Translations under genes and position numbers: made by a program | Shown here: piece after piece, positions 1 through 64,000 of the stretch | Layout of the letters: every line of letters starts with the position of its first letter | Position numbering within the stretch: position 1 is the first letter of the stretch | The notes under the pieces: generated by a model | What the model was told of the DNA's origin: nothing | Database searches by the model: none | Seen by the model: only the letters and a program-made list of their open reading frames with translations | From: Eledone cirrhosa | Lineage: Eukaryota | DNA length: 64,000 nt | Assembly (NCBI GenBank): GCA_964016885.1 | Contig: CAXHJY010000646.1 | Location: 9,057 to 73,056 of the forward strand | Direction: 5' to 3'

Positions 1-1750
1 GGGGTAGTGGTGAGGTGTGAAGTAGTTAGTTCTATAGGTACTGGGGGGTAGTGATGAGGTGTGAAGTAGTTAGTTCTATAGGTACTGGGGGTAGTGGTGA
101 GGTGTGAAGTAGTTAGTTCTATAGGTACTGGGGGGTAGTGGTGAGGTGTGAAGTAGTTAGTTCTATAGGTACTAGGGGTAGTGGTGAGGTGTGAAGTAGT
201 TAGTTCTATAGGTACTGCGGGGGTAGTGGTGAGGTGTGAAGTAGTTAGTTCTATAGGTACTGGGGGTAGTGGTGAGGTGTGAAGTAGTTAGTTCTATAGG
301 TACTGGAGGGTAGTGGTGAGGTGTGAAGTAGTTAGTTCTATAGGTACTGGGGGTAGTGGTGAGGTGTGAAGTAGTTAGTTCTATAGGTACTGGGGGTAGT
401 GGTGAGGTGTGAAGTAGTTAGTTCTATAGGTACTGGGGGTAGTGGTGAGGTGTGAAGTAGTTAGTTCTATAGGTACTGGGGGGTAGTGGTGAGGTGTGAA
501 GTAGTTCTATAGGTACTGGGGGTAGTGGTGAGGTGTGAAGTAGTTAGTTCTATAGGTACTGGGGGTAGTGGTGAGGTGTGAAGTAGTTAGTTCTATAGGT
601 ACTGGGGGTAGTGGTGAGGTGTGAAGTAGTTAGTTCTATAGGTACTGGGGGTAGTGGTGAGGTGTGAAGTAGTTAGTTCTATAGGTACTGGGGGGTAGTG
701 GTGAGGTGTAAAGTAGTTAGTTCTATAGGTACTGGGGGTAGTGGTGAGGTGTGAAGTAGTTAGTTCTATAGGTACTGGGGTAGTGGTGAGGTGTGAAGTA
801 GTTAGTTCTATAAGTACTGGGGGGTAGTGGTGAGGTGTGAAGTAGTTAGTTCTATAGGTACTGGGGGGTAGTGGTGAGGTGTGAAGTAGTTCTATAGGTA
901 CTGGGGGTAGTGGTGAGGAGTGAAGTAGTTAGTTCTATAGGTACTGGGGGTAGTGGTGAGGTGTGAAGTAGTTAGTTCTATAGGTACTGGGGGGTAGTGG
1001 TCAGGTGTGAAGTAGTTCTATAGGTACTGGGGGTAGTGGTGAGGTGTGAAGTAGTTCTATAGGTACTGGTGGTAGTGGTGATGTGTGAAGTAGTTAGTTC
1101 TATAGGTACTGGGGGTAGTGGTGAGGTGTGAAGTAGTTAGTTCTATAGGTACTGGGGGTAGTGGTGAGGTGTGAAGTAGTTAGTTCTATAGGTACTGGGG
1201 GTAGTGGTGAGGTGTGAAGTAGTTCTATAGGTACTGGGGGTAGTGGTCAGGTGTGAAGTAGTTAGTTCTATAGGTACTGGGGGGTAGTGGTGAGGTGTGA
1301 AGTAGTTCTATAGGTACTGGGGGTAGTGGTGAGGTGTGAAGTAGTTAGTTCTATAGGAACTGGGGGTAGTGGTGAGGTGTGAAGTAGTTCTATAGGTACT
1401 GGGGGGTAGTGGTGAGGTGTGAAGTAGTTAGTTCTATAGGTACTGGGGTAGTGGTGAGGTGTGAAGTAGTTCTATAGGTACTGGGGGGTAGTGGTGAGGT
1501 GTGAAGTAGTTAGTTCTATAGGTACTGGGGGGTAGTGGTGAGGTGTGAAGTAGTTAGTTCTATAGGTACTAGGGGTAGTGGTGAGGTGTGAAGTAGTTAG
1601 TTCTATAGGTACTGCGGGGGTAGTGGTGAGGTGTGAAGTAGTTAGTTCTATAGGTACTGGGGGTAGTGGTAAGGTGTGAAGTAGTTCTATAGGTACTGGG
1701 GGTAGTGGTGAGGTGTGAAGTAGTTCTATAGGTACTGGTGGTAGTGGTGA
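1..1750. repeat. G-rich minisatellite, unit about 43 bp (39-44 bp variants)
   Basis: Unit GGGGGTAGTGGTGAGGTGTGAAGTAGTTAGTTCTATAGGTACT is repeated; variants lack one TTAG or vary in G-run length. The array runs off the window start. Confidence 0.97.
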
Positions 1751-2204
1751 TGATGTTGGTATTCAAAAAAAAAAGAAAGGTATTTAATTAGTCATGTGAT
1801 GAAGGTGTGTGTTGTGGGAGATAGTTCCAACACTCCCTCAGGCACCCCACCACCACCACCAGCACCACCACCATAATGTCTATCTGTCTGTCAACCAACT
1901 GCTGTCAAGAAAAAGAAATTCAAAACACATCTATAAGGTCTTTAGGTTACATTTTTGGTTCTCTTGTTTTGTTTTGTGCAGTGAGGGGTTTTTGCTGAGT
2001 TTGTTGAGAACAGTTGCTACCTCTCACTCTCACTGTCACAGTTCCCCCCCCCCCCCCCGCGGAGGTTAACCCTTTAGTGTCCAAACCAGCCAAAACCGGC
2101 CAGAATTCTCTACCTCTTTCTGTTGAAACTGGTTGTAACTGGTCACTCAAACTGAAGTGAAGGTATTGTTCACAAAATAAATACTTTCAAAATCTCATAG
2201 ATTG

Positions 2205-5200
2205 GATATTATGTGAGATATTGTGTGAGGTAAAGCCTTTACCGTGAAAATATAATAGTATAAATACAGTATGTGATATATTATGTGAGATATTATGCGA
2301 GGTAAAGACTTTACCATGGAAATATAATAGTATATATAGAGTATGTGAGATATTATGCGAGGTAAAGACTTTACCATGAAAATATAATAGTATATATAGA
2401 GTATGTGAGATATTATGTGAGGTAAAGCCTTTACCATGAAAATATAATAGTATATATAGAGTATGTGAGGTAAAGACTTTACCAGGAAAATATAATAGTA
2501 TATATAGAGTATGTGAGATATTATGTGAGGTAAAGACTTTACCAGGAAAATATAATAGTATATATAGAGTATGTGAGATATTATGTGAGGTAAAGCCTTT
2601 ACCATGAAAATATAATAGTATATATAGAGTATGTGAGATATTATGTGAGGTAAAGACTTTACCAGGAAAATATAATAGTATATATAGAGTATGTGAGATA
2701 ATTACGCGAGGTAAAGACTTTACCATGAAAATATAATAGTATATATAGAGTATGTGAGATATTATGTGAGGTAAAGACTTTACCAGGAAAATATAATAGT
2801 ATATATAGAGTATGTGAGATAATTACGCGAGGTAAAGCCTTTACCATGAAAATATAATAGTATATATAGAGTAATGTGAGATATTTATGCGAAGTAAAGC
2901 CTTTACCATGAAAATATAATTGTTTCTACTTTAGGCACAAGGCCAGCAATTAACCATTGCATTACTGGTACTTTATTTTATCGACCCCGTAAGGATGAAA
3001 GGCAAAGTAAACCTCGGCGGGATTTGAACTCAGACCGTAAAGGGACATAACTGTGCTGCAAAGCATGGCGTCCGACCCTCTACCGATACTGCCAATCCAC
3101 CGTGAAATATAATAGTATATATAGAGTATGTGAGGTAAAGACTTTATCATGAAAATATCATAGTATATATAGAGTATGTGAGATATTATGTGAGGTAAAG
3201 ACTTTACCATGAAAATATAATAATATATATAGAGTATGTGAGATAATATGTGAGGTAAAGCCTTTACCATGAAAATATAATAGTATATATAGTGTATGTG
3301 AGGTAAAGACTTTACCATGAAAATATAATAGTATATATAGTGTATGTGAGATATTATGTGAGGTAAAGACTCTACCATGAAAATATAATAGTATATATAG
3401 AGTAAGTGAGATATTATGTGAGGTAAAGACTTTACCAGGAAAATATAATAGTATATATAGAGTATGTGAGATATTATGTGAGGTAAAGACTTTACCATGA
3501 AAATATAATAGTATATATAGAGTATGTGAGATAATTATGCGAGGTAAAGCCTTTACCATGAAAATATAATAGTATATATAGAGTATGTGAGATAATTATG
3601 CGAGGTAAAGCCTTTACCATGAAAATATAATAGTATATATAGAGTGAGTGAGATTTATGTGAGGTAAAGACTTTACCATGAAAATATAATAGTATATATA
3701 GAGTATGTGAGATATTATGTGAGGTAAAGACTTTACCAGGAAAATATAATAGTATATATAGAGTGTGTAAGATATTATGTGAGGTAAAGCCTTTACCAGG
3801 AAAATATAATAGTATATATAGAGTATGTGAGATATTATGTGAGGTAAAGACTTTACCATGAAAATATAATAGTATATATAGAGTATGTGAGATATTATGA
3901 GAGGTAAAGACTTTACCATGAAAATATAATAGTATATATAGAGTATGTGAGATATTATGAGAGGTAAAGACTTTACCATGAAAATATAATAGTATATATA
4001 GATTATGTGAGATATTATGCGAGGTAAAGCCTTTACCATGAAAATATAATAGTATATATAGAGTATGTGAGATATTATGTGAGGTAAAGACTTTACCATG
4101 AAAATATAATAGTATATATAGAGTATGTGAGATATTATGTGAGGTAAAGCCTTTACCATGAAAATATAATAGTATATATAGAGTATGTAAGATATTATGT
4201 GAGGTAAAGACTTTACCATGAAAATATAATAGTATATATAGAGTATGTGAGATATTATGTGAGGTAAAGACTTTACCATGAAAATATAATAGTATATATA
4301 GAGTATGTGAGATATTATGCGAGGTAAAGCCTTTACCATGAAAATATAATAGTATATATAGAGTATGTGAGATATTATGTGAGGTAAAGACTTTACCATG
4401 AAAATATAATAGTATATATAGAGTATGTGAGATATTATGTGAGGTAACGACTTTACCAGGAAAATATAATAGTATATATAGAGTATGTGAGATATTATGT
4501 GAGGTAAAGACTTTACCATGAAAATATAATAGTATATATAGAGTATGTGAGATATTATGTGAGGTAAAGACTTTACCATGAAAATATAATAGTATATATA
4601 GAGTATGTGAGATATTATGCGAGGTAAAGCCTTTACCATGAAAATATAATAGTATATATAGAGTATGTGAGATATTATGCGAGGTAAAGACTTTACCATG
4701 AAAATATAATAGTATATATAGAGTATGTGAGATATTATGCGAGGTAAAGACTTTACCATGAAAATATAATAGTATATATAGAGTATGTGAGATATTATGT
4801 GAGGTAAAGACTTTACCATGAAAATATAATAGTATATATAGAGTATGTGAGATATTATGTGAGGTAACGACTTTACCAGGAAAATATAATAGTATATATA
4901 GAGTATGTGAGATATTATGTGAGGTAAAGACTTTACCATGAAAATATAATAGTATATATAGAGTATGTGAGATATTATGTGAGGTAAAGACTTTACCATG
5001 AAAATATAATAGTATATATAGAGTATGTGAGATATTATGCGAGGTAAAGCCTTTACCATGAAAATATAATAGTATATATAGAGTATGTGAGATATTATGC
5101 GAGGTAAAGACTTTACCATGAAAATATAATAGTATATATAGAGTATGTGAGATAATTATGCGAGGTAAAGCCTTTACCATGAAAATATAATAGTATATAT

Positions 5201-5265
5201 ATAGAGTATGTGAGATATTATGTGAGGTAAAGACTTTACCATGAAAATATAATAGTATATATAGT
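2205..5265. repeat. 60-bp minisatellite
   Basis: Unit GAGGTAAAGACTTTACCATGAAAATATAATAGTATATATAGAGTATGTGAGATATTATGT with an internal inverted repeat GGTAAAG-N-CTTTACC; interrupted once by a SINE. Confidence 0.97.
2921..3102 (-). mobile_element. tRNA-derived SINE family A inserted in the 60-bp array
   Basis: Minus strand has an A-box TGGCAGTATCGG, a B-box GAGTTCAAATCC, the central GCCTTTCATCCTTACGGGGTCGATAAAATAAAGTACCAG and the tail GTAGAAACA. AAATATAAT is duplicated on both sides. Confidence 0.9.
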
Positions 5266-5319
5266 GTAATGTGAATGTTAAAGGGTTAACTTTGCTTTTC
5301 TCCCCTATGGTGGGAGGGT

Positions 5320-5415
5320 GTCAATAAAATAAAGTACCAGTAATACACTGAGATAATTGCTGGCCTTGTGCCAAAAGTAGAAACAATTATATTATTATTA
5401 TTATTATTATTATTA
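5320..5415 (+). mobile_element. 3' fragment of SINE family A with (ATT)n tail
   Basis: ATAAAATAAAGTACCAGTAAT...GCTGGCCTTGTGCCAAAAGTAGAAACA followed by (ATT)n. Confidence 0.8.
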
Positions 5416-5796
5416 TTTGGATGAAATTATTAGGGCATCCATGGAAGTGCTTATGTGGTTCAACTTTGCATTTCATCCTTCTGTGGTGATGATACACTTG
5501 CCCCAGTCCAGTAGACCCTTGGTGGGACCATGGTGGTTGTATTCGATGTCTCTATGGATAGTTGATTCTATATTTCTCTTAGAATGGTGAGACTATAACC
5601 TCTGATGAGTATTCTTAGTCTTATGTGGTTTAATTATAATTGATAGTTTGTTTTCAATGATCGATTACATAGATTGATTTTAAGCTACACTCTACAGAAT
5701 ATAAAATAGTGCTATAAGGTCTCTCTAATGATTCCATCTTCTCTGAAATGTGTATTTGGTATATATACAATATACTGTTACCTGTAAGATACATGG

Positions 5797-5908
<112 letters not shown>

Positions 5909-6026
5909 CTTTTAAATTTGATTATTATGGCTCTAGATAAAGTCTATTGAGCTCGTTTATTGAGAAACACCAAATTCTAACATATTTGATATGTTTTGGT
6001 TCATTATTTGTATGTGTATATATATA

Positions 6027-6320
6027 TCATCATCATCATCAACGTTTAACGTCCGTGTTCCACACTTGCATGGGTTTGGACGGGGGTTTTACCACTTGAG
6101 GCAAGAGTGATTGTCTTGCTCGCATAGGACTGTCTGGCAGGTTTTCTACAGTTGGATGCCCTTCCTAACACCAACCACATTTACAGTGTGGGTCTGGGAG
6201 GTTTTTACCGTGTTGCCTACACGGCCACATTACAGCGTGGACTGTGCGTTTTTTGTCGTGACACCTACACGATCTCATTTGTTTCGGCCTGAATGGTGTG
6301 GCACCAACATAACTTTACAG
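6027..6320 (-). mobile_element. RTE LINE 3' UTR fragment with (GAT)n tail
   Basis: Near-identical to the 3' UTRs attached to RTE ORF remnants at 54365-54662 and 59715-60020. Confidence 0.85.
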
Positions 6321-6353
<33 letters not shown>

Positions 6354-6361
6354 GTATATAT

Positions 6362-6831
6362 AAGGTAAATAGAAATAACAACACAATCGATACAGTATAT
6401 GGAAGGTATATATTAGGTTAACGCTTGATATAGCAGGAAGAGGGTCTTAACGTTTCGGACGCTAGTCCTTCATCAGAAGAAAGAATGAGAAATAAAATAG
6501 ATTGAGGGGACGGGCGGGTTGGAATTGGAAAAAATGTCTTTAGATAAAAATAACAGGTCCATTCATGTTGACATCTCTTGGAAAACTGTTGGTGCTGGCG
6601 TTTTGTGTATGATTTATTTTTTAGAAAAGTGGATGATGGAGCGCGTCTACCTGAAATGGGAAAAAAAACAAAACGTTTTGTAAAACGAGCTAAACTTGTG
6701 AGTAAAAGAGTGTGTGCTTGTAAGTAAGAAACTATGAGCAAAAGTATGTAAATATAAGGGTGTGTGTGTATACAGAGCAGTGAAGGGAAAAAGGAGTGTG
6801 CATAGTTTGTTGGTCTGTATTGGTTGTAAGA

Positions 6832-6832
<1 letters not shown>
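6362..6832 (-). mobile_element. Penelope-like pseudo-LTR repeat carrying a minimal hammerhead (copy 1)
   Basis: A homologous copy lies at 14283-14820; contains the HHR motif at 6445-6480. Confidence 0.65.
6445..6480 (-). ncRNA. Minimal type I hammerhead ribozyme
   Basis: Minus strand TCTT-CTGATGA-A-GGAC-TAGC-GTCC-GAAAC-GTT-AAGA: intact core, stem I TCTT/AAGA, stem II GGAC/GTCC, palindromic stub stem III (AACGTT) typical of PLE HHRs. Confidence 0.75.
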
Positions 6833-6903
<71 letters not shown>

Positions 6904-7300
6904 GTTTGATTATGTGTAATAAGGCCAAGACAATGCAGGTATGGACATAGAAAAAAGAATGCAATAGTGAAAGATATTGATGTGAATTCATCTTTCACCT
7001 TGAATTTATTTAAATGTCCTTAATTTTCGAGATAATATCTCTTCTTCGGAGGGAAGTAAAGGTCTCAAACCAGCGTCTTTAAATCCTCTATATATATATA
7101 TATATATAAATAAAAATTATCACTCTACATGGCTGAATACAATAAATATAATCTGAGGTTTCCGAATATTAATAATAATATTCGATTCGTTTGCAATTAT
7201 GCAAGAATGAGGGACTCGTTCTACTGACATGGCTTTAAAAAAAGGTTGTTTGTGTAATTGCAAACAAATCGAATAAAACTCAGATTACATTTATATATAT

Positions 7301-8584
7301 ATGTATAATAAGCCACTATACTTAGCCTTTGTCGACCTAGAGAAGGCCTTTGATAGGGTACCCTCTTCTGTCATCTGGTGGTCCCTAGGTGTTGAGGAAT
7401 GGCTTGTGAGGACAGTGCAAACTTTGAACAGAGGTACTCTCAGTAAAGTCAGGGTAGGAATGGAGTTTAGTGAGGAATTCCAGGTACAAGTAGGAGTACA
7501 TCAAGGTTCGGTCCTCAGCCCGCTCTTGTTCATTATAGTCCTCCAAGCCATAACAGAGGAGTTTAAGACTGGCTGTTCATGGGAACTTCTCTATGCTGAT
7601 GATCTGGTTCTTATAGCAGAATCAGTAGAGGAGCTAGAGAATAAATTCTGGTTATGGAAACAGCACTTTGAATCAAGAGGACCGAGAGTGAACCTAGCTA
7701 AGACAAAAGTGTTGATGAGTAGAAAAGAGGACAGAACTCTGATTCCGTCAGGGAAATGGCCATGTTCGATATGCAGAAAAGGAACGGGCATAAATTCTAT
7801 AAAATGCACACAATGCAGATCCTGGGTACACAAGAGATGTAGTGGGAAAGCAGGCAAGCTAACAGGTAGGGAGAAATACGTATGCAGTAGATGCACAGGG
7901 AAAATAGACAGTAGAAGTCGCATTGATAGACATAGACACACTTTTCAAATGCAGGAGGGCGCTATAGAAGTGGTGGATAGCTTCCGGTACCTAGGAGATC
8001 AGATTAGCATGGGTTGAGGGTGTTCCGAGGCCATAGTATCTAGAATAAGGACGGGTTGGAAGAAGTTTAGGAAGCTGCTTCCTCTACTGACGAAGAAGGG
8101 TTTCTCCCTGCGTCCGAAAGGCCGGTTGTATGATGCCTGTGTGAGGATCGCGATGCTGCATGGTAGTGAGACATGGGCAGCAACCGCAGAGGATATGCGA
8201 CGGCTGGAGAGAAATGAGGCAAGCATGCTCCGTTTGATGTGCAGTGTAGATGTGCGTGAACGACCCAGCGTATATGTGTTGAGAGAGAAACTGTGTCTGA
8301 GAGGGATAGAATGTAGTGTACGGGAGAGGAGACTGAGGTGGTATGGACATGTGATGCGCATGGAATATGACCGATGGGTGAAGCAGTGCCAGGAATTGCC
8401 AGTTGAAGGAAGACGTGGTAGACCACGAAAAACATGGGCGGAGGTGGTGAGAACAGACCTCAGATCATTGAAGCTCACGGTGGAGATGACGAAGGACCGT
8501 GACGAGTGGAGAGATGCTGTGCTGAATAAGACCCGTCCCACCCTTGCAAGCAGGGAAAAGTGGATGCAAGATGATGATGATGAT
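7301..8584 (+). mobile_element. 5'-truncated RTE-clade LINE (RT C-terminal half with PHD-like insert, (GAT)n tail)
   Basis: Motifs FVDLEKAFDRV, GVHQGSVLSP, LLYADDL, FRYLG, RRLRWYGHV and RGRPRKTW; premature stop at 8015-8017. Confidence 0.95.
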
Positions 8585-8734
8585 ATGTATATATATATAT
8601 TATATATATATATATTTATATATATATAAATATATATATATGTAATATAAGTTTACCCGGGTTCAATCGTCAGGGTAACCACAGTATGTAAGGTATATAT
8701 ATAGCAGAGTATAAATATTTAATATAGAAGCCCT

Positions 8735-8783
8735 GCTTCTTGATGATTTCTCCCAAATGAAACAGTTCTAGTTCTGTAGAAGC
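8735..8783 (+). ncRNA. Degenerate type I hammerhead (family B)
   Basis: GCTTC-TTGATGA-TTTCTCCCAAAT-GAA-ACAG-TTCTAGTT-CTGT-A-GAAGC with C3>U. Stem I GCTTC/GAAGC covaries with GATTC/GAATC in the other copies. Confidence 0.55.
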
Positions 8784-8907
8784 CATTTCTACATTAAATA
8801 TATTTAATATATGTGGTTAGAAAAAGCTATCTCACTTACCGCTTTTCACAGGCGCCGCTCTCCGGCCACCGCATGCCACACCATACCCACAATATATATA
8901 GTTATCC

Positions 8908-8958
<51 letters not shown>

Positions 8959-9727
8959 CAATAACAGAGATAGTTTAAAGCTAAACTCTGACTGGTAACC
9001 ATCTCACTCAACAAACATTAGGTTATATTAAAATATAAACCCAATTTAAGTGTTTGGGGTGCTAACAAAATGTACAATGTGGAAAAACCAGTTGTATTAT
9101 TTCATGAGATATAATTAAAGTTAAAGTATATCTATATATATGTGTATATATATATATAGAGAGAGAGATGAAGGGAATATAAAGTGAGATATAGACAGAT
9201 AAGCAGCAATATAGGTATATCATCATAAGGCAATAGAGCAGCTATGTGGTTAATGCCTATACCTTCAGGTGAACCAATACTGCTAGATGGAAACTGTGAA
9301 AGCCTGTTGAGGGCCTTTTATTTTAGGATCATCCTGTATCAGTATGTGCTCTTCTTTTATCTTGATTTAATTGCCATCTTTGTTGAAGAACCCCTACATT
9401 GTTTTCTTCCACTTTACCCCAATCCCCCAAAAGCTCCCTTTATTGATAAGCAGCTAGTGGTATACTAGAATGATCAATGCTGTTCATATCCCCCCCCCCC
9501 CCGAACTGTTTTTGGCCTCTAGTAGACAGCTGATAAGTATATATGATTTTGTCTGTCTCCTGTGCTAATTGTCATGTATGTATCTGTATCTGTATCTGTG
9601 TGTGTGTGTCTGTGTGTCTCTCACTGCCTGTATTAGTATCTATGTAACCTAACTGTTGGTTTCACCAAGGTCAACAAAAACCAGTTCTAGCTTCAAAAAG
9701 AAAAGTACTGGTTGATGAAATCCCTTC

Positions 9728-12700
9728 AAGGTAGTGCTCCAGTATGGCCACAGTCTAATGACTGACACCAGTAAAACAGTACTGAGGTTGATATGGTAGA
9801 CTATATCAAGGTAGTGCCCCAGTATGGCCACAGTCTAATGACTGACACCAGTAAAACATTACTGAGGTTGATATGGTAGACTATATCAAGGTAGTGCCCC
9901 AGTATGGCCACAGTCTAATGACTGACACCAGTAAAACAGTACAGAGATTGATATGGTAGACTATATCAAGGTAGTGCTCCAGTATGGCCACAGTCTAATG
10001 ACTGACACCAGTAAAACAGTAGTGAGGTTGATATGGTAGACTATATCAAGGTAGTGCTCCAGTATGGCCACAGTCTAATGAATGACACCAGTAAAACAGT
10101 ACTGAGGTTGATATGGTAGACTATATCAAGGTAGTGCCCCAGTATGGCCACAGTCTAATGACTGACACCAGTAAAACAGTACTGAGGTTGATATGGTAGA
10201 CTATATCAAGGTAGTACCCCAGTATGGCCACAGTCTAATGAATGACACCAGTAAAAGAGTAGTGAGGTTGATATGGTAGACTATATCAAGGTAGTACCCC
10301 AGTATGGCCACAGTCTAATGACTGACACCAGTAAAACAGTACTGAGGTTGATATGGTAGACTATATCAAGGTAGTGCCCCAGTATGGCCACAGTCTAGTG
10401 ACTGACACCAGTAAAACAGTACTGAGGTTGATATGGTAGACTATATCAAGGTAGTACCCCAGTATGGCCACAGTCTAATGACTGACACCAGTAAAACAGT
10501 ACAGAGGTTGATATGGTAGACTATATCAAGGTAGTGCCCCAGTATGGCCACAGTCTAATGACTGACACCAGTAAAACAGTACTGAGGTTGATATGGTAGA
10601 CTATATCAAGGTAGTGCCCCAGTATGGCCACAGTCTAATGACTGACACCAGTAAAAGAGTAGTGAGATTGATATGGTAGACTATATCAAGGTAGTGCCCC
10701 AGTATGGCCACAGTCTAATGACTGACACCAGTAAAACAGTACAGAGGTTGATATGGTAGACTATATCAAGGTAGTGCCCCAGTATGGCCACAGTCTAATG
10801 ACTGACACCAGTAAAACAGTAGTGAGGTTGATATGGTAGACTATATCAAGGTAGTGCCCCAGTATGGCCACAGTCTAATGACTGACACCAGTAAAACAGT
10901 ACTGAGGTTGATATAGTAGACTATATCAAGGTAGTGCCCCAGTATGGCCACAGTCTAATGACTGACACCAGTAAAACAGTACTGAGGTTGATATGGTAGA
11001 CTATATCAAGGTAGTGCCCCAGTATGGCCACAGTCTAATGACTGACACCAGTAAAACAGTACTGAGGTTGATATGGTAGACTATATCAAGGTAGTGCCCC
11101 AGTATGGCCACAGTCTAATGACTGACACCAGTAAAACAGTACTGAGGTTGATATAGTAGACTATATCAAGGTAGTGCCCCAGTATGGCCACAGTCTAATG
11201 ACTGACACCAGTAAAACAGTACTGAGGTTGATATGGTAGACTATATCAAGGTAGTGCCCCAGTATGGCCACAGTCTAATGACTGACACCAGTAAAACAGT
11301 ACAGAGGTTGATATAGTAGACTATATCAAGGTAGTGCTCCAGTATGGCCACAGTCTAATGACTGACACCAGTAAAACAGTACTGAGGTTGATATAGTAGA
11401 CTATATCAAGGTAGTGCTCCAGTATGGCCACAGTCTAATGACTGACACCAGTAAAACAGTACAGAGGTTGATATAGTAGACTATATCAAGGTAGTGCTCC
11501 AGTATGGCCACAGTCTAATGACTGACACCAGTAAAACAGTACTGAGGTTGATATGGTAGACTATATCAGGGTAGTGCCCCAGTATGGCCACAGTCTAATG
11601 AATGACACCAGTAAAACAGTACTGAGGTTGATATGGTAGACTATATCAAGGTAGTGCCCCAGTATGGCCACAGTCTAATGACTGACACCAGTAAAACAGT
11701 ACTGAGATTGATATGGTAGACTATATTAAGGTAGTGCCCCAGTATGGCCACAGTCTAATGAATGACACCAGTAAAACAGTAGTGAGGTTGATATGGTAGA
11801 CTATATCAAGGTAGTGCCCCAGTATGGCCACAGTCTAATGACTGACACCAGTAAAACAGTAGTGGGGTTGATATGGTAGACTATATTAAGGTAGTGCCCC
11901 AGTATGGCCACAGTCTAATGACTGACACCAGTAAAACAGTACTGAGGTTGATATGGTAGACTATATCAGGGTAGTGCCCCAGTATGGCCACAGTCTAATG
12001 AATGACACCAGTAAAACAGTACTGAGGTTAATATGGTAGACTATATCAAGGTAGTACCCCAGTATGGCCACAGTCTAATGACTGACACCAGTAAAACAGT
12101 ACTGAGGTTGATATGGTAGACTATATCAAGGTAGTGCCCCAGTATGGCCACAGTCTAATGACTGACACCAGTAAAACAGCAGTGAGGTTGATATGGTAGA
12201 CTATATCAAGGTAGTGCCCCAGTATGGCCACAGTCTAATGACTGACACCAGTAAAACAGTACTCAGGTTAATATGGTAGACTATATCAAGGTAGTGCCCC
12301 AGTATGGCCACAGTCTAATGACTGACACCAGTAAAACAGTACTGAGGTTGATATGGTAGACTATATCAGGGTAGTACCCCAGTATGGCCACAGTCTAATG
12401 ACTGACACCAGTAAAACAGTACTGAGGTTAATATGGTAGACTATATCAAGGTAGTGCCCCAGTATGGCCACAGTCTAATGACTGACACCAGTAAAACAGT
12501 ACTGAGGTTGATATGGTAGACTATATCAAGGTAGTACCCCAGTATGGCCACAGTCTAATGAATGACACCAGTAAAACAGTAGTGAGGTTGATATGGTAGA
12601 CTATATCAAGGTAGTGCCCCAGTATGGCCACAGTCTAATGACTGACACCAGTAAAACAGTACTGAGGTTGATATGGTAGACTATATCAAGGTAGTGCCCC

Positions 12701-13860
12701 GGTATGGCCACAGTCTAATGACTCAAACCAGTAAAACAGTACTGAGGTCGATATGGTAGACTATATCAAGGTAGTGCCCCAGTATGGCCACAGTCTAATG
12801 GCTGACACTAGTAAAACAGTACTGAGGTTGATATGGTAGACTATATCAAGGTAGTGCCCCAGTATGGCCACAGTCTAATGACTGACACCAGTAAAACAGT
12901 ACTGAGGTTGATATGGTAGACTATATCAAGGTAGTGCCCCAGAATGGCCACAGTCTAATGACTGACACCAGTAAAACAGTACTGAGGTTGATATGGTAGA
13001 CTATATCAAGGTAGTGCCCCAGTATGGTCACATTCTAATAACTCAAACCAGTAAAACAGTAGTGAGGTTGATATGGTAGACTATATCAAGGTAATGCCCC
13101 AGTATGGCCACAGTCTAATGAATGACACCTGTAAAACAGTACGGAGGTTGATATGGTAGACTATATCAAGGTAGTGCCCCAGTATGGCCACAGTCTAATG
13201 ACTGACAATAGTAAAACAGTTCTGAGGTTGATATGGTAGACTATATCAAGGTAGTGCTCCAGTATGGCCACAGTCTAGTGACTGACACCAGTAAAACAGT
13301 ACTGAGATTGATATGGTAGGCTATATCAAGGTAGTACCCCAGTATGGCCACAGTCTAATGACTGACACCAGTAAAACAGTACTGAGGTTGATATGGTAGA
13401 CTATATCAAGGTAGTGCCCCAGTATGGCCACAGTCTAGTGACTGACACCAGTAAAACAGTACAGAGGTTGATATGGTAGACTATATCAAGGTAGTGCCCC
13501 AGTATGGCCACAGTCTAGTGACTGACACCAGTAAAACAGTACTGAGGTTGATATGGTAGACTATATCAAGGTAGTGCCCCAGTATGGCCACAGTCTAGTG
13601 ACTGACACCAGTAAAACAGTACAGAGGTTGATATGGTAGACTATATCAAGGTAGTGCCCCAGTATGGCCACAGTCTAGTGACTGACACCAGTAAAACAGT
13701 ACTGAGGTTGATATGGTAGACTATATCAAGGTAGTGCCCCAGTATGGCCACAGTCTAGTGACTGACACCAGTAAAACAGTACAGAGGTTGATATGGTAGA
13801 CTATATCAAGGTAGTGCCCCAGTATGGCCACAGTCTAATGACTGACACCAGTAAAAGAAA
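9728..13860. repeat. 80-bp minisatellite (about 51 units) derived from the end of a dispersed repeat
   Basis: Unit CAAGGTAGTGCCCCAGTATGGCCACAGTCTAATGACTGACACCAGTAAAACAGTACTGAGGTTGATATGGTAGACTATAT. Solo homologs lie at about 19585, 24890, 29145 and 46440. Confidence 0.97.
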
Positions 13861-14208
13861 AGGCAGGAAAACAGCCAAACAATATTCTGTCAAGGTTGTT
13901 CTGTTTCTTAAATGTTTGTTCATCACTTTTTGTGTTGTTTTTGCTAAATGAGTGATCTATTGTTGATTTGTTTCAAAGTCAACAATGTCTTTATGATGTC
14001 TCCCTTTAAACTGATCACCCCTCTCCCTTTTCCTCTCCCTGGCCATGATTCTACATGCCCCATGCTCAAAGACCTCCTTTCTCTCTAACCCCACCACCAC
14101 CACACCACCATCAACATCATACTGGCCCATGTTTCTTGACAAGGGAGACAGGTGACAAAGGACAAATGAGAGACAGGGAGTCAGAGGGTTCATGGTACTA
14201 GTCATGAT

Positions 14209-14239
<31 letters not shown>

Positions 14240-14282
14240 GCGCGCGCACAAACACAAACACAAACACAAACACACGCACGCG

Positions 14283-14820
14283 TAAAAGGTAAACAGAAAT
14301 AATAACACAATCGGTACAGTATATGGAAGGAATATATTAGGTTAACACTTGATATAGCAGGAAGAGGGTCCTAACGTTTCGGACGCTAGTCCTTCATCAG
14401 AAGAAAGAATGAGAAATAAAATAGATTGAGGGGACAGGCGGGATGGAATTTGGAAAAATGTCTTTAGATAAAAATAAGAGGTCCATTCATGGTGACATCT
14501 CTTGGAAAACTGTTGATGCTGGCGTTTTGTGTATGATTTGTTTTTTAGAAAAGTGGATGATTGAGCGCGTCTACCTGAAATGGGAAAAAAAAAAACTTTT
14601 TGTAAAAAGAGCTATACTTGAGCACGTGCGTAAGCATGAGTTTGTGCGTACGTGTCTGTGTGTGTGTGTTATTATACTTTTGTACGAAGCTAAGAAGAAA
14701 TGTCCGTATATCTAAGTAAAAGAGTGTGTACATGTAAGTACGAAGCTATGAGGGTGTGTATGTGTGTATACAGAACAGTGGAGTGAGCATATATAGTCGG
14801 CCTGTGTTAGTTGTAAGAGA
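14283..14820 (-). mobile_element. Penelope-like pseudo-LTR repeat (copy 2) with hammerhead at 14369-14404
   Basis: Homologous to 6362-6832. HHR TCTT-CTGATGA-A-GGAC-TAGC-GTCC-GAAAC-GTT-AGGA, where a G-U wobble keeps stem I. Confidence 0.65.
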
Positions 14821-14927
14821 AGATGTTAATGATCAAGAGAAAGCTTTAGGAATCTAGGGATGTGATAATGGACGGCGTACACACATATTCATATACATAT
14901 TCATATATATATGAATGTCTGTGTGTA

Positions 14928-15217
14928 GGCGAGTTGAGAAAGAAACTGGGTATAAGAGGGATAAGTTGTGGTGCACAGGAGAGAAGGCTGAGATGGTATG
15001 GACGTGTGATGCGCATGGAGGATGACTGCTGGGTAAAGAAGTACCAAGAAATGCCAGTAGAAGTAGACCACGAAAAACATCGGCGGAGGTGGTGGGAGCA
15101 GACTTCAGATTGCTGAAACTCACCGAGGAGATGACAAAGGACCATGACAAGTGGAGAGATGATATGCTACATAGGACCCGTCCAATCTTTGCAAATGAAA
15201 TGATGATGATGATGATG
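14928..15217 (+). mobile_element. RTE LINE 3' fragment
   Basis: ELRKKLGIRGI..ERRLRWYGRVMRM, followed by a (GAT)n tail. Confidence 0.85.
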
Positions 15218-15334
15218 ATACATATATATATATACATATATACATATATATATACATATATACATATATATACATATATACATATATATATATACATATA
15301 TATATATATACATATATATAAATATATATATATA

Positions 15335-15663
15335 GCTTAGTGGTTAGAGCATTGGCCTTGCAATCGAAAGGTTGTGAGTTCAATTCTCAGACCGGGTGAT
15401 GTGTTGTTTCCTTGAGCGAGACACTTTATTTCACATTGCTCCAGTTTACTCAGCTGTAGAAATGAGATGATAGGGAGTGGGGTCCCTATCATTCCACTGC
15501 AAAGTGGTCGTGGAGGTGCCACGGCAAAAAAGCACCCAGCACTCACTGTAAATGATGTTGGTGTTAGGAAGGGCATCCAGCTGTAGAATCAAGCCAGAAT
15601 CAGTTCCCGTCCCACCCTTGCAAGCAGGGAAAAGTGGACGTAAAATGATGATGATGATGATGA
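15335..15663 (+). mobile_element. tRNA-derived CORE-like SINE (family B), RTE-type tail 1
   Basis: B-box GAGTTCAATTC; MIR/CORE-like GTTTCCTTGAGCGAGACACTTT...CAGTTTACTCAGCTGTAGAAATGAG; tail CCCGTCCCACCCTTGCAAGCAGGG..(GAT)n shared with the LINE end at 8532-8584. Confidence 0.88.
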
Positions 15664-16320
15664 TATATAAGGAAAACAGATGAAATCGAAAATGCAACTG
15701 GCGTCTTATTTAAAAAATATATATATATTTATTTCGTTCCTTTACCGGTTTCGCAGTTCTTCTGCTTTTCAAAAGTAGAGTTGAGATGGAGGGCTGTGGT
15801 TTTTACCTCTCAAGCAAGTTTACAAACATAAGAAATATGTATAAGGATATTTACCACAACATATATATTCGGATATCACCATCAGTATATGCATTTTATA
15901 TATGCATTTTATATAATTATCAGAATTATTCATTTTACAATATAAACAATTGTCATTTACTCATAGGATTAATAAGTAGTTATATTTACACTTTAAAGTA
16001 TTATTATTTCGATTCTAATTTCGTAACTATATCATAATATATGTTGTTTCCCTATATATAATGTTAAATAAACATTATTAATCCATTTGGATAAAAAGAA
16101 AATAATATACGAAAAATGTAAACAAAGGGAGGTAATCCATATGTGATCATTTATATTATCTAGAAGATATTTTAAAATGCAAGTTCAGAAAGTTCTAGTT
16201 ACACAATGGCCGTTCAAAAAATCGAACTTATGATAGTGAATCACCTCATGAGATTAATTTACTATATAAAAAAATCCGATATACAATTTTAAGGTAAGGC
16301 AAAACATTATATATATAATA

Positions 16321-16507
16321 GGGCGGTGGATTGGCAGTATCGGTAGAGAGTCGGACGCCATGCTTTGACGCATAGAGTTACGGCCCTTGTCATTCTGAGT
16401 TCAAATCCCGCCGAGGTTAACTTTGCCTTTCATCCTTACGGGGTCGATAAAGTAAAGTACCAGTAATGAACTGGATAATTGCTGGCCTTGTGCCAAAAGT
16501 AGAAACT
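16321..16507 (+). mobile_element. Full-length SINE family A with TSD
   Basis: GGGCGGTGG head, A and B boxes, TSD ATTATATATATAATA on both sides. Confidence 0.92.
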
Positions 16508-16918
16508 ATTATATATATAATAACAATAATTTAAGAATTATCAATAATAATAGTCCATAATTTTTTTTCCTCTTAGTCAGTATTTTTTTCTAAATTTGTA
16601 TGATGCTTGAAATGTTTTTCCAGATTTATGGAGACAAGTTGCAAATAATTCGTTTTTTTTTTGTTAATTAAATTACCATAATTGGTAATTATTAATAGAG
16701 TTTCTAAATTTCAAAGATTGCAATTTAGTGAGATGGAAGCGTTCCGATAGAAATTGAGTATTTAATATTTTTCTCTTTTAAAGACCATATTAATTGTGAT
16801 AATGAAGTAGAAAGTTTTTTATCTGGATTTGAGAAAGAATGTTTATGATTGGAAAAGCAAAACTTAAAGTTCAATGAAGTGGCACCAATGTAGTTATAAG
16901 TATTATTATTATTTGTCT

Positions 16919-17095
16919 CAGTATCGGTAGAGGGTCGGGCGCCATGCTTTGTAGCGTAGAGTTACGCCCCTTTATATGTTCTGAGTTCATATCCCTCCGA
17001 GGTTAACTTTGCCTTTCATCCTTACGGGGTCGATAAAATAAAGTACCAGTAATGTACTGGGATAAATGCTCACCTTGTGCCAAAAGTAGAAACAA
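16919..17095 (+). mobile_element. 5'-truncated SINE family A
   Basis: Same body as other family A copies; TSD ATTATTTGTCT. Confidence 0.88.
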
Positions 17096-17594
17096 TTATT
17101 TGTCTTAATGGTACATTTATATACTAAATTCTTATCAAGGCAATTGTTTTGTGTATGCGTATGTTTATATGTTCTCCTTAAATGTGAGTGTATAGCGGGA
17201 GCCTATGCGTACGACTGTCGTTATCTATGTGATTGAGTGTGTGTGTGTGAGTGTGTGTGAGTGCGCGCGTGGACGTGTGAACTACCAAACACAGCAGTAA
17301 TTCATCGAAGTGTGGCAGACACAGGACAGCTGATGGTCAGCCAAGCGATATCTGTTGGTCAGAATTATGATGACGTAGACAACCAGCGGCCAATAACAGG
17401 ACACGCGAAGAGGATGAAGTTTTTGACACCCCAGTGAAAGAATTTGCTCTGAAATCATTAGACATGTCTGTCGAACCTGAGGATCCAGAATCAGACAGAT
17501 CCACACAATGAACACGTCTCAAGCTATCCACCGGCGAAACAATTGTAGCACACAATAGAGTTCAGATGCATCACTGATTTTTCGTTTTATATTA

Positions 17595-17644
17595 TATGTT
17601 TGTGTATATATATATGTATATATGTATGTATATATATATATATG

Positions 17645-17685
<41 letters not shown>

Positions 17686-17770
17686 GTATGTATATGTGTA
17701 TATGTATGTATATGTATATATATGTATGTATATATATATGTATGTGTATATGTATGTATATATGTATGTG

Positions 17771-17804
<34 letters not shown>

Positions 17805-18040
17805 TATATGTATATGTATGTGTATATGTATGTATATATATATGTATGTATATATATATATGTATATATATATATGTATGTATATATATATATGTATGTA
17901 TATATATATATATATATGTATGTATATATATATATATAGGTATGTATATATGTATGTATATATATATATATGTATGTATATATATATATATGTATGTATA
18001 TATATATACATATGTATGTATATATGTATATATATGTATG

Positions 18041-18134
<94 letters not shown>

Positions 18135-18206
18135 TGTATGTATATATATATGTATGTATATATATATACATATCTATGCATATATATATATATATGTATG
18201 TATATA

Positions 18207-18238
<32 letters not shown>

Positions 18239-18783
18239 CATGTATATATATATATGGTAACCCTACCAAGGTTTCTTGGTGAGGAGGGTGACTTTGGACA
18301 TCCTGCAGGACTAAAAACAAAACCTGTAAAAGGGCAAAGGAGCTCTTAAGAGTCAATGGCCATCCAAAATCACCGGGAGAGATGACCCCTTAGCCTTTGT
18401 CAAGGCAGAATTCTAGGAGAAGGAAAACTCTGATATAACACCTACAACCCTGATGGTATCCAATGATGTTGACTTGTTCTTCTTTTTGGTAAATATCATC
18501 TTGGTTAAGAGAGTGGGACTGGCTTTGTGCAGTGCCTTTGCTCACTATAAAAGCTTCACGGCACAGGCATTGCTTTATATCTGGAGATCTCTCTGCACTT
18601 GTCGTCACATGATACCATGGGCCCACCACTCAGTGTCAGTAATTGTCACAAGTGTAGTGTTTGTACCAGAGTTTTCAAGTCGCTGGCTGGACTAAAAAGT
18701 CACACTCGTTCAGCGCATCGGTAGGGGTTCTCCTACATGGATATAAAGTAGTGGCCGTACTCGAAAACGAGTTGGCAGCCACC

Positions 18784-18838
<55 letters not shown>

Positions 18839-19093
18839 TATGTATGTATATATATATGTATATATATATATGTATGTATATGTAGGAGGAGAGTTTTATT
18901 GTAGTACAATAAAGCAATGCAGATATCGGATAAGAAGCACTCTACAGTTTGTAGGACTGGAGTATACATAATATATAAGAACAAAAGATGGTTAAAGGAG
19001 TTCCATGTATTTTATTATGCGTGTATATATATATGTATGTATGTATGTATATATATATATCTATATATATGTATGTATATATATATATGTATG

Positions 19094-19158
<65 letters not shown>

Positions 19159-19269
19159 GTATACATATATATGTATATATATATATGTATGTATATATAT
19201 ATATGTATATATATATATGTATGTATATATATATATGTATGTATATATATATATGTATATATATATATG

Positions 19270-19300
<31 letters not shown>

Positions 19301-19410
19301 GTATGTATATATATATATGTATATACATATATATGTATATATATATATATATATGTATGTATATATATATATGTATATACATATATATGTATATATATAT
19401 ATATGTATGT
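17595..19410. repeat. (AT)n/(ATGT)n microsatellite field with embedded elements
   Basis: Direct observation. Confidence 0.95.
18255..18790 (+). mobile_element. Internally deleted RTE derivative (5' UTR joined to a C2H2-encoding 3' end)
   Basis: The 5' part resembles 49998-50080, which precedes an RTE endonuclease. 18647-18724 encodes HKCSVCTRVFKSLAGLKSHTRSAHR*, followed by a CTCG-AAAA-CGAG hairpin and an (ATGT)n tail. Confidence 0.65.
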
Positions 19411-19538
19411 ACGTTATTCCGGGTTGAATCGGAGGTAACCACAGTAAGTAAGGTACTCAATACATAGCAGAGTATAAAAGTTTTAATATAGATTCAGATT
19501 CTACAGGACTAGAACTGTTTCATTCATTACAAATCATT
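19410..19538 (-). mobile_element. Fragment of the hammerhead family B repeat (3' half of the HHR plus tail)
   Basis: Reverse complement of 59515-59630. Confidence 0.7.
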
Positions 19539-19878
19539 GTATATATATATATGTATGTATATATATATACGTATATATATACAAGGGCGGTGCCCCAGCA
19601 TGGCCTCAGCCGGATGGCTGAAACAGGTAAAAGAGTATAAAAGAGTATGTATATATATGTGTGTATATATATGTATATATATACATAGAGGGTAGAGAGG
19701 GCCCTTGAGTCTAGTAAGACATCCTCTTTAGTGCTGGTGGCACAAATAAAAGCACCCAGTCCATGCTGTAAAGTGGCGCTGGTGTTAGGAAGGGCATCCA
19801 ACCAGTGTATCAATGCCAAAACACTTATCAGCACACCAACAAATAGGAACAACAACAAAATATGAAGACGTCGCATCT

Positions 19879-21465
19879 CAGAGGTAGATCTGCTGAAATA
19901 GCGGAGATGCTGGAGAGAAGACATGTGGATGTGTACTGCGTGTAAGAGGTGAGATGGAGAGGTGCCTCTGCGAGACTAGTCGTAGGCAAACATCTTAGCT
20001 ATAAGCTTTTCTTGGTAGGTAAGGATGATGGGTTAGGGGGAGTAGGCATTTTCCTGGCTGAGAGATGGATCAATAAGACAATAGAGGTAGTTCGAGTTAG
20101 TAATCGAATAATTAAGCTTAGATTAGTTGTAGGCAGGAGACTACTGACAATCTTCTCTGCCTATGCTCCCCAAGCAGGCCTAGGCAAAGAAGAGAAAGAC
20201 TGCTTTTACGAGCAACTTTTACAAACAACCGCAATGACAGAGGACGGAGACATCGTTATGCTAGCAGGGGACTTCAATGGTCATGTTGGACTGCTCCAGG
20301 ATGGTTACACTGGGGTACATGGTGGGCACGGTTACGGCTCAAGAAATGAAGAAGGAGGGAGACTTCTTGAATTTTGTGATGCAAGTACACTGACTATTTG
20401 CAACACAAACTTCTAGAAACCTGCCAACCACCTAATAACCTACAAATCTGGTGAGCACATAAGCCAGATTGACTTCTTACTAGTTAGGCAGCGGGACAGG
20501 CAGATAGTGCTTAATACCAAGGCATACCCTGGGGAAGAATGTACCCCACAGCATAGGTTAGTCGTTAGTGATATCTCAGTAAGCAAGAGATGGAATGAGA
20601 CATACAGGCAGATGTGGAGAAGAAAGGTCTGGAAGCTAAAAGACCTTTCACTAAAATACAAATTTAGGAAAGCCCTTCAAGATGTGTATGATGGAAAAGA
20701 AGACGATTTAGAGACGTATGACATAGATAATAACTGGAATTTCTTACGTGACAACTTACTGCAGGCTACTGATGAAACTTGTGGCTGGAGCAGAGCTCCA
20801 ACCAGACAGAGAGTGACCTGGTGGTGGAACAGCACAGTAGATAAGGCCATTAGAGACAAAAGACTAGCATGTAAGGCTTGGAAAAAGGGTGGGAGTAGGG
20901 AAGAATATACAGCCGCTAAGAGAGAAGCTAGATGTCAGGTGTACTTAGCACGCAAGGAGGCCGAAAGTAGGAGGTTTGCCAATGTTCTGCGACGGGAAGA
21001 TCAGAGGCGTGCGGTGTTCCACATTACAAAGCAGTGTGTCAATGCAAATCAGGATGTTGTTGGAGATAAATGTGTCCGGAACGATGCCGGTGTACTTAGT
21101 GTCACGAATGATCAGGAAAAGGAGGCCTGGAAATGTCATTATGAGAGACTGATGAATGTGGAGAACGAATGGGAGAGAGAGAAATTACCCTCAGTAGATC
21201 CGACAGAGGGACCAGCTATTGAGATTGACGAATATAGTGTCCAACAGGCGATTTGGGAAATGAAAAATGGTAAGGCTGATGGACCATCGGGAATAGTTGC
21301 TGAGATGCTGAAGGCATCAGGGGACGTAGGCACTAAGCTGGTTGCACGCATCATCAATCAGGCTATATATGGTGGTGTCATACCCAAAGACTGGTGCAGC
21401 AGTATTCTCATAAATTGCTAGAAAGGTAAAGGGGATGCTCTGGAGAGGAGCAATTATAGGGGTAT
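19879..21465 (+). mobile_element. RTE LINE 5' portion (AP endonuclease and RT N-terminus), 3' truncated
   Basis: Motifs EVRWRG, GVGIFL, SAYAPQ, GDFNGHVG, QIDFLL, QHRLVV, TWWWN, GKADGPSG and SNYRGI; in-frame stops. Confidence 0.95.
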
Positions 21466-22250
21466 TTGTTCAAATAGTCTTAATTGTATAATTGGGCTCA
21501 TACATCGAAATATGTATAGTGCTTTTGCAGAATTAAAATTCTGAAGTAAATTTTCCAGTCTAGCCTTCTGTTGTTTTAATGAATACTTTACTCCGTTCCT
21601 GCACGAACCACTGGATACCACATCTACTATGGATGATTTGCATAACGTTGAGTGCTTTAATTTATGTGCATCATTATTCCTCACCCAAACCACCAGTTAT
21701 ACCCATTGGTAAACAGCCTAACATAAATGATATATATATATATATATATCTGTTTCTTGTAAACAGACATTCGTCTCATTCTGACGTCACCAGCCATGTC
21801 TCTCCATGTGTGTTTATTTTTATAATTTCGCACAAGGTGAACTAGCCTGCTTTTAAATTCCCTTTTTGGCATATTTTGGCAGTGGTTTAGGGTTATTGCG
21901 TTTGAGCTCTACTGATGAACAACTCCAACCGTGACCATCCCCACTGAAAAAGTTTCGTGAAATAGTCTTTTTAAGACTATATAGAGCATTTGTAGTTTTT
22001 CCAAATTGAAGGATGAGTATTTAAGCTTTATTTATTCTGAGTTAAGGCTCTATTGGTTTTTCCCAGGATTTCACAAAATCTCTGGATAAAATCTGTCTTG
22101 ATTTTTTTTTTTTTTAATTGAATTTGAATTATTTCCCCACATCTTACGTTAATTATTTCCCATTTTGACGTTATAGTCACTTATATATTATGAAATACTG
22201 TTAGCTCACAATAATTTCTATATTTTCATTTATATTCATTTATATATTTA

Positions 22251-22592
22251 TGGAGGCACATGGCCTAGTGGTTAGAGCATTTGCCTGGCAATCGAAAGGT
22301 TGTGATTTCAATTCTCAGACCGGGTGATGTGTTGTTTCCTTGAGCGAGACACTTTATTTCACATTGCTCCAGTTTTCTTAGCTGTAGAAATGAGATGATA
22401 GGGACTGGGTTCCATATCATTCCACTGCAAAGTGGTCGTGGAGGCGCCACGGCAAAAAAGTACCCAGCACTCACTGTAAATGAGGTTGGTGTTAGGAAGG
22501 GCATCCAGCTGTAGAAATCAAGCCAGAATCAGTTCCCGTCCCACCCTTGCAAGCAGGGTAAAAGTGGACGTAAAAACGAAAAACGAAAAACG
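22251..22592 (+). mobile_element. CORE-like SINE family B, full length
   Basis: GGAGGCACA head, A-box TGGCCTAGTGG, CORE-like segment, tail 1. Confidence 0.9.
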
Positions 22593-23384
22593 AAATATAT
22601 ATATATATAAATGTGTATATGATGCAATACTGATTCTTGGCTCCCTATTTATTATTATATATATACATATTAGTGCTTGCTGGGTAATTGAGTAGGTAGG
22701 TGGGCATATAGGTAAGTAAAATGTGTTATGAGACAGGTGGTTAGGTAGAGAGGTGTGTAGGTGTAATAGTTAAGTTAGATTCTGTAACAGCTGTGAGGAA
22801 TTTCTGAATTGTGTTAACTGAGGAAAATGTAGAAACAAAATAAATCTTACTATAAAAACAAAAGAAATGGCAGGTGATATGAAATATCTGTGATAATGAT
22901 AATGATGATGATGATGAGAATAATTCTGCAGAGAGCAGGGGCTTGAAGTCGGGGGGGGTGGGGTGGGGTGGGGTGGGGTGGAGGTTAGTGGTGGTGGTGT
23001 TAGTAGTTTATAGTTGTTGAAGTGGAGTGTGTTGTGGTTGTTTGCCCATATTAGCCTTGATCCAGCAAAACTATGATCAAATGTTGTTGTTGTTTAGCCT
23101 TATATCCAGCAAACTTATGATTAAAAGTATTCTAGCTGTGACCATCACATCTTTTCCCTATGTACAGGAAACCTAGCACCACATTATGCATCATATCCTT
23201 TTCTAAGTCATGTAGATTGAGGTAAATTTGACTGTTATTTCTACTAAATCAAACGACTGCTTAGAAGAAAGACCAGGTAAGGGGTCGACAAAAAACATCT
23301 CAATAGCCCATATGTATATTAATATTTTAAAAGGGCTGAGGCCCACAAAGAACACCTCAATTGGCCACATGTATATTATATCAT

Positions 23385-23645
23385 ATCTTACATATCTATC
23401 TATCTATCTAAGGCGGGTAAAATTCCCGAGATCCATGGACGAGTTCTCTCCAGTGGTCTCTGTCCCTCATTATCGCTGCCATATCCTGCGTCTCCAACAG
23501 ACCAGTGTCTGTCCTTAGGGCATCAACATACGTTAACCTTGGTCTTCCTCTTCTAGTGTGTCCATGTAGGGGCTCCCAAAGGAGCACTGAGTGCAATGTC
23601 AGGAGACTGAGGTTGGCTGGACATGCTCACCGACATCTTACATAT
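23385..23645 (-). mobile_element. Short RTE 3' fragment with 5' inversion and TSD
   Basis: Minus strand encodes HSVLLWEP..RGRPRLTYVD..DRDHWR; plus strand 23598-23636 encodes VRRLRLAGHAHRH; TSD ATCTTACATAT at 23385 and 23635. Confidence 0.8.
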
Positions 23646-25724
23646 AAACATTTGAAAAGGTGTGAGTCCAACAATGGTCCACATGTAGGCCGTTATCACC
23701 TGTTGCCAATCAATGGTATGCAAATGTGCGATTGTTCCGTCTTCTATTTAGACACATGGTAGAGACTCCTTGGATGCTGATGGCATGTCTTTGGGAAATT
23801 ATAATCAATAATTTAGAGTGCTTTGCTAAAATAACTAACTTTATTGTTGTATTTTGGGTGAGTCATGCAACTAATCAAACAAAGCACATTCCTTGAATTA
23901 TGCTATCAATTACTTGGTTAATCAACTAATTAATTAATTGTCAAAGTCATTTCATTACAGTCTGTGCTGTTATTAATGACCCTTACACTCTGTGTCTCCT
24001 CTTTGTCAACACTTTATCTCTACTTTGTCTTTACTGTCTTTTATTGTTATACTAAGTTAATATATAGAACACCACCAGTGCTACATTTAGAAATGGCCAT
24101 ATACAGAAATCTTGAAAGCCCCTTGTTAAAAGAATTACATCAGAATCTCTTACAAAAATAAAAAAAAAATGAAACTATTTGTCTTATTTTGATGCCTCAG
24201 AAGATTGTGAATCGATAATGTTTAGTTTATTCAGATTATCTTTAAACTTGGCAAAAAACCCTTAACATGAAAGACACTGCCTAAAAATTTTCAAATCATT
24301 TTGTAAATAATCAAGAATTTGGGAGGATTTACTGATATAACTAACTTTCTCATTATCAATTTGACATTTGAAACATAATTTAACAAAGGTTCTTACACAA
24401 AATGATGATGGAAATAAATAATTATTAACACTTTAACTCTTTTGTTACCATATAACAACTTAATGCTTTTACATTAAATTATGAGATGAACTTTTTATTT
24501 GAATATTGAACAGTTTTAGTCTAAAAATAAAATTAGAAAATATGAGTGAGAAAGTTAAATCTGGTTCTCCGGTGTTTTACCATCTAGCTTCACAACCATT
24601 TCATACCCATATTTTAAATGAAATATGCTGTATTTTAATTGATTAATTAATGAAGAATTTGGAGTGATTAATTAAAATGATCAATTCATTACTAAGATAC
24701 TATGTAGCCAATTAATGCTTACCACCACCTAACCCAGTATGTCTTTAGGAGAATTCACTGTTGTAAACTTTTGAGGCCTTATTTCCAGTTAAAGAATACC
24801 TTCCTAGTTCTCTCCCTACCTTCACTTCCAGAAGTCCTTATAAGGGTCATGGACACTGCCTCATCTGAAGAAGACATTCTTTTATTATTTTACTGGTTTC
24901 AGTCATTTGACAGTGGCCATGCTGGGACAATGCCCTGATGTGATTTAGTTCATTATACTAACCATCTAAACTATAATAAAGTAAGGAGTGCGAAATAAAC
25001 CGGACTGCGTACGGTTTATTTCTTTTAATCCAGTTAGTAAAATAAGTTGGATTACTTTGAATAAATAATGAATGAATAATAAATCTACTAAATTTTGTAA
25101 CTAAATTTCGTAAATATAAATAATTTAAAATTGACTTCTTTTCAAAGTTTCAAATTTCTACACTTCCAGTATATCGTCGCCACCACCACCACTTCAACTA
25201 CCATATATATATAGAAGGAGAGAGTGTGTGGTGAGAGAGATACAGAGATTATGATGTTCTACACGCTGACGTGTATGTGTGTGTATGTGCACATACATAA
25301 TTCTATATGTATGAGTATATAACTATTACGAGTATATAATTATAATCGCTCAAACACAAACTTATAAAAATACACGCTCACGGACTTACATTCAGATAAA
25401 TACACATACTTACATTCATACATTTACACATACATACATTCACACATATATATTTACACAAACACACACATACAGTCATGATAGCAGCGTTCGATGAATT
25501 GGAAATGGGAGGGTAAAACAAGTATAACGTTTTATTTAATTATTAACAACACAGTTTAACTCTTTTTTTTTTTTAAACTCATTTGTATAAAAATTTAATA
25601 TAATGGTTACAGAACAAAAACACAAACAAGTATAATATATACAAAGGAAAGGAAAAGGAAAATAAGAAAGAGAAAAAAATACACAACCAGGTAATACACA
25701 ACCAGGTAATACACACATCTTAGA

Positions 25725-26000
25725 CCACATAGGCTGGATAATGTAGTTAGCTGACAGAACACGGTATTTTAGGATTTTGTTCCGTTCATCTGCGGACGCT
25801 GTAGCTCTCGCCCTTTACCTCTGCATCCAGGATGTGGGAAGAAGCAAAAGAGTCACGAACTGTGATGTCCCAGGTAAGGCACCTGCCTCTTGACCAGGTG
25901 CACAGAGTAAGACCGTCAAGTCTTTTCCCATCAATTCAGGACAACCCAGAAGGTTCCAAAATTGAGGGGATGTTTGCCCTGGCCCAAGCTCTTAAGTGGT
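25725..26000 (-). mobile_element. CRE-like non-LTR retrotransposon restriction-like endonuclease remnant
   Basis: Minus translation ANIPSILEPSGLS*IDGKRLDGLTLCTWSRGRCLTWDITVRDSFA, then a frameshift to ADERNKILKY..L...YIIQP. This matches the EPxGL..DGKRPDGxTxxPWxxGxxLxWDxTV RLE pattern. Confidence 0.75.
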
Positions 26001-26182
26001 GTATGTGCGCGCGCATGAGTTTGTTGGCGTTCTTAAATTAGAGACACGTGCATGTATCTTACTGTTTTTAAGTTAGACATATATATGTGTGTATCCCTTT
26101 CCTTCCTTTTACACACATACATTCACACAAACACACACACACATTGTGTGATGGACGGGTGGAGAGAAGTCCCTCAAATTTA

Positions 26183-26397
26183 TATACATGTGAATGGAGT
26201 TCTACTGAAGCAGTTAGAGAAGTTCAAGTATCTCAGGGCCGTGTTCATGAGTGATGGAATGCAGGAGGCTGAATTAAGTGCAAGAATTGCAAAAGCTGAT
26301 GCAGTAATGCGCCAGCCTCAGCATTCAGCAATCAGAAGAAGGAGGGTAGGTGTAGAAGCCAACTTCGCTGTCTTCTTGGTATTCCTGCCAACTCTTA
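26183..26397 (+). mobile_element. RTE fragment (Rex3/Expander-like)
   Basis: HVNGVLLKQLEKFKYL..FMSDG; homologous to 30600-30760. Confidence 0.8.
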
Positions 26398-26411
26398 CAT
26401 GTATATATGTT

Positions 26412-26770
26412 ATCATCATCATTTTACGTCTACTTTTCCCTGCTTCCAAGGGTGGGACGGGAACTGATTCTGGCGTGATTTCTACAGCTGGATGCCCTTC
26501 CTAACACCAACCTCATTTACAGTGAGTGCTGGGTGCTTTTTTTCCGTGGCGCCTACACATCCACTTTACAGTGTGGGCTGGGTGCTTTTTTGCCGAGGCA
26601 CCTCCACGACCACTTTGCAGTGGAATGATAGGGACCCAGTCCCTATCATCTCATTTCTACAGCTGAGTAAACTGGAGCAATGTGAAATAAAGTGTCTTGC
26701 TCAAGGAAACAACACATCACCCGGTCTGAGAACTGACAACCTTTCGATTGCAAGGCCAATGCTTTAACCA
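26412..26770 (-). mobile_element. CORE-like SINE family B
   Basis: Reverse complement of the 15335 and 22251 elements. Confidence 0.88.
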
Positions 26771-26774
26771 TGTA

Positions 26775-27702
26775 GCAGCTGTGCTGGGACAGCAAGCAGT
26801 AAACTGCCACAGGAAACAAGTACCACCAATCTCTGGGAGGGCTCTGTAGAAACAGTAGACAGCTTCTGCTACCTAGGTGACCGAATTAGCAACGGAGGTG
26901 GGTGTTCAGAAAGTACAATAACTAGGGTAAGAACGGGATGGAAGAAGTTTAGGGAACTACTACCACTGCTAGCTGCAAAAGGCTTCTCCCTCAGAATGAA
27001 AGGCAGACTGTATGATGCGTGTATACGAACAGCAATGTTACATGGTAGTGAGACCTGGGCGCTGAAGGTGGAAGACTTACGTAGATTAGAGAGAAACGAA
27101 GCCTGCATGCTCCAATGGATGTGTAACAGTAATATATGCGAACGGCAAAGCATAAATGAATTGAGAGAGAGACTGAGCATAAGAGGAATCAAATGCTGTG
27201 TGCAGGAGAGGTGGTTGCGTTGGTATGGACATGTGATACGTATGAAGGATGACAGCTGCATAAAAAGGTGCAGAGCACTAGAAGTCATTGGAAACTGTGG
27301 AGTGGGGAGACCCAAGAAGACCTGGGATGAGGTGATAAAAGCCGACCTTACCCAATTACATCTCTCAAAAGTGATGACACACGACCGTGACCTCTGGCGT
27401 CACACAGTAATACAGAGTACCCGACCTCCCACGGGTACAAGCTGAAGCTTAAGCATATAGACAATATGCCCCCTCACCCTCCCACTGTAAAGTGGACGTG
27501 TAGGCGCCAAGGCAAAAAAGCACCCAGCACTCACTGTAAATGAGGTTGGTGTTAGGAAGGGCATCCAGCTGTAGAAATCAAGCCAAAATCAGTTCCTGTA
27601 TGAGCAAGACAAGGTCAGCCAACCAGTCACTGCCCACAACAGGACAACCCATCTAACCCATGCTAGCATGGAAGAACGGGTGTAAAATGGTGATGATGAT
27701 GA
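26775..27702 (+). mobile_element. RTE LINE 3' portion with 3' UTR (tail 2)
   Basis: VDSFCYLGD, KGRLYDACIRTAMLHGSETW, RWYGHV, GRPKKTW; (GAT)n tail. Confidence 0.92.
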
Positions 27703-27754
27703 TATATATATATATATATATGAATTTGTTTTGCAAGGTTTTTGATATGAAATT

Positions 27755-28182
27755 GTGTGTCGAAACAAATATTGTACTTATAAGAAGTGTGTTATATGTA
27801 AAATGAACCCCCAGATAAATTGTAAAACTAGAAATGTAGTCTATAGCATAAGATGTACAGAGGGTACTTGCATAAACATGACAACGACATACATAGGTGA
27901 GACAGCTCGAAGCATAGGAGAAAGAATAGACCAACACTGGGGGGAACTAAAAGGATAAAAAACGGTTCAGTACTATATGAACAAGCCAGACAAAGACATG
28001 ACGGTAATATAGACAATATAGAAATTAAAATAATATCTAAACATAGAAATGACTCAACAGGTAGGCAAATCAGAGAAGCAACTGAGATAGAACTAAGAAG
28101 ACCAAAGTTAAACAGAAAAAATGAATGGAAAAACAACAACCACCATACCCAAACAAACAATACTGACTTAAGGAAAATATAA
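27755..28182 (+). pseudogene. Penelope-like element GIY-YIG endonuclease remnant (frameshifted)
   Basis: C..KKCVIC..NCKTRNVVYSIRC...YIGETARSIGERIDQH, a frameshift near 27958, then GSVLYEQARQRH..RQIREATEIELRRPKLNRKNEW. Confidence 0.85.
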
Positions 28183-28408
28183 ATAAATAAATAAATAAAT
28201 ATATACACAAATACAATAACAATAAACGCATATAAACACACACACTAGTAAACAAAGATAGAATACAGAAATCAAAACACTCAAACGCGAACACACACAC
28301 CAAACATTATACATACACGCAAATACATGCGCAAAGACAGAGACAAGAAGAAATAAATAAATAAATAAAATGGCGTAGACATACAATACAATAGGAGGAA
28401 CATAATAA

Positions 28409-28452
28409 TACCACTGATGATGTTGCAGATGTGCAACGAAAGAACTTTGTTA
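28409..28452 (+). ncRNA. Hammerhead motif in the PLE 3' pseudo-LTR
   Basis: TACCA-CTGATGA-T-GTTGCA-GATG-TGCAAC-GAAAG-AA-CTT-TGTTA: 6-bp stem II, one mismatch in stem I. It lies about 230 bp downstream of the GIY-YIG stop on the same strand. Confidence 0.65.
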
Positions 28453-28777
28453 GACTATATATATATATTTATGTCTGTATTTTTAACTGTTGGTCAATCA
28501 ATGATAAACATTGATTGCTAAATAAATTAACTATGGAGATATAAAAGATACAGAAGTGAAAACCAACTAAACAGTGAGTGTGTTCCGTTATTATTTCTGA
28601 CAATTACAACAATATGACCCTCCCCAAGTATAACAATATATATATATATATATATGCAAATATATAAACAACATTTGGTTTATTTAGGAAGCATTCAGAA
28701 ATTAAAAAACATGTTTGCTACAATGCAGATAACTATAACAATAGTTGATAACTATGATTAAACATTTAACTAAATCA

Positions 28778-28892
28778 ATAGAGACACCTGTGGTGTAATG
28801 TGGGGTGGGGTGGGGTGGAGTGATCAACAGAGACACCTGTGGTGTAATGTGGGGTGGGGTGGGGGTGATCAACAGAGACACCTGTGGTGTAA
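28778..28892. repeat. Short tandem triplication (AGAGACACCTGTGGTGTAA plus GGGGT runs)
   Basis: Three copies visible. Confidence 0.8.
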
Positions 28893-29815
28893 CGCCTCAA
28901 TACAAACCATTACACAGTAAAAAAAAGGAAAACAAAAAAATAGTGAAAATACTTGCCTGAAGCATTATGATTAAATTTCAGGTGAAATAATCTGTTCAGT
29001 TTAATTAGTACACACCTTTGTATAAGTTATTCCTGATAGCTTAGATGGTGAGTACTGGAATTAATTACAAAATATTCTATTGTTAGCCTGGCAGATACAT
29101 ACATGGTGACACAGCAAAAATTCTTTAAGTATTCTTTTAGCCTTTTATTGGTTTCAGCCATTAGACTGTTACCATGCTGGGGCACCAGTTTGAAAGGTAC
29201 TTATTTTATTGATCTCTTTTTCGTTGAACTGTTAAGGTACATGACAGGAACACAGACACACAAACACATCTCCTTTTCTTCCGTATATAATGTATATCAA
29301 AATAAGAGACATATAAGAATAGAGGAGAAAGCACCTATCATATAATATATTAGATGCCTTTAGCCGAAGTTAAGTGTGCTCAATGCTTAGAGATGCAATG
29401 TTAAATATTATAGTGGAGTTAGTATTTAAGGAGAGTTATATGCAGAAGATAAGCAGAGCGGGTATAATCAGAAATATATGGAGGAGAAAGCAAGATATTT
29501 AAAACCAAAATTTAATTCTTACACAGTGCTTCATCTTCAAGTACATTTACAATACAGTAGGTAGACATATATGTATATATTCCACCATAGAGATGCACTT
29601 ATAAGACTCATCAGAGATTTTATGTCCTTAAAGATGTCCCTGAAGGGATTAGTCCAACTTCATATATGTAAAACAGCAAACATTCTCTATAAAAACATAA
29701 ATTGACCCAATTAATAAAGAAATCTTCATCAAGGGGAGACATGGTCTGACGTTAAATAAAAAAAAAATTTGAAATAAACGCATACTACTGTGATTATTTC
29801 CGGCAAAGACAGGCA

Positions 29816-29885
<70 letters not shown>

Positions 29886-30163
29886 CACACTTGCACGTGC
29901 ATCTACATGTGAACACATATCGGAGGAGCTTCCAATTCCAGAGTTTATCAAACATTAATCAATCATTCCTCGAGCTGATCGACAGTGAAACATATGTAAT
30001 ATGTAATTAAATATGTAAATGATGCAATACTGATTCTTTGTTCCCTTTTAATATTATTATATTATTTTATATATATATATACACACACATATATATATGT
30101 GTGTGTGTGTATGTGTATGTATATGTATATATATATATATCTATATCTACATGTGTGTGTGTT

Positions 30164-30194
<31 letters not shown>

Positions 30195-30199
30195 ACATT

Positions 30200-32120
30200 T
30201 TCTTCTCCTTCGCCCACTAGCGTGACCAGCCAAACTCATGGATGTTATCCAACCATCTTGTTCAGAATCTACCTCTGCGTCTCCTACCTGTTGGTTTTGC
30301 CCGTAATATCTGTCCAGCGATTCTTTCTTGAGACATTCTAACCACATGTCCATAGTATCTGAGCTGTTATTTCTCAATATGGTGAAGTAGCAGCTCTACC
30401 TGAAGTGACTCTATGATCTCCGAGCTACACACTCTATCAAGTAACATTACTCCAAAGACCATTCGGGGGAACCGCATTTCGGCCACTTGTATCACTATCG
30501 TATTCTTTTGGTCATTACCCAAGATCATGACCATAGGTAAGGGTTGGCACAAATACTGAATTGAAGATAACAAGTTTGTCTTTTACACCTACCTCCCTTC
30601 TTCTGACTACTGAATGCTGAAGCTGTTCATTACTACACCAGCTCCTGCAATTCTTGCACTTAATTCAGCCTCCTGCCTTCCATCACTCGTGAACACGGCC
30701 CCGAGATACTTCAACTTCTCTACCTGCTTCAGTGGAACTCCATTTACATGTAAAGTGCACTGCGCAGGGTTCCTTGAGAGGATGAGTATCTCAGTTTTCA
30801 CAGCACTGATTTTCATTCCAGCCATGCAACACTCGGCATCAAACTTATCGAGTGCAAGTCAGAGATCATCTTCTGTCATATTAAGTAACTACAAATTCCA
30901 ACTGACTGATTTTACACCCGCCAGTCATGATACCACTTCCAACTTGGCTGCACATGTCAATCCTGCTCAGGTGACAGCACACACTCTTGGCGGACATCGA
31001 CTCCAATATTGAATGGTTTCAGTTTAACACCATTTATGCCAACACAAATACTCGAGTATTCGTATAGAGACATCAGGGCAGCAAGAAGCTGACCATCACA
31101 GCAGGTCCCAAGGAATGCCGTCATATGCTTTTTCAAAGTCGACAAAACAAGAATATACCTCAAATACCTGCCACAGAGTGAATATTTGGCCGTGTATCCT
31201 GCATCCAGGGTGAAAACCACTCTGTTCTTCAGCTAGCTTAGACTTGACAATTTCCCTGCATCTCTTTGCCAGATACTTAGCATAGACTTTACTGGGGAGG
31301 CTTAACAAGATCTCTTTGTAATTGGAACAATCTCTCTTGTCTCCCTTTTTGAAAATTGGAATTATCACTCCTGATTGCCATTGCTTAGGTGCCTTTCCAG
31401 AGATCCAGGCCACCCAGCACACTTTAGTCAGCCAGAGAATACATTCTCTATTTAAGGCTTTTAACATCTTGGGCTGGATTTCATCTTCCCCAGCGGCCTT
31501 GTCACATTTGAGCTCTTTAACTGTTCTTGTGACCTCAGTCTCTGAGAGATTAGTCACCGTTCCCAGTTGCTCCTTATGTACATCAGAAGATGCTGTTGTG
31601 ATTGGGTTTAGGAGACCAGCAAAGTATTCTTTCCACCTCGTGAGGATGCACCTCTCTGAAGAGAGGAGAACCCTCAGATGCGTTCATGATAGCAGGTGTG
31701 GAGTTTTTCTTATTACGAACTCGGCGGATGGTCTGCTAGAATACTTTTTTTGCCAATCTGAAGTCGGATTCCAGGTTAACCCCAAAGTCCTCCCATGACT
31801 TCACTTTGGACACCTTTACTGTCTCTGCTGCGATTCTTCATGCCTGCTAGTACCACAACTGCAAAAAGAAGGACATATTTGCAAGCCAAACTTTGGCACC
31901 CTCCTGCCATCTGGTGCAACACCAAGCCACTTTTGCCCACAGCATTTAACAGCTGAAGAAGAAACTGTTATGCTGAACAATCTCCACTCTGTCTCAACAT
32001 CCCCAGTTTCCTCAGGGAGTTCTCTGAATTTGGATGCAATAGTATCTGCATACCAGGTCCTGACTTCCTTATCCACCAATACTTCCCACTTTATCCTGTA
32101 GGTCGCTCTGGACCTGCCAG
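30200..32120 (-). mobile_element. Degenerate RTE LINE (Rex3/Expander-like)
   Basis: KAAGEDEI, IPIFKKGD..CSNY, EEQSGF, CFVDFEKAYD, MKISAVKTE, KQVEKLKYLG; multiple frameshifts. Confidence 0.9.
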
Positions 32121-32226
32121 TTTTGTGGGCTTCCTTGGCTTTATATATATATATAGTGTGTGAGAGAGAGAGAGTAGTAGTATACAGATAAGAAGAGATA
32201 CAGTGTGAGAGAGAAAGTGATGGTGT

Positions 32227-32265
<39 letters not shown>

Positions 32266-32348
32266 TGGGCGGATGGAAGAGATCTCCCCCCCACCCACAG
32301 TCTCCACAATGGAAGAGATCCCCCACCACCACCACCACACTCTCCTCC

Positions 32349-32415
32349 CTATACCCCACAGGCTCCATCAATCAAAAATATTACAAAGTTTGCAAAGTAC
32401 ATATTTTTTTTTTTA

Positions 32416-32461
<46 letters not shown>

Positions 32462-32584
32462 TACTATTATTATTGTTGTTGTTGTTGTTGTTGTATGGTG
32501 TAAAATATGGGTTGGGTTCTTTTGATTCTGGGTTCTTCCTTCCTCCTCTTGTGTATCTAATTCTTGACTTATTAATGTCTACCT
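32349..32584 (-). CDS. Candidate terminal exon of an unidentified host gene
   Basis: Acceptor TTACAG|AG, then VDINKSRIRYTRGGRKNPESKEPNPYFTPY, poly-N and a stop. Phase-compatible with the candidate exon at 33106-34033. Confidence 0.4.
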
Positions 32585-32599
32585 CTGTAACAACCACCC

Positions 32600-32950
32600 C
32601 CACACACCCAGCGCCTCACTACACCCACCACCACCACCACCACCACCACCACCCACTGGCAACCACTCCGCCTCACTACACCCACCACCACCACCACCAC
32701 TCACTGGCAACCACCCCGCCTCACTACACCCACCACCACCACCACCACCACTCACTGGCAACCACCCCGCCTCACTACACCCACCACCACCACCACCACC
32801 ACCACTCACTGGCAACCACTCCGCCACCCCCAGCACCCTCCGCCTCACTACACCCACCACTCACTGGCAACCACCCCGCCGCCTCACTACACCCACCACC
32901 TACCACCACCACCACCACCACTCACTGGCAACCACCCCACCACCACCACC
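32600..32950. repeat. CAC-rich short tandem repeat (CACTGGCAACCACYCCGCCTCACTACACC units)
   Basis: About five units separated by (CAC)n runs. Confidence 0.85.
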
Positions 32951-33105
32951 TGGTGGCATGGCCGTTTTCATTTACTTTTTTCTTCTGTTTTACTAGTTAC
33001 ACTATCTCTCTCTCTGACTCTCTCTCTCACTATCTCTCTCTCTCTCTTTTTCTATCTATCTCTCTCTCTCTCTTTTTCTCTCTCCCTCACCTTTTCACTA
33101 AATAC

Positions 33106-33546
33106 TTAATTCAATTATTTCACTTGTTGTTGTTGTTAATGTGTCGTCGTTGTTGTTGTTGTTGTTGTTGTTACTGTTGTTGTTGTTACTGCTGTTGTTG
33201 TTGTTACTGTTGTTATTGTTGTTGTTGTTACTGCTGTTGTTGTTACTGCTGTTGTTGTTGTTGTTACTGTTGTTATTGTTGTTGTTGTTACTGTTGTTGT
33301 TGTTGTTGTTGTTGTTACTGTTGTTGTTGTTGTTTCTGTTGTTACTGTTGTTGTTGTTGTTTTTGTTGTTACTGCTGTTGTTGTTACTGTTGCTGTTGTT
33401 GTTACTGTTGTTGTTGTTGTTGTTGTTGTTGTTACTGTTGTTGTTACTGTTGTTGTTGTTGTTGTTGTTACTGTTGTTGTTACTGTTGTTGTTGTTGTTG
33501 TTACTGTTGTTGTTGTTGTTGTTGTTGTTACTGCTGTTGTTGTTAC

Positions 33547-33577
<31 letters not shown>

Positions 33578-34033
33578 ACTGCTGTTGTTACTGTTACTGT
33601 TGTTGTTACTGCTGTTGTTGTTACTGTTGTTGTTGTTGTTGTTGTTGTTACTGTTGTTACTGCTGTTGTTACTGTTACTGTTGTTGTTACTGCTGTTGTT
33701 GTTACTGTTGTTGTTGTTGTTGTTGTTGTTACTGTTGTTGTTGTTGTTACTGTTGTTGTTGTTACTGCTGTTGTTACTGTTACTGTTGTTGTTACTGCTG
33801 TTGTTGTTACTGCTGTTGTTGTTACTGCTGTTGTTACTGTTACTGTGGTTACTGCTGTTGTTGTTGTTACTGTTGTTGTTGTTGTTGTTGTTGTTACTGT
33901 TGTTGTTACTGTTGTTGTTACTGTTGTTGTTACTACTACTGTTACTACTCTGTTGTTGCTTTTGTTTTATCTCTTGATCTGCTCCACCACCACAGTCAAC
34001 ACCACCATAACCAGCTGCACCAATGCCATCACC
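33106..34033 (-). CDS. Candidate Asn/Ser-rich exon of the same gene
   Basis: Acceptor GTAG|GT, then an open frame GDGIGAAGYGGVDCGGGADQEIKQKQQQSS(N/S)n DDTLTTTTSEIIEL, then donor AA|GTATTT or an in-frame TAG at 33098. Absent from the ORF track because it lacks a start codon. Confidence 0.35.
33125..33950. repeat. Interrupted (GTT)n trinucleotide tract
   Basis: GTT/ACT/GCT triplets with the frame preserved throughout. Confidence 0.95.
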
Positions 34034-34284
34034 TACATCCCCACCACCATCACTACCAGTTATCCCTCACCACCACCACCACCTCCACCCTACTACCTCA
34101 CCACCACCACCACCTCCACCCTACTACCCCACCTCCACCACCCACCTCCTACATTAATGGTACATGTGTTTAAATCATTCAGTGTGTTCTGTTGTAGAAG
34201 TAATTACAACTTGTAACCCCCTCCATCCCACCCCACTCTGCAGGGGACACCTCTCCGACCCCCCATACCCTCACACAGATATAT

Positions 34285-34324
<40 letters not shown>

Positions 34325-37300
34325 ATACAGAGATGTACACACGCACACATTCACACACTTACACACACACATACACACACATACACGTACACAGATACAC
34401 ATGTACACACAAATACAATACACACATGTACACACACATACACACATACACATACACACATGTACACACACATACACACAATGTATTTCTCCCCTCTGTA
34501 ATTACAGTTCCTTACTGCATGAAGTTTTGTGCATTACACACACATCGACAAACATACACACATCGACAAACACACACACATCGACAAACACACACACATC
34601 GACAAACACACACACATCGACAAACACACACACACACATCGACAAACACACACACACATCGACAAACACACACACACCGACAAACACACACGTCTACAAA
34701 CACACACACATCTACAAACACACACACACATTTACAAACACACACATCTACAAACACACATACACACATACACGCATATACACACACACACGCACATACA
34801 CACACAGGTCCACACACACACTCACACACAGGTACACACACACATACGCGTACACACACACACACACGCACAGACACATACACACACACATGCACAGACA
34901 CACACATCCATACAGACACACACATCCATACAGACACACGCCTTCATACAGACACACACCTTCATACAGACACACACATCCATACAGACACATCCATACA
35001 GACACACACATTCATACAGACACACACATCCATACAGACACACACATCCATACACAGACACACACATCCATACACAGACACACACCTTCATACAGACACA
35101 CACATCCATACAGACACACACCTTCATACAGACACACACATCCATACAGACACACACCTTCATACAGACACACACATCCATACAGACACACACCTTCATA
35201 CAGACACACACCTTCATACAGACACACACATCCATACAGACACACACATCCATACAGACACACACATCCATACAGACACACACATCCATACAGACACACA
35301 CATCCATACACAGACACACACATCCATACACAGACACACACATCCATACACAGACACACACCTTCATACAGACACACACATCCATACAGACACACACCTT
35401 CATACAGACACACACATCCATACAGACACACACCTTCATACAGACACACACCTTCATACAGACACACACATCCATACAGACACACACCTTCATACAGACA
35501 CACACATCCACACAGACACACACATCCATACAGACACACACCTTAATACAGACACACACATCCATACAGACACACACATCCATACAGACACACACCTTCA
35601 TACAGACACACACCTTCATACAGACACACACATCCATACAGACACACACCTTCATACAGACACACACCTTCATACAGACACACACCTTCATACAGACACA
35701 CACCTTCATACAGACACACACATCCATACAGACACACACCTTCATACAGACACACACATCCATACAGACACACACATCCATACAGACACACACCTTCATA
35801 CAGACACACACCTTCATACAGACACACACCTTCATACAGACACACACCTTCATACAGACACACACCTTCATACAGACACACACATCCATACAGACACACA
35901 CCTTCATACAGACACACACCTTCATACAGACACACACCTTCATACAGACACACACATCCATACAGACACACACCTTCATACAGACACACACCTTCATACA
36001 GACACACACCTTCATACAGACACACACATCCATACACAGACACACACCTTCATACAGACACACACATCCATACAGACACACATCCATACAGACACACACA
36101 TTCATACAGACACACACATCCATACAGACACACACCTTCATACAGACACACACCTTCATATAGACACACACATCCATACAGACACACACATCCACACAGA
36201 CACACACATCCATACAGACACACACATCCATACAGACACACACCTTCATACAGACACACACATCCATACAGACACACACATCCATACAGACACACACCTT
36301 CATACAGACACACACCTTCATACAGACACACACATCCATACAGACACACACCTTCATACAGACACACACATCCATACAGACACACACATCCATACAGACA
36401 CACACATTCATACACAGACACACACCTTCATACAGACACACACATCCATACAGACACACACGTTCATACAGACACACACATCCACACAGACACACACATC
36501 CACACAGACACACACATCCATACAGACACACACATCCATACAGACACACACCTTCATACAGACACACACATCCATACAGACACACACATCCATACAGACA
36601 CACACATCCATACAGACACACACATTCATACAGACACACACATCCATACAGACACACACGTTCATACAGACACACACATCCATACAGACACACACATCCA
36701 TACAGACACACACATCCATACAGACACACACATTCATACAGACACACACATCCATACAGACACACACGTTCATACAGACACACACATCCATCCATACAGA
36801 CACACACATCCATACAGACACACACATTCATACACAGACACACACCTTCATACAGACACACACATCCATACAGACACACACGTTCATACAGACACACACA
36901 TCCATACAGACACACACATCCACACAGACACACACATCCATACAGACACACACATCCATACAGACACACACCTTCATACAGACACACACATCCATACAGA
37001 CACACACATCCATACAGACACACACATCCATACAGACACACACATTCATACAGACACACACATCCATACAGACACACACGTTCATACAGACACACACATC
37101 CATACAGACACACACATTCATACACAGACACACACATCCATACAGACACACACATCCATACAGACACACACCTTAATACAGACACACACCTTCATACAGA
37201 CACACACATCCATACACAGACACACACCTTCATACAGACACACACCTTCATACAGACACACACATCCATACAGACACACACGTTCATACAGACACACACA

Positions 37301-37680
37301 TCCATACAGACACACACATCCATACAGACACACACCTTCATACAGACACACACCTTCATACAGACACACACATCCATACAGACACACACCTTCATACAGA
37401 CACACACATCCATACAGACACACACATCCATACAGACACACACATCCATACAGACACACACATCCATACACAGACACACACCTTCATACAGACACACACA
37501 TCCATACAGACACACACATCCATACAGACACACACCTTCATACAGACACACACATCCATACAGACACACACCTTCATACAGACACACACATCCATACAGA
37601 CACACACATCCATACAGACACACACCTTCATACAGACACACACAGACATACACAGACACACACCTATAGACATACATACA
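34285..37680. repeat. CA-rich array; from about 34890 an 18-bp minisatellite with two main variants
   Basis: CATACAGACACACACATC and CATACAGACACACACCTT units are interspersed. Confidence 0.95.
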
Positions 37681-37755
37681 CAGATATATATAGACAAGCA
37701 AGTACACTACAGTGTATATAACACATGTATATAGATATATACAACATACAAGCAC

Positions 37756-38365
37756 GTGTGTGTTGGTGTGTCTGTTGGTGTGTTGGTGTTGGTTGGTGTG
37801 TTGGTGGTGTGTGTGTGTGTTGGTTGGTGTGTTGGTATGTGTGTGTTGGTGTGTTGGTGTGTTGGTGTTGGTGTGTGTGTTGGTCTGTTGGTGTGTGTGT
37901 TGGTGTTGGTGTGTGTGTTGGTGTTGGTGTGTGTCTGTTGGTGTGTTGGTGTTGGTGTGTGTGTGTTTGTGTGTGTTGGTGTGTGTGTTGGTGTTGGTGT
38001 GTGTGTTGGTGTTGGTGTGTGTGTGTGTTGATGTTGGTGTGTGTTGGTGTGTGTATTGATGTTGGTGTGTGTATGTGGGTGTGTGTGTTGGTGTGTGTGT
38101 TGGTGTTGGTGTGTGTGTGTGTGTTGGTGTGTGTCTTGGTGTTGGTGTGTGTTGGTGTGTGTGGGTGTTGGTGTATGTTGGTGTGTGTGTGTTGGTGTAT
38201 GTGTTGGTGTGTGTGTGTTGGTGTGTGTGTGTTGGTGTGTGTGTGTGTTGGTGTTGGTGTGTGTTGGTCGGTGTGTTGGTGTATTGGTGTGTGTGTGTGT
38301 TAGCGTGTGTTGGTGTGTGTGTGTGTTGGCGTTGGTGTGTGTGTGTGTGTCAGTGTGTGTGTGTG
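37756..38365. repeat. (GT)n/TTGG low-complexity repeat
   Basis: Direct observation. Confidence 0.9.
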
Positions 38366-38423
38366 AACTTCTTTTGGCAAATTATCATTTATGTTGTTTT
38401 GACTTGGCAATTGCTGTTATATA

Positions 38424-38465
<42 letters not shown>

Positions 38466-38546
38466 TATATATAAATACACACACACTTAATATAGTGGTG
38501 CTGCTTGTAGTCTAACAGTATTTTATATAGGTTTGAAAGAAAGTAT

Positions 38547-38589
<43 letters not shown>

Positions 38590-38720
38590 GATAAATCTAC
38601 CAAAAGTTTACGGTAGTGTCCAATCCGTATGAAGAACTCAATGTAATCCGGATATCATGGAAAGAAGAGATGCATTCAAAAATCACTTTCGTTGAAAGAT
38701 AAACGGAATACAGAGTCAAG

Positions 38721-39151
38721 ATAAAATGTTAAAAAAATAATGAATAAAACAATGAAACAGTTCCTTATATTAAACAAAAAAAGTTCATTATTTAACGATC
38801 GTTTCTAGGACACATATGTGTTAGAATTGGCATGCATATTCAACAGATCTATGTACAAAATTATACAAAATTATACAAACTATCAAATATAATATACATA
38901 CCAACACATACATATGCCGTCTTCAGAAATAATTTTTTCTAATTATTTCTGAAGACGGCATATGTATGTGTTGGTATGTATATTATATTTGATAGTTTGT
39001 ATAATTTTGTATAATTTTGTACATAGATCTGTTGAATATGCATGCCAATTCTAACACATATATGTCCTAGAAACGATCGTTAAATAATGAACTTTTTTTG
39101 TTTAATATAAGGAACTGTTTCATTGTTTTATTCATTATTTTTTTAACATTT

Positions 39152-39154
<3 letters not shown>
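38721..39154. repeat. Near-perfect palindrome (214-bp arms, 6-nt loop) containing an extended hammerhead in each arm
   Basis: Arms 38721-38934 and 38941-39154 with one visible mismatch. HHR core CTGAAGA at 38949-38955 and GAAACGATCGTT at 39070-39081. Confidence 0.9.
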
Positions 39155-39182
<28 letters not shown>

Positions 39183-39233
39183 CTACCACTCAAAAATTTT
39201 CAACTATATAATTCAATTGGATACAGAGTCAAA

Positions 39234-39594
39234 ATAGAAATATTAAAACAATGAAATTAAACACAAAACTGTTAATTCATAGTAAAACTCATTATTTTAC
39301 GATCGTTTCGGGGGGGGGGGGGGTAGTTCCCTGCATGTTCATTCTATTATTGATCTATGTAAAACATATTACAAAATATCATAGTAAGAAAAAATACATG
39401 CCGTAATTTCTGAAGACGGTGGGTAGTGAAAACGTATGTATTTTTTCTCACTATGATATTTTGTAACATATTTTACATAGATCAATAATAGAATGAACAT
39501 ACAGAGAACTAGCCCCCAGAAACGATCGTAAAATAATGTGTTTTACTATGAATTATCAGTTTTGTGTTTAATTTCATTGTTTTAATATTTCTAT
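39234..39594. repeat. Diverged palindrome of the same family with a hammerhead core
   Basis: CTGAAGA at 39410-39416, GAAACGATCGTA at 39519-39530; stem I ATTT/AAAT. Confidence 0.85.
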
Positions 39595-39797
39595 ATATAT
39601 TAAAATAACAGATTAAAGTTTAAGCAAAGAATCGCTGCTTTCACCCTTAACGGGATCTTCTGAAACTCTTTGGATTTTAGACTTCACATTTATTATTACT
39701 ATATATATATATATATATACACATGTATGTGTATATATGTGTATTTACACATACACTTGAAGGAGTTCTGTTGTTTCTGTGTTTCAAATGAAATAAT

Positions 39798-40068
39798 TGT
39801 TTCTACTTTTGGCACAAGGCCAGCAAATACCCAGTACTTTATTTTATCAACCCCGTAAGGATGAAAGACAAAGTTAACCTCGGTGGGATTTGAACTCGGA
39901 TCGTAAAGGGACATAACTATGCTGGAAAGCATGTCCGACCCTCTGCCAATTCTGCCAATCCACCAAATAATTGTTTCTACTTTAGGCACAAGGCCAGCAA
40001 TTACCCAGTGCATTACTGGTACTTTATTTTATCGACCCCGTAAGGATGAAAGGCAAATCAACCTCGGC
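39798..40068 (-). mobile_element. Tandem pair of SINE family A
   Basis: Two copies separated and flanked by AAATAAT. Confidence 0.88.
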
Positions 40069-40165
40069 CAAATAATATTTTCTAGATAGAGTCCGTTAAA
40101 TGCTTCCCGAAATACGCCAAAACTACACCTGATGTACTCCTTCCATACACATGCACACATGTGTG

Positions 40166-40405
40166 TATCATGACTCATGCACTGTTCATTTTACTGATGT
40201 TTGTGCATTGCCCTATGTACTGTACATGTACTTTTTTGATGAGTTGTGGTGCACCTGGGCACTGTACACAATATTTCATTATTGTTATTGTTATTATATC
40301 ATGACTCATACACTGTTTATTTTCCTGACATTTGTACATTATTCTATGTACTATACATGCACCTTTGATGAGTTGTAGTGCACCTGAGCACTGTACACAA
40401 TAATT

Positions 40406-40440
<35 letters not shown>
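40166..40440 (+). repeat. About 130-bp direct duplication ending in (ATT)n, probably a retroposon 3' end
   Basis: TATCATGACTCAT...GCACTGTACACAATA-TTTCATTATT occurs twice. Confidence 0.6.
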
Positions 40441-40442
<2 letters not shown>

Positions 40443-40689
40443 ATGAAGATCTTTTCTCTCCTCATTCAACAATTTCCATTATTATTTCCTTCATTTATAT
40501 CAGAAATCATTATTATTTCCTTCTTTTAATTTATTCTACTTGATATTCTCCAAAATATTTCTTTTGTTGCCTATTGCTGCTTTTTGCTGTGTCATCATGG
40601 TAAGGAACAGTGGCTTTATATCAGATTCAACTCCATAAAACTACCTCCATCGCATTCTAGCTTCTTTGGGATTATGTTAGGGGATGTGT

Positions 40690-41562
40690 TGGTGGTAGTG
40701 TGGTCGTGATGTGCTTGGGGTTTGTGGGGTTTGTGTGGTTTGATGTGCTGGTGTTGTGTTGGTGGTGGTGTGGTTTTATGTGCTGGTGTTGTGTTGGTGG
40801 TGGTGTGGTTTTATGTGCTGGTGTTGTGTTGGTGGTGGTGTGGTTTGATGTGCTAGTGTTGTTGGTGGTGGTGTGGTCGTGTTGGTGGTGGTGTGGTCAT
40901 GTTGGTGGTGGTGTGGTTTGATATGCTGGTGTTGTTTTGGTGGTGGTGTGGTTTGATGTGCTGGTGTTGTTGGTGGTGGTGTGGTTTGATGTGCTGGTGT
41001 TGTTTTGGTGGTGGTGTGGTTTGATGTGCTGGTGTTGTTTTGGTGGTGGTGTGGTTTGATGTGCTGGTGTTGTTGGTGGTGGTGTGGTCGTGTTGGTGGT
41101 GGTGTGGTTTGATGTGCTGGTCTTATGTTGGTGGTGGTGTAGTGTAGTGTGGTGTGGTGTAGTGCAGTGTGGTGTAGTGGGTGTGATGTAGTGTGGAGTA
41201 GTGGGATATAGTATGGTGTAGTGTGGTGTTGTGTAGTGTGATGTGTTGTGTAGTGTGGTGTAGTGTGGTGTGGTGTAGTGAGGTGTGGTGTAGTGTTGTG
41301 TGGTGTGGTGTAGTGTAGTGTAGTGTGGTGTAGTGTGGTCTAGTGAGGTGTAGTGTTGTGTGGTGTGGTGTGGTGTAATGTGGTGTGGTGTGGTGCAGTG
41401 CGTTGTTGTGTAATGTAGTGTTGTGTAATGTGGTGTGGTGTAGTGTGGTGTGGTGTGGTGTGGTGCAGTGTAGTGTGGTGTGGTGTGGTGTGGTAGTGTA
41501 GTGTAATGTGGTGTGGTGTGGTGCAGTGTGTTGTGGTGTAGTGTAGTGTAGTGTGGTGTGGT
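40690..41562. repeat. GGT/GTG-rich repeats (about 30-bp unit, then (GTGTR)n pentamer)
   Basis: Direct observation. Confidence 0.9.
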
Positions 41563-41870
41563 GGATGAAAGGCAAAGCTAACCTCGGCGCGATTTGAATT
41601 CAGAACATAAAGGGCCATAACTCTATGCTGTAAAGCATGGTGTGCTCTACTGATACTGCCAATCCACTACTCTAATTTAATTGTTTCTACTTTTGGCACA
41701 AGGCCAGCAATTACCCCAGTACATTACTGGTACTTTATTTTATCGACCCCGTAAGGATGAAAGGCAAAGTTAACCTCGGCGGGATTTGAATTCAGAATGG
41801 CAAGGGCCGTAACTCTATGCATCAAAGCATGGCGTCCGACCCTCTACCGATACTGCCAATCCACTACCCT
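41563..41870 (-). mobile_element. Tandem pair of SINE family A
   Basis: Two copies, each followed by CTAATTTAAT. Confidence 0.88.
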
Positions 41871-42554
41871 AATTTAATAATATAACTTTCTCATTATTAT
41901 CTTTGGAACATAACAGAGTTTCTTACATAAATTTAAGATAGATTTTTTTAGTTTAATCTAACCACTTCAAAAGCAACATTTTGTATCAGAGAACCAGATG
42001 TTTCAAGTGATTTCATATGAAAAGAGTTACTACTTGATATCTGCATTATCTCCCTTTGGTACGTTACAGAAAAATAATTTACAGCATTGATTTCCAAACC
42101 TATTTTGTTACACTACACCTATATGATTTTTAAAAACATCACATAACTTATACCTACATTTTTCAGAGTCTCTCCACCACCCTAATTTTAATAAGATATT
42201 AAATGAAATTAAAATGTGTAAATATAGTTGCCATAATGCAGATAACTATAATAATAGTATATGATTCTAAATATTAACTGAACAAATCGAGTCAAGTTCT
42301 CCTGAACACTGATAAAGTGTGTCTCTTGTTCACATTTTTCCACCTTCTGGGGCACTCTACTCAGTTTATTCAACTATTATTTTTAAAGACCAAGTATTAA
42401 TATAGTTATTTACATTGTGGTCACTACATTTTCAAATTTCCAAATGATTCATAAGTCAACCAAATACAGGTTACACTTTTAGAGAGGAAAATTGTTTTGG
42501 AAAGAAAATTTATTCTCATAAAACAACAACAAAAGCAAAGAACAAGATACCGCA

Positions 42555-45500
42555 ATGGTAAACATTCCACTACAGTGGTGTGACATCCTCCACTGTGGTA
42601 AACATGCCACTTCAGTGGTGTGACATCCTCCACTGTGGTAAACATTCCACTTCAGTGGTGTGACATCCTCCACTGTGGTAAACATTCCACTTCAGTGGTG
42701 TGACATCCTCCACTGTGGTAAATATTCCACTTCAGTGGTGTGACATCCTCCATTGTGGTAAACATTCCACTTCAGTGGTGTGACATCCTCCACTGTGGTA
42801 AACATTGTACTTCAGTGGTGTGACATCCTCCACTGTGGTAAACATGCCACTTCAGTGGTGTGACATCCTCCATTGTGGTAAACATTCCACTTCACTGGTG
42901 TGACATCTTCCACTGTGGTAAACATTGTACTTCAGTGGTGTGACATCCTCCACTGTGGTAAACATTCCACTTCAGTGGTGTCACATCCTCCACTGTGGTA
43001 AACATTCCACTTCAGTGGTGTCACATCCTCCATTGTGGTAAACATTCCACTGCAGTGGTGTCACATCCTCCATTGTGGTAAATATTCCACTTCAGTGGTG
43101 TGACATCTTCCACTGTGGTAAACATTCCACTTCAGTGGTGTGACATCCTCCACTTCAGTGGTGTGACATCCTCCACTGTGGTAAACATTCCACTACAGTG
43201 GTGTGACATCCTCCACTGTGGTAAACATTGTACTTCAGTGGTGTGACATCCTCCACTGTGGTAAACATTCCACTTCAGTGGTGTCACATCTTCCACTGTG
43301 GTAAACATTCCACTTCAGTGGTGTCACATCCTCCACTGTAGTAAACATTCCACTACAGTGGTGTGACATCCTCCACTGTGGTAAACATTCCACTTCAGTG
43401 GTGTGACATCCTCCACTGTGGTAAACATTCCACTTCAGTGGTGTCACATCCTCCACTGTGGTAAACATTCCACTTCAGTGGTGTGACATCCTCCACTGTG
43501 GTAAACATTCCACTTCAGTGGTTTCACATCCTCCACTGTGGTAAACATTCCACTTCAGTGGTGTCACATCCTCCACTGTGGTAAACATTCCACTTCAGTG
43601 GTGTCACATCCTCCACTGTGGTAAACATTCCACTTCAGTGGTGTCACATCCTCCAATGTGGTAAACATGCCACTTCAGTGGTGTGACATCCTCCACTGTG
43701 GTAAACATTCCACTTCAGTGGAGTGACATCCTCCACTGTTGTAAACATTCCACTTCAGTGGTGTCACATCCTCCACTGTGGTAAACATTCCACTTCAGTG
43801 GTGTCACATCTTCCACTGTGGTAAACATTCCACTTCAGTGGTGTCACATCCTCCACTGTAGTAAACATTCCACTACAGTGGTGTGACATCCTCCACTGTG
43901 GTAAACATTCCACTTCAGTGGTGTGACATCCTCCACTGTGGTAAACATTCCACTTCAGTGGTGTGACATCCTCCACTGTGGTAAACATTCCACTTCAGTG
44001 GTGTGACATCCTCCACTGTGGTAAACATTCCACTTCAGTGGTGTGACATCCTCCACTGTGGTAAATATTCCACTTCAGCGGTGTGACATCCTCCACTGTG
44101 GTAAACATTCCACTTCAGTGGTGTGACATCCTCCACTGTGGTAAACATTCCACTTCAGTGGTGTGACATCCTCCACTGTGGTAAATATTCCACTTCAGTG
44201 GTGTGACATCCTCCACTGTGGTAAACATTCCACTTCAGTGGTGTGACATCCTCGACTGTGGTAAACATTCCACTTCAGTGGTGTGACATCCTCCACTGTG
44301 GTAAATATTCCACTTCAGTGGTGTGACATCCTCCACTGTGGTAAACATTGTACTTCAGTGGTGTGACATCCTCCACTGTGGTAAACATTCCACTTCAGTG
44401 GTGTCACATCCTCCACTGTGGTAAACATTCCACTTCAGTGGTGTGACATCCTCCACTGTGGTAAACATTCCACTTCAGTGGTGTGACATCCTCCACTGTG
44501 GTAAACATGCCACTTCAGTGGTGTGACATCCTCCACTGTGGTAAACATGCCACTTCAGTGGTGTGACATCCTCCACTGTGGTAAACATGCCACTTCAGTG
44601 GTGTGACATCCTCCACTGTGGTAAACATTCCACTTCAGTGGTGTGACATCCTCCATTGTGGTAAACATTCCACTTCAGTGGTGTGACATCCTCCATTGTG
44701 GTAAACATTCCACTTCAGTGGTGTGACATCCTCCACTGTGGTAAACATGACACTTCAGTGGTGTCACATCCTCCACTGTGGTAAACATGCCACTTCAGTG
44801 GTGTGACATCCTCCACTGTGGTAAACATTCCACTTCAGTGGTGGTAAATATTCCACTTCAGTTGTGTGACATCCTCCACTGTGGTAAACATTCCACTTCA
44901 GTGGTGTGACATCCTCCACTGTGGTAAACATTGTACTTCAGTGGTGTGACATCCTCCACTGTGGTAAACATGCCACTTCAGTGGTGTGACATCCTCCACT
45001 GTGGTAAATATTCCACTTCAGTGGTGTCACATCCTCCACTGTGGTAAACATGCCACTTCAGTGGTGTGACATCCTCCACTGTGGTAAACATTCCACTTCA
45101 GTGGTGTGACATCCTCGACTGTGGTAAACATGCCACTTCAGTGGTGTGACATCCTCCACTGTGGTAAATATTCCACTTCAGTGGTGTGACATCCTCCATT
45201 GTGGTAAACATTGTACTTCAGTGGTGTGACATCTTCTACTGTGTTAAACATTCCACTTCAGTGGTGTCACATCCTCCATTGTGGTAAACATTGTACTTCA
45301 GTGGTGTGACATCCTCCACTGTGGTAAACATTCCACTTCAGTGGTGTGACATCCTCCACTGTGGTAAACATTCCACTTCAGTGGTGTGACATCCTCCACT
45401 GTGGTAAACATTCCACTTCAGTGGTGTGACATCTTCCACTGTGGTAAACATTCCACTTCAGTGGTGTGACATCCTCCATTGTGGTAAACATTGTACTTCA

Positions 45501-46400
45501 GTGGTGTGACATCTTCTACTGTGGTAAACATTCCACTTCAGTGGTGTCACATCCTCCATTGTGGTAAACATTGTACTTCAGTGGTGTGACATCCTCCACT
45601 GTGGTAAACATTCCACTTCAGTGGTGTGACATCCTCCACTGTGGTAAACATTCCACTTCAGTGGTGTCACATCCTCCACTGTGGTAAACATGCCACTTCA
45701 GTGGTGTGACATCCTCCACTGTGGTAAACATTCCACTTCAGTGGTGTGACATCTTCCACTGTGGTAAACATTCCACTTCAGTGGTGTGACATCCTCCACT
45801 GTGGTAAACATTCCACTTCAGTGGTGTGACATCCTCCCCTGTGGTAAACACTGTACTTCAGTGGTGTGACATCCTCCACTGTGGTAAATATTCCACTTCA
45901 GTGGTGTGACATCTTCCACTGTGGTAAACATTCCACTTCAGTGGTGTGACATCCTCCACTGTGGTAAACATTCCACTTCAGTGGTGTGACATCTTCCACT
46001 GTGGTAAACATTCCACTTCAGTGGTGTGACATCCTCCATTGTGGTAAACATTGTACTTCAGTGGTGTGACATCTTCTACTGTGGTAAACATTCCACTTCA
46101 GTGGTGTGACATCCTCCCCTGTGGTAAACACTGTACTTCAGTGGTGTGACATCCTCCACTGTGGTAAACATTCCACTTCAGTGGTGTGACATCCTCCACT
46201 GTGGTAAACACTGTACTTCAGTGGTGTGACATCCTCCCCTGTGGTAAACACTGTACTTCAGTGGTGTGACATCCTCCACTGTGGTAAATATTCCACTTCA
46301 GTGGTGTGACATCTTCTACTGTGGTAAACATTCCACTTCAGTGGTGTGACATCTTCCACTGTGGTAAACATTCCACTTCAGTGGTGTGACATCCTCGACT
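42555..46400. repeat. 40-bp minisatellite (about 96 units)
   Basis: Unit AACATTCCACTTCAGTGGTGTGACATCCTCCACTGTGGTA with internal palindromes CCACT-TC-AGTGG and CCAC-T-GTGG. Confidence 0.97.
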
Positions 46401-47234
46401 TTTAACCAATGAATCAATAACTATTGTTCTTTTATTTTTTTGTTTCAGTCATTAGACTGTGGCCATGCTGCTGCACCACTTTCATAGAGATTTAGTTGAT
46501 GATAATGACCCTAGTTTTTAATATAAGCACTAACACAAAGATAAACATAGACACACATACACTTCACACACTTTCACGCCTGCACACACATATCTGTGTG
46601 TATGTGTGGAGTGTAAATGAAAAGATCACCAAAGTTCAATACATTAATACGTTATTTGGTTTACAAATGTTTCATTCCACTACAACTGATGTAGCACTTA
46701 GTAACTTTATAGAGAACTCTTCAGGATCATATATAATATAGGAAATATTTATTTACCAAACATGTTCTTAAGTCTCCAGCCGTGAACATTTGAAAATTGT
46801 AAATAAAGATTATTTCCTTTAGGGATAACATTAAAAGTTATGAAAGGCCAGAAGTGTTGGAATTATTTTAACTGTACAAAATATCTAGTGGTTAGTTTGA
46901 CTGGTATTTTCATCATTAGTGTTTTGACTTCAATACGAGTGAAGTTAGTACATGTACATCCAATAATTTTTTTTCACGGAAGTTACATCTCATTTAATTT
47001 CAATAAACAGTATTTTAAGAGCTAATATTCTAAAAAAAACTTATGGAAGCCCGTGGTGTTCCTTTCATTTTTATGCTCTGTGATTTGCAAATCTACAATG
47101 ACTGGAAATCTACAAATTCGATTTATCTTTGAACTGTCGGCAATCTGGATATTGACCAAATTACATTAGAGCTTTAAATATCTAAATACCTTATATACAG
47201 CTTTACCATCAACTCATATAGTTTACCTTATATA

Positions 47235-47785
47235 TCATCATCATCACCGTTTAACGTCCATTTTTTTCCACACTGACATGGGTTAGACAAGTTGTCCTGT
47301 TGTGAGCAATGCTAGGTCAGGTGACCATATCATGCTCATACAGAACTGATTTTGGCTTGGTTTCTACAGCTGGATGGCCTTCCTAGTTCTAACCTCATTT
47401 ACAGTGAGTACTGGGTGCTTTTTGCCGTGTCGCCATTTCAACCACTTTACAGTGTGAACTGGAGGCTTCGCTGGATGTATGTTTGGGAGATGTATAGGAG
47501 TTGGTGGGGGTGAGGTAATGCATATTATACATATGCTTCATCTTTGGCCTGTGCCAGTGGGAAGTCGGGTCTTTTGTATTAGTGCGTAACATCAAAGATC
47601 TCGGCTCTGTGTCATTGCCTTTGAGAGGTGCAATTGGGCAAGGTCGGTTTTTATCACCTCATCCCAAGTCTTCCTGTGTCTCCCCACACTACAGCTTCCA
47701 TTGACTTTGAGCACTCTGCATCTTTTTTTACAGCTGCTATACATCATATGCATCACATGTTCATACCAACGCAGTCCCCTCATGC
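47235..47785 (-). mobile_element. RTE LINE 3' fragment
   Basis: GLRWYEHVMHM..GRHRKTWDEVI, plus the 3' UTR and (GAT)n tail. Confidence 0.85.
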
Positions 47786-48124
47786 ATATCTCTCTCTCTA
47801 TATATAGACATATATGTGTATATATGTATTTGATGGGGCTTCAAAGTACATAGAAAAAATACATAGCTAAGAACATATGCAGGGAGTTTGATGTCAATGC
47901 ACCTGTATGTTCTGCTACTAACTTGTCAAGCCCCTCATCTACTCCAAGTTACCTTAGGGTCTGCTAGATTTTGGCATGGGGATTGTCAAAAGCTTTCTCC
48001 AGATCAATAAATGCCTGGTAGAGGGACGTATTGTATTATTAATGTGAGCGTGTGTGTGTGTGTATATATATAATGTGGGTGTGTATATATATATATATAT
48101 ATAAATAAATATATATATATATAG

Positions 48125-48320
48125 ATCCCAAATCAAAATACGGGAATAGAGGAAAATACCACTGAGTGAACACATTGATATCTGTGCCGCCCAAAATCAT
48201 CCCAACTTCAGAATCTTTCCCCTCTACAAATTTAAAGATAATGCCACCCACACCCAGCGCATCAGCAAGGAATCTTACTTCATTAACAGATACGGACCCC
48301 GTCTAAACACTTCTCCCTAA
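48125..48320 (+). pseudogene. Second Penelope-like GIY-YIG C-terminal remnant
   Basis: Plus translation QIKIRE*RKIPLSEHIDIC..FRIFPLYK..QRISKESYFINRYGPRLN matches the PLE EN end pattern SEH...R..KE..FI....P.LN. Confidence 0.6.
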
Positions 48321-48641
48321 GACGAACCCACAACATACACACGTCAACATACATACCTACATCAGCACACATCTCTACCCACATATAAACACAATGACAT
48401 ACGTAAACACACATGCTCTATGGTGCAACACAAAAAAATATATGTGCATATATATGTGTATATATGTATATATATATATATATGTATATATAGTGAATAT
48501 ATGTATGTGTATATATATATATAGTGAATATCATTTCACACCTTTTATTGTTAAGATTTTTGATGTTCTATTAAGAGAACCGATTTTACTGAAAAAATCG
48601 AATAATGTACACCATTTTACCAGGGGGAAAAAAATACTGGT

Positions 48642-48767
<126 letters not shown>

Positions 48768-49095
48768 ACGCGTACATCAACATACAAAGAGACTTATACA
48801 CACACACACACACACACACGCACTTCTCCGTATAAGACAAAAGCTGAAAAATATCTTTTGACATGCTAAAATACCCCCCCATTGCTTTCAGACACATTCT
48901 TACTGACCATCCCTGCCACCACGAATTACTCTGCTATACACACACACACACACACACACACACTTATCTTAATAGCCATTTGACACACATCCCTGCTAAC
49001 CATTATCACAACATCGAACACCTTACTACTACTACTCTCACACACACACACACACACACCCACACATATTTGTTGTAAAAGAGTCATTTCTCAAT

Positions 49096-49311
49096 CTTGG
49101 CGCAAAACCAATTTTTTATTCACATGACCTCTACCGACCAATCAAAATTGTTTTGACCACAAGAATTTTTGCTGGAGCCACTTTTTTAACATAAAAACAG
49201 TCTTGGCGCAAAATCAATTTTTTACATTCACATGACCTCTACCGACCAATCAAAATTGTTTTGACCACAAGAATTTTTGCAAATTGGAGCCACTTTTTTA
49301 ACATAAAAACA
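49096..49311. repeat. About 105-bp direct duplication
   Basis: TCTTGGCGCAAAA...CCAATCAAAATTG...CATAAAAACAG occurs twice. Confidence 0.85.
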
Positions 49312-49587
49312 GGTAGAATTCCCAAAACTAAACAGATCAGAGCAAACAGCACGGACACTCTATCTCAAAATTATTTTTGAAAAGCATTTAGAAATGCGCA
49401 ACCAGTAAAAACTTAAAACCACAACTGAATACTAACCCATACAATCACTAATACTCTTTTATTCCTAATTAAACCATTTTTCAACTGTGAACAATTTGTC
49501 AGCATTTTCTATTCCGTTTACCAATATATAATAACTTGTGTGTTACACCTCTATTCTTTTAACTATATATATATATATATATATATA

Positions 49588-49918
49588 TGTTGTGAGTTCA
49601 ATTCTCAGACCGGGTGATGTGTTGTTTCCTTGAGCAAGGCACTTTATTTCACATTGCTCCAGTTTACTCAGCTGTAGAAATGAGATGATAGGGACTGGGG
49701 TCCCTATCATCCCACTGCAAAGTGGTCATGGATGTAACGCACACTGTAACACTGTAAATGAGGTTAGTGTTAGGAAGGGCATCCAGCTGTAGAAATCAAG
49801 CCAGAATCAGTTCCCGTATGAGCAAGACAAGGTCAGCCAACTGGACACTGCCCATAACAGGACAACCCATCTAACCCATGCTAGCATGGAAGAATGACGT
49901 AAAACGGTGATGATGATG

Positions 49919-49920
<2 letters not shown>
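49588..49920 (+). mobile_element. CORE-like SINE family B with the alternative RTE tail 2
   Basis: The CORE body is followed by GTATGAGCAAGACAAGGTCAGCC...CCCATGCTAGCATGG, as at the LINE end 27598-27702. Confidence 0.85.
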
Positions 49921-49962
<42 letters not shown>

Positions 49963-49967
49963 GTATA

Positions 49968-50650
49968 TGCAGGATGTCCAAAAATATTGATTTTGGGGTG
50001 ATTTTTGGACATCCTGCAGGATGAAAAACCAAACTTGTTTAAAAAGGTGGAATAACTCATGAAAGTCAACGGCCTTCCAATACCTGAGGTGAGTTGTTTA
50101 TTGGGTTTGTGGCAATATTCTGCACCAACCCTTTGTTATCAACAGGTCCAAGGAGTGTGGCTGACCCTACACAAGCCTTCACCACTGTAAACAATTCTTT
50201 TGTGTAGGTAACACAACAACTCTACCAGTTCACTAACACAAAGCTCAATGGTAAGACAGCAAAGGTGATGGGGACAAGTAAAGGGTATTACTGGAAGTCC
50301 TTAGCTGGAGCTCTACACAGTGGCGATTATCAGGTGTTAGCCATTGGTGCACAAAATATGAGTAATTTGTGCTGTTTGTGTCCTCTGATGGTGACAAAGC
50401 AGGTCTTTTTAGATATAGCACTGCTTTACCTACACAGAGTGGGGACAATAAAAGGGGCCCTAAACAAATACCTACTCAATACTTTAATTTGGCAGTCAAC
50501 CACCACTGTCTGGTTATCCAAATATGGGGTCAAAACAAAAGGCACTTAACTTTTGGTTCCTGGAATCTAAGAACACTCCAAGACAGTGACTCCAACTTGG
50601 AACAAAGATCAGCCCTGTAATGTACTCAACAGATACAGTGTTGATATCTG
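49968..50650 (+). mobile_element. RTE (BovB-like) 5' UTR and endonuclease start
   Basis: LTFGSWNLRTLQD....EQRSAL / LNRYSVDI matches the APE N-terminal W-N-x-R-T-L motif. Confidence 0.75.
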
Positions 50651-51268
50651 TACAGTGAGACCTGACTGTCCCATCTGTAATGCACTCAACAGATACAGTG
50701 TTGATATCTGTACAGTAAGACCTGACTGTCCCATCTGTAATGCACTCAACAGATACAGTGTTGATATCTGTACAGTAAGACCTGACTTTCCCATCTGTAA
50801 TGCACTCAACAGATACAGTGTTGATATCTGTACAGTAAGACCTGACTTTCCCATCTGTAATGCACTCAACAGATACAGTGTTGATATCTGTACAGTGAGA
50901 CCTGACTGTCCCATCTGTAATGTACTCAACAGATACAGTGTTGATATCTGTGCAGTGAGACCTGACTGTCCCATCTGTAATGCACTCAACAGATACAGTG
51001 TTGATATCTGTACAGTAAGACCCGACTGTCCCATCTGTAATGCATTCAACAGATACAGTGTTGATATCTGTACAGTAAGACCTGACTGTCCCATCTGTAA
51101 TGTACTCAACAGATACAGTGTTGATATCTGTACAGTAAGACCTGACTGTCCCATCTGTAATGTACTCAACAGATACAGTGTTGATATCTGTACAGTAAGA
51201 CCTGACTGTCCCATCTGTAATGCACTCAACAGATACTCTGTTGATATCTGTACAGTAAGACCTGACTG
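50615..51268. repeat. 60-bp minisatellite (11 units) amplified from RTE endonuclease sequence
   Basis: Unit CTGTAATGCACTCAACAGATACAGTGTTGATATCTGTACAGTAAGACCTGACTGTCCCAT. Confidence 0.95.
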
Positions 51269-51417
51269 GGATAATTGCTGGCCTTGTGCCAAAAATAGAA
51301 ACAATTATGTATGTATTCAGCTAATATATCATCCTCATCATCATCATCGTCATTTTACGTCCACTTGTAAAAAAAAATGATGATGATGATGATATGTTAG
51401 ATGAATACATACATAAC

Positions 51418-51803
51418 TGTTTCTACTTTTGGCACAAGGCCAGCTATTATCCCAGTGCATTACTGGTACTTTATTTTATCGACCCCGTAAGCATGAAAGG
51501 CAAAGTTAATCTCGGTGGGATTTGAACTCAGAACGTAAAGGGCCGTAACTCAGTGCTTGAAATCATGGCGTCCGACCCTCTATTGATACTGCCAATCCAC
51601 AACTACATACCTAATTGTTTCTACGTTTGGCACAAGGCCAGCAATTATCCCAGTGCATTACTGGTACTTTATTTCATCGACCCCGTAAGGATGAAAGGCA
51701 AAGTTAACCTCGGCGGGATTTGAACTCAGAATGGCAAGGGGCGTAACTCTATGCTTCAAATCATGGCGTCCAACCCTCTACCAATACTGCCAATTCACCG
51801 CCC
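51418..51803 (-). mobile_element. Tandem pair of SINE family A
   Basis: TACATAC(A/C)TAA occurs before, between and after the two copies. Confidence 0.9.
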
Positions 51804-51961
51804 TACATACATAATAATAGATTTGAAGGGTCACCTAATGTTTATACATTGTGAGTATTGTAAAACTCAGTATCTCATAGTGACTTCTATTTAGCTTCAC
51901 ACCTGCTGTAAATGCTTGCACTCTTGGATACTTGTTGAAATACAGCTGGAAAGAGATGGGT

Positions 51962-52032
51962 GATGTGTTGGTGTAATGGTAGCACAGTGGTCGCGATAAC
52001 CAAAGATGTGGATTCGACTCCCATGTACGTCA
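51962..52032 (+). pseudogene. tRNA-like sequence (pseudogene or SINE head)
   Basis: Cloverleaf GATGTGT / D-arm GTGT-AATGGTA-GCAC / TGGT-CGCGATA-ACCA / GTGGA-TTCGACT-CCCAT / GTACGTC. Non-canonical G33 and several mismatches; T5 run downstream. Confidence 0.5.
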
Positions 52033-52140
52033 ATACTCATCTTTTTCCATTTATCTGAGGATTCTAAACCCCATTATCAGGCTAAAATTCCTTTAGTCAA
52101 TAATACGGTGAAAGCTATATATATATATTTTTTTTTTTTT

Positions 52141-52640
52141 TTAATATAGATGAGATTCTACAGGGCTAGAACTGTTTCATTCTTCAGAAATTATCAGGAA
52201 TCTGACTGTCCAAGTAAATGTGGTGGTATTTATATATTTTCTGGTGGTAGGAGAGGGTGGGGAGTGGGATGGGTGGAGGTCATTGGTTGAGAGAAAAGGG
52301 AATTCATTAAAAGCTAATTCTTTAAAACTATAATTTATATTTAGAGTGACAAAGGCAGAAAGAATTCAATAAACAAGTTCAAATTGTGGTGCCACTCCTT
52401 ATTGTCAAGTTTCTCTTAAGCTAACAATGCCTAGATTTCAGGTGTCTATAAGATGGTTGGGGTCAGTCATGGTTGATGGATTTAAAGAAAAGGGAAATTC
52501 TTTAAAAGCTAATTCTTTAAAGTTCCACTTAGAGTGACAAAGGCAGAAAGAATTCTATAAACCAGTTCAAATATTGGGTGCCTATCATTATTGTCATATT
52601 TCTCTTAAGCTATATTGCAGGAGTCAACAGACATATTCAC
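52141..52640 (-). mobile_element. Hammerhead family B repeat, copy 1 (HHR 52153-52203)
   Basis: AGATTC-CTGATAA-TTTCTGAAGAAT-GAA-ACAG..CTGT-A-GAATCT with G8>A; the body is homologous to 59065-59630. Confidence 0.7.
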
Positions 52641-52722
52641 AAACACACACACACATATATAAATATACACATATACAAACATATACAATCACATATACAT
52701 ATATATACATATATATATATAC

Positions 52723-52797
<75 letters not shown>

Positions 52798-52855
52798 TAT
52801 ATGTATACACACACACATATATATATATAATATATATATATACACACATATATAC

Positions 52856-52888
<33 letters not shown>

Positions 52889-52890
<2 letters not shown>

Positions 52891-53830
52891 TGAGATTCTA
52901 CAGGACTAGAACAGTTTCATTCTTTAGAAATCATCAGGAATCTGGGTATCAAAAGATAAATATGGTATTTATAGGTCTCTTCGGGGGGTAGGAGAGGGTA
53001 GGGAGTGGGATGGGTGGAGGTCATTGGTTGAAAGAAAAGGGAATTCATTAAAAGCTTATTCTTTAAAGCTATAATTTATATTTAGAGTAACAAAGGCAGA
53101 AAGAATTCTATAAACAAATTCAGAATGGGGTGCCACTCCTTATGTTTAAGTTTCTCTTAAGCTAATAATTGTTTCTACTTTTTGGCACAAGGCCAGCAAT
53201 TATCCCAGTACATTACCTAATAATTGTTTCTACTTTAGGCACAAGGCCAGCAATTATCCAGTGCATTACTGGTACTTTATTTTATCGACCCCGTAAGGAT
53301 GAAAGGCAAAGTCAACCTCGGCGGGATTTGAACTCAGATCGTAAAGGGACGTAACTATGCTGGAAACATGGCGTCCGACCTTCTACCGATACTGCCAATC
53401 CACCGCCCTAATAATTGTTTCTACATTTGGCACAAGGCCAGCAATTACCCAGTGTATTACTGGTACTTTATTTTATCGACCCCAAAAGGATGAAAGGCAA
53501 AGTTAACCTCGGCGCGTTTTGAACTCAGAATGGCAAGGACCGTAACTCTATGCGTCAAAGCATGGCGTCCGACCCTCTACCGATACTGCCAATCCACCGC
53601 CCTAATAATGCCTAGATTTCAGGTGTCTATAAGATGGTTGGGGTCAGTCATGGTTGATGGATTTAAAGAAAATGAAAATTCTTTAAAAGCTAATTCTTTA
53701 AGGTTCTACATAGAGTGACAATGGCCAAGAGAATTCTATAGACCAGTTCAAAATATTGAGTGCCTATCATACCATTATCTTCAAGTTTCTCTTACACTAT
53801 AGTCCAAATGTCAACAGACACATTCACAAA
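52889..53830 (-). mobile_element. Hammerhead family B repeat, copy 2 (HHR 52893-52943), interrupted by SINEs
   Basis: Intact CTGATGA core; direct repeat of 52141-52640. Confidence 0.7.
53170..53602 (-). mobile_element. Three tandem SINE family A copies (one truncated)
   Basis: Each copy is separated by CTAATAAT; the empty site is visible at 52421-52430. Confidence 0.9.
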
Positions 53831-53864
53831 CACACTCACTCACACACTCGCGCGCGCACCCACG

Positions 53865-53896
<32 letters not shown>

Positions 53897-54171
53897 CATA
53901 CATACATACATACACACACATACACACATTCATATATATACACATACATACATATGTATGAGTGTATGTATATATGAATGTGTGTATATATATGTGTGTG
54001 TATATATATATATATATGTGTGTGTATATATATATATATGTGTGTATATATATATGTGTAAGTATAAATATATATATATATGTGTATATATATATGTGTG
54101 TGTATATATATATATATGTGTGTGTATATATATATGTGTAAGTATAAATATATATATATGTGTATATATAT

Positions 54172-54662
54172 AGGCAGACCTAGAAAAACCTGGGACGAGC
54201 TGATAAACTCCGACCTCACACACTTACACCTCTCCAAGACAATGTCACTGGACCGAGACCTTTGGCGGTACTCAGTAACAGAGAAGACCCGCCTTGCCAG
54301 TAGGCATTTCTAACAAAATACACCCCGTCCCGCCACCACCCCCACCCCATCCACACCACCCCGTTCTATGTAAAGTTATGTTGGTGCCGCGCCATCCAGG
54401 CCGAAACAAATGAGATCGTGTAGGTGTCACGACAAAAAAACACACAGTCCACGCTGTAATGTGGCCGTGTAGGCAACACGGTAAAAACCTCCCAGACCCA
54501 CACTGTAAATGTGGTTGGTGTTAGGAAGGGCATCCAACTGTAGAAAACCTGCCAGACAGTCCTATGCGAGCAAGACAATCACTCTTGCCTCAAGTGGGAC
54601 TACCCCCGTCCAAACCCATGCAAGCGTGGAACACGGACGTTAAACGTTGATGATGATGATGA
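54172..54662 (+). mobile_element. RTE LINE 3' fragment
   Basis: [21 protein letters not shown], plus the 3' UTR and (GAT)n tail. Confidence 0.9.
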
Positions 54663-54694
54663 TATATGTATATGTATTTGTGTATATATATATG

Positions 54695-54725
<31 letters not shown>

Positions 54726-54760
54726 GTGCTTGTTTATATATGTGTGTGTATATATATATA

Positions 54761-54795
<35 letters not shown>

Positions 54796-54801
54796 ATATA
54801 A

Positions 54802-54851
<50 letters not shown>

Positions 54852-54857
<6 letters not shown>

Positions 54858-55232
54858 TAATAAAAACAATGAAATAAAAAAAAAAGAACAAATTCCTTAT
54901 ATTAAAAACTTCATTCTTTAACGATCGTTTCTGGGATGTATATGTGTGTTGGTATGTATATCATATAGATCTATGTAAAAATATTACAAATTATCAGAGG
55001 AAATATACATACATTCACATATACATGCCGAGCCGACCTCATCATTTCTGAGGATGGCATATATATGTGAAGGTATGTACATTTCCTCTGATAATTTGTA
55101 ATATTTTTACATAGATCTATATGATATACATACCAACACACATATACATCCCAGAAACGATCATAAAATGATGAACTTTTCAATATGAGGAACTTGTTCT
55201 TTGTTTTTATTTCATTGTTTTTATTAATTTAT
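54852..55232. repeat. Palindrome of the extended-hammerhead family
   Basis: CTGAGGA at 55048-55054, GAAACGATCATA at 55154-55165; 9-bp stem I TCATCATTT/AAATGATGA. Confidence 0.85.
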
Positions 55233-55307
55233 CTAGACTCCGTTTATCATGAAAAGAGAAGATGCATTCAAAAATTTTCGATAAAAATCATATATATTAT
55301 TTATATA

Positions 55308-56631
55308 TCATCATCATCATCATCATCATCATCCATGTTTAACGTCCACTTTCCACACAAGCATGGGTTAGACGGGAGTTGTCCCACTTGAGGCAAGGTT
55401 GGTCGGGTGACCGTGTCTCACTCATATAGGACTATCTAGCAGGTTTGCTATGGCTGTATGCCCTTCCTAACACCAACTACATTTACAGTGTGGAACTGGG
55501 AACTTTTTACCGTGTTACCTACACGACCACATTACAGCGTGGACTGTGTGTTTTTTTCTCGTGACACCTACACGATCTCGATCTCATTTATCTCATTTAT
55601 TTGGACTGGATGTTGTGGTACCAACTTTACAGAGAGGGGGTGTTGTTGGTGGGAGTGGGAGGATAGGGTAGGGGTAGTGGATTGGGGTGTATATTTGGTT
55701 AAGAGGTGCCTACTGACTGTAGGTTTCATTTTGTACATAGGCAAGGCGGGTCTTCTGTATTACTGCGTAGTGCCAAAGATCTCGGTCCAGAGACATTGTC
55801 TTAGAGAGGTGCAAGTGTATAAGGTCGGAATTTATCAGATCGTCCCAGGTTTTTCTGGGTCTACCTACTCCGTAACTACCATCAATTTTGATCGCCGTGT
55901 ACTTTTTTAGACAGCTGTCGTCTTTCATGCGCATCACGTGGCCATACCAACGTAGTCTTCTCTCGAGTAAACAGCATCTGATCCCTCTTATACCTAATTT
56001 CTCACTTAGTTCATTTATGCTTTGCCGTTCACGTATGTTACTATTACACATCCAACGGAGCATGCATGCTTCATTCCTTTCCAGTCTGCGTAGGTCCTCT
56101 GCACGTAATGCCCATGTCTCACTGCCATGTAGCATTGCTGTTCGTATACAAGCATCATACAATCTGCCTTTTATTTTTAGAGAGAAACCTTTAGTGACCA
56201 ATAGCGGTATAAGCTCTCTGAACTTTTTCCATCCCGTTCTGACTCTGGCTACTGTACTTTCAGAGCACCCTCCTCCACTGCTGATTTCGTCACCCAGGTA
56301 ACGGAAAGTGTCTACTATTTCTATAGAACCATCTGGGCAGTAGAAGGAGCTAGTATCCTGTGGGCGCTTGCTACTTATTGCACCTGAGCATCGGCCACAT
56401 ATAAAGTCTACGTTCTTAGCTTACCTGTGATCCTACTACATCTTTTATGCACCCATACTTTGCATTTGGGACATAAAATTGAATTTCTGCCTACTCCTTT
56501 CCTACACACTGAGCAAGGTCATTTCCCTGAGGGTACCTGTGCCCTATTTTCCTTTCTACAAACTAGGACTTTAGTCTTAGACAAGTTAACTTTAAGGCCT
56601 TTTCATTCTAGGCCATGCTTCCATGTTTGGA
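55308..56631 (-). mobile_element. 5'-truncated RTE LINE with PHD-like insert
   Basis: VNLSKTKVL, PCSVC..CPKC..WVHKRC..CGRC, FRYLGD, KGRLYDAC, RRLRWYGHV. Confidence 0.92.
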
Positions 56632-56649
56632 ATATATATATATATATAT

Positions 56650-56718
<69 letters not shown>

Positions 56719-56727
56719 TATATAATA

Positions 56728-57106
56728 TATGATATTAAATAAATGGAAACTATATTTATAAAACCATATTTATTTCGTTATATATATTTCAGGGATATCA
56801 TATTAACAATATATTATGCCTTCTTCAGACAAAATACAATATAAACAGTCTTATAAATAAATAGATACGACATACCTTTCAATCACCTTGCATTTGGGAG
56901 GTTGATTTGGCAGTAATCAACTGCCAAATCAACCTCCCAAATGCAAGGTGATTGAAAGGTATGTCGTATCTATTTATTTATAAGACTGTTTATATTGTAT
57001 TTTGTCTGAAGAAGGCATAATATATTGTTAATATGATATCCCTGAAATATATATAACGAAATAAATATGGTTTTATAAATATAGTTTCCATTTATTTAAT
57101 ATCATA
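56728..57106. repeat. Apparently perfect palindrome (187-bp arms, 5-nt loop) with a hammerhead in each arm
   Basis: TATTTTGT-CTGAAGA (57006)-stem II-GAAAT-ATAT-ATA-ACGAAATA (57063). Confidence 0.9.
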
Positions 57107-57216
57107 AATATACTCCAAATACTTGTTGAGTGCTTTTATATCAGTTATAAATATTTACTCGTTGTTAACCCAACAATTTAAATATAACTTTCCATCTATA
57201 TAGAATATATATATAA

Positions 57217-57262
<46 letters not shown>

Positions 57263-57486
57263 TAATATATATATATACATATATAATATATATATATACA
57301 TATATAATATATATACATATATATATATACATATATAATATATATATATACATATATAATATATATATATACATATATAATATATATATATACATATATA
57401 ATATATATACATATATACATATATAATATATATATATACATATATACGTATATACATATATAATATATATATATATATATATATAC

Positions 57487-57525
<39 letters not shown>

Positions 57526-57531
<6 letters not shown>

Positions 57532-58089
57532 TAAAATAACAGATTAAAGTTTAAGCAAAGAATCGCTGCTTTCACCCTTAACGGGATCTGAAACTAACAA
57601 AGTCAATCTGTAAACGCAGAACTGGATAATTAAAAAAAACGTTGCAACCGGAGGAAGACAGGAAGACGATACTTTGGTTCATGGAAACGTTCCCTGGCAA
57701 AGAACGGGAAAAAACGAATATAATACGTCATTAATAGGAGCGGTGAAAAACAATTACGCGCAAAGACAGAACCACGTTTGTGGTATAAAAGAGGTCGTAG
57801 ACTAATGTTCTCTTAGGTGGTTCATAGAGACGTTCTCTGGCAATGAACGAAAAAAACGAAGATAATAAGTCATATGTGGAGCGTGGAGAACAATAGCACG
57901 CAAAGACAAAACCACGTAAATGGTATAGCAGAAGTCGTAGACTAAAATTCTAACTAGGAGACCAAATGAATCTCCGCTACAGAGTTAAGAACAAAGTAAA
58001 TAAATACAATACAGAAGTAATATAAATAAATAAATACATACACGCAAACAAATATGTACATACACAATTAATCTGTTATTTTAATAAAT
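57526..58089. mobile_element. Element with about 21-bp terminal inverted repeats and an internal about 144-bp duplication
   Basis: TTTATTAAAATAACAGATTAA...TTAATCTGTTATTTTAATAAA; its left end is also present at 39600-39666. Confidence 0.6.
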
Positions 58090-58173
58090 ATTTGCTCTAC
58101 GGTTCTTATATATTTGATATATATTTATCATTATCGAGCCCTCTTTGGATTTTAGTCTTGAAATTTATTATTA

Positions 58174-58225
<52 letters not shown>

Positions 58226-58302
58226 CGGAGGAAATGTGGTAAGGAACCAGGTTCAACCATAACGCACCAAAGTACTCAATACTTAGGGTAGTAGAGTGGG
58301 TA

Positions 58303-58415
58303 ATAGGAACGAGTAGGACCCCGACGGCTGAGCTCAAGCCGTTTCCACGGATAATTCTGGATGAGAATTAACTGTTGAAACAGCTTGAGCTCAGCCGTCG
58401 GGGTCCTACTTGTTC

Positions 58416-58419
<4 letters not shown>
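58303..58419. repeat. GC-rich hairpin (about 50-bp arms)
   Basis: ATAGGAAC-GAGTAGGACCCCGACGGCTGAGCTCAAGC...GCTTGAGCTCAGCCGTCGGGGTCCTACTTGTTCCTAT. Confidence 0.85.
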
Positions 58420-58457
<38 letters not shown>

Positions 58458-58800
58458 TATATATATTATATATTATATATATTATATATTATATATATGA
58501 TATATAAATATGATATATATATATTATATATATATTTGATATATTATATATTATATATAAATATATATGATATATTATATATAAATATATATGATATATA
58601 TATATATATAGATATATATATATATATATTATATATTTATATTATATATATATATATATATGTGTATATATATATATGTGTGTGTGTGTATATATGTATG
58701 TATGTATATATATATATATATGTATGTATGTATGTATGTATATGTGTATATATGTATATGTGTGTATATATATATATGTGTGTGTGTATGTGTGTGTATA

Positions 58801-58847
<47 letters not shown>

Positions 58848-58954
58848 GTATGTACGTGTGTATATATGTGTGTGTATGTGTGTGTATATATGTGTACATG
58901 TGTGTGTGTATATATATATATATATATGTGTGTGTATATATATATGTGTATGTA

Positions 58955-59009
<55 letters not shown>

Positions 59010-59064
59010 TGATATGTATATATATATATCTGTATATGTGTTTATGGGTGCACGCGAGTGTGTT

Positions 59065-59630
59065 TGTGAATGTGTCTGTTGATTCTTGGCATATAGTTGA
59101 ATAGTTTAACAGAAAGTTGAAGATAATTGTATGATATGCACTCAATATTTTGAATTTGTCTACAGAATTCTCTAAACCTTTGTCACTTAGTAGAACCTTA
59201 AAGAATTTAGCTTTAAATCTATCAACCATGACTGACCCCCACTGATCTTATAGACACCTGTTAGCTTAAGAGAAACTTAATAATAAGGAGTGGCACCCCA
59301 TCCTGAACCTGTTTATAGAATTCTTTCTGCCTTTGTTAATCTAAAAATAAAAATAAAAATGAACTATAGATTTGTAGAATTAGCTTTTAATGAATTCCCT
59401 TTTCTATCAACCAATGACCTCCACCCATCCCACTTCCTACCTTCTCCTACCCCCTGAAGAGACCTATAAATACCATACTTATTTTTTGATACCCAGATTC
59501 CTGATGACTTCTAAAGAATGAAACGGTTCTAGTCCTGTAGAATCTCATCTATATTAAAACTTTTATACTCTGCAATGTATTGAGTATCTTACTTACTGTG
59601 GTTACCTCCGATTCAACACGGAATAACGTA
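59065..59630 (+). mobile_element. Hammerhead family B repeat, copy 3
   Basis: CCAAT at 59411 and TATAAA at 59465, then the HHR at 59495-59545 and a conserved tail. Confidence 0.7.
59495..59545 (+). ncRNA. Type I hammerhead ribozyme with three stems
   Basis: AGATTC-CTGATGA-C-TTCT-AA-AGAA-T-GAA-ACGG-TTCTAGTC-CTGT-A-GAATCT; predicted cleavage after GUA. Confidence 0.7.
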
Positions 59631-59661
59631 TATATTATATATATATATATTATATATATAT

Positions 59662-59705
<44 letters not shown>

Positions 59706-59714
59706 TTATATATA

Positions 59715-62497
59715 TCATCATCATCATCATTATCATCATCAACGTTTAACGTCCGTGTTCCACGCTTGCATGGGTTTGGACGGGGGTTTTCCCACTTGAT
59801 GCAAGAGTGATTGTCTTGCTCGCATAGGACTGTCTGGCGGGTTTTCTACAGCTGGATGCCTTTCCTAACACCAAGCACATTTACAGTGTGGGGCTGGGAG
59901 GTTTTTACCGTGTTGCCTACATGGCCACATTACAGCGTGGACTGTGTGTTTTTTTGTCGTGACACCTACGCGACCTCATTTATTTAGGACTGGATGTTGT
60001 TGTACCAACATAACTTTACAGCGAAAGGGGCGGTGTGGATGGGGTGGGGAGGGTGGGACGGCGGTGTATTTTGTTAGAGATGCCTACTGTCTGTAGTAGG
60101 TTTTACTTTGTATTTAGGTAAGGCGCGTCTTCTCTATTACTGAGTACCGCCAAAGGTCTCGGTCCAGTGACATTGTCTTGGAGAGGTGTAAGTGTGTGAG
60201 GTCAGAATTTATCAGCTCGTCCCAGGTTTTTCTGGGTCTGCCTACTCCGTGGCTACCGTCTATCTTTATTGCCCTGCACTTTGTTATACAGCTATCGTCT
60301 TTCATGCGCATCACGTGACCATACCAACGTAGCCTTCTCTCGAGTAAACAACATCTGATCCCTCTTATTTCTAATTTTTTCCTTAGTTCGTTTATGCTTT
60401 GCCGTTCACGTCATCGTATATCCTCCACGAGCATGCAACTACTCTTCTGCACACAGGTCTCAGCGTCTCACTGCATGCAACATTGCTGTTCGTATCAGGC
60501 ATCATACAACCTGCCTTTCATTTTTAGGGAGAACCCTTTAGCGGCAATAGTGGTATAAGCTCTCTGAACTTTTTCCATCAGTTCGACTCTAGCTACTGTA
60601 CTTTCAGAGCACCTCCCACTGCTGATACTGGTCACCAGTAACGAAGCTGTCCACAATCTATTTGAACCCTCTAGCTGCACTTTCAAGAGCAACACTCCTG
60701 CCACTTGCTGCTCCTAGGCAACAAGCTGTCGGGCACTTGGCTGCTACTTATTGCACCAGAGCACCGGCCACATGTAAAATCTATGTTCTTTAGTTACCTG
60801 ACTTGCATCCCACTACATCTTTTATGCACCCATACTTTGCATTTGGGACACACTACAATTCGAGTCTACCCTTCCTACGCATTCTTTCCTACAACACTGA
60901 GAACTGGCCATTCCCGGAAGGGACCGCGCCTTATTTCTTTCCTACAAACTAGAACTTTGTCTTAGCCAGGTTGATTCTAGGCCGTGCTTCCATGTTTGGA
61001 ATTTCTTCTCTAGCTCGGTCATTGATTCAGCTATGAGTGTTAGGTCATCTGCGTATAGGAGTTCCCATGGGCAGCCGGTCTTGAACTCCTCTGTTACAGC
61101 CTGAAGGGCAATAATAAATAGTAGGGGGCTGAGAACAGAGCCCTGATGGACGCCAACTTTTACGCTAAACACTTCACTATATTCGTTGTTAATTCTAACC
61201 TTGCTGACTGTTTCTTTATACATGGCTTGTATAGCTCTCACAGGCCATTCGTCAACACCTAGTTTTCTAAGAGCCCACCAGATAATGGAACGGGGAACTC
61301 TGTCGAAGGCTTTCTCCAAGTCGACAAAAGCTAAGTATACGGGTTTACTTTTAGCTAGGTACTGCTCCTGTAGTTGTCGTACAATGAAAAGAGCGTCTGT
61401 CGTACTTTTGCCTGACACAAACCCGAACTGCATTTCATCTAGATCAATTCTCTCTCTGATTAGTTGCGCTATTACTTTTTCCGTGACCTTCATGACCTGG
61501 TCGATTAATTTAATGCCTCTATAGTTACTCCTATCTAGGGCATCTCCTTTACCCTTATAACAGTTAACGATGATGCTGCTACGCCAGTCCTTCGGAACAA
61601 CCCCATTCTGTACGACTTGGTTAACTATCCGGGTGACCATGGTGTGTCCCAACGTTCCAGAAGCTTTCAGCATTTCAGCAACTATTTCCGAAGGCCCAGC
61701 CACCTTACCCGTCTTCATATCCTTGATTGCCTTACTTATTATACTACCCTCGACTAACACTGCTGGTCCCTCTATTGGGTCGATGTAGGGGAGACTGTCT
61801 TTCTCCATTTATTCTCCTCATTTAGTAGCCTTTCATAGTGACACTTCCAAGCTACCTTCTTATCAGCGTCGGTGATGGCAAGTACGCCGTCATCATTAAG
61901 TACACACTTCTCCCCGACAATATCACGGTTTTCCTTGACACATTGCCTAGCAATCCTGAACACCTCACGTTTTTGGTCCTCGCGTTGTAGAACATGCTTG
62001 AACTTTCTTTTCTCTGCTTCCCTTCTTGCGAAGTACACTTGTCTCCTAGCTTCCCTCCTGGCCACTTGATAGTCTTCTCTACTTCCCCCATCCCGCCATA
62101 CTTTCCAAGCCTGCTTTTTGGCCTTAATTGACCCCTCTACCTTACTGTTCCACCACCATGTTACTCTCCTGCCTACAGGCCTGCTCCAGCCACAGACTTC
62201 GTCTGCCGCCATCAGCAGGTTTGCTTTCAGGAATTCCCATTGCTCCTCTATATTGTACGACTCTAATTGCTCTTCCTTACTGTGGAAAGCATCAAGTAAT
62301 ATGCTTTTAAATTTGTTTCTGGCTGTGAGGTCCTTTAGCTTCCATATTTTTCTCCTGAGGATAGTCCTCTTCTGTTGTCTAGTACGACTCGTCCTGACTA
62401 TTAGGTCGCTAATTATCAGTCTATGTTGGGAGGTGCATTCTTCATGGGGGAGGGATTTAGTGTTTACAACAGTCACTCTGTCACGTCTTCTGGTAAG
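59715..62497 (-). mobile_element. Long RTE LINE remnant (end of endonuclease, RT, PHD-like insert, 3' UTR)
   Basis: QHRLII, TWWWN, GKVAGPS, SNYRGI, QFGF, FVDLEKAFDRVP, GVHQGSVLSP, LLYADDL; frameshifts. Confidence 0.95.
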
Positions 62498-62576
62498 GAT
62501 ATAAATATATATATATATATATATATAATATTTATATATATGTATATATATTATATAAATATATATATATATATAT

Positions 62577-62611
<35 letters not shown>

Positions 62612-62629
62612 ATATTTATATATATATAT

Positions 62630-62660
<31 letters not shown>

Positions 62661-62673
62661 ATATTTATATATA

Positions 62674-62762
<89 letters not shown>

Positions 62763-62928
62763 ATATATATATATATATTATATATATATATTATATATAT
62801 ATATATATTATATATATATATTATATATATATATATATATTATATATGTATATTATATATATATATATTATATATATGTATATTATATATATATATATTA
62901 TATATATATATTATATATATATATATTA

Positions 62929-62962
<34 letters not shown>

Positions 62963-63000
62963 ATATATTATATATATATATTATATATATATATAATATA

Positions 63001-63034
<34 letters not shown>

Positions 63035-63116
63035 CATATATATATATTATATATTATATATATTATATATATATATATATATTATATATATATATTATAT
63101 ATATATATATATATTA

Positions 63117-63154
<38 letters not shown>

Positions 63155-63358
63155 ATTATATATATTATATATATATATATTATATATATATATATTATAT
63201 ATATATATATTATATATATATATTATATATATATATATTATTATATATATATATATTATATATATATATTATATATATTATATATTACATATATATTATA
63301 TATATATTATATATATATATATTATATATATATATATTATATATATATATATATATTA

Positions 63359-63405
<47 letters not shown>

Positions 63406-63700
63406 ATATATTATATATTATTATATATTATATATATATATATTATATATATATATTATATATATATATATATTATATATATATATATTATATATATATA
63501 TATTATATATATATATATTATATATATTATATATATATATATTTATATATTTATATTACATATATATTATATATATATATATTATATATATTATATATAT
63601 ATATATTATATATATATATTACATATATATTATATATATATATATTATATATATTATATACATATATATATATATTATATCCATTATATATCTATATATA
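62498..63700. repeat. (TA)n/TTA microsatellite, about 1.2 kb
   Basis: Direct observation. Confidence 0.97.
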
Positions 63701-63703
63701 TAA

Positions 63704-64000
63704 TGGAGGCACATGGCTTAGTGGTAAGAGAATTGGCCTTGCAATCGAAAGGTTGTGAGTTCAATTCTCAGACCGGGTGATGTGTTGTTTCCTTGAGCAA
63801 GACACTTTATTTCACATTGCTCCAGTTTACTCAGCTATAGAAATGAGATGATAGGGACTGGGGTCCCTATCATTCCACTGCAAAGTGGTCGTGAAGGTGC
63901 CACAGCAAAAAAAGCACCCAGCACTCACTGTAAATGAGGTTGGTGTTAGGAAGGCATCCAGCTGTAGAAATCAAGCCAGCATCAGTTCCCGTCCCACCCT
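63704..64000 (+). mobile_element. CORE-like SINE family B (runs off the window)
   Basis: GGAGGCACA head, A and B boxes, CORE-like body, start of tail 1. Confidence 0.9.

Follow-up and report, generated by a model that had tools for sequence, protein, structure and literature searches.

Three palindromes lie in the window, a 64,000-nucleotide stretch of the Eledone cirrhosa genome, and each carries the two halves of a hammerhead ribozyme core separated by about 100 nt, raising the question of what kind of element they are and what their ribozyme is for. A first-pass annotation, made from the letters alone, had described them as a non-coding family derived from Penelope-like retroelements (PLEs), in which a palindromic transcript could switch between self-cleavage and a long double-stranded RNA hairpin.

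The palindromes and their split cores were borne out. The pattern CTGA(A/G)GA ... GAAACGATC occurs four times in the window, at 38949-39078(+), 38797-38926(-), 39410-39527(+) and 55048-55162(+), versus no match in 100 shuffles, and the core spacers are 114, 114, 102 and 99 nt, respectively, in line with the roughly 100-115 nt originally noted; scissile bonds are predicted 3' of 39081, 39530 and 55165. In copy 1 (38721-39154) the two arms agree in 213 of 217 columns, and all but one of the four mismatches fall in the middle; copies 2 and 3 are less exact palindromes (self-identity 86% and 89%). A full core on each strand is present in copy 1 alone, where, as annotated, either strand holds a complete ribozyme together with its antisense; in copies 2 and 3 the left arm ends ahead of the core. 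The boundaries first drawn for copy 1 enclose its palindromic arms but miss a one-sided ‘tail’ of 137 nt, which moves its start from 38721 to 38584; this tail corresponds, in reverse complement, to the 137 nt that in intact units come after the pseudo-LTR (pLTR) end on the side of the ATG, and the tails of copies 2 and 3 are shortened (Table 1). Single plus-strand arms fold into long rods (z = -3.7 for copy 1, -5.2 for copy 3 and -1.4 for copy 2).

Table 1. Positions of the palindromic copies and their parts in the window.
Feature	Positions	Strand	Basis or remark
(TA)n microsatellite next to copy 1, probable target site	38549..38583	.	Sequence; Hydra-clade (TA)n preference described in PMC8557442
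Copy 1 tail, 137 nt, one-sided	38584..38720	-	38584-38933 matches intact unit L080 at 95%
Copy 1 left arm, family A pLTR, complete hammerhead	38721..38933	-	Core from 38926, H17 at 38794
Copy 1 inter-arm junction	38934..38941	.	Arms both end at A of ATTATTT
Copy 1 right arm, without tail	38942..39154	+	100% identical copies elsewhere in the genome
Copy 1 right arm, stem I	38942-38948 with 39082-39088	+	
Copy 1 right arm, core CTGAAGA	38949-38955	+	GAAA from 39070
Copy 1 right arm, domain II, 114 nt	38956-39069	+	
Copy 1 right arm, palindromic stem III	39073-39080	+	Predicted cut after 39081
(TA)n separating copies 1 and 2	39155..39176	.	Sequence
Copy 2 tail, shortened	39177..39233	-	Compared with family B tail in L045
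Copy 2 left arm, family B, ends within domain II, without core	39234..39403	-	
Copy 2 right arm, 4-bp stem I, 102-nt domain II	39406..39594	+	Core 39410-39416, predicted cut after 39530
Copy 3 left arm, family C, ends just before core	54852..55030	-	
Copy 3 right arm, 9-bp stem I, 99-nt domain II	55038..55232	+	Core CTGAGGA 55048-55054
Copy 3 tail, shortened	55233..55288	+	Compared with L060 and L228

Elsewhere in the window, a fourth fold-back pair of another family (about 56720-57200) bears a hammerhead-like core with a 31-nt spacer in each arm (56787-56828, minus; 57006-57047, plus); its right arm alone is extended, by ~100 nt, and a relative flanks locus L031. Short hammerhead-like cores were also seen at 6453-6476(-), 14377-14400(-), 8087-8119(+), 28414-28441(+), 52915-52937(-) and 59501-59523(+), the window holding 11 short-pattern matches versus 1.9 expected. 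Tandem repeats comprise a 40-nt array of ~100 registers (~42400-46500) and a long low-complexity array (~34400-35300). An Rfam search of the window returned no hammerhead, and its miRNA matches there, far under the gathering scores, were discarded as hairpin or microsatellite artefacts.

The identity of the element emerged from copies elsewhere in the 3.0-Gb genome. Querying with the copy 1 arm yielded 760 candidates; the 40 scored were ~99-100% identical, and several matches formed inverted pairs ~5-6 kb apart with an open reading frame (ORF) in between. Arm copies fully identical to that in the window flank ORFs for reverse transcriptase (RT) and a putative endonuclease, in support of the proposed Penelope-like origin. 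A protein search yielded 25,658 candidates, and well over half of the 138 scored lay in open frames of >800 codons. The pLTRs occur both in inverted pairs and in tandem, with a one-sided tail: in each of two arrays, four units of 6.65-6.67 kb follow one another head to tail, with ORFs that differ at 0-5 of 2,442 bases. Every unit has one hammerhead, sense to the ORF, ~3.7 kb past the stop codon and ~490 nt upstream of the next ATG. Across the element, units measure 5.5-6.7 kb, including a repeat-rich 3' region of 2.7-3.7 kb. Searches for the sister families gave 1,140 candidates for copy 2 (family B) and 1,624 for copy 3 (family C), and families B, C and D adjoin ORF pieces of 55-90% identity. 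Because families A-D adjoin ORFs and autonomous copies exist, with intact ORFs between the same ends, the description as a non-coding family was wrong: the copies in the window are paired in inverted orientation and come from an element with an ORF, unlike the non-coding head-to-tail tandems of retrozymes. A MITE or foldback DNA transposon was likewise rejected, since the points of 5' truncation vary among the arms and the interior codes for an RT.

The intact ORF specifies an 813-residue protein, with RT and a putative GIY-YIG domain, that carries the motifs RWR, DKT, YRDD, CNCRNKANC (CxCX5C), CRLC (CxxC) and CNH (CxH), a set that fits the definition of the Hydra clade by RWK-like, DKT, CxCX5C, CxxC and CxH motifs (PMC8557442). 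Its predicted structure (pLDDT 85.6) has telomerase reverse transcriptase (TERT) as its top eight Foldseek matches; a Pfam search of the protein gave no RT match. In the putative GIY-YIG domain, the IVY...YIG, R, E and N positions align across relatives; against PF01541, the homolog P0001 scored below the cut-off (E 0.012) and the query protein itself had no match. Units of 5.5-6.7 kb and a domain II (CUGANGA to GAAA) of 95-116 nt depart from the traits by which the clade is described (generally <3 kb, canonical small hammerhead), and this oversizing is the ground for calling the element a variant. The palindromes are 5'-truncated inverted pLTR pairs of Hydra-clade PLEs.

Three further observations concern coding sequence in or beside such elements. 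The minus strand of the window at 16607-16889 holds what is left of a decayed Hydra-type ORF at its endonuclease end, ~50% identical to the family A protein. An ORF for a C2H2 zinc-finger array lies directly beside a tandem element (L036:8361-9146), and in L080:780-1900 the long 3' region of the element opens with diverged internal repeats resembling the last codons of the ORF.

Genome-wide, the core stands above background, as the first-pass annotation had anticipated: CTGANGA-N90-120-GAAACGATCGT has 12,774 exact matches, including a few artefacts and incidental matches from family E and from CTGATGA in family D, versus 11 for the reversed pattern. Spacers of 8-38 nt gave 127 matches and those of 39-68 nt gave 117, some being deletion derivatives and some small families, with intermediate lengths among them. 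Clustering of 267 arms produced families A-D, whose domain II sequences are 54-83% alike, together with families F and G, which are 41-53% alike to A-D and to one another in this domain; domain II is predicted to form a rod of ~35-45 pairs in A-D and a multibranched structure in F and G. Two apparent variants were rejected: the loci grouped as ‘family E’ (L091, L101, L120, L127, L128, L134 and L135) are not long-form, their real motif having a 20-nt spacer and their CTGACGA being the reverse complement of the 3' end, and CTGATGA inside family D is incidental, the true core there being TTGA(C/A)AA.

The core positions C3-U4-G5-A6-N7-G8-A9, G12-A13-A14, A15.1-U16.1 and H17 are present in all families. 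Positions 3 and 8 are C3-G8 or U3-A8 in 18 of 18 aligned rows; family D makes this swap (6 of the 18 rows; carriers L240 and L302-L311), its form of the pattern having 1,349 matches versus 34 for the control, and the same exchange was previously reported in Schistosoma PLEs (PMC4209133). H17 is A, C or U in 13 examples, the script having required H at this position. Positions 10.1 and 11.1, an R-Y pair (usually G-C) in type I hammerheads, form G-C in family G and are an unpaired C10.1/A11.1 in most A-D and F copies; an unpaired base is frequent here in published Hydra motifs (PMC8557442 File S2).

Stem I strands pair over 4-12 bp within their own family and 0-3 bp across clades, and both sides have changed in 5 of 9 pairs. 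The stem I covariation that had been proposed is thus seen as compensatory pairs between families, but the ATTT/AAAT of copy 2 is a stem shortened by truncation. The base of stem II differs between copies yet remains roughly complementary, as noted at the outset, with mostly family-specific, covarying pairing, except that in family H (63 nt) the 3' strand pairs promiscuously. The palindrome ACGAUCGU forms stem III, which is invariant and hence uninformative for covariation and offers 2 bp in a monomer; it is palindromic in general, although the plus arm of copy 3 breaks it by G16.2>A, where G is normal for its family. On 18 natural A-D copies, related to each other, the hammerhead model pairs in 86.6% of 754 cells with 60 double-changed cells, a score matched by 0 of 500 shuffles, and slid controls pair in 27-53%; the number of base pairs in which both partners have changed (16 of 42), however, was reached by 44 of 500 shuffles and is not significant. 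Two helices of the long stem pair at 72-76% across families, partly through misaligned B and D. The counts, the covariation of stems I and II and the U3-A8 compensation predict a type I hammerhead with palindromic stem III, under ribozyme constraint.

Other arrangements accompany the long form of families A-D. Family G (L124-L126, L167-L181) has a 95-nt multibranched domain II with a G10.1-C11.1 pair and is retrozyme-like, forming direct repeats ~600-720 nt apart (for example, L169:2305 and 3025); its fetched loci (L124-L126, L167-L181, L253-L257) showed no link to an ORF beyond one 31% fragment. Its 600-720 nt direct repeats resemble the non-LTR retrozymes of animals, non-coding hammerhead repeats thought to derive from pLTRs, whereas the window elements are inverted and have autonomous partners, unlike such non-coding head-to-tail tandems (PMC7229834; bioRxiv 10.64898/2026.07.22.740005). 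Family F (L121-L123, L152-L166, L260) has a 96-nt domain II, older copies (79-85% alike) and one inverted ORF fragment ~42% identical to family A. Family H (L294) is intermediate in length: its domain II measures 63 nt and its stem I 7 bp. In the rare copies L144, L146, L295 and L296 domain II is deleted to 12-57 nt with core and stems kept. Among contigs from four sequencing runs, those of organisms B and C cover parts of the ribozyme.

The claim that this stem II is unusually long withstood comparison with published motifs and with an outgroup. Published Hydra hammerheads, one octopus family included, combine a 3-7 bp stem II with a 3-10 nt loop (PMC8557442 File S2), and the core-only hammerhead descriptor in PMC8557442 spans 7-17 nt. 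We scanned 77 Hydra-like loci from metagenome contigs with plain patterns, covering spacers outside 69-89 nt and up to 120 nt. The short pattern occurred in 65 of the 77, in 54 on the sense strand outside the ORF match; the long pattern occurred in 15 loci, in 12 of them within the ORF and in two sharing a core with a short match, and the remaining one, on the minus strand, did not look like a hammerhead when inspected by eye. Of the 12 loci that lacked a short match, three were read through and contained no long form, and with these patterns 0 of the 77 loci had the long form only. In the literature searched, which took in few subscription papers and one supplement, we found no report of a stem II of ~100 nt. 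The nearest known cases are the ‘large’ 7-8 bp helix II of minimal PLE hammerheads (PMC4209133), viral motifs with a 6-8 bp stem II (PMC13725137), two plant PLE motifs with spacers of ~45-55 nt (PMC8557442 File S2) and the CLEC2 hammerheads, whose insertions lie in loop 1 or 3 (PMC2950038); the parts of PMC3088659 and PMC7229834 covered held nothing longer. The element and the ribozyme are each of a known kind, in an architecture and at a scale not encountered in the literature searched. It had also been suggested that standard searches would likely miss this form with its long stem II; Rfam does fail to detect it, but length is not the sole reason, as an Rfam search of 14 loci that included short-form Hydra loci found no hammerhead either.

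Where the copies stop offers a view of the transcript. We took an unselected sample of 99 genuine motif places among the first 100 listed (first 39 Mb, contig 1), one family E row being excluded; omission of four CTGATGA rows (families D and G) left 95 A-C arms, by construction core-retaining arms only. Arms ended 0-8 nt ahead of the core in 44 of 95 cases, and in 22 of 95 exactly at the first A of TCATT(A/C)TTT (ATTATTT/ATCATTT), the base at which both copy 1 arms end; the element itself is several kb long. Of the 22 exact stops, six are fusions to a SINE-like 3' end, perhaps one chimeric subfamily (both arms in L208/L251), and with such fusions removed 38 of 89 arms end 0-8 nt ahead of the core. 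Genome-wide, G:T just before the stop A is 428:506, against 29:290 one base further in; subtracting the 134 G cases (106 + 28) explained by the partner arm leaves 294:506, a ~6-fold G enrichment. The sequence TCATT at the stop base presumably corresponds to the Initiator consensus, and an AATAAA 5-9 nt upstream of the stop A is what we take to be the end signal of the previous unit. As an untemplated 5' G has been linked to reverse transcription of the cap in work on L1 (PMC9341517), the extra G at the stop base points to a capped transcript start, and Drosophila Penelope has an internal promoter with its start within the pLTR (PMC2377424). The stop hot spot is thus likely to mark a capped transcript start at this A.

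The SINE-like 3' end is fused at the A of ATTATTT in three subfamilies and nine arms (loci L005, L053, L198, L207, L208, L209 and L216), and the same repeat lies in the window at 39790-39850; template jumps or targeted insertion are suggested as alternative origins. Junctions with short reiterated copies of the arm end (L188, L192 and L217) suggest repeated priming or templated end-joining.

The predicted cut site, by comparison, is nearly silent in the genome: no more than 109 family A ends out of 7,558 (1.4%) show a deviation three bases upstream of the scissile bond, and the first 30 of these comprise 10 intact copies with a substitution, four stem I snap-backs and 16 other junctions. Because deviating ends are so few, cleaved RNA leaves little genomic trace, and integration templates would therefore be mostly uncleaved or religated RNA, as for the anole element in vitro (PMC11167929).

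The hot spot could have another origin, in which RT, as it exits the ribozyme structure, stalls or jumps to another template, and the junction is set by A/T-rich microhomology between ATTATTT and AAATAAT. Many junctions do use AAATAAT/ATTATTT overlaps or small duplications, the snap-backs among the 30 cut-site cases run through stem I microhomology, and the partner arm accounts for nearly a third of the G junctions; yet one base takes half of the 44 stops, also at plain (TA)n flanks, the residual 294 G junctions remain ~6-fold above the neighbouring position, and stem I pairing reaches 2-3 nt past the stop point, so that we regard stalling as an unlikely source of the hot spot, albeit one to be taken seriously.

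Folding calculations bear on whether and when the ribozyme would act, and a less stable active fold, a core-sequestering off-pairing and the mostly unpaired 10.1/11.1 speak against activity. For 10 of 10 long-form copies, the best fold lies 2.0-6.5 kcal/mol below the active monomer fold, and in a short control the gap is 11.6 kcal/mol. Stem III has only 2 bp as a monomer but forms an 8-bp self-duplex of -10.0 kcal/mol, and therefore fits the dimer model for hammerheads with a palindromic stem III (PMC6765202). An off-pairing, UUUCUG/YAGAA, that sequesters the core is found in 14 of 14 aligned A-D copies; RNAalifold on these 14 recovered the apical hairpin and the off-pairing, and not the hammerhead fold. 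The apical GAU/AUC and UGUA/UACA pairs are invariant in the 18-copy alignment. The predicted hammerhead probably cleaves only as a dimer or with help from protein, and cleavage in vivo would give 5'-OH ends at AAAUAAUG.

The same conserved features could be read as those of a hammerhead that no longer cleaves and is retained as a folded, protein-binding or promoter-proximal structure, the long rod and invariant apical motif serving ribonucleoprotein assembly. The conserved off-pairing, the invariant apical pairs and the faint trace at the cut site would all suit such a role, as would the finding that cleavage mutants of the anole element insert normally (PMC11167929). Against this, U3-A8 compensation and a covarying stem I are requirements of a catalytic core, and a PLE hammerhead that is inactive alone cleaves once protein is present (PMC11167929), leaving us to consider loss of cleavage improbable. 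The switch between self-cleavage and a regulatory double-stranded hairpin in a non-coding family, for which one could cite the complete ribozyme and antisense on either strand of copy 1, the frequency of such palindromes (cores <60 nt apart in 13 of 25 sampled inverted pairs) and the double-stranded RNA that read-through would produce, is very hard to sustain, because on either strand the antisense arm is made first and the full copy 1 hairpin is far more stable than the active ribozyme fold (-325.7 versus ~-36 kcal/mol, a difference of ~290), autonomous ORF-bearing copies exist, and most palindromes are uneven truncations of the kind expected of insertion by-products. Transcripts starting at the palindrome centre and running outward would avoid the hairpin trap.

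We consider it quite probable, in sum, that the palindromes are 5'-truncated pLTR copies paired back to back in (TA)n, with the predicted hammerhead at the capped 5' end of the transcript. From the anatomy onward, we infer a series of steps from sequence. RNA polymerase II would, in our judgement rather likely, start at the first A of TCATT(A/C)TTT, which is also the first base of stem I, giving an RNA of cap, hammerhead, 5' UTR and ORF, and the AATAAA just upstream would terminate the previous unit. With good confidence, drawn from a PLE protein that cuts both strands, starts reverse transcription at two internal RNA sites and yields a one-sided tail (PMC11167929), we expect the element protein to cut both DNA strands and to prime at two internal sites of the 5' region. 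Two priming sites are indicated because in 20 of 25 sampled inverted pairs just one of the arms has a tail, and because 50 of 53 arms lacking a tail continue into microsatellite, mostly (TA)n; the sites, ~137 nt apart, would leave one arm with a tail and one without. On uncleaved RNA, the two cDNAs would reach the 5' terminus and end there, at ~215 and ~350 nt, before being end-joined into a short palindrome, and read-through or circular RNA would give the long and tandem copies. The ribozyme itself, we think with fair assurance, is predicted to cut 3' of GUH when dimerized through stem III or assisted by protein, and to be kept otherwise in the slightly more stable off-fold; cleavage would decap the mRNA or free unit-length RNA.

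A bolder reading, which we offer tentatively as a whole, is that in this young, high-copy Penelope lineage the capped mRNA opens with an oversized hammerhead that stays off until protein or a second copy arrives, that domain II is a protein-docking arm, that cleavage is a cap-removal switch between mRNA and transposition template, and that thousands of short palindromes are run-off records of the capped 5' end. The long domain II may in that case have arisen more than once, because its sequences in A-D, F and G are only 41-53% alike. If true, this would be an in-genome answer to what PLE hammerheads are for.

The element shares with the Hydra clade, Hydra-1_Obim included, a single ORF with RW(K/R), DKT, the CxCX5C linker, a putative C-terminal GIY-YIG, CxxC and CxH, as well as (TA)n insertion, tandem and inverted pLTRs and a type I hammerhead with short palindromic stem III (PMC8557442). 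It differs in its unit length (5.5-6.7 kb versus under ~3 kb; PMC8557442), in its 95-116 nt domain II compared with a 3-7 bp stem and 3-10 nt loop (PMC8557442 File S2), and in its thousands of young copies; the 137-nt tail compares with 30-40 bp described for PLEs (PMC8557442), and the protein, judged by eye, appears to fall in a family other than that of Hydra-1_Obim. Like minimal PLE hammerheads (PMC4209133), it is type I with a dimer-implying palindromic stem III, an extra base after A9 and the U3-A8 variant, but those have a helix II of 7-8 bp, versus ~35-45 predicted pairs or, in F and G, a multibranch here. The Poseidon element PAc of the green anole (PMC11167929) offers parallels in double-strand cutting, two internal RT starts, a one-sided tail and an uncleaved template, drawn here from genomic anatomy; PAc is of another clade, however, and its small hammerhead overlaps the start codon, unlike the one here ~490 nt before the ATG. 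As in the discontinuous CLEC2 hammerheads (PMC2950038), a large insertion splits the core and standard patterns miss it; theirs lies in loop 1 or 3 within single-copy mammalian 3' UTRs, whereas here it is a structured stem II in a mobile element.

The role of the hammerhead in PLEs has been called unclear (PMC8557442). Exact predictions about that role can be drawn from this family, which is young and has intact ORFs, tandem units that are almost identical and >14,000 motif matches; they cover the start base, the cut site, the two priming sites and a natural compensatory core. Selection tolerates large structured insertions in stem II, and hammerheads are therefore likely to be undercounted by descriptors limited to tens of nucleotides, an undercount that possibly extends to elements reported as being without hammerheads.

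Follow-up and report, generated by a model that had tools for sequence, protein, structure and literature searches.

Type I hammerhead ribozymes have been described near the end of the pseudo-LTRs (pLTRs) of PLE retrotransposons, such as Poseidon PAc of Anolis (PMC11167929) and the Neptune/Naiad-type elements (PMC8557442). In the Anolis element, reverse transcription is reported to begin at either of two internal sites of the RNA, which delimit the optional tail; AT-rich DNA is cut on both strands, and uncut RNA is the main template (PMC11167929). General traits of PLEs include a tail confined to one end, 5'-truncated arms in inverted orientation and a (TA)n bias (PMC8557442); new insertions tend to fall within or next to older copies (PMC6765202), and dimeric cleavage has been proposed for PLE hammerheads (PMC4209133). 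The non-LTR retrozymes of metazoans (coral, mussel, axolotl) are non-coding, PLE-related repeats of low GC content with a canonical-size type I hammerhead that is likely dimer-dependent (PMC7229834; bioRxiv 10.64898/2026.07.22.740005). In invertebrates they are described as highly self-paired units of 170-400 nt (PMC7229834), within an overall retrozyme range of 51-972 bp, and two consecutive units with complete hammerheads serve as the criterion for a retrozyme (bioRxiv 10.64898/2026.07.22.740005).

The 64-kb window, i.e. the whole stretch of DNA that was analysed, contains five copies of a hammerhead-bearing unit, c1 to c5, recovered by BLAST and a DNA profile (Table 1); nhmmer (E<=10) gave no copy beyond these within the window. 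BLAST, nhmmer and a hammerhead descriptor agreed with the original prediction of two direct minus-strand copies of about 500 bp (c2 and c1) with hammerheads 740 nt apart. The three further copies that had been proposed were found as c3, c4 and c5, the last of which consists of two opposed arms, and the internal duplication of about 190 bp was recovered as 190 columns with 75.8% identity in c1. Three features were absent from that prediction: the insertion in c2, the microsatellite of about 240 nt between the two copies and the loss of the tail in both of them. An identical 8-mer flanks the insertion (53162-53169 and 53602-53609), with c1 representing the empty site, and the inserted sequence of about 440 bp consists of some 2.3 tandem units of a repeat of about 195 bp, which we take to be SINE-like. 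No identity for this repeat was obtained from the description of one SINE superfamily in PMC4824008.

Table 1. Features of the hammerhead-bearing copies c1 to c5 and of related elements in the 64-kb window.
Feature	Positions	Strand	Remarks
c1	52139-52648	-	pLTR-like unit of ~510 bp: duplicated upstream region, promoter motifs, hammerhead; without 3' tail
c1, 3' end			~20 nt past cleavage site, in A-run and (TA)n
c1, predicted Pol II promoter	52229-52288	-	CCAAT box 52280-52288, C-rich stretch, TATA 52229-52234, 31 nt before stem I
c1, hammerhead	52153-52203	-	type I; core G8>A; predicted inactive; 52158 is first base after cleavage site
Microsatellite between c2 and c1	52649-52886		(TC)n/(TA)n/(CA)n, ~240 nt, without tail sequence
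c2, 3' half	52887-53161	-	has promoter motifs; stops ~11 nt past cleavage site
c2, hammerhead	52893-52943	-	type I; core intact; U-U mismatch in helix III
c2, promoter motifs (predicted)		-	CCAAT box 53021-53029; TATA 52968-52973
c2, insertion	53162-53609	-	~2.3 tandem units of ~195-bp SINE-like repeat, ~440 bp
c2, 5' half	53602-53835	-	
Microsatellite at c2 5' end	53836-54172		(TG)n/(TA)n; same tract type at start of c1 and c3
c3	59058-59630	+	most complete unit; tail 59560-59630, then (TA)n
c3, promoter motifs (predicted)		+	CCAAT box 59409-59417; TATA 59465-59470
c3, hammerhead	59495-59545	+	core intact
c4	19410-19537	-	5'-truncated inside hammerhead core; full tail; (TA)n on either side
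c5, tailed arm	8646-8730	-	diverged subfamily; ends in (TA)n
c5, inverted tail-less arm	8731-8800	+	starts 3 nt before predicted start site; ends ~20 nt past cleavage site
c5, hammerhead	8735-8783	+	uncut; C3>U
Minimal-hammerhead family	6362-6835 and 14286-14821	-	cores 6476 and 14400; 94% identical over 337 nt; tail ends in microsatellite
Hairpin with truncated hammerhead-like core	58226-58420		near-perfect palindromic helix III; 75-nt tail
Hairpin with a hammerhead per arm	56725-57109 (region 56725-57200)		190-bp inverted repeat, 99%; hammerheads 57006 (+) and 56828 (-)
Long-helix-II hairpins, one family	38721-39154, 39234-39594 and 54849-55235		hammerhead-like core
5'-truncated coding PLE in (TA)n	27720-28600	+	cysteine-rich linker, GIY-YIG endonuclease, simple-repeat 3' region, hammerhead core

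The window is microsatellite-rich, with 116 tandem-repeat rows, and holds many broken LINE reverse transcriptase frames. It resembles octopus DNA, and a weak mollusc lead came from an endonuclease fragment nearby. The SINE-like repeat is abundant in it (2916-3102, 16316-17100, 39792-40068, 41563-41873, 51265-51815 and 53162-53609), often as short tandems or inverted pairs. Two tRNA-like heads above the Rfam gathering score (51940-52116 and 15333-15390, both on the plus strand) are probably SINE heads; the former ends in the (TA)n tract adjoining c1. The broken LINE fragments (7277-8629, 19946-21421, 26768-27445, 55710-56420 and 60942-62575) gave reverse transcriptase, endonuclease and PHD-finger matches, and two close relatives (79%; P0024 and P0039), labelled bacterial in public sets, are probably host contamination. 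Large homogeneous minisatellite arrays lie at 1-1750, 2210-5274, 9726-13856, 42556-46400 and 50615-51268 (periods 43, 60, 80, 40 and 60), and an isolated C2H2 zinc-finger match at 18551-18721 (+; E 6e-5) was under the curated cut-off.

The c2-c1 locus is probably a pair of decayed PLE 3' ends (pLTRs) of a (TA)n-targeting family, inserted side by side in separate events, and not a retrozyme array. The first indication comes from the ends of the copies. Three of them (c3, c4 and the tailed arm of c5) run on to a common 3' end, which adjoins (TA)n and lies about 90 nt beyond the cleavage site; the other three ends (c1, c2 and the inverted arm of c5) lie 11-20 nt past it. The tail thus delimited is about 70 nt long, against 30-40 nt in the described PLEs. 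None of the direct copies begins or ends at the cleavage site, and the junction of c5 is ambiguous. An inversion of c5 starting at the cleavage site was considered and dropped, as stem I gives a 5-bp microhomology and the preceding bases agree with those upstream in c2 and c3. One copy of the five (c5) has an inverted 5'-truncated arm adjoining a direct copy. The end points follow the tail/no-tail and inverted-arm pattern of PLEs and not the cleavage site. An optional tail with two 3' end points, an inverted 5'-truncated tail-less arm, 5' truncation, insertion into AT-rich microsatellites and an uncut genomic ribozyme are all shared with the PLE pLTRs reported in PMC11167929 and PMC8557442.

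A (TA)n-type tract abuts all five copies at one or both ends, against a background of 6.6% of non-run positions that lie within 12 nt of such a run; target-site duplications are unreadable in (TA)n. All long copies (c1, c2 and c3) start at a (TG/TA)n tract, and beyond this 5' microsatellite only simple repeats, and no unique sequence, are common to c2 and c3. Such a common 5' start fits an autonomous element cut short at a microsatellite within it as well as the true boundary of a non-autonomous unit.

The relation between c1, c2 and c3 provides the second indication. Among 462 ungapped columns, from which the c2 insertion and both copies of its 8-mer were excluded, 385 were identical, 34 were private to c1, 10 to c2 and 24 to c3, and 9 differed in all three copies. 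Because sister copies should show equal private counts, the 34 changes of c1 against the 10 of c2 (p=0.0004) show that the two are not sisters. The imbalance persisted when the promoter spacer was dropped (437 columns; 26 versus 9, p=0.006) and when gap-adjacent columns were dropped as well (377 columns; 24 versus 7, p=0.003). At 90.7%, the identity of c2 to the distant c3 exceeds that to its neighbour c1 (88.5%). The two copies are too different for sisters and therefore likely represent two separate insertions; their unequal divergence could also reflect gene conversion on one copy. An origin of the pair by local DNA duplication or by unequal crossover between microsatellites, with no second retrotransposition, would be in line with the (TA)n flanks and the missing tail of both copies, but the closer relation of c2 to c3, the unequal private changes and the different 3' ends of c1 and c2 make it highly improbable.

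The retrozyme-type tandem of the original prediction was not borne out. In a head-to-tail array the tail would lie between the c2 hammerhead and c1, where only the microsatellite is present, and c2 is moreover interrupted by the SINE-like insertion. No homogeneous head-to-tail array of complete units was found in the 64-kb window, a 740-nt unit being beyond the reach of the tandem repeat finder (period limit 500). The distance of 740 nt between the cleavage sites of c2 and c1 is above the 170-400 nt of invertebrate retrozymes, and the body of the unit is no more structured than shuffled sequences (z +0.9 for c1 and +0.35 for c3, 40 shuffles each). As regards two consecutive units with complete hammerheads, both c1 (G8A) and c2 (helix III mismatch) fall short. 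The copies resemble metazoan retrozymes in being non-coding, of low GC content and PLE-related and in their canonical-size, likely dimer-dependent type I hammerhead, but differ from those described in PMC7229834 and bioRxiv 10.64898/2026.07.22.740005 in that they form no homogeneous tandem, are non-sister copies joined by a microsatellite, carry damaged ribozymes and are not highly self-paired.

A full type I hammerhead is present in four copies (c1, c2, c3 and c5): stem I has 5-6 bp, helix II is weak and mismatched at its base, and helix III, with 4 bp, closes an 8-nt loop. It is of canonical size, unlike the minimal type of PLEs, and shares with HHR_Amex2 of axolotl a U-U pair at the helix II base (PMC7229834). 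A strict descriptor gave 6 matches in the window and none in each of 50 shuffles; two of the matches belong to this family (c2 and c3), as c1 (G8A) and c5 (C3U) fail the exact core. With a looser descriptor 12 matches were obtained (shuffle mean 2.4, maximum 5, 30 shuffles), half of which are AT-rich noise. Rfam reported no hammerhead at the gathering threshold in the window, nor at E<=10 in 50000-61000; its miRNA matches were rejected as microsatellites or hairpins below threshold. Free folds of the four full hammerheads did not adopt the active fold and gave no significant z-score, which for motifs so small says little either for or against.

The palindrome formed by helix III is imperfect, with self-duplex energies of -11.2, -11.4 and -14.2 kcal/mol against -1.4, -0.7 and -2.0 kcal/mol for the hairpin (c1, c3 and c5, respectively); in c2, with its U-U mismatch, the self-duplex reaches only -3.6 kcal/mol. 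With these calculated energies, the palindrome fits the dimer cleavage proposed for PLE hammerheads. The ACAG/CTGT helix III that had been predicted is intact in c1, c4 and c5 only, since c3 has a G-U pair and c2 the mismatch. Covariation in stem I, another element of that prediction, came down to one pair in one copy and was reached by 126 of 500 shuffles, which is not significant (5 copies). The predicted G8>A was found in c1, where it breaks the C3-G8 pair; in the Anolis element, a single change at either of the two positions is reported to abolish cleavage (PMC11167929). With lesions in both hammerheads, the suspected inactivity of the locus is likely.

These lesions also bear on the idea that c2-c1 is or was a working two-unit retrozyme, in which the c2 promoter would give an RNA with dimer-folded hammerheads and a 740-nt monomer able to circularise. 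The promoter-hammerhead-740 nt-hammerhead geometry is real, the promoter motifs of c2 are intact and helix III is suited to dimer pairing. Against this, the core of c1 carries G8A, the mismatch in c2 helix III weakens its self-duplex to -3.6 kcal/mol, the copies are 88.5% identical and not sisters, and the 740-nt monomer would be without a tail and about one third microsatellite. Such a retrozyme is very unlikely to have existed here.

Counted from the first base of hammerhead stem I as +1, each of the three long copies has an NF-Y-type CCAAT box at -85/-86, a TATA box at -30/-31 and, at +1 itself, an initiator-like motif; the CCAAT and TATAAA motifs of the original prediction are found in all three. 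Nowhere else in the window does the whole arrangement recur, and none of 5000 shuffles of c3 reproduced it, a result that overstates the significance, as the pattern was chosen after seeing the sequence. Between TATA and +1 the spacer sequence of c1 has diverged and the spacing is kept. A promoter at the hammerhead, as predicted from these motifs, would make the pLTR work like a retroviral U3-R, and because it would fire at the hammerhead, the body would be transcribed only from an upstream unit. Similarly, in the Sm-alpha SINE-like repeats of Schistosoma and in newt satellite 2 a promoter is followed by a hammerhead, and tandems are needed because a lone copy is unable to transcribe the body that it carries (PMC6765202); Sm-alpha, as described there, uses Pol III and forms true tandems, whereas the c1-c5 family has a predicted TATA-type promoter, seen in c1-c3, and PLE-like ends. 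Penelope of Drosophila virilis also has a promoter within the pLTR that can drive a downstream copy, but that promoter is reported to be internal and to lack a TATA box, and an intron follows 46 bp behind the start site (PMC2377424), while the predicted CCAAT, TATA and initiator elements of c1-c3 lie upstream and are aimed at the first hammerhead base. A literature search covering few subscription papers gave no description of a Penelope pLTR with a TATA promoter aimed at the hammerhead. The c1-c5 family may already be catalogued in Repbase or Dfam.

Hairpin insertions may bear on the RNA start. In four of six, namely c5 and the three long-helix-II hairpins, the forward arm begins at stem I or immediately ahead of it, 7-9 nt before the core; three of these four come from another family. 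In the remaining two the forward arm starts about 89 nt upstream or inside the ribozyme. We infer that the template RNA of the hairpins began at stem I and was uncut. Alternatively, microhomology between the stem I arms could have caused these starts.

The window contains another five families with a hammerhead or hammerhead-like motif that share the same PLE-end build, and they support the reading of c1-c5 as PLE ends. A short tail motif of the minimal-hammerhead family resembles that of the c1-c5 family, and the tail of the hairpin at 58226-58420 has a 10-nt motif in common with the c3 and c4 tail. The hairpin at 56725-57200, in which stem I has 8 bp and only one of the arms carries a tail (about 95 nt), is probably a young insertion. 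In the long-helix-II hairpins, whose hammerhead-like core is atypical, the helix II region measures about 110-120 nt, helix III is palindromic, stem I has 7 bp, the tail is on one arm only and the forward arms start at stem I. The element at 27720-28600 shows what a 5'-truncated coding PLE looks like in the host genome. Its GIY-YIG remnant (27746-28182) carries one frameshift (Pfam E 7e-4; profile E 7e-28), and a hammerhead core at about 28413, some 230 nt behind the remnant, was found by eye and missed by the descriptors. Two longer relatives show reverse-transcriptase-like motifs by eye. No DNA similarity to the c1-c5 family was detectable in this element.

The repeat itself is non-coding, hammerhead-bearing and PLE-related, in agreement with the original prediction of a non-coding, PLE-related unit; its longest non-microsatellite reading frames reach at most 74 aa. 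Two ATGs inside the hammerhead each run into a stop within 5 codons, whereas the frame of PAc starts inside the hammerhead (PMC11167929). Unlike in the described PLE pLTRs, no linked reading frame was found in the window. Pfam searches of 289 frames (284 stop-to-stop frames of at least 45 aa left after large arrays and low-complexity sequence had been filtered out, and 5 short frames) revealed no reverse transcriptase or GIY-YIG remnant beside c1-c5 and a single GIY-YIG match, at 27.7 kb. A HMMER search with this GIY-YIG fragment returned 70 relatives, of which 68 were used and 2 with repeated matches were dropped; a word-indexed search with the same fragment gave no match. In tblastn with the 68 PLE-like proteins the best E value in 52-54 kb was 0.18, and tblastn and a profile built from them found only the 27.7-kb remnant in the window, although these queries are relatives of one endonuclease and other PLE clades may be missed. 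An endonuclease remnant suspected at 6900-7290 was supported neither by Pfam nor by the PLE-protein profile. Most PLE copies are truncated.

Because no coding sequence adjoins any of the copies, there is room for a non-autonomous master array elsewhere. In that case c1-c5 would derive from a non-autonomous PLE derivative, true retrozyme arrays at other places would make monomers or circles, and the copies in the window would be their dispersed, mostly dead offspring. Two exact-pattern scans covering a prokaryotic genome collection gave 0 matches. The 5' boundary common to the three long copies, the canonical size of the hammerhead and the need of an upstream unit for body transcription, given the predicted promoter at the hammerhead, are in favour of such a derivative. 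A retrozyme-like master array gains plausibility from the view that retrozymes appear to derive from pLTRs and to have many monomers in dispersed positions (bioRxiv 10.64898/2026.07.22.740005). On the other hand, the 64 kb contain no true head-to-tail array, the copies end at PLE tail sites and not at the cleavage site, the body is not more structured than shuffled sequence, and the unit of more than 570 nt plus microsatellite would be above the 170-400 nt of invertebrates, though inside the 51-972 bp range. Taken together, this origin is rather unlikely.

The reading of the locus as two PLE ends has its own difficulties. The shared start tract of the three long copies also fits a unit-length non-autonomous element, and the canonical-size hammerhead with its axolotl-like U-U pair, a predicted TATA promoter unlike that of Drosophila Penelope and the 70-nt tail speak against it. 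Under the PLE-end reading, the predicted promoter of an upstream pLTR (CCAAT, TATA, initiator) would give an RNA that begins with the first hammerhead base and runs through the tail and the element into the next pLTR. A PLE protein would then nick AT-rich (TA)n DNA, and reverse transcription would start inside the RNA, about 20 or 90 nt past the cleavage site, giving tail-less or tailed copies. Copying would cross the uncut ribozyme and, in long copies, would end at the (TG/TA)n tract of the element, which could anneal to the (TA)n target. In this manner c1 and c2 may have arisen as tail-less products of different source copies that landed in one tract, with the SINE-like insertion in c2 and the mutation of both ribozymes presumably following later.

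The c1/c2 locus is ordinary debris of a common retrotransposon class. What sets c1-c3 apart is the predicted TATA-type promoter, from which transcription would begin with the first ribozyme base. The role of the hammerhead in PLEs is described as open (PMC8557442) and it is reported to be dispensable in vitro (PMC11167929). It is tentatively proposed, as a possible but doubtful scheme, that the PLE family of c1-c5 has a U3-R-like end (duplicated enhancer, NF-Y, TATA, initiator) starting capped RNA at stem I, that the ribozyme is a dimer-dependent switch removing the cap 45 nt in, that uncut RNA is the template, that hairpin insertions record the RNA 5' end and that chance neighbours of the c2-c1 type give birth to retrozymes. 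If RNA does start at the ribozyme's first base, the ribozyme would take on the role of a switch for cap removal. A further suggestion from the window is that hairpin insertions may map the 5' ends of PLE RNAs from DNA alone. Finally, a concrete path by which a pLTR might turn into a retrozyme can be read from it: if the U3-R reading is true, two independent pLTR insertions would give the order promoter-ribozyme-unit-ribozyme in one step.
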